A DNA stretch of 64,000 nucleotides, taken from IMG/VR virus record IMGVR_UViG_3300033273_000392, positions 64,001-128,000 of that record; one strand, written 5' to 3'. Below are positions 1 to 64,000 of this stretch, piece after piece. Both the position numbers and the translations under genes were made by a program. The notes beneath the pieces were generated by a model. The model had not been told where the DNA came from. It was given only the letters and a program-made list of their open reading frames with translations, and ran no database searches. Numbering within the stretch: position 1 is the first letter of the stretch; the number at the start of each line of letters is the position of its first letter. This DNA comes from a virus.

Positions 1-892
1 CAGAAAAATATACATCAAAAAAACCTACATCACCAGCGGGCGCTTCTATGATTGGACAAACATACTCTGTATTATCCCAACTAGAAGATGACGACAATGG
101 ATTAGATAAAAGCCTATAAAAATCCAAAGAAGAAACGTCGCTAATATCGGAATATCTTTGTTCAGAAATATATGTACCGGAATAGGGATCAAACGGATCA
201 AGCGGATTACTTGTTGAAACGGAATATAAAGGAAGCTGTAAGTTTACTATATCTTCTAGCGACGCGAAGGCTGACACTCCGTTTAAAAGTGGATATCTAA
301 CACTAGTAAATGGAGCTTGAACCTTAGTAGGGTCACACAGGGTTGACGGATTTACATCGTCATCGTTAAAATACCAAAGAACATTGAATAAACCATACCC
401 TACATTAGTACATGTCTTTTCAGCAGGACCATATATTGGTTCTTGTGTACTTAAACCTCCACCACTTCCCGGCTGAAAACCAATAATATCAAGCTCCCAT
501 AAACCAGTGGCATAAATAGGATCAATACCCTCTGCTAGATCAGGCCTATAGCTATAAACAGTAGGAGATGAATTAGGATACGTATAATCAGCACTATTTC
601 CAGGAGCAGGCGGAATAGCATACGGCAGTACTGGAAAACGACCCTCGGAATACCAGCCAGTCTCTAAAAGTGAACTTGAAGATGTAGATCCAGCATAAAG
701 TGCAACATTATTATTTACAAGATATTCTAGTGTTGTAACACCATTAGGATTAGAGAAATCCGGATTATAATATGCAGTAACTTGGCCTGCGAGTGGGAAT
801 GTGTTTAGAACCGATAGGCTCAACTCCCCGGGCAAAGTCCTAGGCTTAAACCAAAGCTGTATTGTAGCAACGTAGATTTGTAAATCTGCCAT
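1..892 (-). CDS. Hypothetical virion structural protein, 3'-truncated by window edge (MADLQIYVATIQLWFKPRTLPG...)
   Basis: Manually translated: ATG at 892, open frame to the window edge, not in the ORF track; preceded by GATATATA motif at 928-935. Confidence 0.75.
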   Translation of the reverse strand, partial: MADLQIYVATIQLWFKPRTLPGELSLSVLNTFPLAGQVTAYYNPDFSNPNGVTTLEYLVNNNVALYAGSTSSSSLLETGWYSEGRFPVLPYAIPPAPGNSADYTYPNSSPTVYSYRPDLAEGIDPIYATGLWELDIIGFQPGSGGGLSTQEPIYGPAEKTCTNVGYGLFNVLWYFNDDDVNPSTLCDPTKVQAPFTSVRYPLLNGVSAFASLEDIVNLQLPLYSVSTSNPLDPFDPYSGTYISEQRYSDISDVSSLDFYRLLSNPLSSSSSWDNTEYVCPIIEAPAGDVGFFDVYFS

Positions 893-946
893 ATATTAAG
901 AGGGTATTTTACTATACTTTATCTAAGTATATATCCCTCTTGAATA

Positions 947-3900
947 TCACGAAGATAGCTGTGCAGCCCTAACAGAGCTTTGATTTGAACCTTCAGCTTT
1001 GTACTTTGCGAACACCTCAATGTCAAACGAGAATTGATCGTCAGAAGAATCAAAAATATCTATACCGATTCTTTTTGCGTATGTTAGGTTCGAAACATTT
1101 CTAGACATAATTCCAGCTACTCTTCCAATATCAGATGCCGGAGTATTTCCACTAAAGTCAGTCATTCTATACTGAAATACCACGTCAATTGAAACTGCAT
1201 TATTCTCTCCGTTATTAATAGACTTAACGCCAAACTTATTGTCTCCATTAACAGATAAGTAATCCGTTCTAGTTGGTGAAAGGAATAAGAATGATCCACA
1301 TGACTTACCACCTAATAGATATTGGTCATTAGCGTCAAACGACATTTTAATAGATCTTCCACCTAGTGAACTCTCAGATCTATATGCCATTTGCGTCTTT
1401 CCTCTATTTTCATTAGATTGTAGATTAGCAGTTACAGGCATGCTATAAATCATCTCATTTACTAGAGTTTGAACCTGTCCGCTCATATTAGATACTAAAA
1501 CATTATTAGTTCCTAAGTTTGAAACGTAAGAACTGTAAAGAGTACTCACATCCGGGTGATCTTTGTGTATGAACAAAGAAGTATCATATTCTTCAGCAGA
1601 AATAGCATTAGTAACATCAACAACTAAATCTGAATATGATTCACTTAAAACGTATTCACCTACAAAACCAGCAGGAAGCTGTCCGGCATCCGAAAGATCT
1701 ACAAATCTTTGTCTTCCAAACGTACCAGACCATATATATGATGACGTGCCAGCGTCTCCAGAAACAGTAAGCAAATCTGCGCTTGCTCCACCAAACGTAG
1801 AATATGATAGAGCGTGTTCGTAATCAGAGAAATCACCCGATGCTGCATCAGTATTAACCGCACTGGCATTGTATAAAGAATCTGTGTTAGATACATCCAT
1901 GAATCTAGAGTAAATAAACTGACCTCTTTTCTGAGCAGATTGATATGGAGCCTGTTGATTAAATTCTAAACTATCTTCTGAAGAAATAGTCTGATATTGT
2001 ATAGGCACTAAATCATATTTAGCCTCGGTTGTGTAATACGTGTCGTCTGCTATATTAATAGGAATAATTCCAGATGGATCAGCACCAAACCCATTAGAAT
2101 TTGAAGTAGACTTGTATGTCGGTAAGGTTCTATCTCCTGATATTCTAGCCTTTAACTCTAGTGTAGTTGCATTAGTATTTTCAAGCATTAGCTTAAACGT
2201 TTTAGTTACAATATGTCCCTTTTTAACGCTTAGCTCGGCAACCTCATCAACATAATATCCTGCAAATATTTGGTTATTGGTATTCTTGTTAATAGTGGTA
2301 AACGTACCATCTTCATTGACAAGCTTAACCATAAGCTCACCCTTAACATCATTAATCTTTTCTTGAAGAGATGCAATTTGATTTTGAAGGTCTGCTAGTT
2401 TATCAAACAATGAAATAGGATTTTGCTCAGGAGATAAGAATCCTGATGCAATAGAAGTTGCATTATGCGTATAGTACTTTTCATTAACCGTAAACGAGTC
2501 ATCAACATGAGTGTAAACGCCTCTAGAATCAAGTTCTTCTAGAAGCTCAACCTTGGCTAACTGATTTACATTAGCATCTAAAATAGAGCTTATGTCTACG
2601 GTATCTAGATCTCCGTCTGGGAAAGAAACTCTAATAACGCTTGACCAATCTGACATTTTAGGGTTTCCAGGCCACCCTGCTTCTGAAATAGATTTAACTC
2701 TAATTTCAACCATTTCACCCGACTGAATAGGAATCTCTAGTTGGTTAAAATTAACAACTTGGCCGTCTTCAACTGCAGTATCTGCCCAGAAAAACTTACC
2801 GGTACCTTTATCTCTAAGTCTAGATCTAACCGGTGTTTCTATTTGGTTCCAATTAGAAAATATACCAGTTTTTTCAGATCCGTTATCGTTAAAGTTAATC
2901 TGTGAAACTTGAGCTGCATCTCCAGCAGTAGACAAGTATCTATACTGAATGATGAACTTAATAACGTTTTGTGGAATAGTCTCCGCAACTAGTTTAGCTT
3001 CTGGAATAGACCAGAAACCCCTAATCCTATACTTAGGCGCAACTGCAACCGAGGCAGCATCTGAAGATATAGCAGAAATTTCGTTTACGATAGATGAGTA
3101 CAATTTAACCTCAGCTGCTCTTTCGTTAGAAAGCGAAGCTAATTCGTTTTTATCTCTATCTCTTTCAATTACAGACTTATACTTTTTACTCGCTAATACA
3201 GACCTCTTCTTAGATATAGTATCATCTAATTTCTTAATAGACTCTTGTGCAGATATCTTATCAGAATTCAGCTTCTTAACAGTAGACGTAGTAGAATTCT
3301 GTGTTAGATGTGTATTAATCTGAACAACCTGGAAGTTTTCTTCTAATAGAGTAGGTGCATCTGGAGCAACTCCGTAGACTGAAGGTGGAATGTTATCTTC
3401 CTTTAAAGACCTTATAAATTGTCCAAAGTCAGCTACGTTCTGCTTATAATAATCAGAAAGTCCTATTTTGTTTCCATCTTCATCAGTGTACGTAAGTTCA
3501 TTGCTGTAAATAGAAACACCAGGAGACCAGTTTTCTGCTAAAATCTTAGAATTAGGATCGATCGGCTTTAAGAAAACAACAAATCTTTCGTCAAATCCAA
3601 CATTAATTTCTACAGAAACTGAAGAATCGTTAGACTTGTAAATCGATAATGAATCAACCCCAATTTTTACAGACTCATATCCTTCTATTTTATCAAGTTC
3701 AACTTGTCTAGTTTCAGGATAGATGTTCTTAATCTTATACTTAGTGTTCTTAAGCTGGCTATTAATCATAAGCTCATCGCCAATCTTTAAGAACTCGGTC
3801 TCAGATAAATCGTTATCTGCGTTAGTATAAGTAAGCTTGTCTAATGTATATAGTTTTACGCTTTGTCTTGTGTTTTCACCTTCAACAACTACGTCTTTTT

Positions 3901-4564
3901 GTGCAGAAGTAATAGAAGTCACGTCAAATTTACCATAGTACTCGGTATTTCTATATGGCATATCGCGTACCTCTTCATCTAAAAAGAATGGTATGTTATT
4001 CACGGATAGATCCGCAACTAAGTCGTTATATGATATTGCGTCAACTCCTTTGTAGTTATCATCAAAATGTAATACAGCATTATCTACAGATCCGTCAAAT
4101 ATAATACGCTTAACAAGAACACGTTCGGTATCTGTAGGAATCTGTCCACTAACATCAAAGCTTACAGTAAGAAGTGGTGTTAGGAAGTCCTCGAAGAAGT
4201 AGTTAGGCTTTACATCAAACTCAACAGGCCTATTAACATTTGTTAAATCACTGGCTGGTGTTTTTAAGCTTGATTTTAGTATATTCTGAAAGGACCCATC
4301 TGCTAATCTAACTTTAGCAGTGCCTTTAGATAAACCTGCTAATGCCTTAAAGTTTGCATCTAACCTAGTTAACTCACGATTCATATACCCAAATGATGGG
4401 ATATAAACAGTCTTTGTATTTCCGCTTTCATCAATGATGTCTAGGGGTACAGTCTGTCTATCAGATGTGACAGCCTCATTAATGCGATCAAATGAATTGA
4501 GTGTGTTCGCATTAATCTCTAAAAACTGTTTTATGATCGTAGAAAATGAGTTATTAGTTTTCAT
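947..4564 (-). CDS. Large virion structural protein (baseplate/tail-associated), with coiled-coil segments
   Basis: 1205 aa ORF tightly packed in the baseplate operon; no specific motif recognised. Confidence 0.55.
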   Translation of the reverse strand: MKTNNSFSTIIKQFLEINANTLNSFDRINEAVTSDRQTVPLDIIDESGNTKTVYIPSFGYMNRELTRLDANFKALAGLSKGTAKVRLADGSFQNILKSSLKTPASDLTNVNRPVEFDVKPNYFFEDFLTPLLTVSFDVSGQIPTDTERVLVKRIIFDGSVDNAVLHFDDNYKGVDAISYNDLVADLSVNNIPFFLDEEVRDMPYRNTEYYGKFDVTSITSAQKDVVVEGENTRQSVKLYTLDKLTYTNADNDLSETEFLKIGDELMINSQLKNTKYKIKNIYPETRQVELDKIEGYESVKIGVDSLSIYKSNDSSVSVEINVGFDERFVVFLKPIDPNSKILAENWSPGVSIYSNELTYTDEDGNKIGLSDYYKQNVADFGQFIRSLKEDNIPPSVYGVAPDAPTLLEENFQVVQINTHLTQNSTTSTVKKLNSDKISAQESIKKLDDTISKKRSVLASKKYKSVIERDRDKNELASLSNERAAEVKLYSSIVNEISAISSDAASVAVAPKYRIRGFWSIPEAKLVAETIPQNVIKFIIQYRYLSTAGDAAQVSQINFNDNGSEKTGIFSNWNQIETPVRSRLRDKGTGKFFWADTAVEDGQVVNFNQLEIPIQSGEMVEIRVKSISEAGWPGNPKMSDWSSVIRVSFPDGDLDTVDISSILDANVNQLAKVELLEELDSRGVYTHVDDSFTVNEKYYTHNATSIASGFLSPEQNPISLFDKLADLQNQIASLQEKINDVKGELMVKLVNEDGTFTTINKNTNNQIFAGYYVDEVAELSVKKGHIVTKTFKLMLENTNATTLELKARISGDRTLPTYKSTSNSNGFGADPSGIIPINIADDTYYTTEAKYDLVPIQYQTISSEDSLEFNQQAPYQSAQKRGQFIYSRFMDVSNTDSLYNASAVNTDAASGDFSDYEHALSYSTFGGASADLLTVSGDAGTSSYIWSGTFGRQRFVDLSDAGQLPAGFVGEYVLSESYSDLVVDVTNAISAEEYDTSLFIHKDHPDVSTLYSSYVSNLGTNNVLVSNMSGQVQTLVNEMIYSMPVTANLQSNENRGKTQMAYRSESSLGGRSIKMSFDANDQYLLGGKSCGSFLFLSPTRTDYLSVNGDNKFGVKSINNGENNAVSIDVVFQYRMTDFSGNTPASDIGRVAGIMSRNVSNLTYAKRIGIDIFDSSDDQFSFDIEVFAKYKAEGSNQSSVRAAQLSS

Positions 4565-4565
4565 G

Positions 4566-6515
4566 TTATCTTAAGATATCCACTTCAAAGGTATAATTAA
4601 TTGGGTCCATACATACTATTTCTAGGTATGGTCTAGTTGACAATAGTTCAGAAGGCGATAGTTCAGCTATAATTACATCAAAACCATTTTTAGCTCTAGT
4701 TCTTATGATGATATCATTGCCGTTCATATCTATAGTCTCAAATGAGATTTTTAGAACATGACCTTCTTTCCATTGGAATGAATTATCGTCAACATATATA
4801 TTTAGATCAGAATTAGGGTTACTTGTGAATAGATTCTGTAAACTCAGTCTATTTGTAAATGACTTTAATTGAGTCCATATACCATACTGAGTAGTTCCAG
4901 ATCCTGAGTTACCTGCATCAAATGGTTCAGACGCAGTTATCATAGAAGATCTAGAAGCATTATTAATATCCCATAGGTATGCGATATTCTTTGTGTAACC
5001 TAAAACTGAGTTGTTTACTTTAATCTTTCCAGGAACGCTCTTATCCACTTCAGTTCCCATTCCGTTGAATATAACATCAGTATTATACTGAAGCTCTACT
5101 GGAATTGTTCCATCAATAAGAGAGTTCATCTTATCATGTGCCTTTGTTATAAGCTTTAAAAGAGAATCAGAATCTTGTAACTGTATAGCTGCGTTTTCAA
5201 ACGATTGTTCTAAATCAGCAAGCCTTAATATAATTTCATCATATTCTTCACTTGCCAAAACTAATTTTTCAAGTTCCTCCATTCTGTCAGCAAGATCAGA
5301 ATATCTCTTATTAGCTCTTAAGAGCGTATCAGCCGCATTTTCTAGGATTGTACTAGTATCTAAGAACATATCCATAGAGAACGTGGTAAAGTCGTTTATA
5401 TTAGTTTCAACTCCAACATTATCTAAAGAAGTATTAAACTTTATGTTTAGCTTTAAAGAAAAAGCATTTCCGTTTAGTCCAGTTACTTCATTTGGCTTAA
5501 ACTTAATCTGTTCATGTATTCTAGATCCAGATCCAGTTGTTCCCTCGATATTATCGAGTATCATTATGCCATATAAATTAGTAGCTCTATTTTCCGGGTT
5601 TGATACACTAAATAAGTCATAGTATACTAACACTGCGTTAAATCTAAAATTGCTTCCCTTTTTTGAAAAGTCTACAAAATTAGAAACTTCTGAATCATTA
5701 ACGATTCCATGATATGACATTTCATTAAAGTCAATATGAACTGCTTCAGTATTGTTTTTATCTATATCGTAAAACGCACCACCGTCATTTCCATCTACAA
5801 GACTATTAAGATCTAAATTAGGATCTGGGTGTGTTTGTCCATCTCTTCCCTCTAGAAATTCGCCAGCATACATTCTGTTGGCGCTATTGTTATATGGCCT
5901 TTGCTTGAACAGTACGGTTGGTGTATTACCTACTGAAGAAGGTACGTTTATATAGACCTCGTGGTAAGTATTACCATTATATGCTATATCGTTCTCAGCG
6001 TCAATGCTACCTAAATATTTTACTACTCTTTCATAATTTTGCCCAGTCTGTGTAGAATCAACAGACTCTGTATAATGGTCAGCCGTTACTGATTCTGTTG
6101 AATCACTTGCTTTAAATCTAATAGCTCCTGTTTTTGCAAGCCACTTAAAAAATATCTTTTCAGCATCGCTTTGTAAAAGAACCGAATCGAAATCGTCATC
6201 TTGTAAAATTAGCTCTTCTAAGTTTAGCGCGTAGTTTTGAAGAGTCTTAGCAAACTGTACATTAGACTCTGTAATTGTAGGAGGATTGTATACTGCACCA
6301 GATGCCTCTAAAAAGTTTCCAGCAAAGTCAATCGTGTTTAATCCATTTAGAGTAGAGCTATCAGTAAAATCAGGCAAATCTAAAAGGGCATACTTAGTAA
6401 AGTCAAATTTTAAATCAGGATTATTAAAGGCACGGGTAATATCTCTTGCAGCAGATGCAAAAGCATACATAGTCCCGCCCCGAGCCTGAGGTATTCTTAT
6501 TAAAGATGTTGCCAT
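4566..6515 (-). CDS. Virion structural protein (baseplate-associated)
   Basis: 649 aa ORF, context only. Confidence 0.5.
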   Translation of the reverse strand: MATSLIRIPQARGGTMYAFASAARDITRAFNNPDLKFDFTKYALLDLPDFTDSSTLNGLNTIDFAGNFLEASGAVYNPPTITESNVQFAKTLQNYALNLEELILQDDDFDSVLLQSDAEKIFFKWLAKTGAIRFKASDSTESVTADHYTESVDSTQTGQNYERVVKYLGSIDAENDIAYNGNTYHEVYINVPSSVGNTPTVLFKQRPYNNSANRMYAGEFLEGRDGQTHPDPNLDLNSLVDGNDGGAFYDIDKNNTEAVHIDFNEMSYHGIVNDSEVSNFVDFSKKGSNFRFNAVLVYYDLFSVSNPENRATNLYGIMILDNIEGTTGSGSRIHEQIKFKPNEVTGLNGNAFSLKLNIKFNTSLDNVGVETNINDFTTFSMDMFLDTSTILENAADTLLRANKRYSDLADRMEELEKLVLASEEYDEIILRLADLEQSFENAAIQLQDSDSLLKLITKAHDKMNSLIDGTIPVELQYNTDVIFNGMGTEVDKSVPGKIKVNNSVLGYTKNIAYLWDINNASRSSMITASEPFDAGNSGSGTTQYGIWTQLKSFTNRLSLQNLFTSNPNSDLNIYVDDNSFQWKEGHVLKISFETIDMNGNDIIIRTRAKNGFDVIIAELSPSELLSTRPYLEIVCMDPINYTFEVDILR

Positions 6516-6530
6516 TTAAGCCTAGTATGA

Positions 6531-7103
6531 TTACAGTGTTATATTAGCGCCAACATGCGCGACAATGTACCACTTAGATCCAAAGAATCTTAGAGTAATA
6601 TTAGAGTTTCTATTAGGAAGAGTTACAAGCTGCGCTCCGATGTTTCCTGTGTTAGTATTCAATGCGATCTGTGCCGCAGATTCACTAATAATAGTAACCT
6701 CTTGTCCGTCTAGTCCATTTGGTAAACTAAAGTCAGCATTGACAATATATGTTGCTGCCTCAATAGAAACGATTGCATTATTAAGTGTATTTAAAGGAGC
6801 TACTGCACTTCCAACAACGCCACTTTTTCTTATGGTAGATGCAAGTATAACACCGCTGTTAAAAACAGACTGTACACCAAAAGTAGCAGTAGTAGAATTT
6901 AGTGTTGCAATCTGAGTGCCTCCGGCAACTATACTAGCAGCTTCCGTTGTAATAGACGAAAGTCCAGTGATATTAGCAGCGATAGGATCTAAAATATCAA
7001 TAACGTTTGCCAAATCGTCGTTTAGTGCAGAAAAGTTATTGTTTATAGTGATCCTTGATGAAGACAAGGAATCTGTCCCTTGGATTTCTGTAATGTTAGC
7101 CAT
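6531..7103 (-). CDS. Small structural/fibre-associated protein
   Basis: 190 aa; N-terminal 'DSLSSSRITINNNF' is typical of phage fibre N-termini; beta-rich C-terminus. Confidence 0.5.
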   Translation of the reverse strand: MANITEIQGTDSLSSSRITINNNFSALNDDLANVIDILDPIAANITGLSSITTEAASIVAGGTQIATLNSTTATFGVQSVFNSGVILASTIRKSGVVGSAVAPLNTLNNAIVSIEAATYIVNADFSLPNGLDGQEVTIISESAAQIALNTNTGNIGAQLVTLPNRNSNITLRFFGSKWYIVAHVGANITL

Positions 7104-7112
7104 CTCTTGTTG

Positions 7113-10040
7113 TTATTTTACTTTTAACATGTTTCGTTCAATTGAGTTAGTGTTACCGTTTGTATCTTCGATATCCAAGCGTATTTTGTAGTTGCCTGCA
7201 TATTGAAAGATATAAGTTAACCACATATCATCATAGTATATATCATTTACTTCTGGGTTAACTTCATTGGTAATTGTCCATTTTGCATTCTTTGCTCCTG
7301 GCATTTTAGTAATATCAGTAGATATAGTAACGTGCGTTGATTTCTCAACTTCAGCAAAGCTTCTAAATACGTTTACATTATCATACGTTGGATTATAAGT
7401 TCTTTGATGTTGAATGCCATGAATAATATTGTCTAACTCATTACCATATTCGTCAACTACCCATACTTTTTCAAAGTCATAGTGCTTAGTGTAGTTCTTA
7501 CCGACAGCAATAATATTACCTCCAAGTATTTCTTGAATTGGAACATCGTCTGGATCGTCTGGTCCTGAATTTGGGGATCCCGCAACATATCCAAATCCAT
7601 CTGCAGGTAGGCCATCTCCGTCACTATCAACAGGAAGCCAGTCTCCACCTACATTTATAAAACCGTCTCCAGTAGTATCAATAAGTACTATATTATAGTT
7701 AAACTTACTGATAACCGGATCGGTCGATTGGTTTAAATTAATAGCTAAATTTACCCAAGCTGGTAACCCTGATCCTATTGGCTCTTGTAAAAAATAATTT
7801 GAAGATATCAGATGTTGACCTTCTATTACTTCACCAGTTACAGGGTCTCTAAATCTTATTTTTAGTGTAGTAGAAGGGGGAATCAACGATGATATTCTAA
7901 AACTAGCAGCAACATCCATACCAACCCTAGTATTATCCCACCAGTTGTGTTGTCCATCAATCCACCCAAACTTACAGTTATCCCATTGATAGGGTCCTGC
8001 TGTTTCTGAATATCCGCTATATGAATAAATATCTAAGTACCTTCTAACCATAGAGGTATTTACGCTATGATTTTCATCATGCAAATAGTTTGCTCTATCT
8101 AGTGTAAGATAAAAAGTAGCTACCGCTTCATCTACTATATGTGATTTTGCATTTGGAAGATTCCAGTAACCTCCAGTAGTTGACCATGAAGACTTAGAAT
8201 CTCTCCATAATACATTATCAGTCCATGTGTACATACCATAGAGCTCTAAATCTTTTAACTTAACCTCGATTAGATCTGGTTTCTTATCATATGAACGGTG
8301 CCCAAATAGGTCATACGTTCTCATTTCTACAGAGTACATTCCATCATACGGAAGTGCAACTGGAAAAACTGCAAAGTCTTGGGTAGGTCCTCTAAATGAC
8401 TCTTCGTATCCCCTAGGCCCTGTGATAAGCCATTCTATTTCATAAACAGATCTCATCCACCAATTGTTCCACGTGACTAATAAGGCATCGTTTGCGTCAA
8501 CTGCATCATTCCAAACAAAGTCAGCATCTTCCCATGTAACACCAAATGTTTCTGTACCGTCTAGAATTATAGGGCATCCAACAGGTATATCTTTGTTAAA
8601 AGTATCTAACGGCTGGTTATAGTAGCTATTATAAAATTGTTGATACGCATCTACTAAAATGGTTCTATCTCCTATTGAAGTAACATTTCCATTAGCGTCT
8701 AATGTGTCTCCTGTTAATTCATCGTAATCGCTGAAACTAACGTTAAGCAGCCTATTATAAGTATCAGCAAGAGTAATATCTGTATCGTCGTATAAGTCTC
8801 TTAAGACGACTGCAAAGTCTTCTATAAATAAGTCTCTTCCCTCAGGGACAACCTTAAACTTTATGTCTATGCCTTCTGAAAAATATCCTATGGCATTTTG
8901 ATTGTTCCAGATATTTAGATTTTTTTGAGTAAAGTAATCTCCTTCACCGACAATATCTACGATTTTTGCACTTAACGGAAGATATTCCCTCTGAAGCTTT
9001 TCTTTTAAGCCATATAGTTTTATAAGAACTTCTTCTGGAGTAAACTCTAAAACTTCATCTACTTGTGGAATGTCCCAATAATCAAACTCACCGTTTGGTA
9101 CATTAATCTTGTAGACTAGGCTAAATCTGCTTGTCTTTTTTAACGTAGAAGAAGGAAGCTCGATCATCATTCCCTTTCTTTGGAGCTCGCCGTACTTTGA
9201 TGAGTTAGGAACTGGAATCGCTTTTAACTTACCAAAGGAAGTAGCTGATTCATCTATATTCAACCAATACTCTTTTAGGGTTATATTATTATACCCAAAA
9301 AAGTCAATTGCATTTAAAATAGCCTTATAGGTTCCTACAAATGGCTTTATCTCGTGTAGATTAAGAAGTAACTCTTTTCTTTTTTGATTCAAAAGAACAT
9401 AGTCTGGCGCCATCTCAGTAATATCATGCTCCTTAAACAGGATAAAGTCATTATCATCTAATGTAGCTCCTAGGTTTTCAAGAAGACTTCTTAGTCTTTC
9501 ATCTTCACCTTCGACTTCGCCATAAAACTTAATGCGAGCAACTAAGGTTTCAACATCACCTGTAAATTCGTAGATTTCAAGGTTTCTATGGTGCCTTCCT
9601 TCATCGTGTGAACTTATAGCTATATTAACCTGAAGGGCAGCATTGTTTATCTGACCAGGTCTTATAGCTTTACGGATTTCAGAATTAACTGCACCAAAAA
9701 CTTGATCAGTTTCAAAATCCATAGATGGCTTTACATCAATATGATATTTGTCATCTTTAAATGTAGTACCATAAATGAAAATATCATCTGAGGTATCAAA
9801 CGCATCGTTCCATCTAAAACTTAGAGTAGTTCCAGAAGAAGAATTTGCTAAAGGATAGTTTAAGAATGTTTCAGAGCCTTGTAGATTTGTAACCTCTTCC
9901 ATTATGAAAAGGTTTACTGTCTCATATAGTCCAGTAGAAACAGGATCAAAGTGTACTGTGCCAGTAAATACGCCATCGTCTCCTTGAACAAGGTTTAAAT
10001 CGCATTCGGTACCTCTAAAGAATTTTAGAAAGTTGTACAT
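7113..10040 (-). CDS. Baseplate wedge-like protein
   Basis: 975 aa; 'GTYKAILNAIDFFGY...LKEYW' resembles the tail-I/wedge motif; follows the gp6-like gene; PKD-like C-terminus. Confidence 0.55.
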   Translation of the reverse strand: MYNFLKFFRGTECDLNLVQGDDGVFTGTVHFDPVSTGLYETVNLFIMEEVTNLQGSETFLNYPLANSSSGTTLSFRWNDAFDTSDDIFIYGTTFKDDKYHIDVKPSMDFETDQVFGAVNSEIRKAIRPGQINNAALQVNIAISSHDEGRHHRNLEIYEFTGDVETLVARIKFYGEVEGEDERLRSLLENLGATLDDNDFILFKEHDITEMAPDYVLLNQKRKELLLNLHEIKPFVGTYKAILNAIDFFGYNNITLKEYWLNIDESATSFGKLKAIPVPNSSKYGELQRKGMMIELPSSTLKKTSRFSLVYKINVPNGEFDYWDIPQVDEVLEFTPEEVLIKLYGLKEKLQREYLPLSAKIVDIVGEGDYFTQKNLNIWNNQNAIGYFSEGIDIKFKVVPEGRDLFIEDFAVVLRDLYDDTDITLADTYNRLLNVSFSDYDELTGDTLDANGNVTSIGDRTILVDAYQQFYNSYYNQPLDTFNKDIPVGCPIILDGTETFGVTWEDADFVWNDAVDANDALLVTWNNWWMRSVYEIEWLITGPRGYEESFRGPTQDFAVFPVALPYDGMYSVEMRTYDLFGHRSYDKKPDLIEVKLKDLELYGMYTWTDNVLWRDSKSSWSTTGGYWNLPNAKSHIVDEAVATFYLTLDRANYLHDENHSVNTSMVRRYLDIYSYSGYSETAGPYQWDNCKFGWIDGQHNWWDNTRVGMDVAASFRISSLIPPSTTLKIRFRDPVTGEVIEGQHLISSNYFLQEPIGSGLPAWVNLAINLNQSTDPVISKFNYNIVLIDTTGDGFINVGGDWLPVDSDGDGLPADGFGYVAGSPNSGPDDPDDVPIQEILGGNIIAVGKNYTKHYDFEKVWVVDEYGNELDNIIHGIQHQRTYNPTYDNVNVFRSFAEVEKSTHVTISTDITKMPGAKNAKWTITNEVNPEVNDIYYDDMWLTYIFQYAGNYKIRLDIEDTNGNTNSIERNMLKVK

Positions 10041-10309
10041 TATCTTATTCTCTTATCGTCTTTTTTAACTGTAAAGTTCTTATATACCTTTAGATACCTA
10101 ACAGCGCTTATTGTATTGTACAAATAGTCGTTTATAAAAGAAAGAAAAGTAAACATAGTATCATTTCTCTGGATATGACTTGATACGTTATCGTTTATTA
10201 ACGTGTCTTTATAGTCATGGCCTAGATTTAGCCTATTGTCCTTTCTCGCTTTCTTTATGTCATATAACTTAACGAGCTTGTATTTTAATAAGTCCTGAAA
10301 TAGATTCAT
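10040..10309 (-). CDS. Hypothetical protein (baseplate operon)
   Basis: 89 aa, translationally coupled to neighbours. Confidence 0.6.
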   Translation of the reverse strand: MNLFQDLLKYKLVKLYDIKKARKDNRLNLGHDYKDTLINDNVSSHIQRNDTMFTFLSFINDYLYNTISAVRYLKVYKNFTVKKDDKRIR

Positions 10310-10310
10310 A

Positions 10311-12146
10311 TTATCTTCTTATAATTGATCTTCTGTCTCCAGCCTGAAGCCTAGTGTATATTGTTCTAGGAACAGGAGTCTCGTCAAATGTTACGGTCAG
10401 AGACGCATCAGCATTAATCGACGGTTCATCTAATACCGTGTTTCCGTCTCTATCAAGCCAGCCTCCTCTAAACACTGCAATCTCTTCTTTTTCTAAAATA
10501 ATATCACCATACTGGTCTAATCCAGCGATATCGTATGGGATCGGATCAGTTGGACCTATATTTACAATAGATGTAGTTCTAATCTTCTTAAAGAAAATAT
10601 ACTTTTGCTTACCATTACCAATGTCTTCTAGTGCTATTGGTTGCTGAGGTACTATGGTTGTAGTAACTGACTCGTAGTAACCAAGTCTTCTAGCTGTCTC
10701 TTCTGTCTCTGATATGAATCTAACGTTTACAGCATCTACGCCTTCTACCTCTTCTAGTATGTAGACGATATCACTCTTAGGCAACTTATCACGTCTAGTA
10801 ACATTTAAAAGGTAATTAGAGACAACCGCTCTGATCTCATTAAATATGTCTTGCTTTCTAAATCCTTCGAAGTATCTAATAGAAATGTCCATGCTATACT
10901 TTCTAACGATAGGTTCTACAAACTTAACTTCAGTAGTTACCATTTGCTGACCAGACTCCTGTAGTACACTATGCATGGCAGTATATTCATTCTGATCGAA
11001 GAACATTTCGTTTTCAGGAACTGAGAAGTAGTCTTGGTTTTTTGCTAGCTTTCTTTTAAGATCCGGAATTGCAAATATGTAAATTACATTATCGTCATCA
11101 ATATACTGGTCATCGGTTGTGTTATATGCATCAATATATGAGAATATACCGTATCTGCTTAAGAAGTATTCGTAGTTATCAGGTGTTGCTAAAACGAAAC
11201 TCTTAGACGATCTAGGAGCCATAACCTTAGTAAAGTCAGTTGATTCTTTATCAGCTCCCATTTTAGGAGAAGCTGTAACTTCAGCCTGTAAAAACTCATT
11301 AAGGTCATAGAGATTTCCTGATGCATCAGTTCCCTCTCCAACCCACTTAAAGGTTAGATCGAATGCATCTTCTAGATTTCCTTTTGCGCCGTCATGTTTT
11401 ATATAATCAATAGTAATCTCTGAACCAGAAGCTGGAATCATACCGAAGTTTCCAGTTCCAAAATATATGTCCAGTCCACCTGCGATGCCTGTCTTAATCA
11501 TATAACCTTCATCGCTAGGAAGCATATCATACATAGAATCAAACTTAGTCCAAGGCTTACCATTAACAGAAACTGTAACCAAATTATGGTCGGTAAGTCC
11601 GCCAGTCTGTACATTAAAGGACTGTAGCTTTTCTCCAGTTCCAGTTACTGTTTGTATTTCAGCAGATCCTTGAATAATTGCAGCGGTAAAGAAATTACCG
11701 TTACTCTTTTCAATTCTAAACTGATCTTTATTTGTTCTAACAAGATATGAAAGTCCATTAGAATCAAACTTTATCTGAGTATTAGCGGGTACATTAAGGG
11801 CATCTCCTACTATTTTAGACATGTCGACGCCGGCAGCCCATGCAAACCTAATCTCGCCTACCGCAGCAAAACCTCTAGTTGGATCATGGCCAACCAATCT
11901 AGAAAGCCCGTAAATAGACTCAGGATGCTGAGCGGTATAAATATTTTGCTCTACAGTTGCGTTTTCAACGTAGTACATGATAAACTCAGACATTTCAGAT
12001 AGAACCTCTAATATCTGTGAAAATGGTGACGCTGTAGTGAGCAAAGTACCTGCGCGCTTGTAGACCCTGCCGATATAGGTCTTTGCATCGGCTATGATAT
12101 TTGCAGCGGTAGCTCTTGTAACGTCTAAGAATTTGAAACTGGCCAT
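10311..12146 (-). CDS. Baseplate wedge subunit (T4 gp6 / baseplate J-like)
   Basis: 611 aa; 'IYFGTGNFGMIP', 'DGAKGN', 'GADKES', 'TPDNYEYF' pattern of gp6/J family; adjacent to gp25-like gene. Confidence 0.8.
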   Translation of the reverse strand: MASFKFLDVTRATAANIIADAKTYIGRVYKRAGTLLTTASPFSQILEVLSEMSEFIMYYVENATVEQNIYTAQHPESIYGLSRLVGHDPTRGFAAVGEIRFAWAAGVDMSKIVGDALNVPANTQIKFDSNGLSYLVRTNKDQFRIEKSNGNFFTAAIIQGSAEIQTVTGTGEKLQSFNVQTGGLTDHNLVTVSVNGKPWTKFDSMYDMLPSDEGYMIKTGIAGGLDIYFGTGNFGMIPASGSEITIDYIKHDGAKGNLEDAFDLTFKWVGEGTDASGNLYDLNEFLQAEVTASPKMGADKESTDFTKVMAPRSSKSFVLATPDNYEYFLSRYGIFSYIDAYNTTDDQYIDDDNVIYIFAIPDLKRKLAKNQDYFSVPENEMFFDQNEYTAMHSVLQESGQQMVTTEVKFVEPIVRKYSMDISIRYFEGFRKQDIFNEIRAVVSNYLLNVTRRDKLPKSDIVYILEEVEGVDAVNVRFISETEETARRLGYYESVTTTIVPQQPIALEDIGNGKQKYIFFKKIRTTSIVNIGPTDPIPYDIAGLDQYGDIILEKEEIAVFRGGWLDRDGNTVLDEPSINADASLTVTFDETPVPRTIYTRLQAGDRRSIIRR

Positions 12147-12157
12147 TTAAGTATTCT

Positions 12158-12514
12158 TTAATTAACGGTTACGCGGACTAGGTATTGAGAGTCGATCGTT
12201 ATATCGACATACGCAATATCTCTAACAGTCCCCTTTACGAAGGACACATTAGCCGCTACCTTATATTTTGCAGCAAGAGGGCAGTATGTGTTTAACTGCG
12301 ACTCTATGCTAGATTTAATCTGAAAGTTGTTATAGTTAAGCGAATATACGAGATCTTCTAGGCTACAACCAAAGTCTGGTCTGCCTAGAACCTCACCCTT
12401 ATTAGTAAAAAGTACGGTCTCGATCTGAGTAATTAGCTGAGCTATTTCACTCTGAGAGTGTACCTTCGTTGGGTTGAAGTTTGGATCTCCTATGGTCTTA
12501 ATATATAACTCCAT
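12158..12514 (-). CDS. Baseplate protein gp25-like (sheath initiator)
   Basis: 'LFTNKGEVLGRPDFGCSL' matches the GPW/gp25 motif. Confidence 0.85.
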   Translation of the reverse strand: MELYIKTIGDPNFNPTKVHSQSEIAQLITQIETVLFTNKGEVLGRPDFGCSLEDLVYSLNYNNFQIKSSIESQLNTYCPLAAKYKVAANVSFVKGTVRDIAYVDITIDSQYLVRVTVN

Positions 12515-12533
12515 TTATTATCTATCAAACTTA

Positions 12534-13379
12534 TTATGAGTGCATCATCCAATCGACGCCTTCATCACCTTTGATTTCTTCTATTATTGATGAAAGTTCA
12601 TCATCGCCCATTGACTTAATGGCATCATAATCAAATTCAACGTTTCCTGGAAGAGCAAACTTGAATATGCCTAACTTAGCCCCAAGAGACTGCTTTATCT
12701 TTGCTGAACAATATCTAAAGAAGATCTCATCTTCATATAATGCACAGTTATGTAGTGTCTCATAAACCTCTAGGATAACATCACCCTTTGGGGTGTCCCC
12801 CATAAACTTTAGCTCTCCAGTTAGTGAGCTAAAGTGAAATGATATAGGGTTATCAGTTATCTGCCTAGAAAGGTCTACAAGAGATTGATTAACAACATAG
12901 TATTGTAATTCTTCGGCTCCGTTGGCTGCAGAAGATCCATCATATACATTTCTAAAAAGCATTTTCTCTAACGCAAAATCAGATCCACTGTCAAATCTAA
13001 CGTCTAGGCCGCTTCCAGAAGTATTCCATCCACTAGCAAGGTCGTAAAGTCCGTAAACAGAAAATACCATACCCGATCCATCAGCCGCAGCATCTGGTAA
13101 ATGAAGTGCTCTGTGTGATTTAAAGTAGTCTGTCTCAAATACTGCATGTGGGATGTGATAGAAGTTCTCTTTAACAGAGTACTCATAGTTCTTATAGAAC
13201 CACTTTCTAGCCCTTTTAATAATGCTCTGAACCTCCTTTTTAGGAAGGTTAATAGGAATTAGACATGCTCCTGTAAGGTCGTCGGCTAACTCATTTAGAA
13301 ATGCATTTGTGCACGCATCATCGTCAAACGATCTAGGTGTTGTTAAATCTCCTTGGCTACCACTTCTTATTTCGCTCAT
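12534..13379 (-). CDS. Neck protein (T4 gp13-like)
   Basis: C-terminal 'AKIKQSLGAKLGIFKFALPGNVEFDYDAI' resembles the gp13 family K-Q-x-G...LPG-x-V motif. Confidence 0.65.
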   Translation of the reverse strand: MSEIRSGSQGDLTTPRSFDDDACTNAFLNELADDLTGACLIPINLPKKEVQSIIKRARKWFYKNYEYSVKENFYHIPHAVFETDYFKSHRALHLPDAAADGSGMVFSVYGLYDLASGWNTSGSGLDVRFDSGSDFALEKMLFRNVYDGSSAANGAEELQYYVVNQSLVDLSRQITDNPISFHFSSLTGELKFMGDTPKGDVILEVYETLHNCALYEDEIFFRYCSAKIKQSLGAKLGIFKFALPGNVEFDYDAIKSMGDDELSSIIEEIKGDEGVDWMMHS

Positions 13380-13394
13380 ATCACGATTTTATTT

Positions 13395-13538
13395 TTACGT
13401 ATAGAGTGTAGGTCTAGGTATACCTTCTAAGACCTTATTTCTATTTTTTTTCCATTTGTTTATAAAGTCAGGGTCGTTTACGTATTGTTTCCACACATAA
13501 AAGTCCTTTAAATCCTCTAATAGTTGTTGAATATCCAT
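13395..13538 (-). CDS. Small hypothetical protein (47 aa, MDIQQLLEDLKDFYVWKQY...)
   Basis: Manually found; TAATG stop/start overlap with the upstream gene; fills the intergenic gap. Confidence 0.6.
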   Translation of the reverse strand: MDIQQLLEDLKDFYVWKQYVNDPDFINKWKKNRNKVLEGIPRPTLYT

Positions 13539-14848
13539 TATGACTTTATCTTTTTGCTTACTATAACTTCAGTATCTTCAAATCTAGCATGGTCAGAAAT
13601 CATACCCTCTCTAAAAATACCGCCGATCATCTTGCCTTTAAATATGCCGTCTCTTCCAAAAACATATGAGTTAGTAATCGTGCAGCTCCCATGGACAAAG
13701 CACGATTCTACCTTACTTTCTTTAATCTCAGTTCCCTGGAAGATATTACACCTTTTAAGAGAAGAGTCGTCTACCTTACATGCAAATAGGTCACACTCTT
13801 CTATGACCCCGTTTATCTCGCAGTCCACAAAGTCATAGCCTCTTAGATCGAAGCATGCTGGAAACTTACCATCCTTAACTTGAACTCGGCCTATATCACT
13901 ATCATAGTTTATGATTCCCTCTTGCATGCCACCCTCAGCCAGCAGCTTAACTATTTGCTCTTTTATAGAAGCCCAGTGTAAGTCTACTATAGGTTCAGCG
14001 TCTTGTAAGTCTACGAGTACGGCAATGTTCTTAAAGTTATTCTTAATTGTCTTAAAGTCTCTAAGAGCTTCTACGAACCTTATATTCTTATTTAGTATCG
14101 ACTTTAACTCTAGCTTGTTCTCTTCGGTAAATCTACTGTTATTACACGACTTCCATATCTGGTAGACAAAGCTATCCCATAAGTAGAATATAGCATCTTG
14201 CTTATCCTCATAGTTTTTGCCACCTAAATATCTGAACTCTAAATAGTTTTTGATCTTCTTTTCAAAGTTAATCCCAAAGTATTTAGTGCTAGGGAAATTG
14301 TAGTTATGAACTGACGTGTTATTCTCGTCGAAGTAGAAGGATTCCCTTTTTGGCATTACCCATTTAATCGATCTAGCGTACACTGATCCTTTTCTATGCG
14401 GGAAAAGCTTATAGACCTGCTTTTCATTAAACTCTAGAATGAACTTAAGAGTATTCATTCTAGAAATCATATTAGGATCCTCTAGATATTCTTTATCAAA
14501 GGAAAGGTTTAGGTGGATCCCGGATCTATCAGTCGTATAGCCATTCTCTCTGATCCACTTTAAAACCTTAACCATAAGCATTCTAGCATTTCTGTATGGC
14601 ATAGCACCAGTCACAAGCTCCATGAGTCCCTTTCCACCTGACATATCAGGCTCAATTTTAAACTCTTTGTCGCTAGGCTGGAAATCAGAATGCGCTTTAT
14701 CTTCTATCCTAATTGGACGACCTAGAAGAGAACTAAGTTGATTCTTAGTCTCTTCTAGGCCCAATTTTGAATAGAACTCAAACTCTACACCACATAGAGA
14801 TGCGTTAAGGATCTGATCGCGGGTTGAGTCTTTAGTAAGTTTAGCCAT
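13538..14848 (-). CDS. Putative amidoligase (COOH-NH2 ligase) with C-terminal beta-helix-like repeats
   Basis: Motifs GVEFEF, ELVT, GIHLNLSF, KYFGINF, YLEFRYLGG typical of the Amidoligase_2 / glutamate-cysteine-ligase-like fold. Confidence 0.7.
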   Translation of the reverse strand: MAKLTKDSTRDQILNASLCGVEFEFYSKLGLEETKNQLSSLLGRPIRIEDKAHSDFQPSDKEFKIEPDMSGGKGLMELVTGAMPYRNARMLMVKVLKWIRENGYTTDRSGIHLNLSFDKEYLEDPNMISRMNTLKFILEFNEKQVYKLFPHRKGSVYARSIKWVMPKRESFYFDENNTSVHNYNFPSTKYFGINFEKKIKNYLEFRYLGGKNYEDKQDAIFYLWDSFVYQIWKSCNNSRFTEENKLELKSILNKNIRFVEALRDFKTIKNNFKNIAVLVDLQDAEPIVDLHWASIKEQIVKLLAEGGMQEGIINYDSDIGRVQVKDGKFPACFDLRGYDFVDCEINGVIEECDLFACKVDDSSLKRCNIFQGTEIKESKVESCFVHGSCTITNSYVFGRDGIFKGKMIGGIFREGMISDHARFEDTEVIVSKKIKS

Positions 14849-14904
14849 GCTACTATGATAATACCTTTTCTTTTGGTATATATCTAGCTAGCTATATAAA
14901 CATA

Positions 14905-16224
14905 TTAACTTGGTAGCTTCAAAAAGACTCGCTTCATCTCCTGATCAATCCTAGTGATATCAACAGTTATCTTATCACCAGGACCAAAGCTCTTTATAAG
15001 GTCCTCACCTATCTCACTGACGTGGAGCAAGCCAACTACTCCTTCCTCAATAGAGATGAATAGGCCATAGTCTTTTGCGGTCTTAACAGTAGCCTCGACA
15101 GTAGAAGGGATCTTATACCTAGAGTTTATAGTCAACCATGGATTTACCTTATCTTCGTCCTTCTGAGTTAGAGTAATCTTCTTATTTGATATAATATCTT
15201 TTATCTTAAACGTTATAGAATCACCTGGCTTTATACTCTGTGACTTATGAGCTGCGGATGTTTCTTTGTCTAAATCGTTTACGTGAATCATACCGGTTAA
15301 GCACTGGTTAAACTCACAGAATACTCCGTACCTTGCAGTACCAGTAACAAAGCCGGTAATAGACTGATCTATATTCTCTCGAAGATTTTCGATCGCATCA
15401 GGTATTAGAGCCTGCAAATACTTTCTATGTGACACGACGATAGTACCTCTATCGTTTGAGAAAGAAACAGGAACGACATACATATCAGCCCCAACAATAG
15501 ACTCAAAGTCATGTAGCTTGTTTATACCCGCAAGAGAACCTGGCATAAAGCATGGAATTCCCTGCACGTCTACAATATAGCCTCCATTAGAAATCATCTC
15601 TTTAACAGTTCCCATCCATGCGGTATCTTTAGAGTCAATACCCTTTCTAAGTTCAGAAAATACTTTCTGCATCATGCCTGCAGTTATGCTCCCTTGGATA
15701 TGACCAACACCTTCATCAGTCTGGCATTCTGTAATTAGAACTGAGACTTCTTCGCCAACTCTGATATCTTGATACTGTGGATCCTCCTTAGAGATTTTGA
15801 TATAGACTAATTGTCTGTAATCAATGTCCACCGTAGCCCAGCCCTGTCCAATGTTGTAGACCTTACCGTCGTATATCGCACCTAGCGTCAGCTCATCGAT
15901 AAGGTTGTTCATGTTCTGACAGTTACTAAGTCTGTCATAGTATTCTTGAGCATATGGCTCAAACGAGAATACCTTCTCGTTATTCTGTGTCTTAACTCTA
16001 GGGTTTCCTTTCTTAAAAGATGAGAAACAAGTAGACTCGTATCCCTCCCAATTAAACTCCCCATTATCAAGTGTCCACTTAAGCCTTTCCTCATCAACAT
16101 AATCCTCTTTCTCAACTGGAGATTCAACCATGTTAAATCCCTTAAACTCGTTAAGTACGTTTAGGCTTTTCTCATTTGAGGATGTCTCTTCAGGCTTGAT
16201 CCTCGGTCTTTTTTTAGATTCCAT
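14905..16224 (-). CDS. rpsA: Multi-S1-domain RNA-binding protein (ribosomal protein bS1-like)
   Basis: About 4 S1 repeats: 'GGYIVDVQGIPCFMPGS', 'IVVSHRKYL', 'YGVFCEF...GMIHVNDL', 'DYGLFISIEEGVVGLLHVSEI'. Confidence 0.75.
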   Translation of the reverse strand: MESKKRPRIKPEETSSNEKSLNVLNEFKGFNMVESPVEKEDYVDEERLKWTLDNGEFNWEGYESTCFSSFKKGNPRVKTQNNEKVFSFEPYAQEYYDRLSNCQNMNNLIDELTLGAIYDGKVYNIGQGWATVDIDYRQLVYIKISKEDPQYQDIRVGEEVSVLITECQTDEGVGHIQGSITAGMMQKVFSELRKGIDSKDTAWMGTVKEMISNGGYIVDVQGIPCFMPGSLAGINKLHDFESIVGADMYVVPVSFSNDRGTIVVSHRKYLQALIPDAIENLRENIDQSITGFVTGTARYGVFCEFNQCLTGMIHVNDLDKETSAAHKSQSIKPGDSITFKIKDIISNKKITLTQKDEDKVNPWLTINSRYKIPSTVEATVKTAKDYGLFISIEEGVVGLLHVSEIGEDLIKSFGPGDKITVDITRIDQEMKRVFLKLPS

Positions 16225-16261
16225 TATTTTTTATTTAGAAGTGTAATAAGCTATATATCAA

Positions 16262-16975
16262 TCACACCGTGATGCCTTTCCATGGTTTTACTAAAGGCAC
16301 CGGTGGGGTGGTAGATGAAATTCCAAAATAAATGCCACTCACTGAATCTAAGTGCTGTTTAAATCCATCAATAATATCATCAAGCATCTTAGAAACAGCT
16401 ACAGTGTATTCTTTTTCTTCATTGTACTTAGAAAACGCATTTATAAAACCCTTTGCTATAGGTCTTGGATTTCCTGGAAATAGTATTGTAACTCCAACGA
16501 GCGGGGATGAAAATCCAGCTGGAGGGGGAAGCGGAGAAAACGAGCTGGGAACCATGGCTACTGCCCAATATGCAACCACAGCAAGACCAATCGGAAGCAT
16601 AAGTAACATAGACGGTTTATCTCCTTTTTGTTGGCTTCTTTTCAAGGCTAGTTTAATTGCTAATGCGATAGGTAATTTTAGAGGCTGCATAGTTCCGGAA
16701 TGAAATCCAGATATGATAGGTCTGCTTCCTTCTCTTGCTGACGCAATTGCCAAGTGATACTCTTCGGCAAACTTCATAGCCAACTTATTTAGCTCGAAGT
16801 CTTCTCCTTCGTCTCCAGGCGCAAACTCTTCTCCTATTTGATTTCCTTCTTCATCAAAGACAGGAACCATAAATGGAGCAGGCATGTCTTCAGGACTTTT
16901 GTTACCTGCACCAGATGCATTAGTCTCATTCAGAAGAAAGTCTGTCATATTAGATTTAAACGTAGGCCAACTCAT
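16262..16975 (-). CDS. Hypothetical structural protein (baseplate region)
   Basis: 237 aa, Pro-rich, downstream of the spike gene. Confidence 0.45.
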   Translation of the reverse strand: MSWPTFKSNMTDFLLNETNASGAGNKSPEDMPAPFMVPVFDEEGNQIGEEFAPGDEGEDFELNKLAMKFAEEYHLAIASAREGSRPIISGFHSGTMQPLKLPIALAIKLALKRSQQKGDKPSMLLMLPIGLAVVAYWAVAMVPSSFSPLPPPAGFSSPLVGVTILFPGNPRPIAKGFINAFSKYNEEKEYTVAVSKMLDDIIDGFKQHLDSVSGIYFGISSTTPPVPLVKPWKGITV

Positions 16976-16976
16976 A

Positions 16977-17861
16977 TTATTCGGTATCGTTATCTTCTTC
17001 AGCGTCTTCTATAGGATCGTTTAATCGACTACTATCGATGTCTTCAACTGAATATTCTTTATTAAAGTCTTCTAACTTTTTTGAAAATGTCTTTATAATA
17101 GTTTTTGAACTACCCTCGTTGATAGTATAATCAACAATATCTCCATCCTGCTTAAGTTTTTCTAAATCAACTATCATATTATCTATCATAGTTTTTCTTT
17201 CATTGATATCTTTAGGTAAATCCCCAGACTTTTCTACGTCAAATGTGATTCCGTTTTCAGTTAATGTTTCCATAACCACATTTCCATGGACCAAAATATC
17301 AACATCTTCAATTAAGCCGACTTCCTTTTGACCTTGAACCGTAACCTTTACTCTTTTCATGAATTGTTTAATTTCATCTCTAATAAGCTTATAATAAAGT
17401 CTAATCCTAGTTCTAGTGTAATCACGACCAATCGGCCTAACAAGTTCGAATCCAGAAAAGCTCATATATGATTGAACATCGGTAAGTCTTCTATAGATTG
17501 AAGTATCTTGCCCGTCTTTTGAAGTTCCTTTTTGGTATAATATGTTTACCCCGGGGACGTTAACAGAATAAGTATAGTAGTTTTTCATAGCAAATTCACT
17601 ACTAAAAAAGTAATTAATATGTGAAGCAATGTCAAATGGCTTTAATTCATCCATAGACTTCTTTATCTTATTTTTAAGACCTTCGGTTTCTATAGTTTCT
17701 CCAGACCACATCGCATTAAAATTATGGTTCTTAAGTTTAAGATCTGCCATAACAAACTTAAGTACGGCCTGCGACAAAAGATCAGCAATTTCTTCATGCT
17801 CATCTTCGTTTAAGATATGCTCTTCGCCATATTCTTCAATAAGGTAGTAGAATCCCTTCAT
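16977..17861 (-). CDS. Hypothetical protein
   Basis: 294 aa ORF tiling the minus strand. Confidence 0.6.
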   Translation of the reverse strand: MKGFYYLIEEYGEEHILNEDEHEEIADLLSQAVLKFVMADLKLKNHNFNAMWSGETIETEGLKNKIKKSMDELKPFDIASHINYFFSSEFAMKNYYTYSVNVPGVNILYQKGTSKDGQDTSIYRRLTDVQSYMSFSGFELVRPIGRDYTRTRIRLYYKLIRDEIKQFMKRVKVTVQGQKEVGLIEDVDILVHGNVVMETLTENGITFDVEKSGDLPKDINERKTMIDNMIVDLEKLKQDGDIVDYTINEGSSKTIIKTFSKKLEDFNKEYSVEDIDSSRLNDPIEDAEEDNDTE

Positions 17862-17866
17862 TTAAA

Positions 17867-18562
17867 TCACTTTTGCTGAATAAAACCTTCACCTGAATTA
17901 CTGTCTATTTTAGTCTGAAGGCTAATCATAGTAGGCAATTGTGGTGGCAGGGGTGGACCTGAAGGACCTACACCCGTCGGATGTGTATGTGCGTTAAACT
18001 GAGTTATTATTTCAGATAGAAGATCTGCTAAGGTTTGTCCTTTAACAGCGGGTTCGGCCGTATCTCCTGGATCTGTAGCAATATAAATCTTATCTGAGTT
18101 TATAAATATTTCGCCATCCGGTGAAAATCTAATCATAGGTTGCGCCTCATTAGACTCACCAGTCGTCATAACTAATCCATCTTCTGGTGAAAAGTATAGC
18201 CTAAAGTTTCTTTCGGCATCATATGCCAAAGAAATTACGTTATGTGGTTCTTCTGAGTTATCAAGTATATCTGTTTGTAAGTCCTCGTTCTGGTCTACTT
18301 GGAACCAATACTCAGGGTGATATAGGTCACCATTATCAAATCTTACAGCAATAATGTCACCTACTCTAGGAACCATATGAGAACCTGGAGTAACTCTATT
18401 CATAGGCGATGCCCATGGTATTGCTTCATTAGGCAACTTATCAAACTTACCAAAAACCTTTACGCGACAACGCCCCTTTGCTAGTGGATCGGCATTATCA
18501 ACAACCTCTCCTATCCAATGGGTATCTCTTAAGTTATCATGTATAAGCTCTCTTTGCTTCAT
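17867..18562 (-). CDS. Baseplate central spike (gp5 N-terminal OB fold / gpV-like, HxH tip)
   Basis: 'GEVVDNADPLAKGRCRVKVFG', 'PWASP', 'VPRVGD' OB-fold motifs; C-terminal 'HTHPTGVGPSGPP'. Confidence 0.85.
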   Translation of the reverse strand: MKQRELIHDNLRDTHWIGEVVDNADPLAKGRCRVKVFGKFDKLPNEAIPWASPMNRVTPGSHMVPRVGDIIAVRFDNGDLYHPEYWFQVDQNEDLQTDILDNSEEPHNVISLAYDAERNFRLYFSPEDGLVMTTGESNEAQPMIRFSPDGEIFINSDKIYIATDPGDTAEPAVKGQTLADLLSEIITQFNAHTHPTGVGPSGPPLPPQLPTMISLQTKIDSNSGEGFIQQK

Positions 18563-19518
18563 CGTATAATATTACCAAGGCCGTTTACGCTACCTGCTCT
18601 TACGGCGTCTTGTATATCGGATATAGTATTAGCCTCATATACATTACCTAAGAAGATAGCTCCTTTGATATTATCTATCGCTCTATCTACGAGACCGCCT
18701 CCAATCTGTTGTATCTTATCTAGACCAGCTTGTGCCAAGTCTTTAGCTATTCCATTTTCTTGTTGGTAAATAATAGAGTTAGCATACATTTGATCAGCGT
18801 CGTGTGTTGTTTCGTATTGTATCTTTATCTTAGCGGCAGCCGCTTCTCCTGGAGACTTACTTAACTCAGCAAGTGCATCTGTTCCTGAGTCTATATCAAA
18901 ATGACAATGTCCTAAATTTATCTTAAAGAAAGGCTTAGAGACGCGTATATCCGCTTTTTCTTTATCAGTCATAACTGCAGTATTAAACTGATCACCGCCA
19001 TTTAATCTATAATCTAGCTCCTGTGTTAGTTTTCTTTTAAACGGTCTAACTTCAGTTACATAGATATACATAGAAAATCTTCTTAAATTCATAGGTAAAA
19101 CTTCAACATATCTTTCAAAATCATATGTTGCTCTTCTATAAAGATCCATCATACCCATTGTCGTTAATTCAACGGTTTCTAAACAACTTATTTCTACGAC
19201 ATTATCATCTTTACCCCTAAATGGATCTTCCATTTTTCCATATTTCTTAGAAACGTCAAGTCCAGAAATAGACTGCCAGAACCAAGGCATTTCTTCATTA
19301 ACAGCTTTAAGTATCTTTATAAAATTATCTAAATGCTGAACTCTTTCCTGATCGCCAATTACGTTCTCTAGGTAGTGTCTAGCTTCACCGTTAAATAGAG
19401 GGGAATGATGCGTAATATAGTCGAACATTATAAAAAAGCTTAGATACGTTGGGTCTTCATGAGTACCTCTAAATATCCTTCCCTTTCTAAAGTCCTTTGT
19501 TGTCTTAAAGTCTGCCAT
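18559..19518 (-). CDS. Tail/baseplate structural protein (tube-like fold suspected)
   Basis: 319 aa between hub and spike genes; context. Confidence 0.45.
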   Translation of the reverse strand: MADFKTTKDFRKGRIFRGTHEDPTYLSFFIMFDYITHHSPLFNGEARHYLENVIGDQERVQHLDNFIKILKAVNEEMPWFWQSISGLDVSKKYGKMEDPFRGKDDNVVEISCLETVELTTMGMMDLYRRATYDFERYVEVLPMNLRRFSMYIYVTEVRPFKRKLTQELDYRLNGGDQFNTAVMTDKEKADIRVSKPFFKINLGHCHFDIDSGTDALAELSKSPGEAAAAKIKIQYETTHDADQMYANSIIYQQENGIAKDLAQAGLDKIQQIGGGLVDRAIDNIKGAIFLGNVYEANTISDIQDAVRAGSVNGLGNIIR

Positions 19519-19531
19519 GGTCTATATATTT

Positions 19532-21010
19532 TTAAAGATTGCCCATGCTTACTGGCCATTCTCTTCTAAGCAATGTAACGTCTTGCATTAGTCCATCCTC
19601 ATCATATCTATAGTTAATGTTTGAGATAACATAGTTTCCACTCATAAAGGTATCTAGTGTCATCTTTGGAGTCTCACCGCCTTCATCATTATTAAATTCA
19701 AATGACTGATCTTCGAATCCCATATCACTAGCCTTTTCATTCTTATCTAATTCGGATTTGACTTTAACTTCATCGTAGTGGTAAATTATTACAGGCACTT
19801 TTTGATACTTGTAAATAGAAGGATTAAAACTTTGTAGAGTTACCTTTAAAACCATTTTAGAAGATTCTACTATATTACGCATATTGTGCAACTTACAATA
19901 AACGTGATTCTGGTGAACATTACCTAGACCATCTTCACCAACATCTTGTCTTCCTGAGTATTTATGCTTTAGCTGATTCAAATAACGATCCTCATCTCGG
20001 CGTCCTCTAAGAGGTTCTTCAGAGTCAAGCATGCTATTTGAAGTTAGAGGATCTAATCTAAATTCCTGTAGTTTCGTATCTGTTCCATTATTATCGTAGA
20101 TCTGAACGTCTCTAAAATGACCATGCGCAGCTACTACTGCACTAGAGTTATTTTCTAATGTCCAAGACGATATAAAGTTATTGTTTTGCTTTAGGTCAAA
20201 ATGATTAGTTAAAAGAACCTTTGCTTTTATGTTATCATTTTCAACTGGGCGATCTGAATCTTCTGCTAAACTAAAAGTAGAAGACATAACAGTATCCTCC
20301 ATGTCGTTAAGAGACATATTCTTTGAATTAAATACACGATTAATGTCTACGAAGTTGAGGTAGTAGTATTGGTCTATAAATGATGTTTGAAATGATTCTT
20401 CAGACACGTATGACGATGTTACTATCTCATTTATGAATTTAGCATGAGTTGAATACGCCTGTATTCTTATTTGTGGATCTCCAGCAGCATCTATATTTGT
20501 AGCAAGTCCAAGACCAAGATACTTAGCCTCTTCTTCAAGATGTTCTAGGGAAGTACCTACCTCAAAATGGCGACACTCTTCAGTATCTAGTAGTGGAATC
20601 TTTGCCTTTCCGGTAAATGTATATTCGGTATTATTACTATCATCTTCAATACTGTTAACGCTAGTAATATCAAAGTCCATGTGTATTGACTTAAACGTAG
20701 ATTCATTCTTAGAGTTCAGTAAAAAAGTAATCACATCACCGTCTCTTGGAAAGGAGTCTATTGAAAAGTTATTCCTAGAGTCAATTATACTTATCTTTAA
20801 CTCAGGCACCTGTCCTGAAAGATTTAGTGTAAAAGAATCAACATCCTTTCTAGCAAATGAATATCCGTTTATAGTAACATACGGAGAAGCGATAGCAAAA
20901 GATTTACTTTGTCTATATGCATCATCTTCTTCGCCTACAGACTCTAACTCTATATCAGTAGGCATAATAGCAGGTTCGACGACTGCTAATATGTGTCTAT
21001 CTAAATCCAT
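19532..21010 (-). CDS. Baseplate hub protein (gp27/GPD-like)
   Basis: C-terminal 'SGNYVISNINYRY...QDVTLLRREW' typical of hub proteins; lies between gp53-like and spike genes. Confidence 0.6.
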   Translation of the reverse strand: MDLDRHILAVVEPAIMPTDIELESVGEEDDAYRQSKSFAIASPYVTINGYSFARKDVDSFTLNLSGQVPELKISIIDSRNNFSIDSFPRDGDVITFLLNSKNESTFKSIHMDFDITSVNSIEDDSNNTEYTFTGKAKIPLLDTEECRHFEVGTSLEHLEEEAKYLGLGLATNIDAAGDPQIRIQAYSTHAKFINEIVTSSYVSEESFQTSFIDQYYYLNFVDINRVFNSKNMSLNDMEDTVMSSTFSLAEDSDRPVENDNIKAKVLLTNHFDLKQNNNFISSWTLENNSSAVVAAHGHFRDVQIYDNNGTDTKLQEFRLDPLTSNSMLDSEEPLRGRRDEDRYLNQLKHKYSGRQDVGEDGLGNVHQNHVYCKLHNMRNIVESSKMVLKVTLQSFNPSIYKYQKVPVIIYHYDEVKVKSELDKNEKASDMGFEDQSFEFNNDEGGETPKMTLDTFMSGNYVISNINYRYDEDGLMQDVTLLRREWPVSMGNL

Positions 21011-21013
21011 ACT

Positions 21014-21601
21014 TTACCTTCTAGCGTTTTTTCTAACAACTTTATCAGAAAACTTTTCGGTTTTAGACTGCTTATTTAATATAGCATCTACAACCGGATC
21101 TGCTTGCGCCTTAGCGCCAAAAGAAACTTTACCGCCTCCTTTAAACATAAAGGTTCTTTTACCTACTGGAACAACATTAGGCGGTAGAAGAACATCTTTA
21201 TCATACTTTGCTTTTAATGCCTCAATTCTATTCTGATCTTTCTTACTAAGTCTTTTAGTATCTACGAACTGTTGCTTAACTACGTTTTCTTCAACAGTTT
21301 GTAATCTTTCTAGTCTCTTATAAGGAAATGTGTACACTGGTATCTTTAAAACCTCACCTTCTGCAATAGAAAATGGGTCAGATATGTTATTAAACTTCAA
21401 TATAAGATCAGATCTACTAGCATCCCCATAGTATGTAAGAGCTATTAAATCTATACGACCCCTTTCTAAAGGACTGACTCTATGTTCAGTATACTGGTCT
21501 TCTGTGACTTCTTCAATCTTGTTGATAAAGTACATAGTAGGCTGAACTATAAGTAAGTTTACGCCCTCGATTATCTTATCTTTAATTGTAGCTAAATTCA
21601 T
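21014..21601 (-). CDS. Baseplate wedge gp53-like / LysM-like protein
   Basis: 'RIDLIALTYYGD...LILKFNNISDPFSIAEGEVLKIP' motif. Confidence 0.8.
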   Translation of the reverse strand: MNLATIKDKIIEGVNLLIVQPTMYFINKIEEVTEDQYTEHRVSPLERGRIDLIALTYYGDASRSDLILKFNNISDPFSIAEGEVLKIPVYTFPYKRLERLQTVEENVVKQQFVDTKRLSKKDQNRIEALKAKYDKDVLLPPNVVPVGKRTFMFKGGGKVSFGAKAQADPVVDAILNKQSKTEKFSDKVVRKNARR

Positions 21602-23277
21602 TATCCTTGTGCCATATCAGATATATTTCTTGCGAGGTTCTGAGATAATCTACCTTTGGCTCTACCATATTGATCCACGTTAACAGTACCAACATCGTCA
21701 AATCCTTCTGGTTGTAAGTATATTCTATTCTTACCCGCGTTAAACATGCTTTCAATTTCAGATTTATCTCTAGGTCTACCTGGCTTTAAAGTAATTGTTA
21801 GCTTAAGCTTAGAAGGAAAGTCTTCATATCCTAAAGGACCTTCAAACTCAAACTTTGCATCTTGCATACATAGATTACCTATCACCATAACCGGGTTCAT
21901 AGGGTTTCCAACTGTAAGGTGCCATTGCCCGGTCGGATCTCCTGTTAAGAAAGCCTGAATTACTGCACCGCCCTGAGGGCTTCCAAATAGTTCCATAAGG
22001 CCGCCTCCTATAACTTGATCTAGAACTTTAGAATCACCTAACCCCTTTTTTAGGTCATCGAATAAGTTTGATGCACTTGAAGTAAACTGATCTATGATGC
22101 TACCTAAAAATCCCTTATAATCTCCGCTTTTAAGCTTACTAAAATCACCGAATGGTTTCTTACCAGTTCCGCCATAGTATCTTGCAGCACCTCCCCAGAA
22201 AGGAGCATTATTGTATGTAAGTACAAGTAGGTTTGCTAGCGTATCCATAAATGCTACTCTAGGACTTGTATTACCATATGCTTTAAGATCGTAATGGAAT
22301 GTCAAAGTAAACTCTTGTGTAAACTTTAAACCCCTGTCTCTAACTAAAATCTGATCAATAACATTATAAGGTCCATATACATGATTCGGATACGTAGCAC
22401 TTAGCGGATCATGCCCAGGTCCTAACTGCTTTTTTCTTTCTGTTTGGGCCGCTGTTCTTCCGGCAAGACCCTCTTCAATCGCAGAAAGAAGAGGTGACGA
22501 GCTAATTTTGCCACCTACTTTACCGCGATTATCGCCACTTGGATTCTGTATTTCTTGAACCTTAGACTTTTCTTCCTTCCAGTTAAATCCAACATCAAAC
22601 TTAATAATGTCTGCTAGCGTATTTCCTAAAGTAGGACTTATCCAGGTTACGGCCCTAGCGATATCTGGCTGTTGTGATTCTACCACGTCTCCGTTTTCAG
22701 CAAAATCTTTTGGGCTAAGTATATCATCCTTACATGGATATGGAAACCTTCTTAGGGTAAGCATATAGTTATTAGGAACAGTTCCATAATATTCACACTG
22801 TATAAAGTCTTCTAATCTATAGCTGTATGCAAGAGAGTCATTATCCTGCGACCACTCCACTATTGTCTTAGCTGTTGGATTAATAGAAGGTGAATCGGGT
22901 GTAATAATTGACTTTTCATAGTCAGCTACATTAACCGGGGCCGAATCATCTAGGTTGTTTAAAGCGATAGACTTATACCTTAATAAATTCCAGGTATTAA
23001 ATCTACTTCTAGGAGAGTCTCCGCTTTTTGCAGTGTATTCCTCAGAAGTACCTTCATTAACAACATATGACCTGGTGGGTAAAGTTTCATCATATAGACG
23101 ATCCTTGCGTTGTTCTCCGTTTTGAAACGCAGTATGGCCTTCTATACTAATCTCACCCGGCTCTACCGGATTCCCTAATGCAGTATTTATAATGTCTAAA
23201 CTGCTTTGTAAATCGCCAGTCTCAGTGTCTCTATAAAGATTAACTGCATCCTGTACTCCTTGGAAAGTTAGAGGCAT
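21601..23277 (-). CDS. Tail tube/baseplate junction-like structural protein
   Basis: 558 aa; first gene of the late structural operon, preceded by GATATATA; context. Confidence 0.45.
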   Translation of the reverse strand: MPLTFQGVQDAVNLYRDTETGDLQSSLDIINTALGNPVEPGEISIEGHTAFQNGEQRKDRLYDETLPTRSYVVNEGTSEEYTAKSGDSPRSRFNTWNLLRYKSIALNNLDDSAPVNVADYEKSIITPDSPSINPTAKTIVEWSQDNDSLAYSYRLEDFIQCEYYGTVPNNYMLTLRRFPYPCKDDILSPKDFAENGDVVESQQPDIARAVTWISPTLGNTLADIIKFDVGFNWKEEKSKVQEIQNPSGDNRGKVGGKISSSPLLSAIEEGLAGRTAAQTERKKQLGPGHDPLSATYPNHVYGPYNVIDQILVRDRGLKFTQEFTLTFHYDLKAYGNTSPRVAFMDTLANLLVLTYNNAPFWGGAARYYGGTGKKPFGDFSKLKSGDYKGFLGSIIDQFTSSASNLFDDLKKGLGDSKVLDQVIGGGLMELFGSPQGGAVIQAFLTGDPTGQWHLTVGNPMNPVMVIGNLCMQDAKFEFEGPLGYEDFPSKLKLTITLKPGRPRDKSEIESMFNAGKNRIYLQPEGFDDVGTVNVDQYGRAKGRLSQNLARNISDMAQG

Positions 23278-23298
23278 ACTTAGTTGATTCTTTTTTTG

Positions 23299-23306
23299 TA
23301 TATATC
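23299..23306 (-). promoter_or_regulatory. Late-type promoter motif GATATATA heading the baseplate operon
   Basis: Same octamer recurs intergenically at 12 sites in this window. Confidence 0.6.
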
Positions 23307-23337
23307 TAACTTCTTTTCTGTATAATAAGTTATTATG

Positions 23338-23946
23338 TTAGGAGCTTCCCCATTCTGCTGAATCTAGCTCATCAGTATCAGGTCTATATAGAAGATCTTC
23401 TATCCATCCATCATCCTTTGGATATCTGTCACCTAGGAATCTCTGTAGAGACTTTTCATATATTCCTTTAGTTTGCCAATAAAACTGTCCTTTAGAGTAT
23501 GCGTTCCTATTAGCTAATTCAAATATCTCTCTTAGCTTTATCTGTATAAAGAAGGTCTGCAGATTATTAAACAGTTCAACCTGTTCAGCTCTAGTCTTTG
23601 TGCAAAACACAGAATCAACGACAACTAGATATTTCTTCCATTTCTCCCCATCGAATACTCTTTTAGTTAAGTCATCTACTGCCCTAAATTCTTTTCTTTG
23701 CAGATTAATCCTAGTTTTTTCACCAGTCTTAAATCCACGTTGGAACATACCTCCAAAGAAATATTTCTTTAAAAAGTATATGTTATCGTAGAACTTAACA
23801 ATCTTAAGTTGATACCTAGGATTAATCTCGTCAAACTTGACGTCATAGATTAAAGCTCTTACTGGGAACAATATATTCGGGCGAGCGTCGCAAGATATTA
23901 AAGCATGTACGTATTCACCCTTTGAATACAATTTATGCTTAATCAT
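23338..23946 (-). CDS. Hypothetical protein
   Basis: 202 aa ORF. Confidence 0.6.
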   Translation of the reverse strand: MIKHKLYSKGEYVHALISCDARPNILFPVRALIYDVKFDEINPRYQLKIVKFYDNIYFLKKYFFGGMFQRGFKTGEKTRINLQRKEFRAVDDLTKRVFDGEKWKKYLVVVDSVFCTKTRAEQVELFNNLQTFFIQIKLREIFELANRNAYSKGQFYWQTKGIYEKSLQRFLGDRYPKDDGWIEDLLYRPDTDELDSAEWGSS

Positions 23947-24337
23947 TGTCTATGAATCTTACGTTATCAAACTTGCTTAGGACTCCTTTTTTAGGATAGT
24001 CGCATCTATTGATGATCGTAAGGCCGACCTCATATGACTCGTCAGTCATGCTAGACACAAATTCCTTAAAGTTAGATATAGTCTCTTGGTCTAGGTTTTT
24101 AAGAAGATAAACAAGCCTATGCTCATCGCAACACTGTTCGTTTTCAAATAGTGTTCTAAGCATCTTCTCAATATAAAGAGATATGATTACATCGGATGGC
24201 TCGTTACCATAAGGATCGCTTTTAAGCAATCTTCCGTATATGTCAGAATAAGATATCACCAAGTCGTAATTTTCAGACTTGACGTATCGATCAAACTCAG
24301 AACGAGTCTTACACCATATGCAATCAATCTTCATCAT
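23939..24337 (-). CDS. Hypothetical protein
   Basis: 132 aa ORF overlapping neighbours by a few bases. Confidence 0.6.
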   Translation of the reverse strand: MMKIDCIWCKTRSEFDRYVKSENYDLVISYSDIYGRLLKSDPYGNEPSDVIISLYIEKMLRTLFENEQCCDEHRLVYLLKNLDQETISNFKEFVSSMTDESYEVGLTIINRCDYPKKGVLSKFDNVRFIDND

Positions 24338-24660
24338 TTCTTCTTTAAAAACTTTTCTAGTCTCTGTATTTCTCTTCCAAGTTGAGAGATCTGTTCCTGT
24401 GCCATTTCGGAAGTAGGAGAATATGACTTACCCATAGATCTGCGAATCTCAATCTTTTCGCGATCCATGTCAGTACCTAGATCTATTCCAAGATCTAAGG
24501 CTATATCATTGATGAACTTAATCTTATTAATAGTGGCGGTAGGAGAGTCAAAGTCATAAACAACTCTAGACTCATATTCCTCACCAGCACCATTAACATT
24601 GTCATCATGAAGTATCTTAATTACTCCATTGTCGGCAAGTTCTAGTGTAAGTGTAACCAT
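24334..24660 (-). CDS. Hypothetical protein
   Basis: 108 aa, coupled ORF. Confidence 0.6.
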   Translation of the reverse strand: MVTLTLELADNGVIKILHDDNVNGAGEEYESRVVYDFDSPTATINKIKFINDIALDLGIDLGTDMDREKIEIRRSMGKSYSPTSEMAQEQISQLGREIQRLEKFLKKK

Positions 24661-25076
24661 TAGGCATTTCTTTTTTGCTTGGACTCGTTAGCCTCCTTAA
24701 GCAATTGTCTAATTATCTTCTTATCTTGTTTCCTAGTCTCCTTATTGTTAACGAAGTCAAGCGAGTATGCTTCTTCTAACATTTCAATCTCTTCTTCATT
24801 ATAACCCATAGCAGCCCAGTTAATCTTCATACTTTCAATCTTTTCCTCTAGCTGGATAGCCATGGCTCTTTCCCTTTCATCTAGGTTGGCTTCGTGGATC
24901 TTTCTTCCGTTTTCACGCTGAGCTTCTCTTATATCAGCGCTATCCTTAAAGCTCATGTTTTTCTTAGCTTTAAAGTAACCGCTTTGCTTCATCATTGCCC
25001 GTCTTTGTTTATGATTGGGCATGGTAAACTTAACGTTACTCTCCGGAGTCTGATTTGCTTGATCGTTTTCTGTCAT
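24660..25076 (-). CDS. Hypothetical coiled-coil protein
   Basis: ORF track 24660..25103; ATG at 25076 (MTENDQ) preferred, start uncertain. Confidence 0.55.
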   Translation of the reverse strand: MTENDQANQTPESNVKFTMPNHKQRRAMMKQSGYFKAKKNMSFKDSADIREAQRENGRKIHEANLDERERAMAIQLEEKIESMKINWAAMGYNEEEIEMLEEAYSLDFVNNKETRKQDKKIIRQLLKEANESKQKRNA

Positions 25077-25608
25077 TGTAATAGTTATTAGTGAATGATT
25101 CAATCTGACCTTTTAATTGGTCTCTTAAATTATCTATCTGGCTCTCAATAAGAGCTATAATATAGTTATTTAACTCAGAAGCGTCTACATCCATTTCATC
25201 TATAAGCATGCCGTGCATCGCCTTAGATGGTAGGTTAACGGTAACTGGCATTTTAGCAGTATTCTTTTTGCTAACCTTTTTAAGCATACCCATCATAACG
25301 CTATTGTCGTCCATTTCTGTAGGAGCAGGCGCTTTAGATTCTGACTTAGGTTTAACCTCCTCTACCTTAGGAGATTCGACTTGTGTTTCAACAGGATTAA
25401 AGCTCTTAGATATTCTTTGAGCATCTTCTTCATTTCCCGTCTCCATAAGGAACTCACCGATAAGATCTTTGGCAATACGAGTACCGTCAGTAAAGTAAAG
25501 CCATTTCTTGTCATCCTTATTTACATCTATTTTAACTATATCGCCAGATCGTTCACTCTTGATCCAGACATATAACTTTTCTTCCATATTTTCCTTTGTT
25601 TCTACCAT
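25036..25608 (-). CDS. Hypothetical protein
   Basis: ORF track 25036..25650; ATG at 25608 (MVETKE) avoids overlap with the upstream gene. Confidence 0.6.
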   Translation of the reverse strand: MVETKENMEEKLYVWIKSERSGDIVKIDVNKDDKKWLYFTDGTRIAKDLIGEFLMETGNEEDAQRISKSFNPVETQVESPKVEEVKPKSESKAPAPTEMDDNSVMMGMLKKVSKKNTAKMPVTVNLPSKAMHGMLIDEMDVDASELNNYIIALIESQIDNLRDQLKGQIESFTNNYYNDRKRSSKSDSGE

Positions 25609-25621
25609 TCCAAAAATTCGT

Positions 25622-25825
25622 TTAATTAGTAGCTTCAGTAGTAATATCATCGCCCTCGTGTATTAAGAACTGTTTGATAAAATTTAAGGACTCTTCAGAA
25701 CCCATGACCGCATCGGCTTTTACGTATCGCCTAGACCAATCTTTGTAGAATCTTTGATTTCCCTTTTCTAAAAGCTCTTCTTGTAGAGTCTTAATATCAG
25801 GTATGTAAAGTTTAGTAAACCCCAT
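25622..25825 (-). CDS. Hypothetical protein
   Basis: 67 aa, coupled to the helicase stop. Confidence 0.55.
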   Translation of the reverse strand: MGFTKLYIPDIKTLQEELLEKGNQRFYKDWSRRYVKADAVMGSEESLNFIKQFLIHEGDDITTEATN

Positions 25826-27558
25826 TATTTTATAATTTTAACACGTTCTGTAAAGCTGTCAGGGAAAAAGCCCTTTTTATTTATCAGGCTATTAAAGCAA
25901 GCATCTAGGATATATGTAACCGCCCAGTCATCCTCATTTCGGACGCTACGGCCAACTCCTTGCATAATAGATACGCCGGTCTTCCAGTCATACCAATCTA
26001 CATACTTGCCCATCTTAGCCTTAACAAGCGGATCACCTAATGATGGATATGGAACCTTAAAGAATATCTGGAATCGACTATTATCGTCTTTTAAATCTAA
26101 TCCTTCAATAAGAGATGGACCCATCAGTATTGACCCTTCTTTATACTTAAAGATATCTAATTGTTCTGCCTTTTCTTTAGATCCGCTATAGTCCATAATC
26201 CTCCATCCATGTTGGCTATGCTGCTTAATGTATTCTGTAAAGGCATAACTCCCTGTATGAATAATGCCACGTTGCCCTTTATGCTTATCAAGAATCTTAT
26301 CAAGGACCTCTACCACCTTAGGTAAGTTACGCTCACGTTCCCTGTAAGAAAGCTTGTGTCGGTTCACAAAGATAACAGGAGACTTATCATAGTTGAATTG
26401 ATTACCTAGGCGAATCACCTTAGCAGACTGGATTCCCATGTGCTTAGCAAAACTTCTAATATCACCTAAGGTAGCCGACATAAAAATCTTGAAGCCAGCC
26501 TTCTCAAGAAGAAATTGCTTGACCATATTAGATTCTTCGACACACATAAACTTAGTCTCTTTATCATCGCGATCAATAACCATAGAGTCAACGCCATGTT
26601 CTTTGATGATATCATGGTAGTCATCAAACTTACACCATATATCTTTCATCTTATCCATGATAACAAAGAATGTGGCCCAATCCTTAGGAACCGCAGAATC
26701 ACCAGGGAAAGCCTTCTTACAACGAACACGCCCGGCTTGATGAACCTTACGGTAAACCGTGGCTAACCATCTCATATCAGCAATGGCCTTCATAAGTTCA
26801 TTAGGATCCTCTTCATGCATAAGGTCATAGATAATAGTCTTGATTCGACTTTCACTAACCGTGCTTTGACCCAATCCATTTCTCATAGAGAACTTATTAG
26901 CTGATCTAAACAGATTTATCATGTCCTCATCAACCCTAGGAGCAAAATGATTTTGCACGATACTATCGATCTTATGTGCCTCATCAAAGAATACAAAGTC
27001 GCGCTTCTTAAATGGAACCTCTTTATTGTCTTGCAGCAACTTATCTTCTACATAGTTACGTTGAATAAGCCAATAGTTATAGTTCAATAGGCTTACTGGC
27101 TGTTCTATAGCCCTCTTTCTGCTCTGAAGATATCCACAATGCTTGAAACATTTTAGCTGCTTCTCAGCCGCCTCGTATCCCATTCCCTTAAACTTGCATA
27201 CACCTAGGCTAAAGGTGTTTCCATTAACATGGCATTCATAGTTGTCGACTCCACGAACAGAAGGCCATTTGAGCTTCAACCTTGAAAAATCATTTTCATA
27301 TTGGTCCTGCAACATAAGATCAGAAGTCACAAGGTATCCCTGGTTTCCCATCTCTTTAAAGATGTATGAACACCACATAGCGATAATAGACTTACCTGTT
27401 CCAGTAGGTGCGTCTAAAATAACTGTAGATTCGGGATCCTCTAGATAAGCTTCACAGATCTGTACGATCGTCTCTCGTTGATTTAGCCTAAATGTAAAGT
27501 TAGGGCCGAATACACCTGCCTTAAGGGCAGAATCTATAATCTTATTTATATTGTTCAT
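25825..27558 (-). CDS. dinG: DinG/XPD-family SF2 helicase
   Basis: Walker A 'DAPTGTGKS', 'DEAH', 'MSATL', 'EGLDL', 'KVPYP', 'QGVGRSVRNEDD'; four Cys compatible with an Fe-S cluster. Confidence 0.9.
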   Translation of the reverse strand: MNNINKIIDSALKAGVFGPNFTFRLNQRETIVQICEAYLEDPESTVILDAPTGTGKSIIAMWCSYIFKEMGNQGYLVTSDLMLQDQYENDFSRLKLKWPSVRGVDNYECHVNGNTFSLGVCKFKGMGYEAAEKQLKCFKHCGYLQSRKRAIEQPVSLLNYNYWLIQRNYVEDKLLQDNKEVPFKKRDFVFFDEAHKIDSIVQNHFAPRVDEDMINLFRSANKFSMRNGLGQSTVSESRIKTIIYDLMHEEDPNELMKAIADMRWLATVYRKVHQAGRVRCKKAFPGDSAVPKDWATFFVIMDKMKDIWCKFDDYHDIIKEHGVDSMVIDRDDKETKFMCVEESNMVKQFLLEKAGFKIFMSATLGDIRSFAKHMGIQSAKVIRLGNQFNYDKSPVIFVNRHKLSYRERERNLPKVVEVLDKILDKHKGQRGIIHTGSYAFTEYIKQHSQHGWRIMDYSGSKEKAEQLDIFKYKEGSILMGPSLIEGLDLKDDNSRFQIFFKVPYPSLGDPLVKAKMGKYVDWYDWKTGVSIMQGVGRSVRNEDDWAVTYILDACFNSLINKKGFFPDSFTERVKIIK

Positions 27559-27977
27559 TGGTCATTCCAACAGATAACCTCTTCAACGCTGATTCCAGCT
27601 TCTTTTAATAGCTCAACTCCGGACATATCTCTATATGATTCAGAGTAGTAAACTTCTTCGATGCCCGCTTGAATAATAAGCTTAGCGCAATCAAAACATG
27701 GCGCAGTTGTAGTATAAAGCGTAGCTCCGTTAGATGACATGGTTGACTTAGCAATCTTAGTAATCGCATTAGATTCAGCATGCAAAACCGAAGGAAGAGT
27801 ACAGTCATTCTCTTCACAGCAATTATCAAATCCCTTTGGAGTTCCATTATATCCAAATGAAACGATTTGCTCATCCTTAATGATGATACATCCAACCTTT
27901 CTACGTTCAGCATAACTCAACTTTGCAGTCTGATATGCTATCTGCATGTAGATCTTATCAATTGGTATTCTTGGCAT
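27555..27977 (-). CDS. dCMP deaminase
   Basis: 'GYNGTP', 'HAESNAI', 'PCFDCAKLIIQAGI' zinc-deaminase motifs. Confidence 0.93.
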   Translation of the reverse strand: MPRIPIDKIYMQIAYQTAKLSYAERRKVGCIIIKDEQIVSFGYNGTPKGFDNCCEENDCTLPSVLHAESNAITKIAKSTMSSNGATLYTTTAPCFDCAKLIIQAGIEEVYYSESYRDMSGVELLKEAGISVEEVICWNDQ

Positions 27978-27980
27978 AAT

Positions 27981-28010
27981 AAAAAAGGTCTACATTTTAT
28001 ATGCAGACCT
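27981..28010 (-). terminator. Probable intrinsic terminator
   Basis: AGGTCTACAT / ATGCAGACCT imperfect stem followed by a T-run on the minus strand. Confidence 0.6.
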
Positions 28011-28031
28011 TCCTTAAAGTTTACTTATCTA

Positions 28032-28718
28032 TTATTCCCCGCTCCAAGCTTCTTTCATTTCTTCAATCTTCTTTGCGTAAGCATCTTTCATCTCATTGCA
28101 ATTAGCCTCAAAGGTTTCGGCAGTCATATCACCCTCCTTAACCTGCTTCCACGCCTCTTGCATTGCATCCGCTGCTAGATTAGCAGCAAGCGCAGCGTTT
28201 TCTTTCATGTAGCCTTCTAAAGTGTGGTCTGGGTAATCATCTTGCTCATAAGCAACTGCCTCTGCGACACACTTATCGTATGCTTCTTTCATCATTTCAG
28301 AAACTACGATCTCTTCTGATTCTTCTGCAGGCTCTTCAGCGTCTACGTCAGTAGGCTCCTCAGCTGGTTCTTCTTCTGCAGGTTCCTCAGCTGGTTCTTC
28401 TTCTGCAGGTTCTTCAGCTGGCTCCTCTTCTGCAGGTTCCTCAGCTGGCTCCTCTTCAGCTTCTTCAGCTTCAGCTTCTTCTTCAGATTCTTCCTCCCCT
28501 GCTTCTTCAGCGTCTTCCTCTTCGGCTTCTTCTTCAGCCTCTTCCTCCGCAGCATCACCCTCTTCTTCAGACTCCTCTTCAGCTTCCTCAGGAGCGTCTA
28601 CCTCCTCTTCTTCAATTTCTTCAGCGCCAGCTTCCTCGTCTTCTAGGTCCTCTTCGCTTACTTTAGGCATGTTCTTATTAGAGAAATACTCTTCAAAGGT
28701 TAATATCTTTCTGCTCAT
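28032..28718 (-). CDS. Highly acidic low-complexity protein (prohead core/scaffold-like or internal head protein)
   Basis: Glu/Ala/Pro-rich; N-terminus MSRKILTFEEYF resembles the shared leader; GATATATA upstream. Confidence 0.55.
   Translation of the reverse strand: MSRKILTFEEYFSNKNMPKVSEEDLEDEEAGAEEIEEEEVDAPEEAEEESEEEGDAAEEEAEEEAEEEDAEEAGEEESEEEAEAEEAEEEPAEEPAEEEPAEEPAEEEPAEEPAEEEPAEEPTDVDAEEPAEESEEIVVSEMMKEAYDKCVAEAVAYEQDDYPDHTLEGYMKENAALAANLAADAMQEAWKQVKEGDMTAETFEANCNEMKDAYAKKIEEMKEAWSGE
28354..28457. repeat. 27-bp tandem repeat, about 3.8 copies, encoding AEEEPAEEP
   Basis: Unit GGTTCCTCAGCTGGTTCTTCTTCTGCA read directly, with wobble-position variation. Confidence 0.85.
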
Positions 28719-28753
28719 TTTTAAGTTATTTTGTTTTTTTATATATCAGTCTA

Positions 28754-31090
28754 TTATATAAGTCTTTTCTCAAGGTCTCTTCTCATCTTAACAAGCTTAG
28801 TAATACTAGCTTCCACGCTATCTAATCTACTTCCGTATTCATCAGATATTGGTCCACCTTCCATCTCAGCTTCTTGTTCCATATCAAATAAAAGCCGTTG
28901 TCTGTCAAGGTATAGTCCATTTAACTCTTTATTGAGCTTTTCAAGTTTAGCATAAACTTTCTTTATGTCCCTTTCTGCCATTTGTCTTTCTACATTAGCT
29001 CTTTTATCTAACTCAGCTCTTTTTGCTCTCATAGCCATAAGTACTGGGTCATTAATGTCCATTGCCTCATTTACAAATTCAGAGTACTTCTTGACAATAC
29101 CCTTATTTTCTTCTAGGTTGTTAAACTGTTCCATGTTGTTATATATCTGTTCTTTCATGGCATCTATCTCTTTTGACTTATCGATGGCCCAATCAACTCC
29201 TTCATCTCCTCCCCAAATCAACCAAGCAACATATCCTTTATCCTTCCACGGCGTATCTTTGTGCTCGGCAGAAATCTTTGAGTTCTTTCTATGTCTGTTA
29301 AACGCAGCCATACGCTTTACCGTTTCAGCAGATAGGTTTTCACCGTTAGCAAGCTGATTTGCTCTAGCCCATCCAACTGGAGTACCGGCATCAACCTCAT
29401 CTCTACCGTACTTGTCTCTCCACTCCAACGCCTTCTTTGCATTAGCCTTTGCTGCTGCAGGATAATCGTTATATGATTCTTCATTTAACGATGCCTCGGT
29501 AGTATAGACTACATTAGATCCAGACCACACATTTTGAGAAACCTCATAGTATGTCTGTCCTTCATACCTTCTTTTTATAACGCTCCAGTCTCCAGGAAGA
29601 GTCTTAAGAGATTTCTTTATGTATGCCATGTAGAATCTCCCTCTCTTAGAATCAATCTCACTCTTACCATCAGGTGAATCACCCTTAGGTGGAATGTACA
29701 ATGATTCTACTTTAAAGCCCGAATCCAATATATCTACGATAGCTTCTTTCATGATAGCCACGACCGTTGATAGAACTCTAAACTGTTCATGCATATTAGT
29801 CTGGCTTTCATCACCCTTATCTCTATCTGCAAGATTAAACGAAGCGGTTAGTACAACGTATCTTTTGTATTTAGGCTCCTTTTTAGGTTCACCTCCAAAT
29901 GAAAGTTGAAGGACGCCTTCTTTGTGCAGTCCGCCATTTAGCTTACAAATATACTTAACCCCGTCATCATTTATAAACTCCCATGTAAATTCAGCGTCCA
30001 TTCCGCCGTTACCTTTAGAGTTTGTTTTAACCTTAGAATCAAATGAGCCAAGTACCTTTTTAATAGTATCGCCGACTGGCTTATACCTAAACACCTTAGC
30101 AGAAGCGTCTCCGATCTCATTTAGCATGTAGGCCTCAAACGTATATGCCGGGTTACTAGAAATAAAGTCCTTTTTTCTCATAATAGTTTTAGCTATGATT
30201 TGGTTCACCCGCTTTACAAAAGGAATGTTTAGGTCGGTTCTTTTATCCTTAACGATAAACTCATCATATTGCTTCATAAACTTATCAAACTGCTTCTTTT
30301 TCTTGGCGAGCCTCTTAAAGAATCCAATAAGTTCAGCATCGGTAATGTCTTTATCATGTTCGACTCTAGTAAGTCTGTCGAAAAAGTGTTTTGTAAATTC
30401 TACGTCAGTCGGATCTAGAATGTCATCAGCATAATCTTCGATTCTATCCATATTAACCTTTTCCGATACAAAGCCATGTGCGTATCTTTCTCCGTTTCTT
30501 AACAATGCAGAAACTCTTGAGTAACCGTCAATCAACTCTCCATCTATAACGACAATTTCAAAGTCTAAGTCGTATTCACTTACATCATCGGAATGATATC
30601 GTTGTTCACCGCTCTTATAATACGCAGCTAAGTCAGAATCGGTTTTAAGCAATTTCTTAAGATCGATTTTTGTCATCTTAAAGTCTTTAGAAGTTACATC
30701 GTCTTCGAATCCCCATGGAATATCATCCTCTTCTGGAGTAATGCTAACTATATGGTCCCATACTTCTTCGCCAGACCATTTTCTTTCAACAATAAGAGAT
30801 TCATCCATCTTATCTAAAAGATCCTGTCGATCGAGCTGCTTATAAACCTCCCTTCTAGTCTTCTCCATTTTTTCAGCATACTTAGGATCGTCATTTCTGT
30901 TAAAGACAATCTGCTGAGTAAGAGAACCGCTAATCTTCTTAACGTCACCCTTTCTAGTCTTTATAAGCCATGCAGCAAGGTCCTTAATAGAAAGATCTTT
31001 AAATCTGCCTTCTGCATCAGGTGCATCTGAGTGATGAAAGTCAGGTGCTCCCTTAGGCTTCTTTTCATATAGAGGCTTTACGTATTTCAT
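28754..31090 (-). CDS. Multidomain leader-bearing protein / putative polyprotein, including a ParB-like domain
   Basis: ATG at 31090 (MKYVKPLYE) just after GATATATA; ParB-like 'IVVIDGELIDGYSRVSALL'; domains separated by Glu-ending linkers. Confidence 0.65.
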   Translation of the reverse strand: MKYVKPLYEKKPKGAPDFHHSDAPDAEGRFKDLSIKDLAAWLIKTRKGDVKKISGSLTQQIVFNRNDDPKYAEKMEKTRREVYKQLDRQDLLDKMDESLIVERKWSGEEVWDHIVSITPEEDDIPWGFEDDVTSKDFKMTKIDLKKLLKTDSDLAAYYKSGEQRYHSDDVSEYDLDFEIVVIDGELIDGYSRVSALLRNGERYAHGFVSEKVNMDRIEDYADDILDPTDVEFTKHFFDRLTRVEHDKDITDAELIGFFKRLAKKKKQFDKFMKQYDEFIVKDKRTDLNIPFVKRVNQIIAKTIMRKKDFISSNPAYTFEAYMLNEIGDASAKVFRYKPVGDTIKKVLGSFDSKVKTNSKGNGGMDAEFTWEFINDDGVKYICKLNGGLHKEGVLQLSFGGEPKKEPKYKRYVVLTASFNLADRDKGDESQTNMHEQFRVLSTVVAIMKEAIVDILDSGFKVESLYIPPKGDSPDGKSEIDSKRGRFYMAYIKKSLKTLPGDWSVIKRRYEGQTYYEVSQNVWSGSNVVYTTEASLNEESYNDYPAAAKANAKKALEWRDKYGRDEVDAGTPVGWARANQLANGENLSAETVKRMAAFNRHRKNSKISAEHKDTPWKDKGYVAWLIWGGDEGVDWAIDKSKEIDAMKEQIYNNMEQFNNLEENKGIVKKYSEFVNEAMDINDPVLMAMRAKRAELDKRANVERQMAERDIKKVYAKLEKLNKELNGLYLDRQRLLFDMEQEAEMEGGPISDEYGSRLDSVEASITKLVKMRRDLEKRLI

Positions 31091-31095
31091 TATGC

Positions 31096-31103
31096 TATAT
31101 ATC
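31096..31103 (-). promoter_or_regulatory. Late-type promoter motif GATATATA
   Basis: Between the terminator and the ATG of the polyprotein. Confidence 0.6.
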
Positions 31104-31106
31104 AAT

Positions 31107-31133
31107 AAAAAAAGGGGGACCGAATGGTCCCCC
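31107..31133 (-). terminator. Intrinsic terminator
   Basis: Perfect GGGGGACC-GAAT-GGTCCCCC hairpin plus T7 on the minus strand. Confidence 0.85.
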
Positions 31134-31175
31134 TACTAGCCCCCTAAGTTATTAATTTTATACGGCACTTAAAAA

Positions 31176-31418
31176 TTAGCCATTTACTGACTCTGATCCA
31201 ACAACTTCTTGCATTAGGTTATCTATGAGGGTCAGGCGCTCACTAGCGTCTGCGATCTTCCCTACCTGTTTGTCCATCTCATCAATAATTTGAGGATGTT
31301 CACCTATACCTACTGAGTTGTTCGCGTAAATCATTAGAGTCGCGACGGCTTCTAACTTTTGGGCTTTGTACTTAGCTTTTAAAGCTTCAAATTTCATTTT
31401 AGTTATTTCGATATTCAT
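31176..31418 (-). CDS. Hypothetical protein (common phage family, 'VGIGEHPQIIDEMDK')
   Basis: ATGA overlap with the upstream gene puts the start at 31418. Confidence 0.65.
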   Translation of the reverse strand: MNIEITKMKFEALKAKYKAQKLEAVATLMIYANNSVGIGEHPQIIDEMDKQVGKIADASERLTLIDNLMQEVVGSESVNG

Positions 31419-31612
31419 ACTCTGCATTTGCATTTTGTTTTACCGTTGTTAATAACTTCCTGCAAACCTGAAAAGATAATCGCAAATCCCATGAGATCCC
31501 AGAATCGATCTTCTCCTAAATGTAGGAATGATATTAAAACGAACATTATACTACATGTGTAAAAATATGTTTCACCAAGAGACTTAAAAAGTCTAATAAA
31601 CCAATTTTTCAT
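31415..31612 (-). CDS. Small membrane protein
   Basis: 65 aa with two hydrophobic segments. Confidence 0.55.
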   Translation of the reverse strand: MKNWFIRLFKSLGETYFYTCSIMFVLISFLHLGEDRFWDLMGFAIIFSGLQEVINNGKTKCKCRV

Positions 31613-31643
31613 TTTTTCAATAATTTATATAACCAAGTGTTAA

Positions 31644-32552
31644 TTACAAATTTGACAACGTATTGACATATTTGAGAACTGCGAGGTCCTTGGCCTTAGC
31701 CTCGAGCTCAATATCAAGTTCCAATCCATATGGATCGATGTAGTCATAGATATAGTCTGCATGCGCACGATCCATGACAGATTCATCCTCGTAAACTGAC
31801 TTAGCACTAGAGTAGTGACATAGCTGACGAATGTCCTTTGGCCACGTCATAGCAGCTAGATTAATAGCTTGTTCTTGCGTCAATTTACCAGGATGGCACC
31901 AGTGGTGGTGGTAGTCAAATGTAATAGGAATACCCCGCTCAATGTAAAGAGCATGTAGATCTTCAACTGCATATTGAGCAGGCTTATCATCGTTCTCTAC
32001 AACTAGACGCTTCTTAACTGAATCATCTAGCCTATCAAACGCAGCAATAAACCTATTAAGACATTCTCGCTTTCCACCATTAGTTGTGTTAACATGGATA
32101 TTAATAGCGGCATATGGCGACCGTGGTAGTCCCATAAGATCCATAATCTCACCATGTTGGTTTAGGTCCTTGATGGTCTTCTCTACAACTCGAGGCGTAG
32201 GTGAAGCTAAAACATCAAAAGGACCTGGATGAAACGTAATACGTTGGCCATATTTTTTAGCAAGCGTGCCGGCTCCCTTAAGAACATTACAGATCTTGTC
32301 GTAATCCGGAAGATTCGACAATTCATATTCGCTCATCCATGGAAAGATGTCCGAAGACATACGATATAATTTAATTCCATTCTTCTCATTCCACTTGATA
32401 ATCTCTACAAGGTCCTTGACGTTCTGTAAAGCAAGCTCGGATGCATAAGCAATACCTTTATCCATAAAGGTACGCTTAATCATACTGCGATTAGTAGTAA
32501 TCTTTTTGTCTTTAAGAGACAGGTTAATACAACAGTAGCCGTAATTAGTCAT
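31644..32552 (-). CDS. uvsE: UV damage endonuclease UvsE/UVDE
   Basis: 'GYCCIN', 'YRMSSDIFPW', 'TFHPGPF', 'VENDDK', 'FDYHHH', 'AHADY', 'EAKAKD'; probable start MTNYG at 32552. Confidence 0.93.
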   Translation of the reverse strand: MTNYGYCCINLSLKDKKITTNRSMIKRTFMDKGIAYASELALQNVKDLVEIIKWNEKNGIKLYRMSSDIFPWMSEYELSNLPDYDKICNVLKGAGTLAKKYGQRITFHPGPFDVLASPTPRVVEKTIKDLNQHGEIMDLMGLPRSPYAAINIHVNTTNGGKRECLNRFIAAFDRLDDSVKKRLVVENDDKPAQYAVEDLHALYIERGIPITFDYHHHWCHPGKLTQEQAINLAAMTWPKDIRQLCHYSSAKSVYEDESVMDRAHADYIYDYIDPYGLELDIELEAKAKDLAVLKYVNTLSNL

Positions 32553-32748
32553 TTCTAAACATGGATTTAAAGAATGCAAACAAGAATACAGTAACGGCGA
32601 TAGGCCATAATACGCCGGCCCACATGCGCTCAATTAAATTAAGTCTGTTTTCCTCGATCTCCTGACTATCGATAATCTTATCGTAAACATAATTAAATGC
32701 AACTCCACCGAGAAGATAGAGTGAGATATAGGGAATGAATACGCTCAT
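32545..32748 (-). CDS. Small membrane protein
   Basis: 67 aa, two hydrophobic helices. Confidence 0.55.
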   Translation of the reverse strand: MSVFIPYISLYLLGGVAFNYVYDKIIDSQEIEENRLNLIERMWAGVLWPIAVTVFLFAFFKSMFRND

Positions 32749-32760
32749 AGCTATTATATG

Positions 32761-33339
32761 TTAAGTTAGACAAATGTTTCCCTTGCTAATATCAACAAGA
32801 GTCTGACTCCATAACGAAGCCCACTTCCTATCCTTTGGCTTCATGACGTGTCTGGGTTGTTCTGGTATCAATCTAGGAATAGAGTTAACCTTTTCTTTAT
32901 TGTAAGTCTTTCCCGTTGATGTTGCTCTTAGATAGAAGTAAAACTCACGTGTAGTCCCATCAAACTTATCAATCTCTTCTAGGATTCGATCGTTAGAGAC
33001 ATGGAACTCCTTTGAAAGGGCCTTTATAAGCTCACCTATAATCTTGTTATCTGTAGCTATGTGATTCTTCATAATGATATCACGGCGCTTATGGAACTTC
33101 TTTCTTTCATGTTGAATAAGCTGCCTTTCATGTTCTTCCGCATGCCCCTTTGCTTTGATGTCATCTACCTTTTGATGGTAGATCTTTTCTTCAAGATAAG
33201 ATTCATGTGCCAGCGGGCAATACTCAAACTCACCAAACTCTATACGTTGCAAAAGTTCAGGCGCACCCTTATACATGTATTTCTTAGGAAGCTTATGGTT
33301 AGCAGGATAGAATCTACGCCACCATGTAAACTCTCTCAT
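32761..33339 (-). CDS. Hypothetical protein
   Basis: 192 aa ORF. Confidence 0.6.
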   Translation of the reverse strand: MREFTWWRRFYPANHKLPKKYMYKGAPELLQRIEFGEFEYCPLAHESYLEEKIYHQKVDDIKAKGHAEEHERQLIQHERKKFHKRRDIIMKNHIATDNKIIGELIKALSKEFHVSNDRILEEIDKFDGTTREFYFYLRATSTGKTYNKEKVNSIPRLIPEQPRHVMKPKDRKWASLWSQTLVDISKGNICLT

Positions 33340-33509
33340 TCCTCAAAGATTGCGTCAAAGATATCATCGTATGGGATGCCATACTTATGGCTAGATCGTT
33401 CAATCCAACCATTCGCCCAATGTGCCGCATTCTCCCTTTGTTCAGGAGTCTTGCAACTATAGAGAACCTCTCGGACTCTTATTACTCCATGCATTAAGAT
33501 TTCATTCAT
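33336..33509 (-). CDS. Small hypothetical protein (57 aa, MNEILMHGVIRVREVLYSC...)
   Basis: Manually found; ATGA overlaps at both ends. Confidence 0.6.
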   Translation of the reverse strand: MNEILMHGVIRVREVLYSCKTPEQRENAAHWANGWIERSSHKYGIPYDDIFDAIFEE

Positions 33510-33952
33510 GCATCTAGGTATTTAAGGACTAGGTCCCAGTTTTCAAATTTCTTAGTTCCAAAGTGAATGTGTTCTCCGGTAAACTTACTGACCCCGTTCT
33601 TTTTACGGTCATCAATAAGGTAGTCTCCTGAACATAGATTTTTGTGATGACTTAGAATAAGGCGCTTATACGCATTCTTTCCAAGATATCGATCTACCCA
33701 TACTCTTTTATCAGACCATGCGGTAGGATTGCCCCATGGCGCTGTACTTAGAATATAGACATCAAACTTCTTGCATAGCCGCTTAAAAGCAGCAATTGCA
33801 CCATCAACTGGTTCTGGATCAGAGAATAGGTGAGGAACCTCATCTAGATTATCACCGTAAGCTGCCATAACCTGAGGATCTAGCTTGTCAATAGCGGACT
33901 GTAGGTTAACTAGTACGCCATCCATGTCAACGTAAACAATCTTCTTACTCAC
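33506..33952 (-). CDS. 5'(3')-deoxyribonucleotidase (NT5C, HAD family)
   Basis: 'YVDMDGVL', 'ILSTAPW', 'LILSHHKNL..GDYLIDDR'. Confidence 0.88.
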   Translation of the reverse strand: MSKKIVYVDMDGVLVNLQSAIDKLDPQVMAAYGDNLDEVPHLFSDPEPVDGAIAAFKRLCKKFDVYILSTAPWGNPTAWSDKRVWVDRYLGKNAYKRLILSHHKNLCSGDYLIDDRKKNGVSKFTGEHIHFGTKKFENWDLVLKYLDA

Positions 33953-34185
33953 GCGGTCTTTGTGTTATTGACTGACCGAGCAGTGTTATTACCAAAGAGA
34001 AGTCCTGTCAAAAAACAGATTCCGACAGATTGGATAAAGCCGATTTCGTTAATACCATCAATAGCGCCGACAAGAGCGGAATTCCACAAAAGTTGAACAG
34101 GCCAAGCCATAAAGGCGATTACAAGGCCAAGAATAAGGATTCCTCCAGTGTAAACTGAGATGGTTTTTAAAAGTGCGTCTTTCAT
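33949..34185 (-). CDS. Small membrane protein
   Basis: 78 aa, hydrophobic. Confidence 0.6.
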   Translation of the reverse strand: MKDALLKTISVYTGGILILGLVIAFMAWPVQLLWNSALVGAIDGINEIGFIQSVGICFLTGLLFGNNTARSVNNTKTA

Positions 34186-34253
34186 AACGAGTTAGTGTTG
34201 ATGTTACTTGTAAATATACACAAAAAAATTTAAACCTAACAATTTTAGGCTAA

Positions 34254-34598
34254 TTATTTCCAAAAAAGTTGAATAGCAATAAGAGCAGATGCTAAAAGCA
34301 AAGATACTCCAGTCTTTAGGTTAATGCTTTCTCCCATATAATACCATGTTAGAAGGGCAAAAACAATAATACCGCTTGCAAATCCAATAAAACGACCAGG
34401 CCACAAAAGGCCATCAAAGTACTCTACGACATATCGAGTGGCCATAATAAGGATATAGCTAATGACGCTGCCCCCTACGATTGAAACGATAATTGGATTC
34501 TTCTTAAACCAAGGCCACACAAATTGACCATTAGTTTGAAACCAAATAAGAGTCTGTCCAAGTGTAAACAGAAATACACCGTATAGGAAACCTACCAT
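34254..34598 (-). CDS. Four-helix membrane protein (SMR/DMT-like size)
   Basis: 114 aa, four hydrophobic segments. Confidence 0.6.
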   Translation of the reverse strand: MVGFLYGVFLFTLGQTLIWFQTNGQFVWPWFKKNPIIVSIVGGSVISYILIMATRYVVEYFDGLLWPGRFIGFASGIIVFALLTWYYMGESINLKTGVSLLLASALIAIQLFWK

Positions 34599-35224
34599 TA
34601 GAAAAGGCTTTCGGTTTTAGTTAACATATGAGAAATAAAAGACATTCTGTGATGCTCGCATGCGCCATTCTCTTTAATAGCATTCCTATGTTGAGCAGAT
34701 CCATATCCCTTATTAGATCCCCATCCATAAACCGGATAGTCAGATCCAATCTGCTTCATAAGCTCATCACGGCTTGTCTTTGCAAGAATAGATGCAGCCG
34801 CGATAGAAACGTATTTGTTATCACCGCCAACTACAGTCTCAAATGGAACTCCATTAAATCCATGGAACTGGTCGCCATCTACTAAGATAAATCCAAACTC
34901 CATCTTTTTATAAACAGCCTCTAGACATTGTCTCATTCCTTCTAAGGTGGCCTTTAAGATGTTTCTATCTTCTATTACATCAATACCAATATGACGGACC
35001 TCATATGCAAGAGCGTTGTCCAAAACAAGCCTAAGGGCCTCAGCTCTATGATTCTCATTCAGAAGCTTAGAGTCCTTAATAAGCTCATGTTGAAACCCAT
35101 GGGGCATAATACATGCAGCTACCGTAACTGGACCTGCTAGGGCCCCACGGCCAGCTTCATCCACGCCTACCTCAACGATACTTTCGTCTTGGTTATGGCT
35201 TGACTTTAATAGAATGTGCTTCAT
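34598..35224 (-). CDS. rnhB: Ribonuclease HII
   Basis: 'GVDEAGRGALAGPV', 'DSK', 'LVDG', 'IAAASILAKTSRD', 'NKGY', 'HRMSF'. Confidence 0.95.
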   Translation of the reverse strand: MKHILLKSSHNQDESIVEVGVDEAGRGALAGPVTVAACIMPHGFQHELIKDSKLLNENHRAEALRLVLDNALAYEVRHIGIDVIEDRNILKATLEGMRQCLEAVYKKMEFGFILVDGDQFHGFNGVPFETVVGGDNKYVSIAAASILAKTSRDELMKQIGSDYPVYGWGSNKGYGSAQHRNAIKENGACEHHRMSFISHMLTKTESLF

Positions 35225-35254
35225 AGTACTTATACCATGGAGCCTAGCAAAAGT

Positions 35255-35950
35255 TTACTCTCCGTTTGCAATCCTCCATCTATCGTATCTCTGTACGATC
35301 TCTTGTAGGATTTTAGCTCTAACGATATCTGCATCTGTAAACACGTGAAGGCCTACGCCTTTTACGCCTTCTAAAAGATCGATAAAGTCAGGAAGAGAAA
35401 CTCTGTCTAGTGCGATGTCATGCTGACTAGCGTCACCAGTAACAACTACCTTAGAGGATGCTCCCATTCTTGTTACGAATAGCATCAGCTGCTTAAAGGT
35501 AGCATTCTGTGCTTCGTCCAATATCATAAGCGCATCATCAAATGTATCGCCTCTCATATATGCTAGTGGCTCAAATCTTATAACACCTCTATCAAAGAGA
35601 CCCTTAGCTCTTTCTGGTCCTATTATCTTTTCAATATTTGACTTATATGACTTCATATATGGATCGATCTTCTCGTCCTTATCGCCAGGTAGGAAACCTA
35701 GTTTCTCACCAGCCTCTTGAATAGGCTTACAAAGTATAATCGTGTTTATTTCTTTACTATCAAGTAGTTTTAGCGCAGCATAACATGCCGTAAATGTTTT
35801 AGATGTTCCAGCTGGACCATAACAAAAAGTTATGTCACTTTCTAGTATTGTGTCTACGTATCTTTTCTGCGATTGTCTCAGCTGAACTTCTTTTAGCTGG
35901 CTAGCAACTGTCTTACGAGGCTGCTTTTGATTGCTATTGGCTCTTGCCAT
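35255..35950 (-). CDS. phoH: PhoH-family ATPase
   Basis: 'GPAGTSKT', 'EAGEKLGFLPGD', 'LAYMRG', 'ILDEAQN', 'TRMG..SKVVVTGD'. Confidence 0.95.
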   Translation of the reverse strand: MARANSNQKQPRKTVASQLKEVQLRQSQKRYVDTILESDITFCYGPAGTSKTFTACYAALKLLDSKEINTIILCKPIQEAGEKLGFLPGDKDEKIDPYMKSYKSNIEKIIGPERAKGLFDRGVIRFEPLAYMRGDTFDDALMILDEAQNATFKQLMLFVTRMGASSKVVVTGDASQHDIALDRVSLPDFIDLLEGVKGVGLHVFTDADIVRAKILQEIVQRYDRWRIANGE

Positions 35951-35966
35951 TAATCATTAAGTGTTT

Positions 35967-36227
35967 TTAGTCGCCTGCCATTATGACCAGGTCTTTTAAC
36001 TTCATAAGTTTGTCACACTTCTCATACTCCTCTATAACTTCGAAGTACTTTATAAGCAGATCTATAAACTTAGATCTCTGTCCAATTCCATGTGGGATTT
36101 CAATTAACCTATCGTCATCTTTAAACACTACAAATCTGTTCACCGTCTTCGTGAAGTTTCTGGTGATTTGATAGTATGATGCCCTCATAAGACTATCCCT
36201 GTCTCCTCCGTTTAAAAGGTTATCCAT
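35967..36227 (-). CDS. Small protein with C-terminal UvrB/C(UVR)-like motif
   Basis: 'LIKYFEVIEEYEKCDKL'. Confidence 0.6.
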   Translation of the reverse strand: MDNLLNGGDRDSLMRASYYQITRNFTKTVNRFVVFKDDDRLIEIPHGIGQRSKFIDLLIKYFEVIEEYEKCDKLMKLKDLVIMAGD

Positions 36228-36334
36228 TATTAAAGTGTGCCGTTTTTTAGTTCATGCATGTTACTGCAATCATCTGTCTTATATATTTAAGTAGGGCGGC
36301 CTTTGCTTCAAAAATAATATACAAAAATTTACAT

Positions 36335-36362
36335 AAAAAAAATGGAGGCTCATTTGCCTCCA
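36335..36362 (-). terminator. Intrinsic terminator overlapping the bS21 stop codon
   Basis: TGGAGGC-TCATTT-GCCTCCA hairpin plus T8 on the minus strand. Confidence 0.75.
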
Positions 36363-36538
36363 AACTTTTTCTGCACGTACTTTGCCTTTGCTTTCTTCTT
36401 TCTTCTGACCTGAGATTCCTTTTCAAACTCCTGTAGATTTCGAAGTGCACTCATCTGCCGAGTACGAATAACTTTAGATTTGTATTCTTTTAGTGCTTTT
36501 TCAATACCTCCCTTCTTGTCTACTTTAATTCTTAGCAT
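36350..36538 (-). CDS. rpsU: Ribosomal protein bS21 (Bacteroidota type)
   Basis: 'IEKALKEYKSK...LRNLQEFEKESQVRR...KAKYVQ'; 62 aa basic protein. Confidence 0.85.
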   Translation of the reverse strand: MLRIKVDKKGGIEKALKEYKSKVIRTRQMSALRNLQEFEKESQVRRKKKAKAKYVQKKFGGK

Positions 36539-36773
36539 TCTTATGAATATGATTTTTAACCATGACTAGATTAGCACACTTTTTATAGTCCTCTTTATTC
36601 TCATAGAAATCTATCATCTTATCTAACAACTTTATCTTCTTTATTGCGTTATGATTAAACGAGCTGAAGTAATCTAAGTTACTCATAACCGCTTCATAAA
36701 TAATATCGTAATTACTATCAACGTCTACAAGACGGTTTGTGGCAAAGCTGCTGAAAGTATTAAAATTGTGCAT
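36525..36773 (-). CDS. Small protein with C-terminal UVR-like motif
   Basis: 'MIDFYENKEDYKKCANL'. Confidence 0.55.
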   Translation of the reverse strand: MHNFNTFSSFATNRLVDVDSNYDIIYEAVMSNLDYFSSFNHNAIKKIKLLDKMIDFYENKEDYKKCANLVMVKNHIHKNAKN

Positions 36774-37576
36774 TAAGCTTCTCTGATCTGTTTGATTAAG
36801 TCGATTTGGGTTTGATTTAGCTCAGGATATGTAGAGTTAACCCTACACATTAGGTTTCCATTATCGCCAGTGTTATATATCGGATAACCTTTTCCTTTTA
36901 TCCTAAGAGACTTACCAATAGAATTTTGAGGTATGTTTATCTCTAGAGGCCCTTCCATTGTATTGATGGTCTTAGTGCACCCTAGCATGGCATCCCACCA
37001 TGGCATATAGATGTCCACCCAAATATCATTGCCCTGTAGAATAAAGTTAGGATCTTGTATAACATGCACGTTAACTACAAGGTCGCCATTAGGTAGATTA
37101 GAGTTGAATGGATGCGGTGCACCTTTTCCCTTAACATTAAACTTCTGACCGTTCTTTAGGCCTGGCTTAAAGTTTAGTCGGATGCGGTTACCATTGAATT
37201 CAAACTCTTTACTTGTACCGAAGTACGCCTCACTAAAACTTACGTGCAAGTCCATGCGATAGTCATGGCCTTTAGCTTGATTCTGATTACGGAAGTGGCC
37301 ACCAAAGATATGGTCAAACATATCTCCCATGTTTCCATTTACGTTAAATCCTGCAAATGGATTTCCACCAAAGGGATTACCAGAAGACTTATGATCGTAC
37401 TGTTGCCTCTTGTTCTGATCCCCTAAGGTCTCATATGCTTCGTTAATCTCTTTAAATTTGGAGTCATCTCCCCCTGTCTTATCAGGATGGTGTTGCTTAC
37501 TTAGTTTACGATACGCCTTCTTTATGTCATCTTGAGTTGCCGTCTTGTCAACTCCTAAAACGTCATAGTAGCTCAT
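36773..37576 (-). CDS. dnaJ: J-domain co-chaperone (class B DnaJ/CbpA-like, no zinc finger)
   Basis: 'YYDVLGV...IKKAYRKLSKQHHPDK'; G/F linker; C-terminal 'KGKG..GDL' domain. Confidence 0.92.
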   Translation of the reverse strand: MSYYDVLGVDKTATQDDIKKAYRKLSKQHHPDKTGGDDSKFKEINEAYETLGDQNKRQQYDHKSSGNPFGGNPFAGFNVNGNMGDMFDHIFGGHFRNQNQAKGHDYRMDLHVSFSEAYFGTSKEFEFNGNRIRLNFKPGLKNGQKFNVKGKGAPHPFNSNLPNGDLVVNVHVIQDPNFILQGNDIWVDIYMPWWDAMLGCTKTINTMEGPLEINIPQNSIGKSLRIKGKGYPIYNTGDNGNLMCRVNSTYPELNQTQIDLIKQIREA

Positions 37577-37713
37577 TTAACTTTTCGTTTTTCCTCTAAT
37601 CTAGCCTTCGCCTCTCTTCTTGAGCGATACTCTTCTAATTCATTAGCACGATCGAGAGCGTCGGCAATTCGAGTTAGTTGCTGTAAAATCTGATCATATA
37701 TCGTTTCTTCCAT
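37573..37713 (-). CDS. Small coiled-coil protein (46 aa, MEETIYDQILQQLTRIADALDRAN...)
   Basis: Manually found; ATGA overlap with the dnaJ start. Confidence 0.55.
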   Translation of the reverse strand: MEETIYDQILQQLTRIADALDRANELEEYRSRREAKARLEEKRKVK

Positions 37714-38257
37714 GTCGATTCTTAACTAGATCGGACTCACCATTCTGGAAGTCTTGATAAGGTAATGACTTATCTGGCTTTCCCTTGTGAGGGCCGTTTA
37801 CCATTATAGTATCTTTATACGGATTTGTTTCACCTATCTTATCACGTAACCAATCATCTAGGTCTTGTACGCTTCCCTGAAAGTGACGAATCTTTATTTG
37901 CTTTTCATCTTCGTCCTTTAGGTCTACTCGACCATCCGGTACGTTTGATTCATCTAAATCATCTTTAGCAGCTTCACGGTCTTTTGCAGTCTTTATCTTG
38001 GACTTAAGTACCTCTGCCTGTTTCTGTAGCATAAGTCTTTCAGCCTCGGCCTCTGATTGCCTCATTTGTACCTTTGCTAGACTAGATTGCATCTTTCCAG
38101 AAGGGTCATCTGAATCTGACATCTCCTTAGCAGTTTTTATAAACTCCTTTTGATCGTCAAATGCTTTAACAATCTTCTTATTGAGTTTTTTCAGTTTGCT
38201 CTTTACGCTTTTCTTTTTCTCAAATAAGAACTCTTCGTATATCTTAAGATACTTCAT
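37694..38257 (-). CDS. Leader-bearing putative internal head protein (coiled coil)
   Basis: N-terminus MKYLKIYEEFLFE; GATATATA at 38262-38269. Confidence 0.6.
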   Translation of the reverse strand: MKYLKIYEEFLFEKKKSVKSKLKKLNKKIVKAFDDQKEFIKTAKEMSDSDDPSGKMQSSLAKVQMRQSEAEAERLMLQKQAEVLKSKIKTAKDREAAKDDLDESNVPDGRVDLKDEDEKQIKIRHFQGSVQDLDDWLRDKIGETNPYKDTIMVNGPHKGKPDKSLPYQDFQNGESDLVKNRHGRNDI

Positions 38258-38260
38258 ACC

Positions 38261-38719
38261 TTATATATCAATAACTATTACTTTTGGATTTATCTTCATC
38301 TGAAATGCTATATCCATTCTTGTATTGCCACTAAATACAGTCATATTACCCTTACTATCTTTAGTGACTATTGGATAGTCTACTGGTTTTCCGTTTCCAA
38401 GCTTCTTATACAAATCCCTTAAAGTTTCCTCGTTTCTGTACTTAGGGTATGATGCATATCCCTTGATAAGGTTATGTAGATCATCAAACGTTTTTGTTCT
38501 AGATCTATTAGCTATCTTCATGTCCATTTTAGGAGTTATCTCTACGATATCGCCAGATTTAACAGCATCTATAAACTCTTCTTTAGAATCAAATAGATTC
38601 TTTGACTTTAGTTCGTGTTCAACCTTAAATTCTTGGGCCAACATCTTAGAGTCTGGCATAAACCATGAATTGTACTTTGCCTCAAAGACAAACTCTTCAA
38701 ATAGCTTAATGTGTTTCAT
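38261..38719 (-). CDS. Leader-bearing ParB/Srx-like domain protein
   Basis: MKHIKLFEEFVFE leader; 'YPIV...VFSGNTRMDIA...PKVIVI' ParB-N-like motif. Confidence 0.6.
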   Translation of the reverse strand: MKHIKLFEEFVFEAKYNSWFMPDSKMLAQEFKVEHELKSKNLFDSKEEFIDAVKSGDIVEITPKMDMKIANRSRTKTFDDLHNLIKGYASYPKYRNEETLRDLYKKLGNGKPVDYPIVTKDSKGNMTVFSGNTRMDIAFQMKINPKVIVIDI

Positions 38720-39633
38720 TTTCCGTAAGATACCTTGCTCTTTTCACCTCCTATCCAATCAAAGTCTTGAAATCTCAATGGATTTGTAACCTTCCACTTA
38801 TCAAAGTTTTCTGCGGATTGCTTAAGTGTATATTCAGGCAGGCCTTCTTCCCTTTCTCTTTTTTCCAAATCCGATAGAAAGTTACCACGAACTCTTTCAT
38901 CAACAATAACAAGAAAGTCTACTTTAATGGGAGCGTTACCTATTAAGAGCACTTCATCTTCACCCCACTTTGAAATACTATTAGATAGTTCTGGAGATAA
39001 TAAGAATCTAGAATTATCAGCCCTACAGCCATAAATTACAGCCACCTCTTTAGATTCATCATCCGGGCGCTTTCTTGCAAACTGCACGGCAGAAGTAGGA
39101 TCTACTGTCCATGAAGTAAAGCCGGCTTTATTTCTAGAACTGTATTTAATGCCAGGATTGTCAGTACCTATCATAAAGTCAAACTTCTCTCCCAATCTGT
39201 TAGTCTTTGGTAATAGCCTTTCTAGTTCTTTCATTGGCATCTTGGCGCCTCTCCAAAGCATATCTGTTGGCACATTTCCATACCATGCCAAGCCAGTTCT
39301 ACCAATAAACTCGCGCATATCCGCCATTCGTTCGCTTTTAGTTGGATCTAATAGTTTAGGAAACTTCTTTTTAATCTTCAACAGCGAGTTTAACATTTTG
39401 CCAAGATTAGTAGAGTTCTTCTCGTCTCTAAAGTAATCTTGTAGGTAACGTACTAACTGCTTTTCGTATTTTGTGTTATCTTCAAAACCTTCATCTCTGT
39501 ACATAACGTCAATAAAGTGATAGAATCTATCGTGGTCTTTACTTACCCTAGCGGCAAACTCGTCGTCGGCCAATAGCTTCTTACCTATATCAGCTTCATT
39601 TAAAAATTGTTCGTATAACTTGATGTACTTCAT
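38716..39633 (-). CDS. Leader-bearing ADP-ribosyltransferase-like protein (R-S-E class)
   Basis: MKYIKLYEQFLNE leader; LWRG ... FTSWT ... EDEVLL. Confidence 0.7.
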   Translation of the reverse strand: MKYIKLYEQFLNEADIGKKLLADDEFAARVSKDHDRFYHFIDVMYRDEGFEDNTKYEKQLVRYLQDYFRDEKNSTNLGKMLNSLLKIKKKFPKLLDPTKSERMADMREFIGRTGLAWYGNVPTDMLWRGAKMPMKELERLLPKTNRLGEKFDFMIGTDNPGIKYSSRNKAGFTSWTVDPTSAVQFARKRPDDESKEVAVIYGCRADNSRFLLSPELSNSISKWGEDEVLLIGNAPIKVDFLVIVDERVRGNFLSDLEKREREEGLPEYTLKQSAENFDKWKVTNPLRFQDFDWIGGEKSKVSYGK

Positions 39634-39643
39634 ATCCTATTTA

Positions 39644-40462
39644 TCAAAATGTCCTATAGTTTAAAGTAGGCCTACTCACCTTCCACTCGTCATATGTCAT
39701 ATCATTAAAGTTCATCTCGTCAGTCACCTGTGCACTAAACCTTAAGTCATCTATAATAATTACATCGGGTTTAAAACTTTTGCCTACTAGAATTACTTCA
39801 TTTTCATAAAACTTAGACAGCGCATTAGTCATAGTGTTATTAAAAATCAAGTTAGGGGTTTTTAGCTTAACTCCATATAGAACTCTAATTCTATCAGGCT
39901 TTTGCGTAACACCAAATCCTCTTGCATTATCAATGTGTGTTGAGAATGAAATAAAACCGTAGTTACCTCTTGGAGTGTTAGTATAGTTAGGACTGTCAAT
40001 CACTGCAACTGAATGCATACCTAAATTTATTAACCTAGATGCAGGTAGTAGGGCTTTTACATCCTTGCTAGTTATTGTTGCTCCTCTCCAAGCCATATTG
40101 TTCTTATACTGTTTACCAATCCGTTCAACAAACGTGCTTAGTGTTTTAACATTTGACACAGTTGGATCTAGAATCTTAGGGAACTTCTTCTTAAGCTTAA
40201 GAAGCTGTGGCAACAGTTTATCTAGATCTCCTTTTTCTAGTTTGCCCATAGGAGCATCAAAGTAGATCTGTAACTGATGTAGAATCTCGTTCTCATCGTC
40301 AGTGTTCGGCTCATAGTCCTGTTGGTATATCTTTTCAAGCCAGTCATCCCACTTCTGGTCAACTGCACGATTTCGTGGACCTGTAAATTGACCGCCGAAA
40401 AGTTGGCGACCTATCTCGATCTTCTCATTTAAGAAGCTTTGAAAGGGTTTGATATACTTCAT
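39644..40462 (-). CDS. Leader-bearing ADP-ribosyltransferase-like protein (R-S-E class), paralog of 38716-39633
   Basis: MKYIKPFQSFLNE leader; AWRG ... FISFST ... ENEVIL; shares 'KKKFPK(L/I)LDPT' with its neighbour. Confidence 0.7.
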   Translation of the reverse strand: MKYIKPFQSFLNEKIEIGRQLFGGQFTGPRNRAVDQKWDDWLEKIYQQDYEPNTDDENEILHQLQIYFDAPMGKLEKGDLDKLLPQLLKLKKKFPKILDPTVSNVKTLSTFVERIGKQYKNNMAWRGATITSKDVKALLPASRLINLGMHSVAVIDSPNYTNTPRGNYGFISFSTHIDNARGFGVTQKPDRIRVLYGVKLKTPNLIFNNTMTNALSKFYENEVILVGKSFKPDVIIIDDLRFSAQVTDEMNFNDMTYDEWKVSRPTLNYRTF

Positions 40463-40465
40463 GGC

Positions 40466-40864
40466 TTAATAGTCCGTGACCTTTTTAATTTTATTCCATG
40501 GGATTTGGCCATGATATTCGTAAGTATCTGAAGCTCCACCCGATCTAACATTGGAGTCATCGTGCAGTTTTTTAAGGTCTAACGCCTTTGAAGGAATATG
40601 AAGAACTACAATCCCTGAATCATATATTTCATCTGGCATTTCTTCGGCTGCTTCTGCATAAGAACCGGCAACATCTAAATCATTGGCAAGATAAACCACA
40701 CCTGCTTTAGAATCTTCCCACGCCAAATCCACCTTTCTAGTATCTAAGCCTTTCTTTTTTATTTCAGGTAGTAGAGCGTTATATGTAGCATGGTAAAAAG
40801 TATCAGGTACTTCTTGAGTTAGTGCTTCATTTAGAAATTGTTCATATATCTTGATATACTTCAT
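40466..40864 (-). CDS. Leader-bearing ADP-ribosyltransferase-fold protein (H-Y class, Tpt1/KptA-like)
   Basis: MKYIKIYEQFLNE leader; 'FYHAT...IKKKGL...VYLA...A.SYA...VVLHI...IP'. Confidence 0.65.
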   Translation of the reverse strand: MKYIKIYEQFLNEALTQEVPDTFYHATYNALLPEIKKKGLDTRKVDLAWEDSKAGVVYLANDLDVAGSYAEAAEEMPDEIYDSGIVVLHIPSKALDLKKLHDDSNVRSGGASDTYEYHGQIPWNKIKKVTDY

Positions 40865-40867
40865 AGC

Positions 40868-41797
40868 TTATTTGATTCTTTTAATATTCTTTGCGCTAGG
40901 CCCCCAGAAAAGAGCCTGGAATACGTTGTCTCCATAGTGAAACGCAACGATAGCTTCTGCCTCAAACTCAACGGCCTGCTTGGCATTCCAGTGCTTCATT
41001 GCCTTTTCTAATGACTTGTATTCGTATTCTATATAGTCTGCTGGGAAAGCATAGTTCCATCCTGGCTTAGGAGTTGCTGTCCTGCTGCCCCATGACATGC
41101 CTAGGTCGTTAAAATCTTTTGTGCCTCTAGTAAATCCGTTCGCTACAATAGCATCGGCATGATTTGTTAAGTGCACTAGCTTAGTTCCCTTAGGTACTCT
41201 ATTTGGCTCATCAAAGAAATAAGAGATAGGAAGCCTAGGATAGTATAATTTACTATTCACAGCATTGAAAAGCTTTTCTAGTTCCTCTTCAGTTGCTGTA
41301 TCGCCAGTTACTCCCTCTAGACCATTACTATGTACGACTTGTTTCATGCCCTTAAGGCCAATAATAAGGTCAAACTTTTCAGCAGGAGTTTTGTCTAGTG
41401 CCTTTTCTAGATCGTCTATCTTAGCTTCATTAACGAAGGATTCAAACAGGTTTAAGTGCTTCATATCAGTAACTCTTTTATTTGATTCGTTGTATCTAAC
41501 CATGGTCTCTCTGGTCTTAAAGTCATGCCTAGGCTTCTTCTTAAATCCAAACTCCTTATAGAACTTCTCTAGTCTAGATTTAGATGAAGCACCATAGTCA
41601 GTGCTAGGTGTCAAGTAGATCGTCTTGTTCATGCTATCCGCATAATCAATAACCTTCTGCATAACCCGTCTGCCTACTCCGCTGCCCCTAGCCTCTTCAG
41701 GAACTACAATTTTGCTTAGAGTTAAGTAGTCGCCATTATCATAAAGCTCAAGCTCTACACCAAATTCTTGTTCTATGTCTTGCAGTACGTATGACAT
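40868..41797 (-). CDS. GNAT acetyltransferase fused to a second (ART-like?) domain through an internal leader
   Basis: 'IVVPEEARGSGVGRRVM' acetyl-CoA motif, 'LEKFYKEFGF'; internal MKHLNLFESFVNE at 41464. Confidence 0.7.
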   Translation of the reverse strand: MSYVLQDIEQEFGVELELYDNGDYLTLSKIVVPEEARGSGVGRRVMQKVIDYADSMNKTIYLTPSTDYGASSKSRLEKFYKEFGFKKKPRHDFKTRETMVRYNESNKRVTDMKHLNLFESFVNEAKIDDLEKALDKTPAEKFDLIIGLKGMKQVVHSNGLEGVTGDTATEEELEKLFNAVNSKLYYPRLPISYFFDEPNRVPKGTKLVHLTNHADAIVANGFTRGTKDFNDLGMSWGSRTATPKPGWNYAFPADYIEYEYKSLEKAMKHWNAKQAVEFEAEAIVAFHYGDNVFQALFWGPSAKNIKRIK

Positions 41798-42765
41798 TAT
41801 AGACCGTATTTTTTAGTTAGGTATTCTTGAACATTACCGGTCTTATACTTTCTCATATCATCAGAAAGCATCTTAAAGAACTCTCGGTATATGTCGACCC
41901 TACGAGAACGCTTATCGTGCAAGTCGTTCATAAACGTTGCTGAAAATAAAGCGACATCTTGTTTCATATCGGATGTGTACATTTCAATCTCGCCTCTTAG
42001 CTTCGTTTCAATTTTACCATCGTAATACTTCTTAGCATCAGATAGATCTACTAGTCTGTCAATCTCCTTTTGGTTATCAGCGGCTAATGCTACAATAACT
42101 CTAGCGATTACTCTAGTGTCAAACCCTTCGATCTTAATAGGCTGATTCCACTCCTCATCATTTCTCTTGATCTGATCTTCAACGTCCTCAAGCTTTACGC
42201 CTCCCTTTTGATTTAAGAAGTTTCGCCTAGCATCTAGGTCGTTGCGGTCGCTGAAGTAAAGATACGTTGGAATCTTATTCTTCTTAATCCACTTAAGAAG
42301 CATATCGGTATCTTGTGAGTTCATATTCCATCTCTTTGGATCTTTATCGATATGAATCTCCTTTACGTACTGTGCTGCTTTAGCAATCTTAGGGTTATTC
42401 AACATAATACGGTCCTCCATTTCATGCGACCTTAGATTTCTATTTCCAGGCTCATATGCGTTACCTCTTTTCTTAATTTCCCAATAGTCAATAGGCTCGG
42501 CCTTGTATCTCTGCCCAAGCTTTCTTCCATCTAAGACAAACTTAACGACTCCACTTTGATATCCCTCTCGCTTAGATCTAGTAGTAGAAAAAAAGTATGT
42601 TCTACCCTTCTGAAACTTCTGATCAGCTTCGGTACCAACAGAAAGTGTACCAAAGAACGCATCATCCCCTGCAATACCAATTAATCCCGGGAATGAGGTA
42701 AAGTGATATACGACATCAGAGATGCCTTCGTTTAAGAACTGCTCAAATATCTTTAGGTATTTCAT
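41797..42765 (-). CDS. Leader-bearing protein with ART-like N-terminal domain
   Basis: MKYLKIFEQFLNE leader; 'VYHFT', 'FSTTRS', 'FVLDG', 'EMEDRI'. Confidence 0.55.
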   Translation of the reverse strand: MKYLKIFEQFLNEGISDVVYHFTSFPGLIGIAGDDAFFGTLSVGTEADQKFQKGRTYFFSTTRSKREGYQSGVVKFVLDGRKLGQRYKAEPIDYWEIKKRGNAYEPGNRNLRSHEMEDRIMLNNPKIAKAAQYVKEIHIDKDPKRWNMNSQDTDMLLKWIKKNKIPTYLYFSDRNDLDARRNFLNQKGGVKLEDVEDQIKRNDEEWNQPIKIEGFDTRVIARVIVALAADNQKEIDRLVDLSDAKKYYDGKIETKLRGEIEMYTSDMKQDVALFSATFMNDLHDKRSRRVDIYREFFKMLSDDMRKYKTGNVQEYLTKKYGL

Positions 42766-42769
42766 AGAC

Positions 42770-42777
42770 TATATATC
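42770..42777 (-). promoter_or_regulatory. Late-type promoter motif GATATATA heading the leader-bearing gene array
   Basis: 4 nt upstream of ATG 42765, just after a terminator. Confidence 0.6.
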
Positions 42778-42781
42778 AAAG

Positions 42782-42808
42782 AAAAAGGGCCCCCAAAAAG
42801 GGGGCCCT
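42782..42808 (-). terminator. Intrinsic terminator
   Basis: AGGGCCCCC-AAAAA-GGGGGCCCT perfect hairpin plus T-run on the minus strand. Confidence 0.85.
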
Positions 42809-42857
42809 ACGAACGGGGGCTTTGAGGGTGGTTAGATAAGCACCACCCTGCACGTAT
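42782..42857 (-). ncRNA. Candidate small structured RNA (two hairpins) between a late-type promoter and a terminator
   Basis: GATATATA at 42858-42865; AGGGTGGT/ACCACCCT stem at 42825-42849; terminator; no ORF. Confidence 0.35.
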
Positions 42858-42871
42858 TATATATCGAAAGA

Positions 42872-43171
42872 TTAGACGCCTTCTAACATGAGGCTATCGA
42901 TCTCATTGCAAATTGGCAATAAGATTGCACAGCGCTCATATTGTTCCTCATCTTCAAAGTACTGAATCATCTTCTTAATAGTAAGATTCAGATCAGCCAG
43001 TTGAATAGGATCGAGTGAAAGCAAGTGAGACCGGTTCATACCTGACTCTTCGATCTTTTTAAAGTTATCCTCGATTGCTTGCTCTAGCATTCGCTCACGC
43101 AGTTTATTAATCTTGCGCTCGAACTCTGAGCTGCTATCCTCCATAAAATCGTCAAAATTAAACTCTTGCAT
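42872..43171 (-). CDS. Small protein with C-terminal UVR-like motif
   Basis: 'MIQYFEDEEQYERCAILL'. Confidence 0.6.
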   Translation of the reverse strand: MQEFNFDDFMEDSSSEFERKINKLRERMLEQAIEDNFKKIEESGMNRSHLLSLDPIQLADLNLTIKKMIQYFEDEEQYERCAILLPICNEIDSLMLEGV

Positions 43172-43266
43172 AATTTATCTATCTTTTGGTTTTTGATTAC
43201 AATGGAATATACACAATCTTCGTCAAACAAAAAAATTATTTAAATCTTTTTTCGATATTTTAACAC

Positions 43267-45117
43267 TTATTCTACTACCTCTGCTTCTACAGTCTCTTCA
43301 TCGGCTTCTCCCTGTTGCTGGGCATAAAGATCTTTAGATACCTCTTGCCATACTTCTGTTAGAGCTTCAGTCTTAGCCTTGCAGTCTTCTACATCACTTG
43401 ACTCGATAGCAGACTTAAGCGAGTCAAGCGCCTCGTTGAGCTGTGTCTTCTGATCCTCTAAAAGCTGGTCGTCCATATCCTTCATCTGATTCTCAGTAGT
43501 AAAGACCATGCTATCTGCTCGGTTCATAACATCGGCTCGCTCGCGCGCTTCCTTATCTGCATCGGCATTTGCTTCAGCTTCCTGCTTCATACGCTCGATA
43601 TCATCTTGGCTCAACCCGCTAGAAGCCTCGATACGGATCTTCTGCTCCTTATTAGTTGCCTTATCAGTTGCAGTTACATTGATGATACCATTAGCATCAA
43701 TATCAAACGTTACTTCAATCTGAGGAATACCTCGAGGCGCAGGTGGCAGGCCATCTAGGTGGAACCGCCCGATAGTATGGTTATCTTGCGCCATAGCTCG
43801 CTCGCCCTGGAGAACATGGATCTCAACGCTAGGCTGATTATCAGCCGCGGTAGAGAACGTCTCACTCTTCTTAGTAGGGATAGTTGTATTGGCGTCAATC
43901 AACTTGGTGAATACACCGCCCATAGTCTCAATGCCAAGTGACAGTGGCGTGACGTCTAACAAGAGGACATCGTTAACATCACCGGAAAGAACCCCACCTT
44001 GGATAGCAGCGCCAAGAGCAACCACCTCGTCTGGGTTTACTCCTTTAGAAGGCTCCTTACCAAAGAACTTACTTACCGCTTCCTGAACCGCAGGAATGCG
44101 CGTAGATCCACCGACAAGGATAACCTCATCAATATCACTTTTCTTTAAACCTGCTGCCTTCAAAGCGCTCTGGCATGGTTTAATGCTTCGCTTAACAAGA
44201 TCTTCAGTCAGCTGATCAAACTTAGAGCGGCTAAGGTTGCGAACAAGGTGCTTAGGAACCCCATCAACTGGCATGATATATGGCAAGTTGATTTCAGTAG
44301 ATGATGTGCTAGACAACTCGATCTTAGCTTTCTCTGCAGCCTCACGAAGACGTTGAAGTGCCATAGGATCCTTGGTCAAATCCAGTCCACCGTTCTCGTC
44401 CTTAAACTCCTGAACCAACCAATCAACGATAGCCAAGTCAAAGTCATCACCGCCGAGGTGTGTATCACCATCAGTAGACAAGACTTCAAAGACTCCATCA
44501 CCAAGCTCGAGGATACTAACGTCATGTGTACCACCGCCAAGGTCAAATACCACAATCTTCTGATCTGTATTCTGCTTGTCTAGACCATATGCTAGCGCTG
44601 CAGCAGTTGGCTCGTTGATGATTCGCTTCACCTCGAGACCGGCAATCTGGCCAGCTTCTTTAGTAGCCTGGCGCTGTGCATCATTAAAGTATGCAGGAAC
44701 AGTAATCACCGCTTCAGTAACAGAAGTTCCGAGATAGTCCTCAGCAGTCTGCTTCATTTTCTGCAAGACCATAGCGCTAATCTCCTGTGCAGTATATGCC
44801 TTTCCTTCAACATCTACGCTTACAGTGTCCCCCTTTCCTTTCTTAACAGAATATGCCACACGCCCTGCTTCTTTCTTAGATTCAGAGAAAGGCATTCCAA
44901 TAAAACGCTTAATAGACGAAACTGTGTTTTCTGGGTTAGTCACAGCTTGGCGCTTTGCAGGATCCCCGATTTTACGGTCGCCGTCCTTTGCAAATCCAAT
45001 TACAGAGGGTGTTGTACGTTTACCTTCAGAGTTCGTGATAACGATAGGCTCGTTACCTTCCATAACGGCAACACAAGAGTTAGTGGTACCGAGGTCAATT
45101 CCAATGATTTTACTCAT
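43267..45117 (-). CDS. dnaK: Chaperone DnaK (Hsp70), Bacteroidota-type
   Basis: '[10 protein letters not shown]', 'TVPAYFND', 'DLGGGT', '[17 protein letters not shown]', '[13 protein letters not shown]'. Confidence 0.98.
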
Positions 45118-45142
45118 ATCTTTATGTTTTGATTTTATTAGT

Positions 45143-45232
45143 TAGCAATATTGCTAGACGTGGCATATATAGAAAAAACCATGCCACTAGGCAGAAGTAT
45201 GACAAAATGTCACACTTCTGTCATATCTGTCA
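45143..45232 (-). promoter_or_regulatory. Palindrome-rich dnaK upstream region (TGACA/TGTCA boxes; TGGCA-N-TTTC sigma54-like element)
   Basis: CAGAAGTATGACA-AAA-TGTCACACTTCTG (45192-45220), extra TGTCA copies, GTGGCAT/ATGCCAC, perfect TAGCAATATTGCTA. Confidence 0.5.
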
Positions 45233-45234
45233 TA

Positions 45235-45483
45235 TTATCCGCAATAGAGATCTAGTTCACCATCTTCCCATGCAGCGATAATAGCTGCAACTTCCTCGGA
45301 GTCTTCAGCTGCATCATAAATGCTGCACCATCCGTCTTCGTGCAAATAGAGCATTTCACCTCCATTGCTATCTTCGGCATATCGGATGGTATGTTCGTTA
45401 CCATCAATTTCAAGTGTGTATTGGTCTGTGCTTGCCCAATATACGTTGTCGCAATCTACGACTTCAATATCAAAATCTGACAT
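45235..45483 (-). CDS. Small acidic hypothetical protein
   Basis: 82 aa ORF. Confidence 0.6.
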   Translation of the reverse strand: MSDFDIEVVDCDNVYWASTDQYTLEIDGNEHTIRYAEDSNGGEMLYLHEDGWCSIYDAAEDSEEVAAIIAAWEDGELDLYCG

Positions 45484-45494
45484 TTTTATTTAGT

Positions 45495-45680
45495 TTAAAG
45501 AATTTTAGTTGTCATAAGTGAACCAAACGGTGCCGAGTGCAACTCTTCTAGACACCATCGTCCTCCGTATTTTTCATCTTGTCGGTTAGCAATCATTTCC
45601 GCTTTGGATTTAGCGTGTTGATCGTCATTTGCATATACATATGCAGTAAATGTAGCTACGTATCTTTTTTCTTTATTCAT
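45495..45680 (-). CDS. Small hypothetical protein
   Basis: 61 aa ORF. Confidence 0.55.
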   Translation of the reverse strand: MNKEKRYVATFTAYVYANDDQHAKSKAEMIANRQDEKYGGRWCLEELHSAPFGSLMTTKIL

Positions 45681-45683
45681 ATC

Positions 45684-46142
45684 TTAGAAATTTCCAGGTG
45701 CAACTTGAAAGCATGTAAGGCCATTATCCCGCCACATATCCACAACCTTCTGCCGATCATCAAACACACAGAGGATATCTGATTTATCGGTAAAGAGCTG
45801 GTCCAACCACTGCTTCTTTAATTGATCGTCAGGCATAAAGTTAAAGTCGTTTGAGGTTGGCCGCATCTTCAATACATCGAAGGGTACATCAAACTTATTG
45901 AGCCATGCCCGAGTAGCATCCTTAGTTGCCTTGCTCCGCCCACTAAGGATCACAATCATGTTGCCTGCATCTTTAAGCGTCTTGGCCATTTGGATAACAG
46001 GCATGTTTGGCTGATCCATATCAATATTATTAGGATCAAAGAACACATCCCAATCGATCTTACCATTGGGTTTAGTTGAGGCAGCCCGCCGCTTGTCGAT
46101 GAGGGCTAGGGTACCGTCGAGGTCAAAGATTACTTTCTTCAT
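45684..46142 (-). CDS. HAD phosphatase resembling the 3'-phosphatase domain of T4 polynucleotide kinase
   Basis: 'IFDLDGTLA', 'ILSGR', 'LKMRP', 'VFDDRQKVVDMWRDNGLTCFQVAPGNF'. Confidence 0.85.
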   Translation of the reverse strand: MKKVIFDLDGTLALIDKRRAASTKPNGKIDWDVFFDPNNIDMDQPNMPVIQMAKTLKDAGNMIVILSGRSKATKDATRAWLNKFDVPFDVLKMRPTSNDFNFMPDDQLKKQWLDQLFTDKSDILCVFDDRQKVVDMWRDNGLTCFQVAPGNF

Positions 46143-46214
46143 TTGTTTTTTTAATTACACTGCAATATACAAAATCCAGGATTAAAACTACTATCTTAAA
46201 TGTTAAATTTTCAG

Positions 46215-46248
46215 AAAAAAGAGGGGATGATCCGTTGACCACCCCCTC
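46215..46248 (-). terminator. Probable intrinsic terminator
   Basis: GAGGGG...CCCCTC imperfect hairpin plus T6 on the minus strand. Confidence 0.55.
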
Positions 46249-46271
46249 CCGACAAACTGGATATGTCCAGA

Positions 46272-47414
46272 TCAGTTAAGCATTGCACCGACTTGGGCGG
46301 TCTCCTTCAGCACATTCTTGGCGAAGGGGCTTGGCATCTCGTTGGACATATCGTAGTCCTTACCAAGCAACTGACCCGCAGAAACCATCAACTCGGTTTC
46401 GTCACTTGGCTTGATGTCTGAACCAAGCATCATGTCAGCGGCGTGTGTCGCCACGTGCGTGACTCCATTAACGACGGACCAGATGGACTGATCGGTCTTG
46501 CAGCGCTTCTTCTGCTCTGTAGTCAACTCATTAGGGTTGACATTGATGCTGTTGTAAGCATCATACTGACTCTGGAGAGGGATCCAGCTGTCTGCGCGAT
46601 CACCAACGTGATTCGAAATCCAACGATGAGCTCGTTCCATCTCGTTAAGAGATGCAGGTGTCTGAGAGGCACGCTTGACGATATCGCCAAATCCAGTAGG
46701 AACGAAACCGTTCTTGCGAAGGTTGTTCAAGTTCTGGAAGAACGTCTCCATAGACTCTTGCTCAAGGTTGTGAAGAGTGAAGTGATCCTCGGCCATCGAT
46801 GTAGTGCAGCCATTAGCGCACCAGAGTCGATTAACATATGGGCTCACTTCGATACCCCCGAACGGTGAGTTCTTCAAGGTGATTCCAGTGGTGAAGATCT
46901 CGTTATCGATACCTACATCCACTTGGGTATTTGGGTGAATCGCATTGATCGTAACTGCGCCCGTACTCGAGTTAACTGACCAATTAGCGATATCAAACCC
47001 ATGGTCACCGATGATTCCATCGGCAATTCCCAAGAATCGCTCATTCGAAATCATTTGCGTCGCGGTCTTTGAAAAACCAACAACCTTCTTAGAAATTGGA
47101 GACAACACAATGGTAATTTCGTTAAGGTTGTTAGCCATAGCATTTTTAATCGTATTGATGAATCGTGCCTTCGTCTCAGCATTGAAGAGATTTTCAAACT
47201 GCTTAGCAAAGGTCTTAGACATCCCGATGATTCGCATCAGCTGAGTGAACGCCTTAGGGTCCATCTCAACATAGTGTCCTTGGTATGAGATTACGCTCTC
47301 AGAGATGATATCAATGTCACGGACGGGAACCGACTTACGTACAGTTTGTGCATTCATTGTCTCAGCTCGGCGTGAGTCGATAACCTCACTAGAAAGTTTA
47401 CGTGCTTGTGGCAT
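46272..47414 (-). CDS. DUF932/DUF945-like protein
   Basis: 'GITLKNS...VNRLWCANG' resembles the DUF932 R-L-x-C-x-N-G motif. Confidence 0.5.
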   Translation of the reverse strand: MPQARKLSSEVIDSRRAETMNAQTVRKSVPVRDIDIISESVISYQGHYVEMDPKAFTQLMRIIGMSKTFAKQFENLFNAETKARFINTIKNAMANNLNEITIVLSPISKKVVGFSKTATQMISNERFLGIADGIIGDHGFDIANWSVNSSTGAVTINAIHPNTQVDVGIDNEIFTTGITLKNSPFGGIEVSPYVNRLWCANGCTTSMAEDHFTLHNLEQESMETFFQNLNNLRKNGFVPTGFGDIVKRASQTPASLNEMERAHRWISNHVGDRADSWIPLQSQYDAYNSINVNPNELTTEQKKRCKTDQSIWSVVNGVTHVATHAADMMLGSDIKPSDETELMVSAGQLLGKDYDMSNEMPSPFAKNVLKETAQVGAMLN

Positions 47415-47454
47415 GTTGATGGTTTAAATGTGATTTACAGTATTTATACTCGTT

Positions 47455-47748
47455 TCAGTCGAAATGTTTCATGAGTTCTTGTTTAAACTCATTTTTATTT
47501 ATCTCAATTGGTTTGCAGAATAGAACTTTATGCCCAAGATATTGGAACCGCACATCGCCATTAGAACGCGTCTTAAGCGTATCTCGGCAGGCTTGGATAA
47601 GATCGGTGTTTCCAATATAGGTTAGCAATTCTGCATCAACCTCGACGTGGAAGATCTGTCCTCCCTTTGGACGGAAGTCTGGTCCTCCTTCACCGGTGAG
47701 ATTATAATTCTCGTAGTATTGAGCTTCTATTTGAAGGAGCGCTGTCAT
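47455..47748 (-). CDS. Hypothetical protein
   Basis: 97 aa ORF. Confidence 0.6.
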   Translation of the reverse strand: MTALLQIEAQYYENYNLTGEGGPDFRPKGGQIFHVEVDAELLTYIGNTDLIQACRDTLKTRSNGDVRFQYLGHKVLFCKPIEINKNEFKQELMKHFD

Positions 47749-48206
47749 TAGGCTTTTTGGGTTTCAAGGTAAGCTTCATAGGCCTCGTATTGCTTAGTGC
47801 CATACTTAGGACGATAGCTAACCGTCATGTATTTAGTTCCGAACTCAATGCCACTTGCAGGATCTTTAATCCCATGGCCATCGTTGTATTCATAGATATC
47901 TTCCATGCCGTTGAAACGACCTTGAGAGAAGACAGCTTCAAGTTCTTGGCGGACATTTTCATAGACACACTTCTCGACTTCAACAGGACTCAAGTAAACG
48001 TCGACAGCATCTCCGCCGCTGAAAGAACTAGTAGACACCTGGAACTTGACGCCAGGGAAACGTTGCTTCATGTATTGACGGACGCACTGGCCAACGCCGC
48101 CCATCGTACGATAGCAGGGTTCGCCGTCTCGGTTAGCACCGACAGTGATGTTCTTAAACTCGAGGCCGAATGACTCGAAGGTGATTTTAGCAGTGTTTTG
48201 CTTCAT
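47748..48206 (-). CDS. LPD29-like (large polyvalent protein-associated domain) protein
   Basis: 'VRQYMKQRFPGVKFQVSTSSFSGGDAVDV' and 'GRFNGMEDIYEY'. Confidence 0.6.
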   Translation of the reverse strand: MKQNTAKITFESFGLEFKNITVGANRDGEPCYRTMGGVGQCVRQYMKQRFPGVKFQVSTSSFSGGDAVDVYLSPVEVEKCVYENVRQELEAVFSQGRFNGMEDIYEYNDGHGIKDPASGIEFGTKYMTVSYRPKYGTKQYEAYEAYLETQKA

Positions 48207-48224
48207 GAGAGAGTTGATTTGTTT

Positions 48225-48254
48225 AACTGATTAACCTTACATATGCAATATACG
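48225..48254 (-). promoter_or_regulatory. Early-type promoter/leader cassette, copy 1
   Basis: AACTGATTAACCTTACATATGCAATATACG; near-identical copy at 48731-48760. Confidence 0.6.
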
Positions 48255-48301
48255 ACAGGATTTTTAAGCATGACAATCTGAAATGTTAAAATTTGTTAAA
48301 A

Positions 48302-48532
48302 TCAACGTTCCATAATAACAAAGTGACCGAAGTAACTGTCAAAGACCTGCAGGAGGTTCTCATAATCAGACTCTCGCATCTCATCGCAAATAGCTTGAGG
48401 ATCGTAGCCTGCCTCAGCCCCGCCGAGCTGCTCAGCAAATCGTTTAGCGTATCCGAGCAGGACAAACGCGTTACCTTCAGGACCGGTGAGATCGATGACG
48501 ATCTCGGTTGCTTCTTCTTTTCTTCGAAACAT
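48302..48532 (-). CDS. Conserved phage hypothetical protein ('IDLTGPEGNAFVLLG')
   Basis: 76 aa; recurrent phage motif. Confidence 0.65.
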   Translation of the reverse strand: MFRRKEEATEIVIDLTGPEGNAFVLLGYAKRFAEQLGGAEAGYDPQAICDEMRESDYENLLQVFDSYFGHFVIMER

Positions 48533-48534
48533 GA

Positions 48535-48726
48535 TTATTTGTTTTTTTCGTTTTCAATTTCTTTGTCAACCGCATCTGCAATAAAACGCGAAATGTCACG
48601 CTTCTCGCCGATGATTTCGATCAACTGGACGAGAATGCCCATGTTGCCTTCTTTAATTGCTGATTTGATCAGCATATCCTGGGCCGAAGGGGCCATTGAG
48701 AGAATGTGTTTCTTGATATCGATCAT
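48535..48726 (-). CDS. Small hypothetical protein
   Basis: ATG at 48726 (MIDIKKH) immediately after the duplicated promoter cassette. Confidence 0.55.
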   Translation of the reverse strand: MIDIKKHILSMAPSAQDMLIKSAIKEGNMGILVQLIEIIGEKRDISRFIADAVDKEIENEKNK

Positions 48727-48730
48727 GAGT

Positions 48731-48760
48731 AACTGATTAACCTTACATATGTAATATACG
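48731..48760 (-). promoter_or_regulatory. Early-type promoter/leader cassette, copy 2
   Basis: AACTGATTAACCTTACATATGTAATATACG; 29/30 identical to 48225-48254. Confidence 0.6.
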
Positions 48761-48792
48761 AAAAAAAGCCCAAACAAAAAAATGTTTGGGCT
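48761..48792 (-). terminator. Intrinsic terminator overlapping the upstream part of the early promoter
   Basis: AGCCCAAACA-A6-TGTTTGGGCT perfect 10-bp stem plus T-run on the minus strand. Confidence 0.75.
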
Positions 48793-48818
48793 CTTAATAT
48801 TGTTAAAATATGTTAAAA

Positions 48819-49313
48819 TCAGTCGCAGTTTCCTTCAGCTTCTGTCTCTATGTCTTCAACGTAAATCTTAGAGCTATCAATCCACCTATACTTCCTTGCG
48901 ATATTAGTAACTAGCTTTACGGAAGGAGAGAAGTAGTTAACTGCATCTGTAGATTCACATTCAGCATCCTCAAAGTCAAATACAAACTTCCATGCAAGAG
49001 AACCTACATTTACAGTTCCATCTCCATTAGCAACATAGTCCACATACGAATCATCAATAGGCTCTAGTGGAGTGTACATCTTAAAGTTGCTTATCATTCT
49101 TTTACTAAAGCTATTAAAGTGCCTTTGACAAAGAGCGTCTATTTCAGCAATAAAATCATTGAACTCATCAGCAGGAACATCGCTTGCGTTCTTTTTTGCA
49201 GATATCGCAAGATCAAAATCAGCAGATCCTTCTGACATACAATCTACCTCCCACTTTGGGTCTGGTCCATAGTACTCGTTTACGAAATCTCTAAATCCAC
49301 CTACGTGCTTCAT
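48819..49313 (-). CDS. Leader-bearing acidic hypothetical protein
   Basis: MKHVGGFRDFVNE; GATATATA at 49333-49340. Confidence 0.55.
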   Translation of the reverse strand: MKHVGGFRDFVNEYYGPDPKWEVDCMSEGSADFDLAISAKKNASDVPADEFNDFIAEIDALCQRHFNSFSKRMISNFKMYTPLEPIDDSYVDYVANGDGTVNVGSLAWKFVFDFEDAECESTDAVNYFSPSVKLVTNIARKYRWIDSSKIYVEDIETEAEGNCD

Positions 49314-49350
49314 ACTTTAAAAATGTTTTCTTTATATATCTAAGAGTGTA

Positions 49351-50094
49351 TTAAAAAGGGGCTTCGTCTAGCAGAGGCATACCACTGATCTTAAGCATAA
49401 CCTCTGCGGTTGCCTTAATATCCTTTTCACAATATTCTTTAATCTCTTCAAGTCTTCCATTCCAATATGCTTCATTAACCTCAGATCCTTCCATAGCATC
49501 TTTAGGACTGGGGATCCCCATAACTTCAGCAATCAGTCCTAGCTTAGCGCTGTTCCATCCACCAAACTTCCAAATATCTTGCGTATCTAGGAGGCAGTTC
49601 TCCCACGGCTTCTGCTTTTGAAAGTGGAATGCAGCAGGAACTGCCACTTCATTTACAAGAGCTCGCTTTACAAGATACGGCATATCAAATCCCTTGATGT
49701 TATGTCCGACCCAAAGCATCTTAGGGTACTTGTTCATAACCTTAGTTGCAAACTCCATAAAGTTAGAAAGAACTTTCTTTTCGTCATCTCCATAAGTTGA
49801 GCTACATGAAAACTTGTATGGCATTCCGTATTCATCAAACTTTATCTGACCAAACGAGATGCAAACGATCTTACCCCATTCGGGCCATAGTCCAGCCATA
49901 CGAGGCCACATTTCGTGCGGATCTTGAATATCACCAAGCTCTTCTGGATTCTGCTGTCTAAGTTGAAGTGACTTGTATGCCCAGTAATTCTCTAGGGCAG
50001 GATTCTTATCAATCGTTTCTTGAAACGTTTCTGTTTGCGTAGTGGTCTCTATATCAATAAAGACCATTTGCTTTAGTTCTTCTGGATTGTACAT
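49351..50094 (-). CDS. 3'-5' exonuclease (PolB-exonuclease-related, DEDD)
   Basis: 'FIDIET', 'GHNIKGFDMPYL', 'KPWE..LDT..IWKFG', 'YCEKD'. Confidence 0.88.
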   Translation of the reverse strand: MYNPEELKQMVFIDIETTTQTETFQETIDKNPALENYWAYKSLQLRQQNPEELGDIQDPHEMWPRMAGLWPEWGKIVCISFGQIKFDEYGMPYKFSCSSTYGDDEKKVLSNFMEFATKVMNKYPKMLWVGHNIKGFDMPYLVKRALVNEVAVPAAFHFQKQKPWENCLLDTQDIWKFGGWNSAKLGLIAEVMGIPSPKDAMEGSEVNEAYWNGRLEEIKEYCEKDIKATAEVMLKISGMPLLDEAPF

Positions 50095-50138
50095 AGCGTA
50101 TTAGTATCTCATAGTTATATGAGAATACGCCATAATGT

Positions 50139-50384
50139 TTAAGATACTGGTCCGTCCCAGCCCTGATTATCCCAGTCTCTTGCTGATCTTAAATCGGAAT
50201 ATGCTTGATATGGAAGCACAACTTGCACGTATCCTCCGCTTACAGAATACGGAGCCTCTTCATGTGAATGCCAGTATGGCGGAGCATTTTTGATTCTTCC
50301 ATTTAGAAAATCAAATAGCTCGTCAATTTGCATATGGTGAACCCATAAGACGATTTGCATGCATTTCATATTAGCTTTTCCCAT
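50139..50384 (-). CDS. Hypothetical protein
   Basis: 81 aa ORF. Confidence 0.55.
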   Translation of the reverse strand: MGKANMKCMQIVLWVHHMQIDELFDFLNGRIKNAPPYWHSHEEAPYSVSGGYVQVVLPYQAYSDLRSARDWDNQGWDGPVS

Positions 50385-50389
50385 ATTAA

Positions 50390-51337
50390 TTAACTTTGAA
50401 TTTCAAATCTGTCAGGCTCAAGATCTAACGTCTTTTTATCTAGATATTCACTAAAATCAGATAACTCCTTATCAGCATCATCAGATAACTCCCTTCCATA
50501 GAAGTCCTTAAATAGAACTCTATATGCCTGAACAGTTATATCAAATGGTACACCTGGTTGTGAATTACTTTCTATAATGTAAACCTTTCCGTCTTTGTCC
50601 TCCATCACATCAAAGCAAATGTATGGGAGATCTTTGAATATCCTGCAATACTTGGATATGACTTCTTTAAAGGAATCAGGGACGTTCTCTGGATTTCTCT
50701 TTATATACTTAAACGACATCTTTTCCTCTCCCTTACCATCTCCACTTTTAGCTTTGTCGTTCATAGGCTTTCTTTCCATCCATGCAAATATCTCGCCTTT
50801 AAAGCAAACTAGACGATGCTCGGATTTCTTATCAATATATTGTGAATAAACTTCTAGCTTACTATGGTCTGCTGAATCAAATGACTCCTGATCCTTAAAA
50901 ACTTGAATGCCTAGGCCAGAATGTCCGCTAGACGGTTTAGCTATCATTGGAAAACCTATCTTCTCGATAGCTTCATCTTTATCAAAAGAAGTTTTAGGAA
51001 TATTTTCATCGTCACCGACAATCTCATGGAACTTCTTTTTTGACCCCGACATTTCAATAAACTCTGGCTTATTGTACACTTTATCTGGATCGATAAGGCC
51101 ATCATCAATAAGAGCCTTTACTACTTTGGAATTATACGTCAATACAGGAAACTCTGGATTTATCTCCATGTCCTTGTAGTTATCTAAATTAACCTGTACA
51201 AAGAAGTTATCGCCAGCAAAGCCTTTATAGCTCCACCAGCGATGACCACTTTTAGGATCGATAGCAAGATAGATTTTATGTAAATCTCCTTGCCTCTTCT
51301 CAGAAACAAACTGTTCAAAAAGCTTGAATTTACCCAT
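50390..51337 (-). CDS. Leader-bearing ATP-grasp ligase (RimK-like)
   Basis: Start MGKFKLFEQFVSE at 51337 after GATATATA; 'FPMIAKPSSGHSGLGI', 'QYIDKKSEHR', 'FDVM', 'IIESNSQPG'. Confidence 0.8.
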   Translation of the reverse strand: MGKFKLFEQFVSEKRQGDLHKIYLAIDPKSGHRWWSYKGFAGDNFFVQVNLDNYKDMEINPEFPVLTYNSKVVKALIDDGLIDPDKVYNKPEFIEMSGSKKKFHEIVGDDENIPKTSFDKDEAIEKIGFPMIAKPSSGHSGLGIQVFKDQESFDSADHSKLEVYSQYIDKKSEHRLVCFKGEIFAWMERKPMNDKAKSGDGKGEEKMSFKYIKRNPENVPDSFKEVISKYCRIFKDLPYICFDVMEDKDGKVYIIESNSQPGVPFDITVQAYRVLFKDFYGRELSDDADKELSDFSEYLDKKTLDLEPDRFEIQS

Positions 51338-51353
51338 AAGGTATATATCCAAG

Positions 51354-51791
51354 TTAGCTTCCAGGAAAAACTTCGATCGTTCTTTCTTCTTTAACTAAAT
51401 CGCCCCATACTCCAGAGTAGCGAGTACCCTTTACAATATGATTGTCAATCCAATGGTAATGACCGCCTCTTGGCTTATTCATAAGAAGACCATGATACTT
51501 AAAGCCATGTTTATCAAGCCACTCCTCGGTAATATCTCTCACATCCTCAGTACGAGATGTAAAGAATGTGATTATATGTCCCTCGTCGTACCAGCGGTTT
51601 AGTGTTTCTACTGCATCTGGAAATGGAAGAACATGTTTCATTCTTTCAGGCTCCTCATTAGGTACATCATCAGTTACCGTTCCATCGATATCGATTAAAT
51701 AGTTTTTAACACCTTCTGGTAATTGTGGACTTGCCAAATGTCCCTCGTCGTCAAACGCCATATTAAGCGCTAAGTTTATTTCTTTCTTCAT
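51354..51791 (-). CDS. HAD-superfamily phosphatase (Flavobacteria-type family)
   Basis: 'NYLIDIDGTVTDDVPNEEPERM', 'FFTSR', 'KPRGG.YHWIDN'. Confidence 0.8.
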   Translation of the reverse strand: MKKEINLALNMAFDDEGHLASPQLPEGVKNYLIDIDGTVTDDVPNEEPERMKHVLPFPDAVETLNRWYDEGHIITFFTSRTEDVRDITEEWLDKHGFKYHGLLMNKPRGGHYHWIDNHIVKGTRYSGVWGDLVKEERTIEVFPGS

Positions 51792-51797
51792 GTTGAA

Positions 51798-53105
51798 TTA
51801 GTTTTGTTTTCTCATAAAAGACACGCAGATATATCTTTTTCCAGAGTATATCGGACGTGCGCCGTGAAGGTGTGTGACCATTCCAGGATGGAGAGTAGCC
51901 GTTCCTACTCTTTCTGGATTAGATAGTAAGTTGTATTTAGGGAACCATGTTCCGCCGCCATCAAATTCATCATTTAGTTTTACAACCATTGTTATATGGC
52001 TAAAGTCATGATGTAGTGACAAGTGAGACTGCCGGTCTGTCGTGTATCTTGCTAAAAAGTTTTCACTAAACATGGTTCTCCAACCCTTTCCTTCTAGTGT
52101 CCATAGATGAATACAGAGAGGGTATATAACCTCTTTAAGAACTCGACTATAAATGTTTTGAAGGCCTATGTCTTGCAAAAGCACGTCGTTAGTTGGATAA
52201 AACTCATGTCTATCTACAGTCCAATTATCTTTAGCTTCTGCCAATGCAATTGCATCTTTACAGAATTTTTCAGTAAATAGCTGAAACTCAAACACGTTGT
52301 CACCTAGATCATCAATCATAAGATCGTATTCTCCTTTACGCAAAGTCGTATTTACATACTTTTGCATCCAAGAATCCCAATCAGAGTCATCTAGAATTTC
52401 AAAGTACTCATTGGTTTGTGGATTACCGTGCCCGATAGTAGAAGTTTGTGCATTAGACGTTTGCTTTATCCAGTCTACTTTAGTAGCAAATGCCTTTATC
52501 TTCTTTTCAGGAAATAGTTCATTTACATCGTTTCTAGGATGCCGCAAAAAGGTAGCCGGTAAAAACTCATCAACTGGGATTATATTAGATCTAAGATTTA
52601 CGTAATCTAAGAGTTTACTAGCACCGACCTTAGTAAGAACGTATGCATGTGAACAATATGAGTTTAAAGGCATACATATATCTTCAGTAACTGAAAGCTC
52701 TGCTTCTTTGTTCAGCGCGTTTCTACCAAGATATATGAAATCCCATTTAGGTACTTTATCTAAATTTAATTGGCTAATTGCCTTTACTCCTTTAAAGTCC
52801 TCTTCTAGAACTAAAACGACATCTTCATCTCCTTCCGCAATCTTTTTCCATATTTCCATGTGACTTAACGTACATCCTATTTCACCTGGAAGTACTTGCC
52901 TATTCCACCAATCGTTATTAGAACCTTCAAGCTTCCATCCAGAATACGCTGAAAATGGCTCTATATTACTAGGTACATTATTTCCGTCAATTGCTGTAAA
53001 GATCTCGTACCCTGCTCTATTGCTTAGACCGAGTTTTCCCATTCGATCTATAATATCTGCATTAGACTTTTTAAGATTAATTACATAAATCTTTTCTATA
53101 TTCAT
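51798..53105 (-). CDS. GT25 (COLGALT-like) glycosyltransferase fused to a PLOD-like 2OG-Fe(II) lysyl hydroxylase
   Basis: Start MNIEKIYVINL at 53105 (ATGA overlap). GT25: GEIGCTLSH, LVLEED, WDFIYLGR, PVDEFLP. LH: YPTND, NFLARY, LHHD, GGGTWFPKYN, HPG..THLH, GKRYICVSF. Confidence 0.85.
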   Translation of the reverse strand: MNIEKIYVINLKKSNADIIDRMGKLGLSNRAGYEIFTAIDGNNVPSNIEPFSAYSGWKLEGSNNDWWNRQVLPGEIGCTLSHMEIWKKIAEGDEDVVLVLEEDFKGVKAISQLNLDKVPKWDFIYLGRNALNKEAELSVTEDICMPLNSYCSHAYVLTKVGASKLLDYVNLRSNIIPVDEFLPATFLRHPRNDVNELFPEKKIKAFATKVDWIKQTSNAQTSTIGHGNPQTNEYFEILDDSDWDSWMQKYVNTTLRKGEYDLMIDDLGDNVFEFQLFTEKFCKDAIALAEAKDNWTVDRHEFYPTNDVLLQDIGLQNIYSRVLKEVIYPLCIHLWTLEGKGWRTMFSENFLARYTTDRQSHLSLHHDFSHITMVVKLNDEFDGGGTWFPKYNLLSNPERVGTATLHPGMVTHLHGARPIYSGKRYICVSFMRKQN

Positions 53106-54127
53106 AGTGATTCTATAAGTTTTTTCCAATCGTACGACCTCGATGACCACGTTTGATTCTTGGACCAGCTGATACAATCCTTCCGTATCCTTTCTATTAT
53201 GTTAGAACTGCTATGTTCTAATATAGATGTGGCTTCATTATATCTACTAACCTTATAATCTAATATGATTCCGGAATGTATTGTTTCATTTAAAGCCGCA
53301 ATATTAGTAGTAATCGGTATCACGCCCGCGTATTGCATTTCTAAGGCAGTAATACAATACGTTTCTTCATATCCTGTTAAATACATCCAATAGTCTGACT
53401 TAAGCATTGCTGCGTGCAAATCTTCTTGAGAAACACTTCCGTGAATAGTAATTCCATCTTGTCTTACTAAATGAGATAATCTATCCATATCGCCAGAAGC
53501 ATAGTCAGGATAGTATACGTTTAACGTGGCTTCTGGTTTTACTTCTTTTATTCTACTCCAGTTTTCTAATAAGTGTGATAGCCCCCTACTCGGCGCAGAA
53601 CTCCATATAAAACTATCCTTTATCTTTCTAGGTCTTCCATGAAACGAGCTAAGGTCTATCCCATTCCCTATGACTTCTATATTATCAACACCATACTTAT
53701 TTGACCATTGATTTTTATGCCATTCGGTAAGGCATACTATTTTAGAAAGCTTTTGATTATTAAGAAGCGTTTTACTTTGGGGAATCTTCTTTCCGTTCCA
53801 CCAAGCGTGATAGTCTGTATTGTGTGCCCAAAAGATCTTCTTAGCGCCATATTTCTCGAACTCTAATAAGAAGTGGATATAACTAGCACCTATAATTACA
53901 TCAAAGTGATTAAAGTATTGCTTGTGGAGTTTATGCGTGGGAATCCATTCTACTAAACCAAACTTTCCAGGAAGAACATTCCCAGATACGAATACTTCCC
54001 AACCAAACCTGCTTAGCTCTTCAGAAAGCTTTATGCATGCTAGTTCTGTACCTCCAATACCGGAAGTCTTAATAGTATCTGGATTAAATGGCTTCTTCTG
54101 ATAGCCTACATAAATTAGTATGCGCAT
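53102..54127 (-). CDS. GT-B glycosyltransferase (GT4-like)
   Basis: 'GIGGTE', 'FWAHN', 'VIGNGID', 'SSAPSRGL', 'ETYCITALE', 'AALNET'. Confidence 0.85.
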   Translation of the reverse strand: MRILIYVGYQKKPFNPDTIKTSGIGGTELACIKLSEELSRFGWEVFVSGNVLPGKFGLVEWIPTHKLHKQYFNHFDVIIGASYIHFLLEFEKYGAKKIFWAHNTDYHAWWNGKKIPQSKTLLNNQKLSKIVCLTEWHKNQWSNKYGVDNIEVIGNGIDLSSFHGRPRKIKDSFIWSSAPSRGLSHLLENWSRIKEVKPEATLNVYYPDYASGDMDRLSHLVRQDGITIHGSVSQEDLHAAMLKSDYWMYLTGYEETYCITALEMQYAGVIPITTNIAALNETIHSGIILDYKVSRYNEATSILEHSSSNIIERIRKDCISWSKNQTWSSRSYDWKKLIESL

Positions 54128-54154
54128 ATAAACCCGTTTAGGATTTATATATTA

Positions 54155-54364
54155 TCATTCCTGAGACGAGAGATGTTCAACAATAAGACATGGTTTACAA
54201 TAACGACATGATACTTCGGTGCCTATTTCTTCATCATCGGAAGGAAGCTCGTGTGTTTTCCATTCAAAATCAAAAACACCGTTATCGTCATATACGTTAT
54301 ACGCGCCGGCTTCACATTTAGAAGTACCGCTTGACATTGTTTGTTGGCAATTAGTGCAATCCAT
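54155..54364 (-). CDS. Small Cys-rich protein
   Basis: CxxC at the N-terminus and CxxCxxC near the C-terminus. Confidence 0.55.
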   Translation of the reverse strand: MDCTNCQQTMSSGTSKCEAGAYNVYDDNGVFDFEWKTHELPSDDEEIGTEVSCRYCKPCLIVEHLSSQE

Positions 54365-55281
54365 TATTCTTCTCCTGTTACTGTTATACCATCCAGGGCA
54401 AAGTCAGCTCTAAAATATTTTACATCCGACATGACAAAATGAAGATAAACTGAGGATTGACCTGCAAGTGAGTTTAAGTCTACTTCTGCCTTTCTCCAAA
54501 GAGCTGAGTTTGATGTTTGTTGACCTCCTGAAATTCTATTTGATGTAGCTGTCGTAGATCCCGTATCATTCGTCCATCTAGTTATATTCAATCCGCCAGT
54601 AGAAACGTTTTGTAAACCTGAGTTAGTTACGACCTCTGATATTCTACTAGAGTCGGTTGCTGAAGTTGTAGCGGCAATTGCAAAGTCATGTGATGTTGAA
54701 TCTGAAGACGCAGTGGCTAGAGAGTATATATGAAACCAAAAATTTAACTTAAGTGTATTATTACTTAACGCGTTACTAAAATCAAGCTCTGGTGAAATTA
54801 GGGCATGTGCTTGCCCACTACTAGAATAACCGCCACCGGCTGCAGCAGATGACGATTCATAATAGATGTATCGATTCGTGTTACTTTGTGTTCCTGTAGT
54901 AGCACTTACGCCGCCTGATAAACCACCGTTAGGACCAGTCCCTGAAGATCCTGTTGCATTATAGTCAAATCTCCATCCATACGTACCAACTAAGGTAGAA
55001 CTAGATGGGTTTACATTAAATGTTTGTGAGTACGCTCCTGGCAAGCCAAATACCACATGCGAGTCTATACCAACAGTCCATCCAGTAGGCAGCATTTGTG
55101 AAGTATATCCACCGGTCGTCCAATCTTGAGTAAGATAAGTTGTAGCCGTGCCACTGCTACCTGAGCCTCCACCAGACGATCCCCTAGCAAAACCTAAAAG
55201 TTTATTTATGCTAGACCATCCACGCCCAGTTCTTTTTGAGATGTTACTTACGTCTACTCCTGTCTGTTTAGATATTGCCAT
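54364..55281 (-). CDS. Virion-associated protein with MAM-like beta-sandwich domain
   Basis: 'SSGTGP', 'YIYYESS', 'LISP', 'LNFWFHIY', 'WRKAEVDL', 'DFALDGITV' follow the MAM-domain pattern. Confidence 0.55.
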   Translation of the reverse strand: MAISKQTGVDVSNISKRTGRGWSSINKLLGFARGSSGGGSGSSGTATTYLTQDWTTGGYTSQMLPTGWTVGIDSHVVFGLPGAYSQTFNVNPSSSTLVGTYGWRFDYNATGSSGTGPNGGLSGGVSATTGTQSNTNRYIYYESSSAAAGGGYSSSGQAHALISPELDFSNALSNNTLKLNFWFHIYSLATASSDSTSHDFAIAATTSATDSSRISEVVTNSGLQNVSTGGLNITRWTNDTGSTTATSNRISGGQQTSNSALWRKAEVDLNSLAGQSSVYLHFVMSDVKYFRADFALDGITVTGEE

Positions 55282-55292
55282 GTGTAGTTAAT

Positions 55293-58200
55293 TTAGGTTA
55301 ATTCTACCCAATCGTCAGACGGTCTAAAATATAGAAGACTTTCTGAAGGCTTAATTAAATATCCGACAATTCTAACTATTTCTCCGCTTCCATTAGGAGC
55401 TGTTAATGTAAATTGCCCGGCAGTTGTTGAAAGATAAACTATATCGCCAGGCTGTCCTCCAGTAAGGCTGTTTCCTGCTTTTACAACTCCATCTAATACC
55501 ATTTCTTGAGAAGATGTAGCAGTAGTTGCAACCGCTAATAATCCACGAGCATTAGTCTCACTGTCTGCCCGTGCCGTACCCCAAGTTGCGTTTCCGCCCC
55601 CACTCTTAAATTGGTATAATTCCCCAGCAGTTACCGTAAAGTTAGCTGAAAAGTTATGTGCCGTTCTAGTTCCTGGATAAAATTGACCTGATGAAACAGT
55701 TCCTGTTTTATGAGTTTTAACCTTAATATCGTTAGCGTAAAAGTCAGTATTTACTGTCATCCCAAAAGAGTTAACAGTAATATCGGATTCAACAGTAGCA
55801 CTACTTCCACCATTAAAAGTTAATAATCCATCTAGGGTTGATCCTGTGAGGTTTAAAAGACCCTTTTCTCCTTTTTGACCCTTTGATCCAGAGGCACCAG
55901 CGGCACCTTGAGCTCCAGCGGCACCTTGAGCTCCAGCGGCACCTTGTGCTCCAGCTGCACCTTGTGCTCCAGCTGCACCTTGAGCACCTTGAGCACCTTG
56001 TGGTCCAGCAGGACCTTGAGCACCTTGAGGTCCAACTGCACCCTGGTTACCTTGAGCACCCTGTGGTCCAACGTTACCTTGAGCACCTTGAGGTCCAACT
56101 GCACCCTGGTTACCTTGAGCACCTTGTGGTCCAACGTTACCTTGAGCACCTTGAGGTCCAACTGCACCCTGGTTACCTTGAGCACCTTGAGGTCCAACTG
56201 CACCCTGGTTACCTTGAGCACCTTGTGGTCCAACGTTACCTTGAGCACCTTGAGGTCCAACTGCACCCTGGTTACCTTGAGCACCTTGTGGTCCAACGTT
56301 ACCTTGAGCACCTTGAGGTCCAACTGCACCCTGGTTACCTTGAGCACCCTGTGGTCCAACGTTACCTTGAGCACCTTGAGGTCCAACTGCACCCTGGTTA
56401 CCTTGAGCACCTTGTGGTCCAACGGCACCTTGGTTACCTTGAGCACCCTGTGGACCTAAGTCACCTTTAACACCTTGAGCACCTTGAGGTCCGACTGCCC
56501 CTTGGTTACCTTGAGCACCTTGAGGGCCTACATCACCTTTAATACCTTGACCACCTTGTGGACCTAAGTCACCTTTAACACCTTGAGCACCTTGAGGTCC
56601 GACTGCCCCTTGGTTACCTTGAGCACCTTGTGGCCCAACTGCCCCTTGGTTACCTTGAGCACCTTGAGGGCCTACATCACCTTTAATACCTTGACCACCT
56701 TGTGGTCCAACATTTCCTTGAGCACCTTGTGGCCCAACTGCCCCTTGGTTACCTTGAGCACCTTGAGGACCTAGATCACCTTTAATACCTTGATCTCCTT
56801 TTTGACCTTGGTCTCCTTTTTGACCTTGTGGACCCTGTGGACCTACATCACCTTTAATACCTTGGTCTCCTTTTTGCCCCTTGTCTCCTTTTGATCCAGT
56901 CGGGCCTTGAGCTCCTATAAGCTCATCTTCTATCATAAGTAGAAGCGCTGGGGTTCCATTAGAAGAAGATACCATACCGTTAGAGTTAACGAATGAGCCC
57001 TCGCCTTGAAGAAGGATATCTCCGCCATCAGATCTTGTGAAGTTAAGATAGCTTATATTCTTTGTAGTAACATTTACTTCTAAGCCTAATGCCTCTGTAA
57101 ATGTAGCTCCGGTGTAATCTGCAAATGAAGAATCACCGGTAATTACTACATCCTTACCTGCGCCTGAAGTTAACATTAATCCAGGATATTGGCTTTTAAA
57201 GTTAGCTTGATCCCATACAAACGTGCTAGCTACAATGTCTACGTTTCCTGCTGTAAATAGTTGATTTAGATCTTGCGCTATTATATTTGCAGAAAAAGTG
57301 TTATATTGAACCCCGCCGCCTGCATTGTATATTGTATCAGTATTAAAACCTGGCGAGTATGTTATTGAGTTAGTACCGTCTGAAATGCCAACGCTAGGAA
57401 GCTGTGCGGCGGCCTGTCCAACCTGTTTAAGAATAATCATTACATCTCCATTCACTGGTTGAGTAACCTTTCCTGAATAGTTTTCTGCATTAGGTAGATA
57501 TATTGAGGCAGTAACATGGTGGCTGCTAGTAGTTAAGTTAACCTCATTCCTTATTTCTGCAGAAGTTTTAGTTACACCAGCTCCAAGGGGAGCAAATATG
57601 TTAACATCATTAATAACTAAAGAGTCGCCTTCAACCATTCCTACGTTAACAGTGTCAGCCTGTATAACTGTTGGAATTGCATCTTTGAAATGTAAGAACA
57701 TTTCATTGTTTCCAAGAGATGGATTTGTTGTTAGCTCACCGTGTGATGAGGTTGATGCGTAATAAACATCTCCAATAGAACCTGTAAGTCTTTCAGGAGC
57801 CGTAAAGTCATCTATAATTTGATTGAACGGCTTTATGTAGGCTACCGTATCATTATACGTTTTGCTAACTACATAGCCTAACTTATATGCATTTGCTCCT
57901 GGCGAATTTATTGGTATTAGATCCCCACTAGAATCTATAGTTACAACATCTCCTACTTCAATAGTAGTCTGTGGTACATCAAACTTAAGTCTATAACTTT
58001 CGCTCTTCTCCTTTACCTGGAATCTAGCTTGTATCTTATCAATTGAGCCTACGTTAGCCTTAAAAAAGTAGTTGCTATTACCTGCAATTATCGCCTCTCC
58101 AGAATCAGATACCTCAAAGGCACAGATTCTATCACCAGCAGAAAGAACATTTGTTCTATATGTCTTGTGCACATATGCGTCGATATCTTCAACTACGAAT

Positions 58201-58508
58201 GTTATTTCATTCGCATTAGTATCAATCGATATTATCGACGTTATCTTTAGACAGATATTTCCAGTAGCGTCTGCAATCCAATCTCCGGTTTTAATATCAA
58301 GAACAGAGTACGTATATGCTTCTCTAGTAGCTGCGGACCCAGTGGTAACCGGCTTAAATCTAACTGTCATTCTAAACGATATAGGCACATTAAGCCCACT
58401 AGGGCCTAGGCCAGTATCGTCATCGTGTTCGTATCTCGAGACTATTAATATGGAGCCTATCTCTCCTTGTAAAAATAATACAGGTGTATCTGGATTGTAT
58501 ATTGCCAT
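55293..58508 (-). CDS. Collagen-like fibre protein 1
   Basis: About 117 uninterrupted G-X-Y triplets between globular domains. Confidence 0.85.
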   Translation of the reverse strand: MAIYNPDTPVLFLQGEIGSILIVSRYEHDDDTGLGPSGLNVPISFRMTVRFKPVTTGSAATREAYTYSVLDIKTGDWIADATGNICLKITSIISIDTNANEITFVVEDIDAYVHKTYRTNVLSAGDRICAFEVSDSGEAIIAGNSNYFFKANVGSIDKIQARFQVKEKSESYRLKFDVPQTTIEVGDVVTIDSSGDLIPINSPGANAYKLGYVVSKTYNDTVAYIKPFNQIIDDFTAPERLTGSIGDVYYASTSSHGELTTNPSLGNNEMFLHFKDAIPTVIQADTVNVGMVEGDSLVINDVNIFAPLGAGVTKTSAEIRNEVNLTTSSHHVTASIYLPNAENYSGKVTQPVNGDVMIILKQVGQAAAQLPSVGISDGTNSITYSPGFNTDTIYNAGGGVQYNTFSANIIAQDLNQLFTAGNVDIVASTFVWDQANFKSQYPGLMLTSGAGKDVVITGDSSFADYTGATFTEALGLEVNVTTKNISYLNFTRSDGGDILLQGEGSFVNSNGMVSSSNGTPALLLMIEDELIGAQGPTGSKGDKGQKGDQGIKGDVGPQGPQGQKGDQGQKGDQGIKGDLGPQGAQGNQGAVGPQGAQGNVGPQGGQGIKGDVGPQGAQGNQGAVGPQGAQGNQGAVGPQGAQGVKGDLGPQGGQGIKGDVGPQGAQGNQGAVGPQGAQGVKGDLGPQGAQGNQGAVGPQGAQGNQGAVGPQGAQGNVGPQGAQGNQGAVGPQGAQGNVGPQGAQGNQGAVGPQGAQGNVGPQGAQGNQGAVGPQGAQGNQGAVGPQGAQGNVGPQGAQGNQGAVGPQGAQGNVGPQGAQGNQGAVGPQGAQGPAGPQGAQGAQGAAGAQGAAGAQGAAGAQGAAGAQGAAGASGSKGQKGEKGLLNLTGSTLDGLLTFNGGSSATVESDITVNSFGMTVNTDFYANDIKVKTHKTGTVSSGQFYPGTRTAHNFSANFTVTAGELYQFKSGGGNATWGTARADSETNARGLLAVATTATSSQEMVLDGVVKAGNSLTGGQPGDIVYLSTTAGQFTLTAPNGSGEIVRIVGYLIKPSESLLYFRPSDDWVELT
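55863..56915. repeat. Collagen-coding tandem repeat (9/27/36/63-bp periodicities)
   Basis: Recurrent units encoding [27 protein letters not shown] and GxKGD. Confidence 0.9.
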
Positions 58509-58523
58509 CTATGTTAGTTGTCA

Positions 58524-61500
58524 TTAGAACGTGAATATGAGATACACGTGGGGGTCGACTCTATTTTGAAGAGGTGCTGAGTAGCTGTTTCCATACTTTA
58601 CAACACTTTGTTCAACTGGAATTGTCATGTCATATGAAGAGAAGTCAGCACTAAAGTTAGTTCCAGACCATTGTCCAGCAAGACCAGATCCACCTTCACT
58701 TGTAGACTGGTAGGTAAACGCTGTTTTAACAGTGTTGTATGTTATTTGCGCAATATCGTCATTATCAAAATGAGTTACCTTATATGTCATAGTCTTTGGA
58801 TCTAACGCATATGCAAATATAGAAATAGGTGGTCTAGATCTGTTAAATGATACGGTTACGTAGTGGCCAGAATTACCAGTACCTACTGTTTCAGAAACGA
58901 CAGTTGCTGTACCGGCTCCAGGGTTTACATATCCAGTAGCTGCAACAAAGGTGGAGTTACCGCTTATAAGTGCCTCGTTCTGATCATACTCAAGTCTTAG
59001 TAGGAACTGTTCAGACCCACCAACTCCAGTTGGGCCTAGTTCACCTTTTTGTCCCTTGACGCCTTGAGTACCCTGAGTACCTTGGTCACCCTGCGGACCG
59101 GTTACACCGATCTCACCTTTAGTTCCAGCTGCACCCTGAGATCCAACTGGTCCTTGTGGTCCTACTTCACCTTTATCACCGGTTGCTCCAACTTGACCTT
59201 GTAGCCCAACTGGACCTTGTGGTCCGATTGCACCCTGCGGTCCAACTACCGTAGAATCTGCTCCTTTATCACCCTTGTCTCCCTTGTCACCCTGTGGACC
59301 TTCAATAGAAATCGCACCTAGTGTTGTAATAACATAAGAGTAATCAGCGGTTCCTTCAGTATAAAACTTGATAGCATGGGACTGATTGTCAGGGTTATTT
59401 GCGTAGATCCTTACAATCATTCTGTCACCTGTATTCAAAGTGGTGTGTGGGAACTCAAAATCAAGATCCATTTCAACTGGAGTGGTGTTATTAGTGTCCC
59501 ATCCAATAGACTCTACTTCAGTAGTACCTAAACTATTAATTGTGCTTAAAGTTGAATCTGCGCGTAAAAGTTCTACATAAATCTGAACATTATCTGCCTC
59601 ATTAAGCTTAGTAAAGTGCAAGTGGAATCTCTGAATTCCGGCAGGTATAAAGTCATATTGATCTAGCTCTCCTGCATCTGTAATAAATTGTGCAACAAGA
59701 ACCTGACTTGAATTATTATTAATTGTTACATTTGTAATTTGCTGTGACGCCTGCGTTTGTGCATCATCTACTTCATAATACCCTGTTGGGCTTTGAGCAA
59801 CTGACGTATTTAAGTAGTAGATTCTACCTGTAGTTATACCGTCTTTACCAGTAGCTCCTTGTGGTCCAACATCTCCCTTTTCACCTTTATCTCCAGTAAT
59901 ACCCTGTAGTCCTTGTAAACCGACAGAACCCTGTGGGCCTTGTGGACCTGGAATTGTAGAAGGCTCTCCTTTATCGCCAACAAGTCCTTGTAAGCCGATA
60001 GGACCTTGTGGACCTGGAATTGTAGATGGCGCGCCAGTAGCTCCAACATTACCCTGTGCACCTTGAGGTCCAACATCTCCCTTATCTCCTTTAGGACCTG
60101 GAACTGATGAATCAAATCCTTTATTACCCTTTTGTCCAACTTGACCCTGTGCACCAACTTCACCTTTTTGACCCTTTTGTCCAACTAGACCTGCACCTCC
60201 CTGGGCTCCCACTTCACCTTTTTGACCCTGTGCTCCATGTGAACCAGTAGGACCTTGTGGTCCAAGTGGACCTTGTGGGCCTATATCTCCCTTAATACCC
60301 TGAGCACCTTGTAAACCAACAGAACCCTGTGGTCCAGTTGGACCCTGCGGTCCAGTTGGTCCGCCTGATCCTCTTAAAGAAGATGTTGTATAATCGCTTA
60401 TAGTTATAGTTCCACCTTCAGTAGAATGATCGGCCGGCGGGTCAACAGTAGAATCGCAGTAGTAGTATAGTGTTGCAGGTGCGCTTAACGGTACTACAAA
60501 TTCGATATAACCTCCAATACCGCCATATGCTCCGTTTAAGGTTACTCCATCAGTATATTCAGTTCCTCCATTATGTGTACCCCCATCAGTAGTTGAAAAC
60601 TTAAAGAAGTGATCGCGCATCGATGAATGATTTACATCAAATCTATACACTTGACCTCTAAAAAATTCTAAAGACGTATTTTCACCATTACCAACATAAA
60701 AAACAGAATCCCCTGAGCCGTTTGTACCTGTAGTGACCTTAAATCTACCTGAGTATGTGGGATCTCCAGTGCTACCTTGTGGTCCGGTCTCACCGGTACC
60801 GCCAGTTTCACCCGGCTCACCCTTCTGACCTTTACTCCCTCCAGGGCCCTGAGGACCTGTATCGCCAGTAACACTTAATCCTATATCACCCTTCTCTCCC
60901 TTTTCTCCAGTAGCCCCACTAGGACCTTGCGCTCCTTCTTGTCCAGTATCTCCCTTTAATCCTTGTAGACCTACGCCAATATCACCCTTCTCTCCGGTAG
61001 GACCCTGAGGACCTGCTACTGTAGAGTCGGCGCCCGTTGGACCTTGAGCGCCTTGGGCACCTGTTTCACCCTTCTCTCCTCTTTCTCCTTTTAGTCCCTG
61101 GGGCCCTTGTGGTCCTTCATCCCCTTTAAGCCCAGCTGAAGTATATGCGTCTAAAGAAAGAGATATGTTTTGATTTAGTGAAAACTTAGTAAGAACATTA
61201 TCAGAAGAAGAGTGAGAGCGATATGTTACTGTTATGTCGTAAACAACCGGAGTTTGACTGCCCGACATTACGTGATTAGTCATTTGCCATGAAACTATAT
61301 CGTATATGTAGTATTCATACGGTCTATCAACATCAGTAACTACCATGTAAACTCCTGAGCTCTGGCTTCCAGTCTGGAAGAGCTCGGTTAACACGTAATC
61401 CAAATACTCGTTTGTATATCCTCTAACGTCTTTAAAGTGAACCTGTATAGAAGTTACATTCCTAGGATCTGAAGATTCAAAACTTATTCTTCCAGGTACT

Positions 61501-62003
61501 GGGAAATCCCCATTAGTAGCACCAACTGCATATAAAGATGCTGGGGTTATGAATCTATCGTCTACTAATCCAAAAGATTTAGAAGATGCGCTAGGGGTAT
61601 ACAAAGAAACCACTGCTATAATTAGCTTTGGCATTGTCGTAGTTATAGTGCCGACAATATATCTTGATCTGACAAGTTCTACTTCTGCATGAACTGATCC
61701 TATTCTAAGATTCGAAGTGTCATTTTCGTCTAAAATAAACTGTATTAGTCCTTCTTCGCCATTTGCAGAGTTACCTATGAAAAGACTATCATTTCCAGGA
61801 GTACTAGCTTTAGAATATGTTTTAAAGTGAATGCCTTGGTCATCGTATAGGCGAACTATAACGTTATCGTAGTTAGATAAATCTACTTGATCGTTAATTA
61901 CGTCACGGTACATTACTATACCGAAAGTAGTCTGTGATCCCTGGCTAATATTCTGTACCTGAGATATGTATGCAAAGAAGTTTTCTTTTATAACGTATGG
62001 CAT
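58524..62003 (-). CDS. Collagen-like fibre protein 2 (three interrupted collagen segments)
   Basis: G-X-Y runs at about 60770-61135, 59835-60372 and 59020-59300, separated by globular domains; GATATATA at 62031-62038. Confidence 0.85.
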
Positions 62004-62030
62004 TCCCCAAATTGTCTTTTTAGTTCTGTT

Positions 62031-62038
62031 TATATATC
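62031..62038 (-). promoter_or_regulatory. Late-type promoter motif GATATATA heading the collagen operon
   Basis: Intergenic, 27 nt upstream of ATG 62003. Confidence 0.6.
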
Positions 62039-62042
62039 AATA

Positions 62043-62741
62043 TCAGAAACCGTAATCTTTTCTAAGAGTATTAAACACATAACATCTAAGTATCGGTGTT
62101 AAAGTATTTAATGGGTACTCATGTCCGATTGTTAGCTTTAATAGTACTTTATCAGTGTCTGCATCTAGCAGCTCTTCTATTTTTGGTTTCACAGATTCTT
62201 CATTATAGTCTTCTGATGAAATATGATCCATCATAAACTCTCTCCAGCTACGTATGTACTTTCCTGGCTTTTTAAACGAAAATATGTCTAAAGTCCTATC
62301 TTCAGATACAACAAACAAAAACCCATCGTTTACAAGATGTGGTTTTTTATAGAAATAAGAATGAGATAGCTGTGATTCTAGGTCCTGCCAAAGAGAGCGC
62401 ACGAGTGAATGTAAGTCTTCAAATTTAGATAGAGCCTCGATATAGATCTTGTCTATAACATCGTCTCCGTCTACATCTATAACGGGAGTGCTATAAACTA
62501 ATTCTAGATCTTCCCATCCTAAATCTGCGTTTATACTAGTAAGCTCGTCTTCGCTAGATTTTATAGCATCGTACATATAAAGATAGTCAAGTGTTCTTTC
62601 TATTTCAGATAGAACACTTTCTAGGTTCCCCTGGCTAAGTTGCTCTTTTAAAGATGCAATCTTAGACATCAACTTATACGTCTTGTACTCTTCGTCAAGC
62701 GGGCCTTCTGCTAGCCAAGACGGTTTGACTATCTTCTTCAT
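62043..62741 (-). CDS. Hypothetical protein
   Basis: 232 aa; GATAAATA at 62746-62753. Confidence 0.6.
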   Translation of the reverse strand: MKKIVKPSWLAEGPLDEEYKTYKLMSKIASLKEQLSQGNLESVLSEIERTLDYLYMYDAIKSSEDELTSINADLGWEDLELVYSTPVIDVDGDDVIDKIYIEALSKFEDLHSLVRSLWQDLESQLSHSYFYKKPHLVNDGFLFVVSEDRTLDIFSFKKPGKYIRSWREFMMDHISSEDYNEESVKPKIEELLDADTDKVLLKLTIGHEYPLNTLTPILRCYVFNTLRKDYGF

Positions 62742-62781
62742 AAGGTATTTATCTTATGGACAAATACCTAAGAATTAAAAA

Positions 62782-63102
62782 TTACTTTTTCTTTTTTGTA
62801 CGGTCGATTTCAACTTCGACAACCTCGTCGATAGTCTCATCGTACTCGCTACCGGTAGTCAAGCCATACTGCAAGATAAACCAGCTAATTTCTTTTTCAG
62901 CGAGATTCTTACTCAAACCCAATTCTTCCATAATTAGGTTTACTCCCCAATCCATGAATTCTCTCTCAGTAGATCTAGTAGTCTTGTACTGCATGTACCA
63001 GTCTGGTGAATGCTTAACATCTTCATATTTGACACCATGTGGCTCTAGTTGCTTATCAACCAACTTTACAAATACCTCGCGCTGTTTATCTCGCTTATCC
63101 AT
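62782..63102 (-). CDS. Hypothetical protein
   Basis: 106 aa ORF. Confidence 0.6.
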   Translation of the reverse strand: MDKRDKQREVFVKLVDKQLEPHGVKYEDVKHSPDWYMQYKTTRSTEREFMDWGVNLIMEELGLSKNLAEKEISWFILQYGLTTGSEYDETIDEVVEVEIDRTKKKK

Positions 63103-63143
63103 TTTAATTAATTTACAATTTATACCCTGGTATTGGGAAATGT

Positions 63144-63821
63144 TTATGACTTTTTAATAATTTCGTCAATTATGCCATATTTAACGGCTTCTTCTGCGTT
63201 TAGCCAAAAATCTCGACTAGCATCTTTCTTTACAGTCTCTGGATCTTTATCACAGTAAGATCCGAGAAGAACAAATAGTTCATGGTTTACTTTTTGCCAT
63301 TCTTGCCAATCAATCTCCGCATCTTGAATATTACCATGAAATCCTCCAGAGGACTGGTGCAGCATTGTTGTAGAGTGGCGAAGAGACATTCTTTTTCCTT
63401 TAGTTCCAGCGCCCAACAAGACAGAACCCATAGAAGCCGCCATACCTGTGTTAATAGTTCTAATATCGCAGTTGACGTATTCCATAACATCAACCATAGA
63501 AAGCCCTGACTTTACGGATCCACCTGGTGAATCAATATGCATTGTGATATCTTCTCCGCTTGAGCTGTTCAAAAACATAAGTTGAGCCTGAACTACGGTA
63601 GACATAGCGTCATTTACAGGACCAGCAACCCAAAGCAATCTATCCATCATCAATCTTGAAAAGATATCAATTTGAGTTGCTCTTAGTTCTCTTTCTTCCA
63701 AAACATACGGAGTCATATTAGATTCAATATGCTTAGAATAAGCGTCGATAGTATTACCTCCTATATTAAATTCAGATTTAGCGTATCTGTTAAACTCTTT
63801 GTCTTTTGAGTAGTAATTCAT
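63144..63821 (-). CDS. clpP: ATP-dependent Clp protease proteolytic subunit (Bacteroidota-type N-terminus)
   Basis: 'MTPYVLEERE...DIFSRLMMDR', 'SPGGSV', 'GMAASMG', 'MLHQ', 'RDFWL..EEAVKYGIID'. Confidence 0.95.
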   Translation of the reverse strand: MNYYSKDKEFNRYAKSEFNIGGNTIDAYSKHIESNMTPYVLEERELRATQIDIFSRLMMDRLLWVAGPVNDAMSTVVQAQLMFLNSSSGEDITMHIDSPGGSVKSGLSMVDVMEYVNCDIRTINTGMAASMGSVLLGAGTKGKRMSLRHSTTMLHQSSGGFHGNIQDAEIDWQEWQKVNHELFVLLGSYCDKDPETVKKDASRDFWLNAEEAVKYGIIDEIIKKS

Positions 63822-64000
63822 GGTCTATCTAAGTATGTTTGTATTTGTTTAATTAGCTCGCATGTTTCGTATTCCTCTATCATAAGAAAGTACTCCATGG
63901 CTTTGCCTATGCTTTTGTAATAACCTTGTTCTGGAAGATGCATTTCATATTCCTTGCCGTCATTATCTACGAGTATTGCTAAAACGTCCTCTTCATAGTC
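63818..64000 (-). CDS. 5'-truncated protein with C-terminal UVR-like motif, coupled to clpP
   Basis: Manual translation ...KAMEYFLMIEEYETCELIKQIQTYLDRP*; ATGA overlap with clpP. Confidence 0.6.
   Translation of the reverse strand, partial: DYEEDVLAILVDNDGKEYEMHLPEQGYYKSIGKAMEYFLMIEEYETCELIKQIQTYLDRP

Follow-up and report, generated by a model that had tools for sequence, protein, structure and literature searches.

Why should consecutive phage genes encoding proteins of unrelated sequence carry one and the same short peptide, and what might that peptide do? The question arises at positions 37694-42765 of the window (the whole 64,000-nt stretch of DNA analysed, part of a 149-kb viral record), where seven consecutive genes on the minus strand contain the leader MK(Y/H)(I/L)Kx(F/Y)ExF(L/V)xE. 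The original prediction was that this leader is a capsid-targeting label of the phage T4 type.

A leader common to unrelated proteins

The predicted run of seven leader-bearing genes was found in full and in place: the leader is N-terminal in six of them and lies inside a GNAT fusion in the seventh, with start codons at 42765, 41464 (internal, residue 112 of the ORF 40868-41797), 40864, 40462, 39633, 38719 and 38257. A degenerate DNA pattern of the leader matched the window seven times, always within the array, while 100 dinucleotide shuffles gave no match. Across the 149-kb record, a position matrix with a threshold of at least 12 bits returned 13 matches on the coding strand vs 1 on the opposite strand (0-1 in 20 shuffles). 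We also scanned the genome with an independent HMM, trained solely on leaders from other contigs; it recovered 10 copies at E<1e-3 and scored the 38257 leader at E 0.14, the orthologues of this gene having a canonical leader. Altogether the record holds 12-13 copies, those beyond the window being located at genome positions 15671, 15928 and 140219, together with a C-terminal remnant at 40441. At least 12 sequence-unrelated proteins have the leader in common.

The similarity was said to stop right after the terminal Glu, and it does so with the exception of one paralogue pair: in BLAST comparisons among tagged proteins, similarity beyond the leader was confined to 39633/40462 (24% identity, E 2e-18). 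The leader pattern was found in 85 IMG/VR stretches, and the related contigs encode 226 unique tagged proteins, which form 118 sequence clusters. In these 226 proteins conservation ends at Glu13, as part of an aromatic-(L/I/V)-x-Glu end, and position 14 is merely enriched for A/S/G (59%). Because the relatives' loci were chosen by the leader itself, the conservation of positions 1-13 among them is partly circular. The drop past position 13 and the diversity of the cargo are free of this circularity. Every position of the leader shows free variation among synonymous codons (for instance CAC 81/CAT 71, CTA 92/TTA 76 and TTT 129/TTC 92), which indicates that selection acts on the peptide.

The leader had also been proposed for four dispersed genes, with unequal outcome. 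The 315-aa product of 50390-51337 (minus strand) carries MGKFKLFEQFVSE, was found by the independent HMM (E 6e-4) and has orthologues of ~50% identity with canonical-type leaders. The 164-aa product of 48819-49313 (minus strand), beginning MKHVGGFRDFVNE and preceded at 19 nt by the late-promoter-like motif described below, is a doubtful case; it reached 33 bits in the matrix, of which the gene is itself a seed, and E 11 in the independent HMM. The genes at 31090 and 28718 scored below 12 bits, with an HMM E of 55 or no match, and their inclusion found no support.

The array is preceded by a terminator-like hairpin (42786-42808, minus strand; 9 pairs, 8 of them G-C, followed by a run of T) at the close of the DnaK unit directly upstream. 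Late-promoter-like motifs of the form GATA(T/A)ATA, all on the minus strand, stand 4 nt ahead of the ATG of three array genes, those starting at 42765 (GATATATA, 42770-42777), 39633 (GATAAATA, 39638-39645) and 38257 (GATATATA, 38262-38269), and the remaining four array genes sit within the units headed by these three. The statement that nearly all tagged genes lie just downstream of the motif was therefore too strong, as it applies to three of the seven. The motif is strand-specific, with 44 copies on the coding strand vs 2 on the opposite strand, and also occurs upstream of the portal, protease-scaffold and tail genes, in agreement with the tagged genes being late genes.

Predicted identities of the tagged proteins

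The seven putative cargo proteins, all encoded on the minus strand, are numbered here from the upstream end of the array. Cargo 1 (322 aa, 41797-42765; leader MKYLKIFEQFLNE, 42727-42765) comprises an ADP-ribosyltransferase (ART)-fold domain at residues ~10-186 and a helical C-terminal domain. Its AF2 model (pLDDT 85.9, pTM 0.84) aligned by VIA-align with Tpt1 (7yw4; Z 9.6, rmsd 2.7, 112 aligned) and with DarT (Z 8.1, 7.5 and 6.7); Tpt1 and DarT were also the top Foldseek matches, every one at E>0.001. The motifs YHxT, STTRS and ExEDR are conserved in 84 homologues. Judging from this model, cargo 1 is an ART-fold protein. Cargo 2 (309 aa, 40868-41797) joins a GNAT acetyltransferase (residues ~9-88; Pfam Acetyltransf_7, 30.6 bits; also matching a 3925-position PHROG profile) through the in-frame internal leader MKHLNLFESFVNE (41426-41464) to a 198-aa domain of unknown fold, which in relatives is a stand-alone gene beginning at the leader. 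Cargo 3 (132 aa, 40466-40864; leader MKYIKIYEQFLNE) contains a Tpt1/KptA-like domain of the ART superfamily with 504 relatives at E<=0.001. A profile of these relatives matched solely KptA/Tpt1 among PDB sequences (E 0.004-0.01), DarT coming next, and one relative, P0114, scored above the Pfam PTS_2-RNA cut-off across the same domain.

Cargo 4 (272 aa, 39644-40462; leader MKYIKPFQSFLNE) and cargo 5 (305 aa, 38716-39633; leader MKYIKLYEQFLNE) are the paralogues mentioned above, with the invariant columns WRG, GF(T/I)S(W/F)(T/S) and E(D/N)EV. Cargo 5 combines a helical N-domain with a probable ART domain at residues ~115-250. Pfam and PDB sequence searches with cargo 5 gave no match and its AF2 model was poor (pLDDT 48.5); the structural matches spanning residues 115-249 were all ARTs and all weak (TreX, KptA, pertussis S1, and Vis 4xzj with Z 5.5 and 21% identity), and the ESM Atlas lead was DRAT at 0.92. 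Cargo 4 is probably an ART of the R-S-ExE type, the assignment of both members of the pair resting on motifs and a low-confidence model. Cargo 6 (152 aa, 38261-38719; leader MKHIKLFEEFVFE) had no match in family searches. Cargo 7 (187 aa, 37694-38257; leader MKYLKIYEEFLFE) consists of a Lys/Glu-rich coiled region and a conserved C-terminal module; the last 79 residues of cargo 7 share 75% identity with L017, a relative's protein beginning MKYIKLFEQFVAE.

Outside the array, the 51337 protein is a RimK-like ATP-grasp (Pfam RimK, 21.9 bits; PHROG 2599) with GATATATA 4 nt upstream of its gene. This ATP-grasp and some other cargo could equally act within the producing cell. The tagged proteins of relatives include Acb1-like (29.4 bits) and Tad3-like (E 4.8e-22) members. 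Overall, the cargo types resemble proteins predicted to be injected by phages (PMC5512222, PMC9503650).

Head genes, the cleavage rule and tags in relatives

A T4-type system would call for a gp21-like protease elsewhere in the genome, and the search returned one: a Peptidase_S77 domain (E 1.8e-13, 44-47 bits) at residues 25-137 of a 632-aa protein, in which it is fused to a scaffold domain. T4-type portal (Portal_T4, E 7e-73) and capsid protein (Gp23, E 3.9e-47) genes are present as well. Among relatives, Gp23 was found in 15 of 20 long tagged contigs and S77 in all five near-complete ones.

The leader ends in hydrophobic-x-Glu, which is the cutting rule of T4 gp21, and the same rule recurs in the scaffold repeats and at the N-terminus of the capsid protein. 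In the scaffold domain, Y-x-E-(Y/H)-(L/I/V)-A-E occurs every 14 residues, with (L/I/V)AE at positions 268, 282, 296, 310, 324 and 338, and a periodic YSEYIAE was also seen in LR756501, LR756502 and IMG/VR relatives. The capsid protein begins MNRINE↓AEIR in this phage and MANLINE↓AEIR in at least 10 relatives (the arrow marking the predicted cut position). In the T4 record, the cut sites are MKTYQEFIAE↓A in IPII/IPIII, ...ITE↓A in IPI, MLKEQLIAE↓A in gp22 and ...LRE↓S in gp24; the leader has Y/F-x-x-F-(I/L/V)-x-E in common with the verified IPII/IPIII leader. From this motif we infer that the leader would be cut after its Glu. The P2 residue is Asn in the leader and the capsid protein and Ala in the scaffold repeats.

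Tags were also found in the interval between portal and protease, the gp67/gp68 slot, where small ORFs at genome positions 15668-15928 and 15336-15671 begin MKHIKQFENFLNE and MKYLRLFEQFLSE; the corresponding place in relatives holds a small leader-like ORF. Since these core-type proteins are tagged too, the leader may be an address to the prohead core in general, beyond ejected enzymes.

Other leaders take the same place in other genomes. Homologues of cargo 1 start with MRAxEFIxE, MKINEILTE and similar peptides that run precisely up to the conserved domain; the copy in a Straboviridae Vibrio phage, for example, begins MKKFNEFAKELEE↓AATDIVYH. On a 337-kb contig, eight neighbouring genes start with MRAxEF(I/L)xE, and in LR756502 the pattern (Y/F/W)xx(F/Y)(I/L/V/M)xE was matched by 28 N-termini vs 3.4 expected. 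The strict leader pattern was not found in Lak-A1, PTm1 and LR756501, so the tag in this form is not universal across the wider group.

Proposed capsid targeting and its alternatives

Taken together, these observations give good, though indirect, support to the 13-residue leader being a T4-type capsid (prohead-core) targeting propeptide, to which we give a probability of roughly 0.7. The S77 protease, the cutting rule, its recurrence in the scaffold and capsid protein, the late motif and the clade-wide cargo are all as capsid targeting predicts. The part of the original prediction that needs amending is the nature of the load, which would include core-type proteins besides enzymes.

The tag might instead address structural or assembly helpers to the prohead core, where they would be degraded or retained in the head, perhaps with the tag unremoved. 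The two tagged ORFs in the gp67/gp68 slot, one with an acidic tail like that of T4 gp67, fit this view, as do the many tagged proteins of relatives that are small (median 143 aa) and lack a known domain. However, the enzyme classes among the cargo (ART fold, Tpt1-like, GNAT, Acb1-like, Tad3-like) target host macromolecules or immunity and have no obvious role in assembly, and the T4 precedent of Alt, IPI and IPIII ties a similar tag to ejected proteins (PMC5694885; bioRxiv 10.1101/2022.04.14.488369), which makes this explanation unlikely. It is more improbable still that the 13 codons and the promoter form an expression cassette for leaderless mRNA translation, or a recombination joint for gene swaps, in which the peptide itself has no function. 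It is true that just 4 nt separate GATA(T/A)ATA from the start codon in four tagged genes (42765, 39633, 38257 and 51337) and that cargo turnover among relatives is high, with the 118 clusters; but the amino acids are fixed while the codons vary, most tagged genes lack an adjacent motif, the 4-5 nt spacing recurs at other genes (window 62741; genome 21290 and 11747) whose starts are unrelated, and the leader also occurs internally and C-terminally. A recombination role of the leader could coexist with targeting.

The array is flanked by chaperone genes, DnaK (43267-45117, HSP70 E 5e-262) and DnaJ (36773-37576), and the leader, short and hydrophobic-basic, could be imagined as a docking site through which this phage-encoded pair folds or holds the tagged proteins. 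Nevertheless, Hsp70 is encoded by none of the 20 relatives with the leader, of which two are complete, and several tagged genes are distant from the chaperone genes (genome 15671, 15928 and 140219; window 51337); we rejected this very improbable reading. Recognition of the tag by a single modifying enzyme, following a RiPP-like logic, appears scarcely credible, given that the cargos are large folded enzymes rather than short precursors and that all five near-complete tagged relatives encode the S77 protease. A Radical_SAM search of the 149-kb record and of these five relatives gave no match, and the radical-SAM version was discarded.

For the preferred reading, capsid targeting, the closest precedent is the capsid-targeting sequence (CTS) that the gp21 prohead protease removes from IPI, IPII, IPIII and Alt of T4, as reported by Mullaney and Black (1996) and related in PMC5694885 and PMC3012670. 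The CTS and the putative propeptide here are both short N-terminal sequences common to unrelated proteins, with an MK start and an aromatic-(I/L/V)-x-Glu end followed by a small residue (MKTYQEFIAE↓A in T4, MKYIKLYEQFLNE↓A here), and both accompany a gp20/gp21/gp23-type head module, apparently late expression and ADP-ribosyltransferases as one cargo class, represented in T4 by Alt. In contrast to T4, the leader has 13 residues instead of 10 and occurs also internally and C-terminally, the cargo is mostly enzyme-sized rather than small and basic, protease and scaffold form one protein, and the system is known from sequence alone. The predicted larger scale is right as to gene number, the count being 12-13 tagged genes for 43% of a genome and, in T4, three internal proteins plus Alt. 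A diverse internal-protein set with one common targeting sequence has already been described in T-even phages (PMC3012670).

Polyvalent proteins (Iyer et al. 2017, PMC5512222; head-packaged ARTs, PMC9503650) have the same repertoire of ART-superfamily, GNAT and Zeta-toxin-like domains and the same predicted purpose of delivery with the DNA. Relatives of the cargo 1 and cargo 3 domains form part of proteins 700-1662 aa long, alongside Zeta-toxin, M78, ART-PolyVal and GH19 domains, the cargo 3 type adjoining Zeta-toxin and M78. Unlike the single giant polypeptide anchored by a MuF/portal-associated module, each of the proteins studied here has a gene and an address tag to itself. In the giant phages phiKZ and SPN3US, long N-terminal propeptides of ejection or inner-body proteins are cut by the S80 protease (PMC5694885, PMC10052503). 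There, as would be the case here, proteins inside the head are processed by a gp21-related prohead protease that cuts after the Glu of a short motif, and the propeptides are believed to guide incorporation; yet they mostly measure 80-130 residues, lack one common sequence, follow the motif (A/S/G)-x-E and belong to another head architecture and phage lineage.

We propose that, late in infection, the leader, as an amphipathic helix resembling one scaffold repeat, would dock its protein on the scaffold core during shell assembly. The S77 protease would then cut after the terminal Glu, at the type of site used in dismantling the scaffold, freeing the mature protein within the head. A leader placed internally or C-terminally (GNAT-leader-cargo here; DUF3008-leader, with or without a following cargo, here and in relatives) may also function, and one polypeptide could thus yield two packaged products. 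Most likely, this uncultured T4-related giant phage packs its tagged proteins into the capsid so that they are delivered together with the DNA. When the next cell is infected, the freed ART-fold enzymes, GNAT and ATP-grasp, joined in relatives by anti-defence proteins of the Acb1- and Tad3-like types, would exit with the DNA and act ahead of any phage gene expression.

A common leader on packed genes and in related phages

The record is a 149,352-bp IMG/VR virus, 43% complete according to CheckV, of which the window covers bases 64001-128000, and all the long ORFs of the window lie on the minus strand. Seven tightly packed genes (37694-42765, minus) sit between genes for a full-length phage Hsp70/DnaK (43267-45117, minus, E 5e-262) and a DnaJ with a J domain and a C-terminal domain (36773-37576, minus), and carry the 13-residue leader MK(Y/H)(I/L)Kx(F/Y)ExF(L/V)xE. 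Their products start MKYLKIFEQFLNE (42765), MKYIKIYEQFLNE (40864), MKYIKPFQSFLNE (40462), MKYIKLYEQFLNE (39633), MKHIKLFEEFVFE (38719) and MKYLKIYEEFLFE (38257), and the remaining copy, MKHLNLFESFVNE (41464, minus), is internal, at residue 112 of a 309-aa ORF (40868-41797) and after its GNAT domain. A degenerate DNA pattern of the leader matched these seven places alone within the window and gave no match in 100 shuffles. A position matrix applied to the whole record found 13 coding-strand copies and 1 weak match on the opposite strand, with 0-1 in shuffles. The original prediction had also proposed a genome scan with an HMM of the leader; an HMM trained on the leaders of other contigs only recovered 10 copies at E<1e-3 in the record. 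The seven-gene array is confirmed. As for the dispersed genes that had been listed as tagged, the one at 51337, which encodes a RimK-like ATP-grasp enzyme, is a real case with canonical-type leaders on its orthologues, the one at 49313 is a weak case, and those at 31090 and 28718 were unsupported by the independent HMM. When the N-terminal rule was relaxed to aromatic-(I/L/V/M)-x-E within 22 residues, 7 of 143 genes were added, which is not above the 5.2% background; proteins starting MNRFFTYKQFLFE, MNFNDYLNE, MKTFFEYLEE or MKGFYYLIE were not counted as tagged.

Once the leader was removed, the sole resemblance among the array products was that between the 305-aa and 272-aa proteins (24% identity, E 2e-18). 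Leader positions 11-13 read (L/V/I)-x-E in all copies and, in this sequence-level test, the next residue was A, S or G in 59%. Neither megablast of the region nor tblastn of the 305-aa cargo gave a match among GenBank phages.

We then scanned IMG/VR for exact matches to the back-translated leader. Results showed 85 stretches of DNA carrying it, the chance expectation being estimated as far below one from the ~53 bits of pattern information. In these stretches the matrix identified 226 unique N-terminally tagged proteins of 52-831 aa. BLAST grouped them into 118 clusters, and a single 15-kb locus can hold as many as 15 tagged genes. Their consensus is MKHIKLFEQFVNE and conservation ends at Glu13. 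Gp23 is present in 15 of the 20 long tagged contigs, the remaining five being fragments (30-74% complete), and an S77 protease in all five near-complete ones. The closest capsid proteins in GenBank belong to the uncultured 462-kb phage LR756500 (49% identity), followed by Lak phages of Prevotella, further uncultured phages of 630-735 kb and Tenacibaculum phage PTm1; because of these, the virus is a T4-related giant phage, probably of Bacteroidota. LR756500 contains at least 5 copies of the leader, and LR756502 a shorter variant, M(I/K)KK(Y/W)xxF(I/V)NE, on about 20-28 genes (loci L131-L163), with 28 N-terminal matches to the core rule versus 3.4 expected. The strict leader pattern was absent from Lak-A1, PTm1 and LR756501. 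We found no paper describing this leader in a literature search, and a full-text search with leader strings turned up T4's own MKTYQEFIAE alone.

Head module and predicted cutting rule

The gp21-like protease that had been expected elsewhere in the genome was found outside the window, as a Peptidase_S77 domain. It forms part of a 632-aa prohead protease-scaffold protein (genome 13371-15269, minus; L124:3672-5570), in which residues 25-137 match PF03420 (44.1 bits, cut-off 27; E 1.8e-13 when the genome was searched) and the protease is joined to a domain of scaffold-like repeats. The head genes are ordered as T4-type portal (genome 16005-17597; Portal_T4, E 7e-73), two small ORFs, protease-scaffold and Gp23-type major capsid protein (genome 11814-13328; Gp23, E 3.9e-47). 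The small ORFs start MKHIKQFENFLNE and MKYLRLFEQFLSE; in T4 the portal-protease gap holds the core-protein genes 67 and 68, the product starting MKYLRLFEQFLSE has an acidic tail like T4 gp67, and in relatives this slot also holds a leader-like small ORF. Downstream of the capsid gene lies a 404-aa Ala/Glu/Lys-rich protein (genome 9801-11015, minus; L124:102-1316) that starts MIRLNKKLMMFESFNDS, or MKLSKKLMLFEEFTQT in relatives; the start is a degenerate leader-like one, and this may be a further protein of the core or head interior.

In T4, gp21 takes propeptides of 10-20 residues off the internal proteins, Alt, gp23 and gp24, and chops gp22, gp67 and gp68 (PMC5694885, PMC3012670). The sites read from the T4 record are MKTYQEFIAE/A (IPII and IPIII), ...ITE/A (IPI), MLKEQLIAE/A (gp22) and ...LRE/S (gp24), the slash marking the cut, and they resemble the leader described here in having Y/F at -6, F at -3, L/V/I at -2 and Glu at 0, mostly followed by A/S/G. 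The C-terminal part of the protease protein contains Y-x-E-(Y/H)-(L/I/V)-A-E with a 14-residue period (positions 268, 282, 296, 310, 324 and 338), and in the huge phages LR756501 and LR756502, as in IMG/VR relatives, the repeat is more regular still: YSEYIAE or YSEYLAE recurs there up to 12 times. In the clade, capsid proteins start MANLINE/AEIR; the one of this phage starts MNRINE/AEIR when counted from the second Met. From the scaffold repeats, the capsid N-termini and the layout of the leader, we infer that the protease would cut after aromatic-aliphatic-x-Glu, that the scaffold would be cleared through cutting into 14-residue pieces, and that the leader would imitate one scaffold unit.

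The tag is found in other places than the N-terminus. A DUF3008 protein (E 2e-10; genome 40391-40765, minus; L123:92-466), located outside the window, ends in the leader-like MKYIYSFKSFLNE plus the four residues RLEK, and in three relatives (L020, L041 and L086) the DUF3008 protein continues in frame into the leader and a cargo of 94-369 aa. These C-terminal and fused leaders, together with the GNAT fusion of the array, suggest that the tag can sit at a C-terminus or serve as a cleavable joint. Trimming at both ends also occurs in T4 Alt (PMC5694885).

A single type of cargo was found with different tags. Among 84 homologues of the 322-aa array protein, the close ones bear the leader of this phage, and distant ones in other phages bear different short peptides (for example, MRAQEFITE, MRANEFLSE, MKINEILTE and MNLYDLFE) that likewise end in (I/L/V)-x-E where the conserved (G/A)xSDxVYHxT domain begins. 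Vibrio phage 6E35.1a, which like T4 belongs to the Straboviridae, has a copy starting MKKFNEFAKELEE/AATDIVYH. On a 337-kb ENA contig (L119:6363-14940), MRAxEF(I/L)xE starts occur on 8 neighbouring genes, including those of GP88-family, GH19 and amidoligase proteins. An address label predicts exactly such modularity.

We considered what else the leader could do. That its codons act purely at the nucleic-acid or translational level is improbable: synonymous codons vary freely at every leader position, which indicates selection on the peptide, and the internal copies do not fit such a role either. The leader could instead be the substrate of a radical-SAM modifying partner, which we regard as the least probable of the alternatives, as radical-SAM proteins are absent from this record and from five near-complete tagged relatives. 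The position of the array between chaperone genes might tie the tag to Hsp70/DnaJ; this tie fails because none of 20 tagged relatives encodes Hsp70, and it is accordingly given very little weight. Judging from the same absence, Hsp70 is an acquisition of this lineage. Somewhat less remote, and still unlikely, is that the leader directs proteins to the prohead core without their ejection into the host. The best explanation of the leader is capsid targeting, as originally predicted, to which we assign a probability of roughly 70%: the S77 protease, the T4-like head module, the common leader and its cleavage-type end were all found as sequence features. The system would be of the same kind as the targeting sequences of T4, here in a new lineage and known from sequence alone, and would extend beyond it in a larger, enzyme-rich cargo set, in the link between tag and scaffold repeat and in the use of the tag as a joint.

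Tagged cargo proteins

The 322-aa protein (41797-42765) gave a confident AF2 model (pLDDT 85.9), in which residues 10-186 match ADP-ribosyltransferase (ART) folds, Tpt1 being the best (Z 9.6, rmsd 2.7, 112 aligned) and DarT structures following at Z 8.1, 7.5 and 6.7. The best eight VIA rows were Tpt1, DarT, KptA and one small structural-genomics protein (2jqn). This cargo has, as modelled, an ART fold; His21, Arg63 and Glu115/Glu117 are conserved in its family, and Pfam assigned no family to the ART-like domain in it or in 64 relatives. The 132-aa cargo (40466-40864), whose family counts 504 representatives, scores 15.2 bits against PF01885, below the cut-off of 26, and the homologous domain of its relative P0114 gives 31.2 bits. 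Among PDB sequences, the profile of this family retrieved KptA/Tpt1 alone, with E values of 0.004-0.01 and alignments over the NAD-binding YHxT segment, and then DarT. On the sub-cut-off score and these profile matches, the 132-aa cargo is a distant relative within the ART superfamily, not a member of the Tpt1 family. Domains of this type are also found inside proteins of 700-1662 aa, beside Zeta-toxin and M78 domains.

The 305-aa and 272-aa pair has invariant WRG, GF(T/I)S(W/F)(T/S) and E(D/N)EV columns, which correspond to Arg, S-x-S-like and E-x-E in ART order. The AF2 model of the 305-aa protein, built from 8 sequences, is poor (pLDDT 48.5) and gives only a weak hint: all fold matches over residues 115-249 were ARTs, at Z 4.8-5.5. 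The pair matched neither PF03496, PF07357 nor PDB sequences, where the profiles of the pair and of the 198-aa domain returned chance-level rows only, and the ADPrib_exo_Tox and DRAT profiles had no match in the genome. A count of five ART genes in the array is not established, because neither the 132-aa nor the 198-aa cargo aligned significantly with the profile of the 322-aa family in hhalign. The tally is one ART by modelled fold, one distant sequence relative and two more that are probable. The 309-aa ORF joins a GNAT to the 198-aa domain, which in relatives is a gene of its own starting at the leader. No family was found for the 152-aa and 187-aa proteins, and Pfam and PHROGs returned nothing for five of the ten proteins listed in the original prediction, the rest giving GNAT, ATP-grasp and weak hints only.

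Among 116 cluster representatives from relatives, Pfam identified an Acb1-like anti-CBASS protein of the 2H phosphoesterase type (L039:2293-2832, minus, 29.4 bits), a Tad3-like Thoeris inhibitor (E 4.8e-22; a member of alignment A5) and also Zeta-toxin, GNAT, cytidylyltransferase and ATP-grasp proteins; most representatives had no Pfam family. If packaged, the Acb1-like and Tad3-like proteins would be pre-loaded immune inhibitors. The domain types of the cargo are those of polyvalent proteins (Iyer et al. 2017, PMC5512222) and of head-packaged ARTs (PMC9503650), both of which are predicted to be injected. Polyvalent proteins gather many effector domains in one large polypeptide, whereas here they are separate genes for products of 132-322 aa, each with its own tag, and the GNAT fusion alone joins two modules.

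Expression, neighbouring genes and meaning of the tag

The coding strand has 44 copies of GATA(T/A)ATA and the opposite strand 2. The motif lies upstream of the genes for portal and protease-scaffold, of genes of the tail region, of the large fibre genes and of the tagged genes at 42765, 39633, 38257, 51337, 49313 and genome 140219; examples are found at 42770-42777, 39638-39645, 38262-38269, 51342-51349 and 62746-62753. Its likeness to the T4 late promoter, TATAAATA, points to a putative late promoter. Between the DnaK unit and the first gene of the array lies a strong hairpin of terminator type (42786-42808) and, from the motif positions and this hairpin, the array looks like three late units. 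Across the whole record, the spacing between motif and start codon falls into two classes, 4-5 nt and 19-31 nt, the shorter of which would generate leaderless or nearly leaderless mRNAs.

Directly downstream of DnaK and DnaJ lie small ORFs (99 aa, 42872-43171, and 82 aa, 36525-36773, both minus) that share a C-terminal motif, ..(Y/F)(F/Y)E(D/N)xE(Q/D)Y(E/K)(R/K)CA(I/N)L.., and have no Pfam family; they may be paired co-chaperone adaptors. A PNKP-type HAD phosphatase (45684-46142, minus, E 5e-32) and a PhoH-like ATPase (35255-35950, minus, E 7e-63) adjoin the chaperone and cargo block.

Tentatively, and with slightly less than even confidence, we propose that the tag is a portable address label from which the whole set of proteins pre-loaded into the capsid and injected by a clade of 250-640-kb Bacteroidota-type giant phages could be read, more than 100 cargo families including several ART types, anti-CBASS and anti-Thoeris proteins. 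The label would copy one 14-residue scaffold unit, and for that reason would co-assemble with the scaffold and be cut by the same protease, whether it stands at either end of a protein or inside it, with new effectors plugged in or strung into cleavable chains.

If the tag acts like that of T4, a 13-residue motif would predict the capsid-borne proteins acting in the first seconds of infection in uncultured giant phages, a set for which virion proteomics of cultured phages is the only other source. Because the tagged set is rich in ART-fold enzymes and, in relatives, includes Acb1-like and Tad3-like proteins, it would provide a list of candidates for host takeover and anti-defence, the majority of which belong to no known family. 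In the engineering of such phages, the tag could also be used as a packaging handle, a purpose for which that of T4 is already in use. Taken together, the match between tag, periodic scaffold repeat and capsid N-terminus offers a testable picture in which one protease specificity would organise the assembly, clearing and loading of giant heads.

Follow-up and report, generated by a model that had tools for sequence, protein, structure and literature searches.

To our knowledge, hydroxylysine carrying O-linked sugars is regarded as a hallmark of animal collagens, mimivirus being the only case outside animals. In the human system, lysine at X-Lys-Gly is converted to 5-hydroxylysine and then O-glycosylated by LH3/PLOD3 and COLGALT1, two separate multi-domain secreted proteins that form a heterotetramer in the ER (KOGG complex, PDB 8zgc; 6fxk, 9evj; PMC11897130). 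The PLODs proper (LH1-3) have the architecture GT(PF25342)-AC-LH, and the second sugar is added by the GT-A domain of LH3.

The mimivirus enzyme, L230 of Acanthamoeba polyphaga mimivirus (895 aa; LH domain PDB 6ax6/9nev), carries an N-terminal GLT25D1/COLGALT1-like glycosyltransferase (GT) and a C-terminal PLOD-like lysyl hydroxylase (LH) in one chain, both activities having been demonstrated biochemically (section 3.3.3 of PMC9614988, citing Luther 2011). Acting on mimivirus collagen in vitro, L230 both hydroxylates it and adds glucose to it (PMC9614988, PMC9546862), the donor of its GT domain being UDP-Glc (PMC9614988).

A 2022 review of prokaryotic collagens considered those of bacteria mostly unmodified and dismissed those of phages as short segments (PMC8968730), and other bacterial 2OG dioxygenases had been predicted to modify collagen-like proteins by Iyer et al. 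2010 (PMC2938197). In tailed cyanophages, the GT25-GT_PLOD-LH proteins of S-PRM1 (AXN58392), S-8S55 (WLW37668) and S-CAM9 (phrog_61, '2OG-Fe(II) oxygenase') have an N-terminal GT25 and a C-terminal LH domain and are encoded downstream of collagen-bearing tail fibre and P4H-like genes. These are annotated as hypothetical proteins or generic oxygenases, and we found no functional study of them, nor any open-access paper or preprint that describes a lysyl hydroxylase or a GT25 collagen enzyme from a phage.

The window analysed here is a stretch of 64,000 nucleotides of an IMG/VR virus record (IMGVR_UViG_3300033273_000392), in which a preliminary description had inferred a one-chain enzyme hydroxylating and then glycosylating collagen. 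The presence of such a fusion in a phage protein is borne out by our analysis, but the single-chain GT-LH fusion itself is already known from L230 and is not unprecedented. We propose, with a probability of about three in four, that in a large tailed marine phage this gene codes for a compact enzyme of two activities that modifies the phage's own collagen-like fibres. Our data show the domain identities, the catalytic residues, the fold, the gene context and the distribution; the function, with its substrate, order of steps, sugars and role at the fibre, is predicted from homology and gene context.

Two predicted catalytic halves in a single chain

The gene translates without internal stop into a single 435-aa protein (Table 1), in which all motifs quoted in the preliminary description were found where it had placed them. 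Its ATG at 53105 overlaps the stop codon of the upstream GT4 gene (ATGA) and coincides with the point where 82 aligned homologues begin (consensus MxIDKIY...), so that a longer protein beginning at a TTG at 53177 was considered unlikely. The AF2 model (mean pLDDT 91) comprises two domains separated by a low-confidence linker (residues 225-231).

Table 1. Features of the enzyme cassette and its surroundings, in coordinates of the window
Feature	Position	Strand	Basis or remark
ATP-grasp (RimK/R2K-like) protein	50390..51352	-	weak Pfam ATP-grasp matches
HAD-type phosphatase	51354..51791	-	Pfam LNS2/HAD; 6 nt downstream of the GT25-LH gene
GT25-LH gene	51798..53105	-	435 aa plus stop; open frame and motifs
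Lysyl-hydroxylase domain (PLOD/L230-type 2OG/Fe(II) oxygenase), residues 236-435	51801..52400	-	phmmer, Foldseek
Span with codons of H365, D367, H414 (Fe triad) and R424 (2OG)	51834..52013	-	L230 alignment
GT25 domain resembling COLGALT1 GalT-C, residues 1-222	52440..53105	-	Pfam, phmmer, Foldseek
E101-E102-D103 codons (E-x-D metal motif)	52797..52805	-	alignment to COLGALT1
GT4-type (GT-B) glycosyltransferase	53102..54127	-	Pfam PF13439/PF00534; translationally coupled (ATGA) to GT25-LH
69-aa Cys-rich ORF	54155..54364	-	ORF alone
305-aa protein, between collagen 1 and GT4	54364..55281	-	no known family
Collagen-like fibre protein 1, 1071 aa, predicted substrate	55293..58508	-	PF01391 E 1.6e-51
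Collagen triple-helix segment of fibre protein 1, residues 532-885	55854..56915	-	G-X-Y triplet run
Collagen-like fibre protein 2, 1159 aa, predicted substrate	58524..62003	-	PF01391 E 5e-45

On sequence comparison, the N-terminal half is a GT25 domain; among solved structures, GalT-C of COLGALT1 is closest to it. Residues 4-181 match Pfam Glyco_transf_25 (PF01755) with 62 bits (cut-off 24), and in phmmer searches of PDB sequences residues 2-209 matched human COLGALT1 (9evj/8zgc_U) with E 1e-17, or 4e-18 as lone query, whereas the bacterial GT25 8xlz reached only E 0.06-0.2, the match at 0.06 spanning 35 residues. The likeness to COLGALT1 (already suggested in the preliminary description) rather than to LPS-type GT25s was also seen in the model: Foldseek retrieved COLGALT1 9evj with E 4.7e-17 (range for 9evj/9evk 5e-17 to 4e-16; rmsd 3.4 Å for 9evk) and bacterial GT25 with 1e-7. 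The LPS/LOS enzymes, such as the beta-1,4-galactosyltransferase 8xlz, share the Pfam/CAZy family and the GT-A fold, but show very weak similarity, no oxygenase fusion and a glycolipid acceptor.

The match covers chain residues 312-525 of COLGALT1; the phage protein has a GalT-C-like domain only and so lacks the two-domain COLGALT architecture (GalT-N plus GalT-C). In GalT-C, E435-x-D437 binds Mn at a non-canonical site and S415 contacts uridine (PMC11897130). E101-x-D103 of the phage protein aligns with the corresponding 'FEDD' stretch and S81 with S415; E101 is invariant and D103 present in 35 of 36 diverse family members, S81 and D103 being kept in at least 90% of members. COLGALT1 R354 aligns to I18, with R21 nearby, an equivalent not being clearly aligned. 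Since L230 transfers glucose rather than galactose, the sugar cannot be read from the sequence.

The C-terminal half reads as a lysyl-hydroxylase domain, with L230 closest, human LH3 near and prolyl hydroxylases far behind. Residues 244-431 matched the L230 LH domain (6ax6) with E 9.5e-23 and human LH3 (6fxk) with E 5.8e-21, while a Bacillus prolyl 4-hydroxylase gave E 2e-3 only (phmmer, PDB sequences). The Foldseek superposition on 6ax6_B had a TM score of 0.88 by target and an rmsd of 1.8 Å over 203 columns, against E values of 1e-5 to 1e-6 for P4Hs and model rmsd values of 4-6 Å for P4H, PHD and others. The oxygenase half is therefore PLOD/L230-like, and not P4H- or TET/JBP-like; collagen P4Hs (PBCV-1 vCPH 5c5t, Bacillus anthracis P4H 3itq) share the 2OG/Fe(II) DSBH and action on collagen-like repeats outside animals, but belong to another subfamily and target proline. 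The similarities in both halves to L230, LH3 and COLGALT1 exceed chance by far.

H365, D367, H414 and R424 align with H825, D827, H877 and R887 of L230, which form its Fe triad and 2OG-binding arginine (PMC9614988). As the preliminary description had held, the triad H365-x-D367...H414 and the arginine ten residues beyond the distal histidine (R424, in GKRY) are intact, and they are kept in 32-34 and 32 of the 36 diverse members, respectively. L230-type lysyl hydroxylases form a tail-to-tail homodimer through a C-terminal hydrophobic contact (L873) that is needed for activity. V410 aligns with this leucine, and V, I or L occupies the position in 34 of 36 members; a two-copy complex prediction for residues 232-435 scored 0.33 (mark 0.42; one control 0.42), a result that counts neither for nor against a dimer.

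The phage protein and L230 share domain order, the Fe triad and 2OG arginine (with about 30% identity in the LH domain) and a viral genome encoding collagen-like proteins alongside. L230, from a giant virus of amoebae, differs in having about 340 extra residues between the domains instead of a short linker, in belonging to the long-form LH clade, with PF25342 (GT_PLOD) in the middle region of its long relatives, and in having no reported GT4 partner. The cyanophage proteins, about 30% identical, are likewise of the long-form clade, at 614-621 aa and with the PLOD GT domain mid-chain. A Pfam search found no PF25342 in the 435-aa protein, which lacks the architecture of the PLODs proper. LH and GalT-C of the human pair are homologous catalytic units, with the same conserved HxD...H, Arg and E-x-D, and by analogy the same two reactions are predicted for the phage; GalT-N and the PLOD GT and AC domains, which build the complex in animals, are however absent. 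What distinguishes the phage enzyme from L230 is thus its compact form, a separate LH clade, a GT4 partner that many relatives carry as an in-frame fusion, and a tailed-phage host.

Distribution and architectures of the family

How common the fusion might be had been left open in the preliminary description; it is very widespread in public data, under generic labels. At 90% identity, the family of compact length comprises 360 clusters, whose only labels are LPS GT25 (worded as 'GR25 family glycosyltransferase involved in LPS biosynthesis') or 2OG oxygenase, and no NCBIfam model matches the enzyme. Atlas clusters with the GT25-LH architecture are 97-100% viral, mostly Uroviricota. Megablast of the 45-55 kb part of the window against the phage collection returned zero matches.

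The linkage of GT25 to LH recurs across several architectures and clades (compact, GT4-fused, GT_PLOD-containing, with stand-alone LH domains besides). Single chains of the GT4-GT25-LH type form 68 clusters at 90% identity; aligned along its whole length, the GT4 protein of our locus shares 33-35% identity with the N-terminal portion of two such chains (P0354, P0208). In 39 of 46 non-redundant viral loci, GT4 either adjoins the enzyme or is fused with it. In the LH tree, a branch with SH-aLRT 99 separates the long forms from the compact ones; no animal PLOD was among the 150 representatives listed for this tree. Stand-alone LH domains, 47-51% identical to the phage domain, occur in housekeeping contexts of Thiotrichaceae chromosomes with no collagen ORF within 8 kb, so that the LH domain may accept other substrates.

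A more far-reaching reading is that tailed phages hold a full cytoplasmic counterpart of animal collagen lysine processing, in which a module of LH, GT25 and GT4, with GT4 as a separate protein here and all three in one chain in many relatives, would build a hydroxylysine-linked di- or oligosaccharide on collagen-like fibres, and the large phage pool with its fluid architectures would serve as a reservoir for the enzymes of giant viruses and possibly of metazoans. We regard this extension as doubtful at present. The many architectures would, if the collagen function holds, provide material to trace the origin of the animal enzymes.

Collagen-like fibre genes and alternative targets

A contextual indication comes from two collagen-like fibre genes just upstream of the enzyme gene and in the same orientation. 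Fibre protein 1 contains 118 uninterrupted G-X-Y triplets with 14 lysines at Y and none at X, in contexts such as GIKGD, GQKGD and GVKGD, i.e. X-Lys-Gly; fibre protein 2 contains 126 triplets in ten segments, with 27 lysines at Y and one at X. Taken together, lysine occurs 41 times at Y and once at X, which supports the collagen reading of the preliminary description, and a third collagen ORF of the record (15 triplets) has four Y-lysines. Among 43 non-redundant related loci (9361 triplets), lysine occupies Y in 15-21% of triplets and X in 0.3-0.4%, a bias of roughly 50-fold, some nearby collagen ORFs in relatives (L015, L017, L029) being almost free of lysine. Of 25 non-redundant loci whose upstream flank reaches 3 kb or more, 17 have a collagen ORF on that side, as against 2 of 44 loci on the downstream side; none was found upstream in the other 8 of those 25, or in 7 of the 20 with 6 kb or more, and some loci have no collagen ORF inside 10 kb. 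Five of five records lacking a nearby collagen gene carry one elsewhere.

This arrangement might also arise if the enzyme acted on a non-collagen target, either host envelope glycans or LPS, for superinfection exclusion, or a host or phage protein, the collagen genes merely sharing a variable host-recognition region. GT25 is named for LPS enzymes, as the public annotations reflect, glycosyltransferases of the host-recognition cluster were proposed in a pelagimyophage study to change the O-chain of the host (PMC7029224), and the loci and Thiotrichaceae homologues that stand apart from collagen genes are in line with such a target. We nevertheless consider it unlikely, as the GT is about 16 orders of magnitude nearer to COLGALT1 than to solved bacterial GT25 and is covalently joined to an oxygenase whose sole characterised relatives act on peptidyl lysine, and as both the upstream position of the collagen genes and their lysine bias point to collagen.

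A second alternative would keep one activity only on collagen: LH would make hydroxylysine while GT25 and GT4 use other acceptors (Ser/Thr or glycan), or LH would be a non-catalytic scaffold. 'Silent' GT-like domains do exist in both COLGALT1 and LH3 (PMC11897130, PMC13382579), glucosylation on mimivirus particles has not been confirmed, and even for L230 the catalytic residues of the GT are ill-defined, because GT-targeted mutants gave unstable protein (PMC9614988). The conservation of Fe/2OG, E-x-D and Ser residues over 36-82 diverse members, the recurrent GT25-LH linkage and the demonstration of both L230 activities on peptides make this alternative quite improbable. DNA hypermodification, in which a base would be oxidised and then glycosylated as in base J (JBP) or T-even glucosylation, was rejected as very improbable: fusions of GT25 with TET/JBP oxygenases do occur in phages (an Atlas cluster of 533 aa, Uroviricota) and one weak PHROG match of the enzyme bears the label 'DNA endonuclease', but neither Pfam nor the solved structures gave a TET/JBP match, the oxygenase half fits LH domains (E 1e-22, rmsd 1.8 Å) and the genes nearby encode fibres rather than proteins of DNA metabolism.

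In the collagen-modifying function that we favour, the LH domain would hydroxylate Y-position lysines of G-X-K-G in the bacterial cytoplasm during infection, the predicted targets being the phage's own collagen-like fibre proteins before their chains fold. The GT25 domain would next transfer a hexose from a UDP-sugar to the new hydroxyl (galactose as in COLGALT1, or glucose as in L230), and the coupled GT4 probably attaches a further sugar, for which it is a candidate unrelated in fold (GT-B) to the GT-A domain of LH3. If this holds, hydroxylation and glycosylation of collagen lysines would be common among ocean phages and would decorate the fibres that recognise the host, thereby affecting adsorption, host range and the stability of the fibre. 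An enzyme of 435 aa that works in the cytoplasm without accessory domains would further offer a minimal model of the LH and COLGALT mechanisms, and possibly a tool for producing recombinant collagen with these modifications in E. coli. Cultures of related cyanophages (S-PRM1, S-CAM9, S-8S55) exist, so that the prediction can be tested directly.

Cassette neighbours and the phage record

The genome carrying the enzyme gene is that of a large tailed marine phage; it encodes a baseplate wedge, a head maturation protease and a helicase nearest to jumbo phages, in agreement with the phage origin supposed from the outset. Sequencing-run look-ups returned DNA runs (seawater, marine and estuary metagenomes) sharing at most 0.39 of the sampled words, no RNA run being listed; we base no conclusion on expression or habitat on these runs. 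Neither an NAD-epimerase (PF01370) nor a P4H (PF13640) was found in the 149-kb record, itself only about 43% complete.

Among the neighbouring genes, a HAD-type phosphatase 3' of the enzyme and a syntenic ATP-grasp gene each recur in 14 of 46 related loci. The 305-aa ORF has no match in Pfam (even at E 1), NCBIfam or PHROG and no relative in related loci, and whether its product belongs to the enzyme module is uncertain; the 69-aa ORF, with nothing in Pfam even at E 1, is likewise absent from related loci. PHROG tail-fibre families match fibre protein 1 only via the collagen repeat. Sigma-70-like sites were fewer in a promoter scan of the cassette than in shuffles, and the terminator search gave none convincing in the cassette interior and a strong one at 48764-48795.

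Domain composition, fold and active-site residues

P0001, the 435-aa product of the window gene that joins an N-terminal GT25 domain to a C-terminal lysyl-hydroxylase (LH) domain, starts at an ATG that shares bases with the upstream gene's stop codon (ATGA); since 82 aligned homologues begin at this position, a longer TTG start at 53177 is unlikely. All the GT25 and PLOD-like motifs listed in the preliminary description were recovered in this frame. Pfam detected Glyco_transf_25 at residues 4-181 (62 bits, cut-off 24) and a sub-threshold OGFOD2-like match at residues 236-335. Compared at the sequence level with every protein of known structure, residues 244-431 matched the L230 LH domain of mimivirus (6ax6, E 9.5e-23) and, at E 5.8e-21, human LH3 (6fxk), and residues 2-209 matched chain positions 312-525 of human COLGALT1, i.e. 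its catalytic domain GalT-C (E 1e-17; 4e-18 for the N-terminal half searched alone). The next classes were far weaker, namely mimivirus R655 (4e-4), a Bacillus prolyl 4-hydroxylase (P4H; 2e-3) and bacterial GT25 (0.06). The oxygenase half is PLOD-like, as had been claimed; a closer kinship to P4H or to nucleotide oxygenases, which the earlier reading had named as its own refutation, was not borne out.

An AlphaFold2 prediction that drew on 82 homologues (mean pLDDT 91) consists of two compact domains and a low-confidence linker (residues 225-231). Foldseek searches of the PDB matched it to LH3 chains (E about 1e-24), the L230 LH domain (TM 0.88 by target, rmsd 1.8 Å, 203 columns) and COLGALT1 (9evj, E 4.7e-17; 9evk, rmsd 3.4 Å), with bacterial GT25 at 1e-7 and prolyl hydroxylases at 1e-5 to 1e-6.

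The Fe triad and the 2OG-binding Arg are intact, in agreement with the earlier reading: H365-H-D367 aligns with L230 H825/D827, H414 with H877, and R424, ten residues past the distal His, with R887 (roles of the L230 residues from PMC9614988). For the glycosyltransferase domain, the counterpart of E101-E-D103 is the part of COLGALT1 that includes E435-x-D437, recognised in a 2025 cryo-EM study as the true Mn-binding site of GalT-C, and S81 aligns with S415, which contacts uridine (PMC11897130); the alignment to COLGALT1 offered no clearly aligned equivalent of R354. Among 36 aligned members, down to 26% identity, E101 was invariant (36/36) and the other catalytic residues were kept in 32-35.

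Gene neighbourhood and collagen-like proteins

The source IMG/VR virus record (149 kb, window at bases 64001-128000; CheckV completeness 43%) encodes a baseplate wedge, a head maturation protease and a helicase whose best matches lie in a 462-kb uncultured phage (44%) and Tenacibaculum phage PTm1 (34%). The carrier is therefore a large tailed phage, consistent with its original designation as a bacteriophage. From 62003 down to 50390 every gene is co-oriented and tightly packed.

Features of the GT25-LH cassette and of related loci
Feature	Location	Strand	Remarks
Collagen-like protein 2	first in cassette, from 62003	-	1159 aa
Collagen-like protein 1	second in cassette	-	1071 aa
305-aa protein and 69-aa Cys-rich ORF	54155-55281, between collagen 1 and GT4	-	no family match
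GT4 glycosyltransferase (GT-B)	directly before GT25-LH	-	shares ATGA overlap
GT25-LH (P0001)	51798..53105	-	single open frame, 435 codons
HAD phosphatase, then ATP-grasp (RimK/R2K-like) protein	50390-51791, after GT25-LH	-	Pfam matches, weak for ATP-grasp
Terminator-like hairpin	48764-48795, downstream of gene 48819..49313		bidirectional, strong; 13 pairs, T-runs on both strands
P4H-like gene (PF13640)	L004 8223-8837		between collagen genes and GT4
Stand-alone LH	L105 7815-8597		Thiothrix fructosivorans ATCC 49748
Stand-alone LH	L102 7866-8597		Thiolinea MAG

Downstream of the fibre and modification genes, no convincing terminator precedes this hairpin. The 305-aa protein, Gly/Ser/Thr-rich in its N-terminal part, and the Cys-rich ORF have no counterpart in related loci. 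The HAD phosphatase and ATP-grasp gene also follow the enzyme in 14/46 related loci and could conceivably modify the fibres further. Three ORFs of 183-197 aa on both strands at 55853-56470 (e.g. 55883..56470, +) were rejected as by-products of G-X-Y repeat coding sequence.

Collagen 1 contains 118 G-X-Y triplets in one unbroken run and collagen 2 contains 126 across ten runs. In the two combined, Lys occurs 41 times at Y and once at X, always followed by Gly, X-Lys-Gly being the site of lysyl hydroxylases; Pro occurs 60 times at X and 4 times at Y. One more ORF in the record has a short collagen segment, again with Y-Lys. In related collagens (9361 triplets, 43 non-redundant loci) Lys occupies Y in 15-21% and X in 0.3-0.4% of triplets, and some neighbouring collagens are almost Lys-free.

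No PF13640 prolyl hydroxylase was found in the 149-kb record, though X-Pro reaches 25%. In 33/43 non-redundant loci (within L001-L087) such a P4H-like gene separates the collagen genes from GT4, and the collagens there carry Pro at X in 21% and almost never at Y (1.6%). With Pro at X and hardly at Y, these P4H-like proteins cannot be acting on Pro at Y, the target of animal collagen P4H.

GT4 is present in 39/46 non-redundant viral loci and fused in frame with the enzyme in 25/46; along its entire length the window GT4 shares 33-35% identity with the N-terminal portion of GT4-GT25-LH fusions. Where at least 3 kb of sequence precedes the enzyme gene, 17/25 loci have a co-directional collagen ORF upstream, and only 2/44 loci have one downstream; all five records without collagen in the flank retrieved carry collagen ORFs elsewhere. 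These associations, with the Lys bias to Y in the related collagens, suggest joint action of the enzyme, GT4 and the collagens. Collagen adjacency is common, not universal. A 24-kb contig from a Flavobacteriaceae MAG bin (L096) has the same gene cassette: after two collagens with 87 Y-Lys come ORFs that correspond in size and order to the P4H-like, GT4, GT25-LH (59% identity), HAD and ATP-grasp genes of L004; together with the helicase similarity to PTm1, this cassette hints at a Bacteroidota host.

Stand-alone LH domains of about 240 aa occur in Thiotrichaceae chromosomes and one Aquificaceae MAG (L097-L104, L105) and are 47-51% identical to P0001 residues 240-435. The neighbours in the two annotated loci (L105 and L102) are housekeeping genes, and no collagen ORF was found within 8 kb in L097-L099, L102 and L105; both Thiotrichaceae genomes checked have collagen ORFs elsewhere. 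Sequence and model comparisons support hydroxylation and glycosylation of collagen lysines as the predicted function of P0001, with the stand-alone Thiotrichaceae LH lacking nearby collagen, the non-universal collagen adjacency and the nearly Lys-free collagens of relatives as caveats.

Relation to known enzymes, abundance and architectures

Mimivirus L230 (895 aa) combines an N-terminal GLT25D1-like glycosyltransferase (1-194) with a C-terminal PLOD-like hydroxylase (537-895). On collagen peptides of viral and human origin it hydroxylates Lys and glucosylates the product (PMC9614988 section 3.3.3; PMC9546862; PMC5802723). A single chain that first hydroxylates and then glycosylates is therefore an established design, known from L230, and the proposal of such a GT25 and LH enzyme in a phage is supported as a reading. 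Homology supports P0001 as a probable L230-type enzyme in compact form, which lacks the central region of L230, in a tailed phage with a GT4 partner; this variant is what is new, and our search of open-access papers and preprints found no description of a compact GT25-LH phage enzyme despite its abundance in public data. The cultured cyanophages S-PRM1, S-CAM9 and S-8S55 encode GT25-GT_PLOD-LH proteins of 614-621 aa, about 30% identical to P0001; they are encoded immediately after a tail fibre that bears collagen and a pair of P4H-like genes, and their database labels are either hypothetical or a generic oxygenase (PHROGs: phrog_61, '2OG-Fe(II) oxygenase'). In a maximum-likelihood tree of 141 LH domains (quick search; midpoint root for drawing only), which includes no animal PLOD and says nothing on the direction of transfer, long forms including the cyanophage clade split from compact, GT4-fused and stand-alone forms (SH-aLRT 99), and architecture changes many times within the latter group.

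The spread of the fusion in databases, left unverified at first, proved wide: 360 clusters (90% identity; 239-762 aa) in a 5.8-billion-sequence collection match P0001. The best 120 are full length, 53-97% identical and from seawater/Tara-type metagenomes, on contigs up to about 250 kb, named only 'GR25 family glycosyltransferase involved in LPS biosynthesis' or 'hypothetical'. Searching for longer forms yielded 68 clusters, of which all but one are GT4-GT25-LH. One member of the P0012 homologue cluster is recorded on a 104 Mb contig, a eukaryote-sized assembly. Among 1.84 billion 50%-identity representatives 3465 matches had E <= 1e-3, 156 of them E <= 1e-30; the best 150 of the 3465 included GT25-LH (40; lengths from 215 to 938 aa, some therefore not compact), GT25-GT_PLOD-LH (38; 627-1541 aa), stand-alone LH (30), GT4-GT25-LH (23; 739-858 aa), stand-alone GT25 (10), GT_PLOD-LH (4), GT4-LH (2) and permuted LH-GT25 (2; P0336/P0352). 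Of the GT25-LH proteins, P0227 (598 aa) has an extra N-terminal C39 peptidase domain. In the ESM Atlas the compact clusters and a roughly 618-aa form belong to Uroviricota, an 881-aa form to Nucleocytoviricota and 728-aa PLODs to chordates; Uroviricota proteins of 533 aa join GT25 to a TET/JBP oxygenase and may glycosylate oxidised DNA bases.

Follow-up and report, generated by a model that had tools for sequence, protein, structure and literature searches.

The locus and its gene run

The window analysed here is a stretch of 64,000 nt from the virus record IMGVR_UViG_3300033273_000392 (positions 64,001-128,000), and all coordinates below follow window numbering. Its source is a large marine bacteriophage. 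A pelagimyophage was considered because of the neighbouring HSP20, DnaJ, S21 and PhoH genes, and was rejected when the helicase proved nearest to those of a 462-kb uncultured phage and of Tenacibaculum phage PTm1. A megablast search of 24 kb against cultured phages gave no match.

As the original prediction had it, the window carries a co-oriented run that reads collagen 2, collagen 1, a MAM-like protein, a Cys-rich protein, GT4, GT25-LH and a HAD phosphatase, all on the minus strand (Table 1). The packing is as tight as proposed, with no gap longer than 27 nt: 15 nt separate collagen 2 from collagen 1 and 11 nt separate collagen 1 from the MAM-like gene, which overlaps the Cys-rich gene by 1 nt (TAATG); GT4 follows after 27 nt, overlaps GT25-LH by the sequence ATGA, and HAD begins 6 nt further on. 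The enzymes are therefore neighbours of their putative collagen substrates in one operon-like run. For GT25-LH, the ORF listing also gives a TTG start at 53177, which homologues do not use. The collagen repeats also contain overlapping ORFs (e.g. 55853-56446), which the repeat creates as frame artefacts.

Table 1. Genes and candidate promoter elements of the collagen locus (window numbering)
Feature	Position	Strand	Length	Remarks
TATATAAA octamer	62029..62036	minus		26 nt ahead of collagen 2; candidate late-type promoter element
Collagen 2	58524-62003	minus	1159 aa	fibre protein
Collagen 1	55293-58508	minus	1071 aa	fibre protein
MAM-like protein	54364-55281	minus	305 aa	beta jelly-roll
Cys-rich protein	54155-54364	minus	69 aa	
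TATATAAA octamer, second copy	54144..54151	minus		17 nt before GT4
GT4	53102-54127	minus	341 aa	GT-B, retaining type
GT25-LH	51798-53105	minus	435 aa	counted from ATG
HAD	51354-51791	minus	145 aa	

Two features of the proposed cassette stood only in part. The HAD gene, whose LNS2/HAD Pfam match (34.4 bits) lies above the curated cut-off, is positioned as described, directly after GT25-LH, but it does not belong to the module. Both HAD and an ATP-grasp gene were tried as cassette members and rejected: both are kept in L099, a close relative that has no copy of the enzymes, and HAD is absent from the enzyme-bearing loci L018, L019 and L022. We regard both as backbone genes. The other feature is a late-motif promoter ahead of collagen 2. 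An octamer, TATATAAA, does lie there, and it also precedes GT4 and two further minus-strand ORF starts. T4-type late promoters have TATAAATA some 6-10 nt upstream of where the transcript begins and are enriched upstream of late genes; TATATAAA differs from this consensus and is the only variant present before collagen 2 and GT4, and with nine copies it is no commoner in the window than chance would give (8.2). A late promoter at this position is putative.

The fibre proteins and their companions

Both collagens match PF01391 (Collagen) above the curated cut-off, collagen 2 with an E-value of 5e-45 and collagen 1 with 1.6e-51. Collagen 2 is divided by globular domains into ten G-X-Y runs that total about 126 triplets; collagen 1 has a single unbroken run of 118 triplets (residues 532-885) with a globular part on its N- and its C-terminal side. 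When the non-collagen portions of both fibres were searched against Pfam and PHROG, just one tail-fibre-like domain emerged, in collagen 2 (residues 416-544), which matched the tail-fibre PHROGs 693 and 677 with a query free of collagen repeats. Collagens 1 and 2 are probably tail fibres.

The distribution of lysine within the triplets is strongly one-sided. In collagen 2 it occupies the Y position 27 times and X once, in collagen 1 Y 14 times and X never, giving 41 against 1 for the two proteins pooled; proline in collagen 1 takes the reverse place, with 28 occurrences in X and none in Y. The Y lysines are putative substrates of the LH domain, for which X-Lys-Gly would be the target. In collagen 2, 21 of the 27 Y lysines are found in the context G-x-K-G-[D/E]. 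A Y lysine followed by Gly-Asp/Glu also stabilises triple helices through salt bridges, so that lysine-rich collagens need not be substrates.

The 305-aa protein itself had no Pfam match, even at an E-value of 10. Its homologues (36-55% identity) bear PF00629 (MAM), a profile search returned an SR-C-like MAM protein (E 5e-4), and its AF2 model (pLDDT 70) resembles, with modest TM scores, the gingipain cleaved-adhesin and the MAM domains of enteropeptidase, meprin and LAST-MAM. This MAM-like jelly-roll protein is probably a fibre adhesin or tip component. The adjoining small protein matched no family in Pfam and PHROG searches and has six cysteines at positions 3, 6, 17, 53, 56 and 59 (CxxC...C...CxxCxxC). 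It is co-inherited with the MAM-like gene: both are retained in L099, where the Cys-rich protein is 78% identical. The MAM-like gene is missing from most LH-bearing loci.

A GT25-lysyl hydroxylase fusion and its GT4 partner

GT25-LH consists of a glycosyltransferase resembling the GT2 domain of COLGALT1 (residues 1-210), a linker, and a PLOD/L230-like lysyl hydroxylase (residues 240-435). In a PDB sequence search the LH half (residues 244-431) matched mimivirus L230 (6ax6, E 9.5e-23) and human LH3 (6fxk, E 5.8e-21), with prolyl hydroxylases reaching only about 2e-3. Over the aligned structure this domain shares 30% identity with L230, and it conserves the substrate-side motifs of the PLOD family. 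Its Fe(II) triad and 2-oxoglutarate arginine (HHD 365-367, H412/H414 and R424) align with those of L230 and LH3 and, together with E101 and D103, are invariant across 19 homologues. Foldseek searches with the AF2 model of GT25-LH (pLDDT 78.5) again placed L230, LH3 and COLGALT1 at the top, the same proteins as the sequence search; against 6ax6_B the E-value was 2e-14, with a target-normalised TM score of 0.77 and an rmsd of 4.0 over 208 columns. The modelled LH half thus has a double-stranded beta-helix that superposes on the solved LH domain of L230.

The GT25 half scored 62.1 bits against PF01755 (cut-off 24), and its residues 2-209 matched residues 312-525 of COLGALT1 (9evj, E 4e-18 to 1e-17); this half also matched mimivirus R655, and bacterial GT25 beta-1,4-galactosyltransferases reached only E 0.2 by sequence. 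Its LEEDF motif, with E or D as the middle residue among homologues, aligns to FEDDL of COLGALT1, a stretch whose EDD motif forms the Mn site in the GT2 domain, the catalytic one (PMC12003778). The two-domain architecture of COLGALT (GT1 plus GT2) is not found, a single GT domain standing ahead of LH. As the match is confined to COLGALT1 312-525, this half is a catalytic-domain homologue and not a full COLGALT orthologue. PF25342 (PLOD-type GT) was not detected in the GT25-LH of the window. Full-length homologues with invariant catalytic residues form at least 360 clusters at 90% identity. Sequence and modelled fold together support a specific relationship of both domains to bona fide enzymes of collagen-lysine modification, and their predicted catalytic residues are intact.

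GT4 matched PF13439 (39.3 bits, cut-off 28.5) and PF00534 (29.2 bits, cut-off 26.4) and carries an EX7E motif (ETYCITALE, residues 255-263). It is the most constant partner of LH. Of 79 related viral loci, 77 have a GT4 homologue directly upstream of the LH gene, and in two clades GT4 is fused to LH or GT25-LH in a single ORF, either as GT4-GT25-LH (760-847 aa) or as GT4-LH (529-561 aa); among phages with the latter fusion, all four genomes that are 90-100% complete have a separate GT25 gene. GT4 would be a candidate for the enzyme that donates a second sugar.

The enzymes recur with lysine-rich collagens in other viruses

The predicted synteny of LH, GT4 and collagen genes held across related viruses. 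In addition to the GT4 association, 23 of 35 loci had collagen ORFs upstream in the same orientation and none of 59 had them downstream, and in the loci with no collagen within 10 kb one was located 12-16 kb upstream. Enzymes occurring mostly in genomes devoid of collagens, the pattern that had been named as speaking against the idea, were not what we saw in phages, where every sufficiently flanked LH cluster has an upstream collagen. The pooled fraction of lysine in Y had a median of 0.25 in 18 LH clusters and of 0.03 in 90 viral collagen loci that lack LH (Mann-Whitney p ~1e-6), a comparison in which the controls are a GPQ-pattern sample from many environments, some of which may have LH beyond the fetched stretch, and in which the loci are phylogenetically non-independent. 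Relatives that lack the enzymes have lysine-poor collagens: in L099, from which exactly the two enzyme genes are absent, lysine occurs in 3 of 40 triplets, and in L121-123 in about 5%. The L021 group and L208 bear LH and have only lysine-poor collagens in the fetched stretch. Anchoring on the exonuclease to find relatives that lack the module gave only 25 loci; most of them have it, and the within-clade negative set is therefore small.

Cultured phages carry related genes. The cyanomyoviruses S-PRM1, S-CAM9 and S-8S55 and the roseopodophage CRP-6 have GT25 + PLOD-GT + LH enzymes encoded one to three genes downstream of a gene for a collagen tail fibre. In 45 of 87 loci the module also includes a P4H-like 2OG oxygenase, which is absent from the contig of this phage; the idea that proline would move to Y where this gene is present was dropped, as it stays in X. 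Outside phages, stand-alone LH homologues in Thiotrichaceae genomes have no collagen within 10 kb, and a Peptidase_C39-LH fusion exists, so the LH family is not tied to collagen everywhere; the Thiotrichaceae genes neither support nor refute the reading for phages. Comparative genomics supports a recurring link between the enzymes and collagens, seen in phage lineages not related to one another and among the fusion proteins.

Discussion

Sequence, fold and comparative genomics support the original interpretation of the locus, and we consider it likely that the run is a virion-fibre operon with its own module for collagen-lysine modification. The two long collagen-like fibre proteins would be made late in infection in the host cytoplasm, where the C-terminal 2-oxoglutarate/Fe(II) dioxygenase domain would hydroxylate the Y lysine of G-X-K-G ahead of triple-helix winding. 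The N-terminal GT25 would then add a first sugar from a UDP-sugar onto the new hydroxyl, and the translationally coupled GT4 would most likely extend or diversify the glycan. The outcome would be fibres bearing glycosylated hydroxylysine, probably more hydrated and stable, or better protected against proteases, or with changed adhesion. Here we infer the substrate, the sugars, the order of the transferases, the timing and the benefit to the phage.

For both domains, the closest characterised proteins are enzymes of collagen and not of LPS, which argues against reading the glycosyltransferases and the oxygenase as host-directed auxiliary genes that alter LPS or the cell surface (for example excluding other phages) and merely sit in a hypervariable tail-fibre region. 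Annotation and precedent speak for such a role: JGI labels homologues 'GR25 family glycosyltransferase involved in LPS biosynthesis', PHROGs files both enzymes under moron/auxiliary genes, and glycosyltransferases in the tail-fibre hypervariable region of pelagimyophages were read as O-chain modifiers (PMC7029224). The enzyme pair also acts as an insertion/deletion unit, and the fact that GT25 enzymes work in lipooligosaccharide synthesis as well counts against the collagen reading. Yet a role in LPS would leave unexplained the fusion of a lysyl hydroxylase to transferases, the strict upstream, same-strand association with collagen and the enrichment of lysine in Y, and we judge it improbable. 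The region is indeed hypervariable, and one could suppose that the adjacency is an accident of recombination and that the enzymes are inactive relics or act on an unrelated small molecule, the more so as secondary-metabolite roles were proposed for clustered cyanophage dioxygenases (Iyer et al. 2010, PMC2938197). Against the invariant catalytic residues of so many full-length homologues, an association kept across four phage lineages and through repeated fusions, and the complete lack of downstream collagens, we give this idea hardly any credence.

A different target within the virion is unlikely, though it has points in its favour. The enzymes could modify another residue or protein, such as the MAM-like tip or the non-collagen fibre domains, or glycosylate Ser/Thr as in mycobacteriophage virions or Bacillus BclA. 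Elsewhere, phage-encoded transferases attach sugars to proteins of capsid and tail (Freeman et al. 2023, as cited in PMC12619734), the BclA collagen is glycosylated with no hydroxylysine (PMC8968730), several neighbouring collagens have abundant Ser, Asn or Thr and scarce Lys in Y, and GT4-LH fusions have no attached GT25 domain. On the other hand, the similarity of the LH domain to L230 extends to the PLOD substrate-side motifs, a MAM-like target is unavailable at most LH-bearing loci, and Y-lysine enrichment is what an X-Lys-Gly hydroxylase predicts. Modification of collagen lysine remains our preferred reading.

To our knowledge, glycosylation of collagen hydroxylysine is treated as an animal hallmark, with mimivirus as the one viral exception. 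Acanthamoeba polyphaga mimivirus likewise combines viral collagens with lysine-hydroxylating and -glycosylating enzymes (L230, with R699, R655 and L593); L230 is a collagen lysyl hydroxylase and hydroxylysyl glucosyltransferase, and R655 is GT25-like (PMC9546862), whereas the activity in the phage is predicted from genes. L230, the best match to the LH half of the window's enzyme, similarly has LH at the C-terminus of a glycosyltransferase fusion. Here, however, the virus is a tailed phage with a bacterial host, the transferase fused to LH is a COLGALT-like GT25 rather than a PLOD-type GT, GT4 is an obligatory partner, and the enzymes share an operon-like run with their putative substrates. 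The animal pathway (Lys to Hyl to Gal-Hyl to Glc-Gal-Hyl, by LH3/PLOD3 and COLGALT1/GLT25D1) uses the same two catalytic families with the same metal and 2OG residues, and there too the expected site is the Y lysine of G-X-Y (PMC12003778, PMC13382579). The phage, unlike animals, unites both families in one 435-aa chain, from which COLGALT1's non-catalytic GT1 domain, LH3's GT and accessory domains, and any signal peptide or ER context are missing, and its second transferase is a GT-B GT4 instead of the PLOD GT-A domain; a PLOD-GT domain does occur in the enzymes of the cyanophages and CRP-6.

Iyer, Abhiman, de Souza and Aravind (2010) described bacterial operons with collagen-like or tail-collar proteins beside 2OG dioxygenases and predicted hydroxylation followed by modification of the hydroxyl, but no PLOD-type LH or phage hydroxylysine glycosylation (PMC2938197). 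Mycobacteriophage virions (Freeman et al. 2023) and Bacillus BclA have surface structural proteins that are likewise decorated by phage or cell transferases; the attachment there is not via hydroxylysine and involves no lysyl hydroxylase. A 2022 review holds prokaryotic and phage collagens to be mostly free of such modifications (PMC8968730), and our literature search found no publication on collagen-lysine hydroxylation-glycosylation in phages. Our results suggest that this phage decorates its own fibres by a chemistry for which we found descriptions from animals and giant viruses alone.

More tentatively, and with doubts slightly outweighing our confidence, we envisage a portable cassette of LH, GT25 and GT4 or a PLOD-type GT, often with a P4H-like gene, that travels among marine phages of unrelated lineages, such as jumbo myophages, cyanomyoviruses and a roseophage podovirus, in company with lysine-rich collagen tail fibres; their fibres would carry glycosylated hydroxylysine, and the PLOD/COLGALT chemistry of animals would be part of a much older pool of collagen-decorating enzymes, both prokaryotic and viral. 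The preferred reading of the locus is directly testable, because the cultured phages named above have related enzymes. If true, it would introduce a new type of virion decoration, with possible effects on how hosts are recognised, on fibre stability and on the ecology of ocean phages, and many marine phage auxiliary genes now called 'LPS glycosyltransferase' or '2OG oxygenase' would be reassigned to virion maturation. It would also supply compact enzymes, active in the cytoplasm of bacteria, with which recombinant collagen could be hydroxylated and glycosylated, and it bears on the origin of the collagen-modifying enzymes of animals.

Gene run and its virus

The window spans bases 64001-128000 of a 149-kb IMG/VR virus record (43% complete by CheckV), and nearly all genes in it lie on the minus strand. 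The ORF coordinates (see table) and the Pfam assignments, with collagen, GT4, GT25 and HAD all exceeding the curated cut-offs, bear out the run from collagen 2 to the HAD phosphatase given in the original prediction. Intergenic gaps within the run are of at most 27 nt; GT4 and GT25-LH (the 435-aa fusion with a lysyl hydroxylase, LH, domain) are indeed coupled by an ATGA overlap, and a TAATG overlap joins the 305-aa and Cys-rich genes. The proposed late-motif promoter held only in part: the octamer TATATAAA occurs shortly upstream of collagen 2, and also of GT4, but it differs from the T4 late consensus and is not over-represented within the window, and calling it a promoter is a guess. ORFs of 183-197 aa on both strands inside collagen 1 (55853-56470) were rejected as genes: the long, almost perfect GAQGNQGAVGPQ-type repeat generates them in other frames.

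Features of the collagen fibre and enzyme gene run (window positions)
Feature	Position	Strand	Product
collagen 2	58524-62003	minus	1159 aa
collagen 1	55293-58508	minus	1071 aa
305-aa protein (MAM-like)	54364-55281	minus	305 aa
six-Cys protein	54155-54364	minus	69 aa
GT4	53102-54127	minus	341 aa
GT25-LH	51798-53105	minus	435 aa
HAD	51354-51791	minus	145 aa
ATP-grasp protein	50390-51352	minus	after HAD; starts with MGKFKLFEQFVSE

Since the nearest relatives of the window's helicase are found in a 462-kb uncultured phage and in the 224-kb Tenacibaculum phage PTm1, and a baseplate wedge gene is present, the virus is a large marine myophage, probably of jumbo size. The same cassette, at 59% identity, is carried by a 24-kb contig from a Flavobacteriaceae MAG (L243, PAUJ01000013.1), which is probably phage DNA despite its binning and gives a weak hint of a flavobacterial host. 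Its run reads collagen, P4H-like region, GT4, GT25-LH, HAD, ATP-grasp, exonuclease.

Enzymes and their candidate substrates

In PDB sequence searches, the LH half (residues 244-431) matched the mimivirus L230 lysyl hydroxylase domain (E 1e-22) and human LH3 (E 6e-21), while the GT25 half (residues 2-209) hit human COLGALT1 in its C-terminal GT25 domain (E 1e-17) and, weakly, mimivirus R655. A model of GT25-LH (19 homologues, pLDDT 78.5) has two domains separated by a disordered linker, and its top Foldseek hits were LH3, COLGALT1, L230 and R655, with a TM of 0.77 to L230. Across the family alignment neither the iron-binding HxD...H triad nor the 2-oxoglutarate Arg varies, and LEEDF of the GT25 half aligns to COLGALT1 FEDDL. 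The solved structure of COLGALT1 places Mn binding in the catalytic GT2 domain at this EDD, an unusual motif (PMC12003778). In GT4, an EX7E motif accompanies the Pfam domains of the GT-B type. From the homology to COLGALT1, and because GT4 is a family of retaining enzymes, we infer the order of the transferases and the sugars they would use. Alignments revealed no N-terminal extension on these proteins, which should thus act in the host cytoplasm.

Collagen 1 contains 118 triplets in a single run, and collagen 2 about 126 over ten runs. In the two together Lys occupies Y 41 times and X once, 32 sites being G-x-K-G-[D/E], and Pro is found in X, not Y. A globular domain of collagen 2 matched tail-fibre PHROGs with no contribution from the repeats, making a tail fibre the likely, although not certain, identity of these collagens. 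The 305-aa protein resembles beta jelly rolls of the MAM or cleaved-adhesin kind and is plausibly an adhesin or fibre tip.

Distribution of the module

In marine and estuarine metagenomes, full-length relatives of GT25-LH form at least 360 clusters at 90% identity. We retrieved 80 viral loci with a family alignment and analysed them by scripts. Of the 79 loci with enough flank, 77 have a GT4 homologue immediately upstream of the LH gene. Where the upstream flank measured 8 kb or more, 23/35 loci had collagen ORFs on that side, on the strand of the LH gene; none of the 59 loci with a downstream flank of this length had one downstream. Four contigs that lack collagen within 10 kb carry it farther upstream, at 12-16 kb and in the orientation of the LH gene. 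One clade encodes GT4-GT25-LH as a single 760-aa ORF and another GT4-LH as a 561-aa ORF; among genomes of the latter kind, GT25 is encoded separately in all four of the records with 90-100% completeness. Between its collagens and GT4, locus L015 has an additional stand-alone GT25 gene (7144-8109, minus strand, 321 aa) that runs opposite to them. In 45/87 loci the module is joined by a gene for a P4H-like oxygenase (PF13640), placed immediately upstream of GT4 or right behind LH, as with the 203-aa protein of L011 (8312-8923); none was found on the 149-kb contig of the window. In collagens beside this oxygenase, Pro is still in X, not Y.

The closest backbone relative, L099 (IMGVR_UViG_3300017913_001781), keeps collagen, MAM-like, Cys-rich and HAD genes (1552-3220; MAM-like 74% and Cys-rich 78% identical to the window's) and lacks GT4 and GT25-LH, their slot being taken by a terminator-like, GC-rich hairpin with a T-run after it (about 2722-2748). 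Presence or absence of the two-gene enzyme module is a clean polymorphism here, and the MAM-like and Cys-rich genes are inherited with the fibres, not the enzymes. The HAD phosphatase does directly follow GT25-LH, as the original prediction says, but we rejected it and ATP-grasp as module members: both persist in L099, and HAD is missing from some enzyme-bearing loci. They are conserved backbone genes.

The L099 collagen has Lys in Y in 3/40 triplets, and three other loci lacking the enzymes (L121-123) have about 5%. After dereplication of the LH loci at 80% identity, 18 of 22 clusters had collagen in the stretch examined; their median pooled Lys-in-Y fraction was 0.25, versus 0.03 in 90 LH-free viral collagen loci, drawn by DNA pattern from many habitats with a bias towards GPQ collagens (one-sided Mann-Whitney p about 1e-6, the loci not being independent). 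LH was present in only 3/117 sampled collagen loci, and some LH-bearing loci have only Lys-poor collagens within the stretch fetched. Lys richness alone is not proof of modification, because collagen K-G-D/E also gives stabilising salt bridges.

Searched alone against 1.84 billion representatives, the LH domain had 557 relatives with an E of at most 1e-10; it is C-terminal in nearly all proteins listed, with GT25+PLOD-GT+LH, GT4+GT25+LH, GT4+LH and PLOD-GT...LH among the architectures sampled. Thiotrichaceae chromosomes carry 255-aa stand-alone LH proteins (Thiothrix fructosivorans, L252:9833-10600; others, L244-L251), which share 47-51% identity with the LH half of the phage protein. No collagen gene was found within 10 kb of these, and two out of three such genomes have collagens elsewhere. 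One 607-aa relative (P0191) bears an N-terminal Peptidase_C39 (bacteriocin-processing) domain before its LH-like domain, a fusion suggesting that some relatives hydroxylate ribosomal peptides, not collagen. Judged by these collagen-distant proteins and the C39 fusion, the LH family has other uses.

Cultured phages and novelty

The cultured cyanomyoviruses S-PRM1, S-CAM9 and S-8S55 each encode a protein of 614-621 aa with three domains: GT25, the GT domain of PLOD (PF25342, with E values from 1e-46 to 1e-48) and LH. Its gene lies three genes downstream of one for a 'tail fiber protein' that bears collagen, next to two genes for P4H-like oxygenases. All three domains recur in gp58 of roseopodophage CRP-6, encoded two genes downstream of gp60, a tail fibre with 99 collagen triplets and Lys in Y 26 times. 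The papers describing CRP-6 and the pelagimyophages make no mention of such enzymes beside collagen fibres.

Collagen lysine-modifying enzymes are described from animals and from mimivirus, whose system comprises L230, R699, R655 and L593 (PMC9546862). Bacterial collagen-like proteins were predicted in 2010 to be hydroxylated and sulfated (PMC2938197), mycobacteriophage virion glycosylation is cited in PMC12619734, and a 2022 review considered such modification mostly missing from phage and prokaryotic collagens (PMC8968730). In the full-text literature, of which our coverage was incomplete, we found neither a PLOD-type hydroxylase nor hydroxylysine glycosylation described for any bacteriophage. 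As far as sequence data go, the proposal that phage collagen fibres are hydroxylated and glycosylated at Lys is supported, and this putative collagen-modification system is directly testable on cultured phages.
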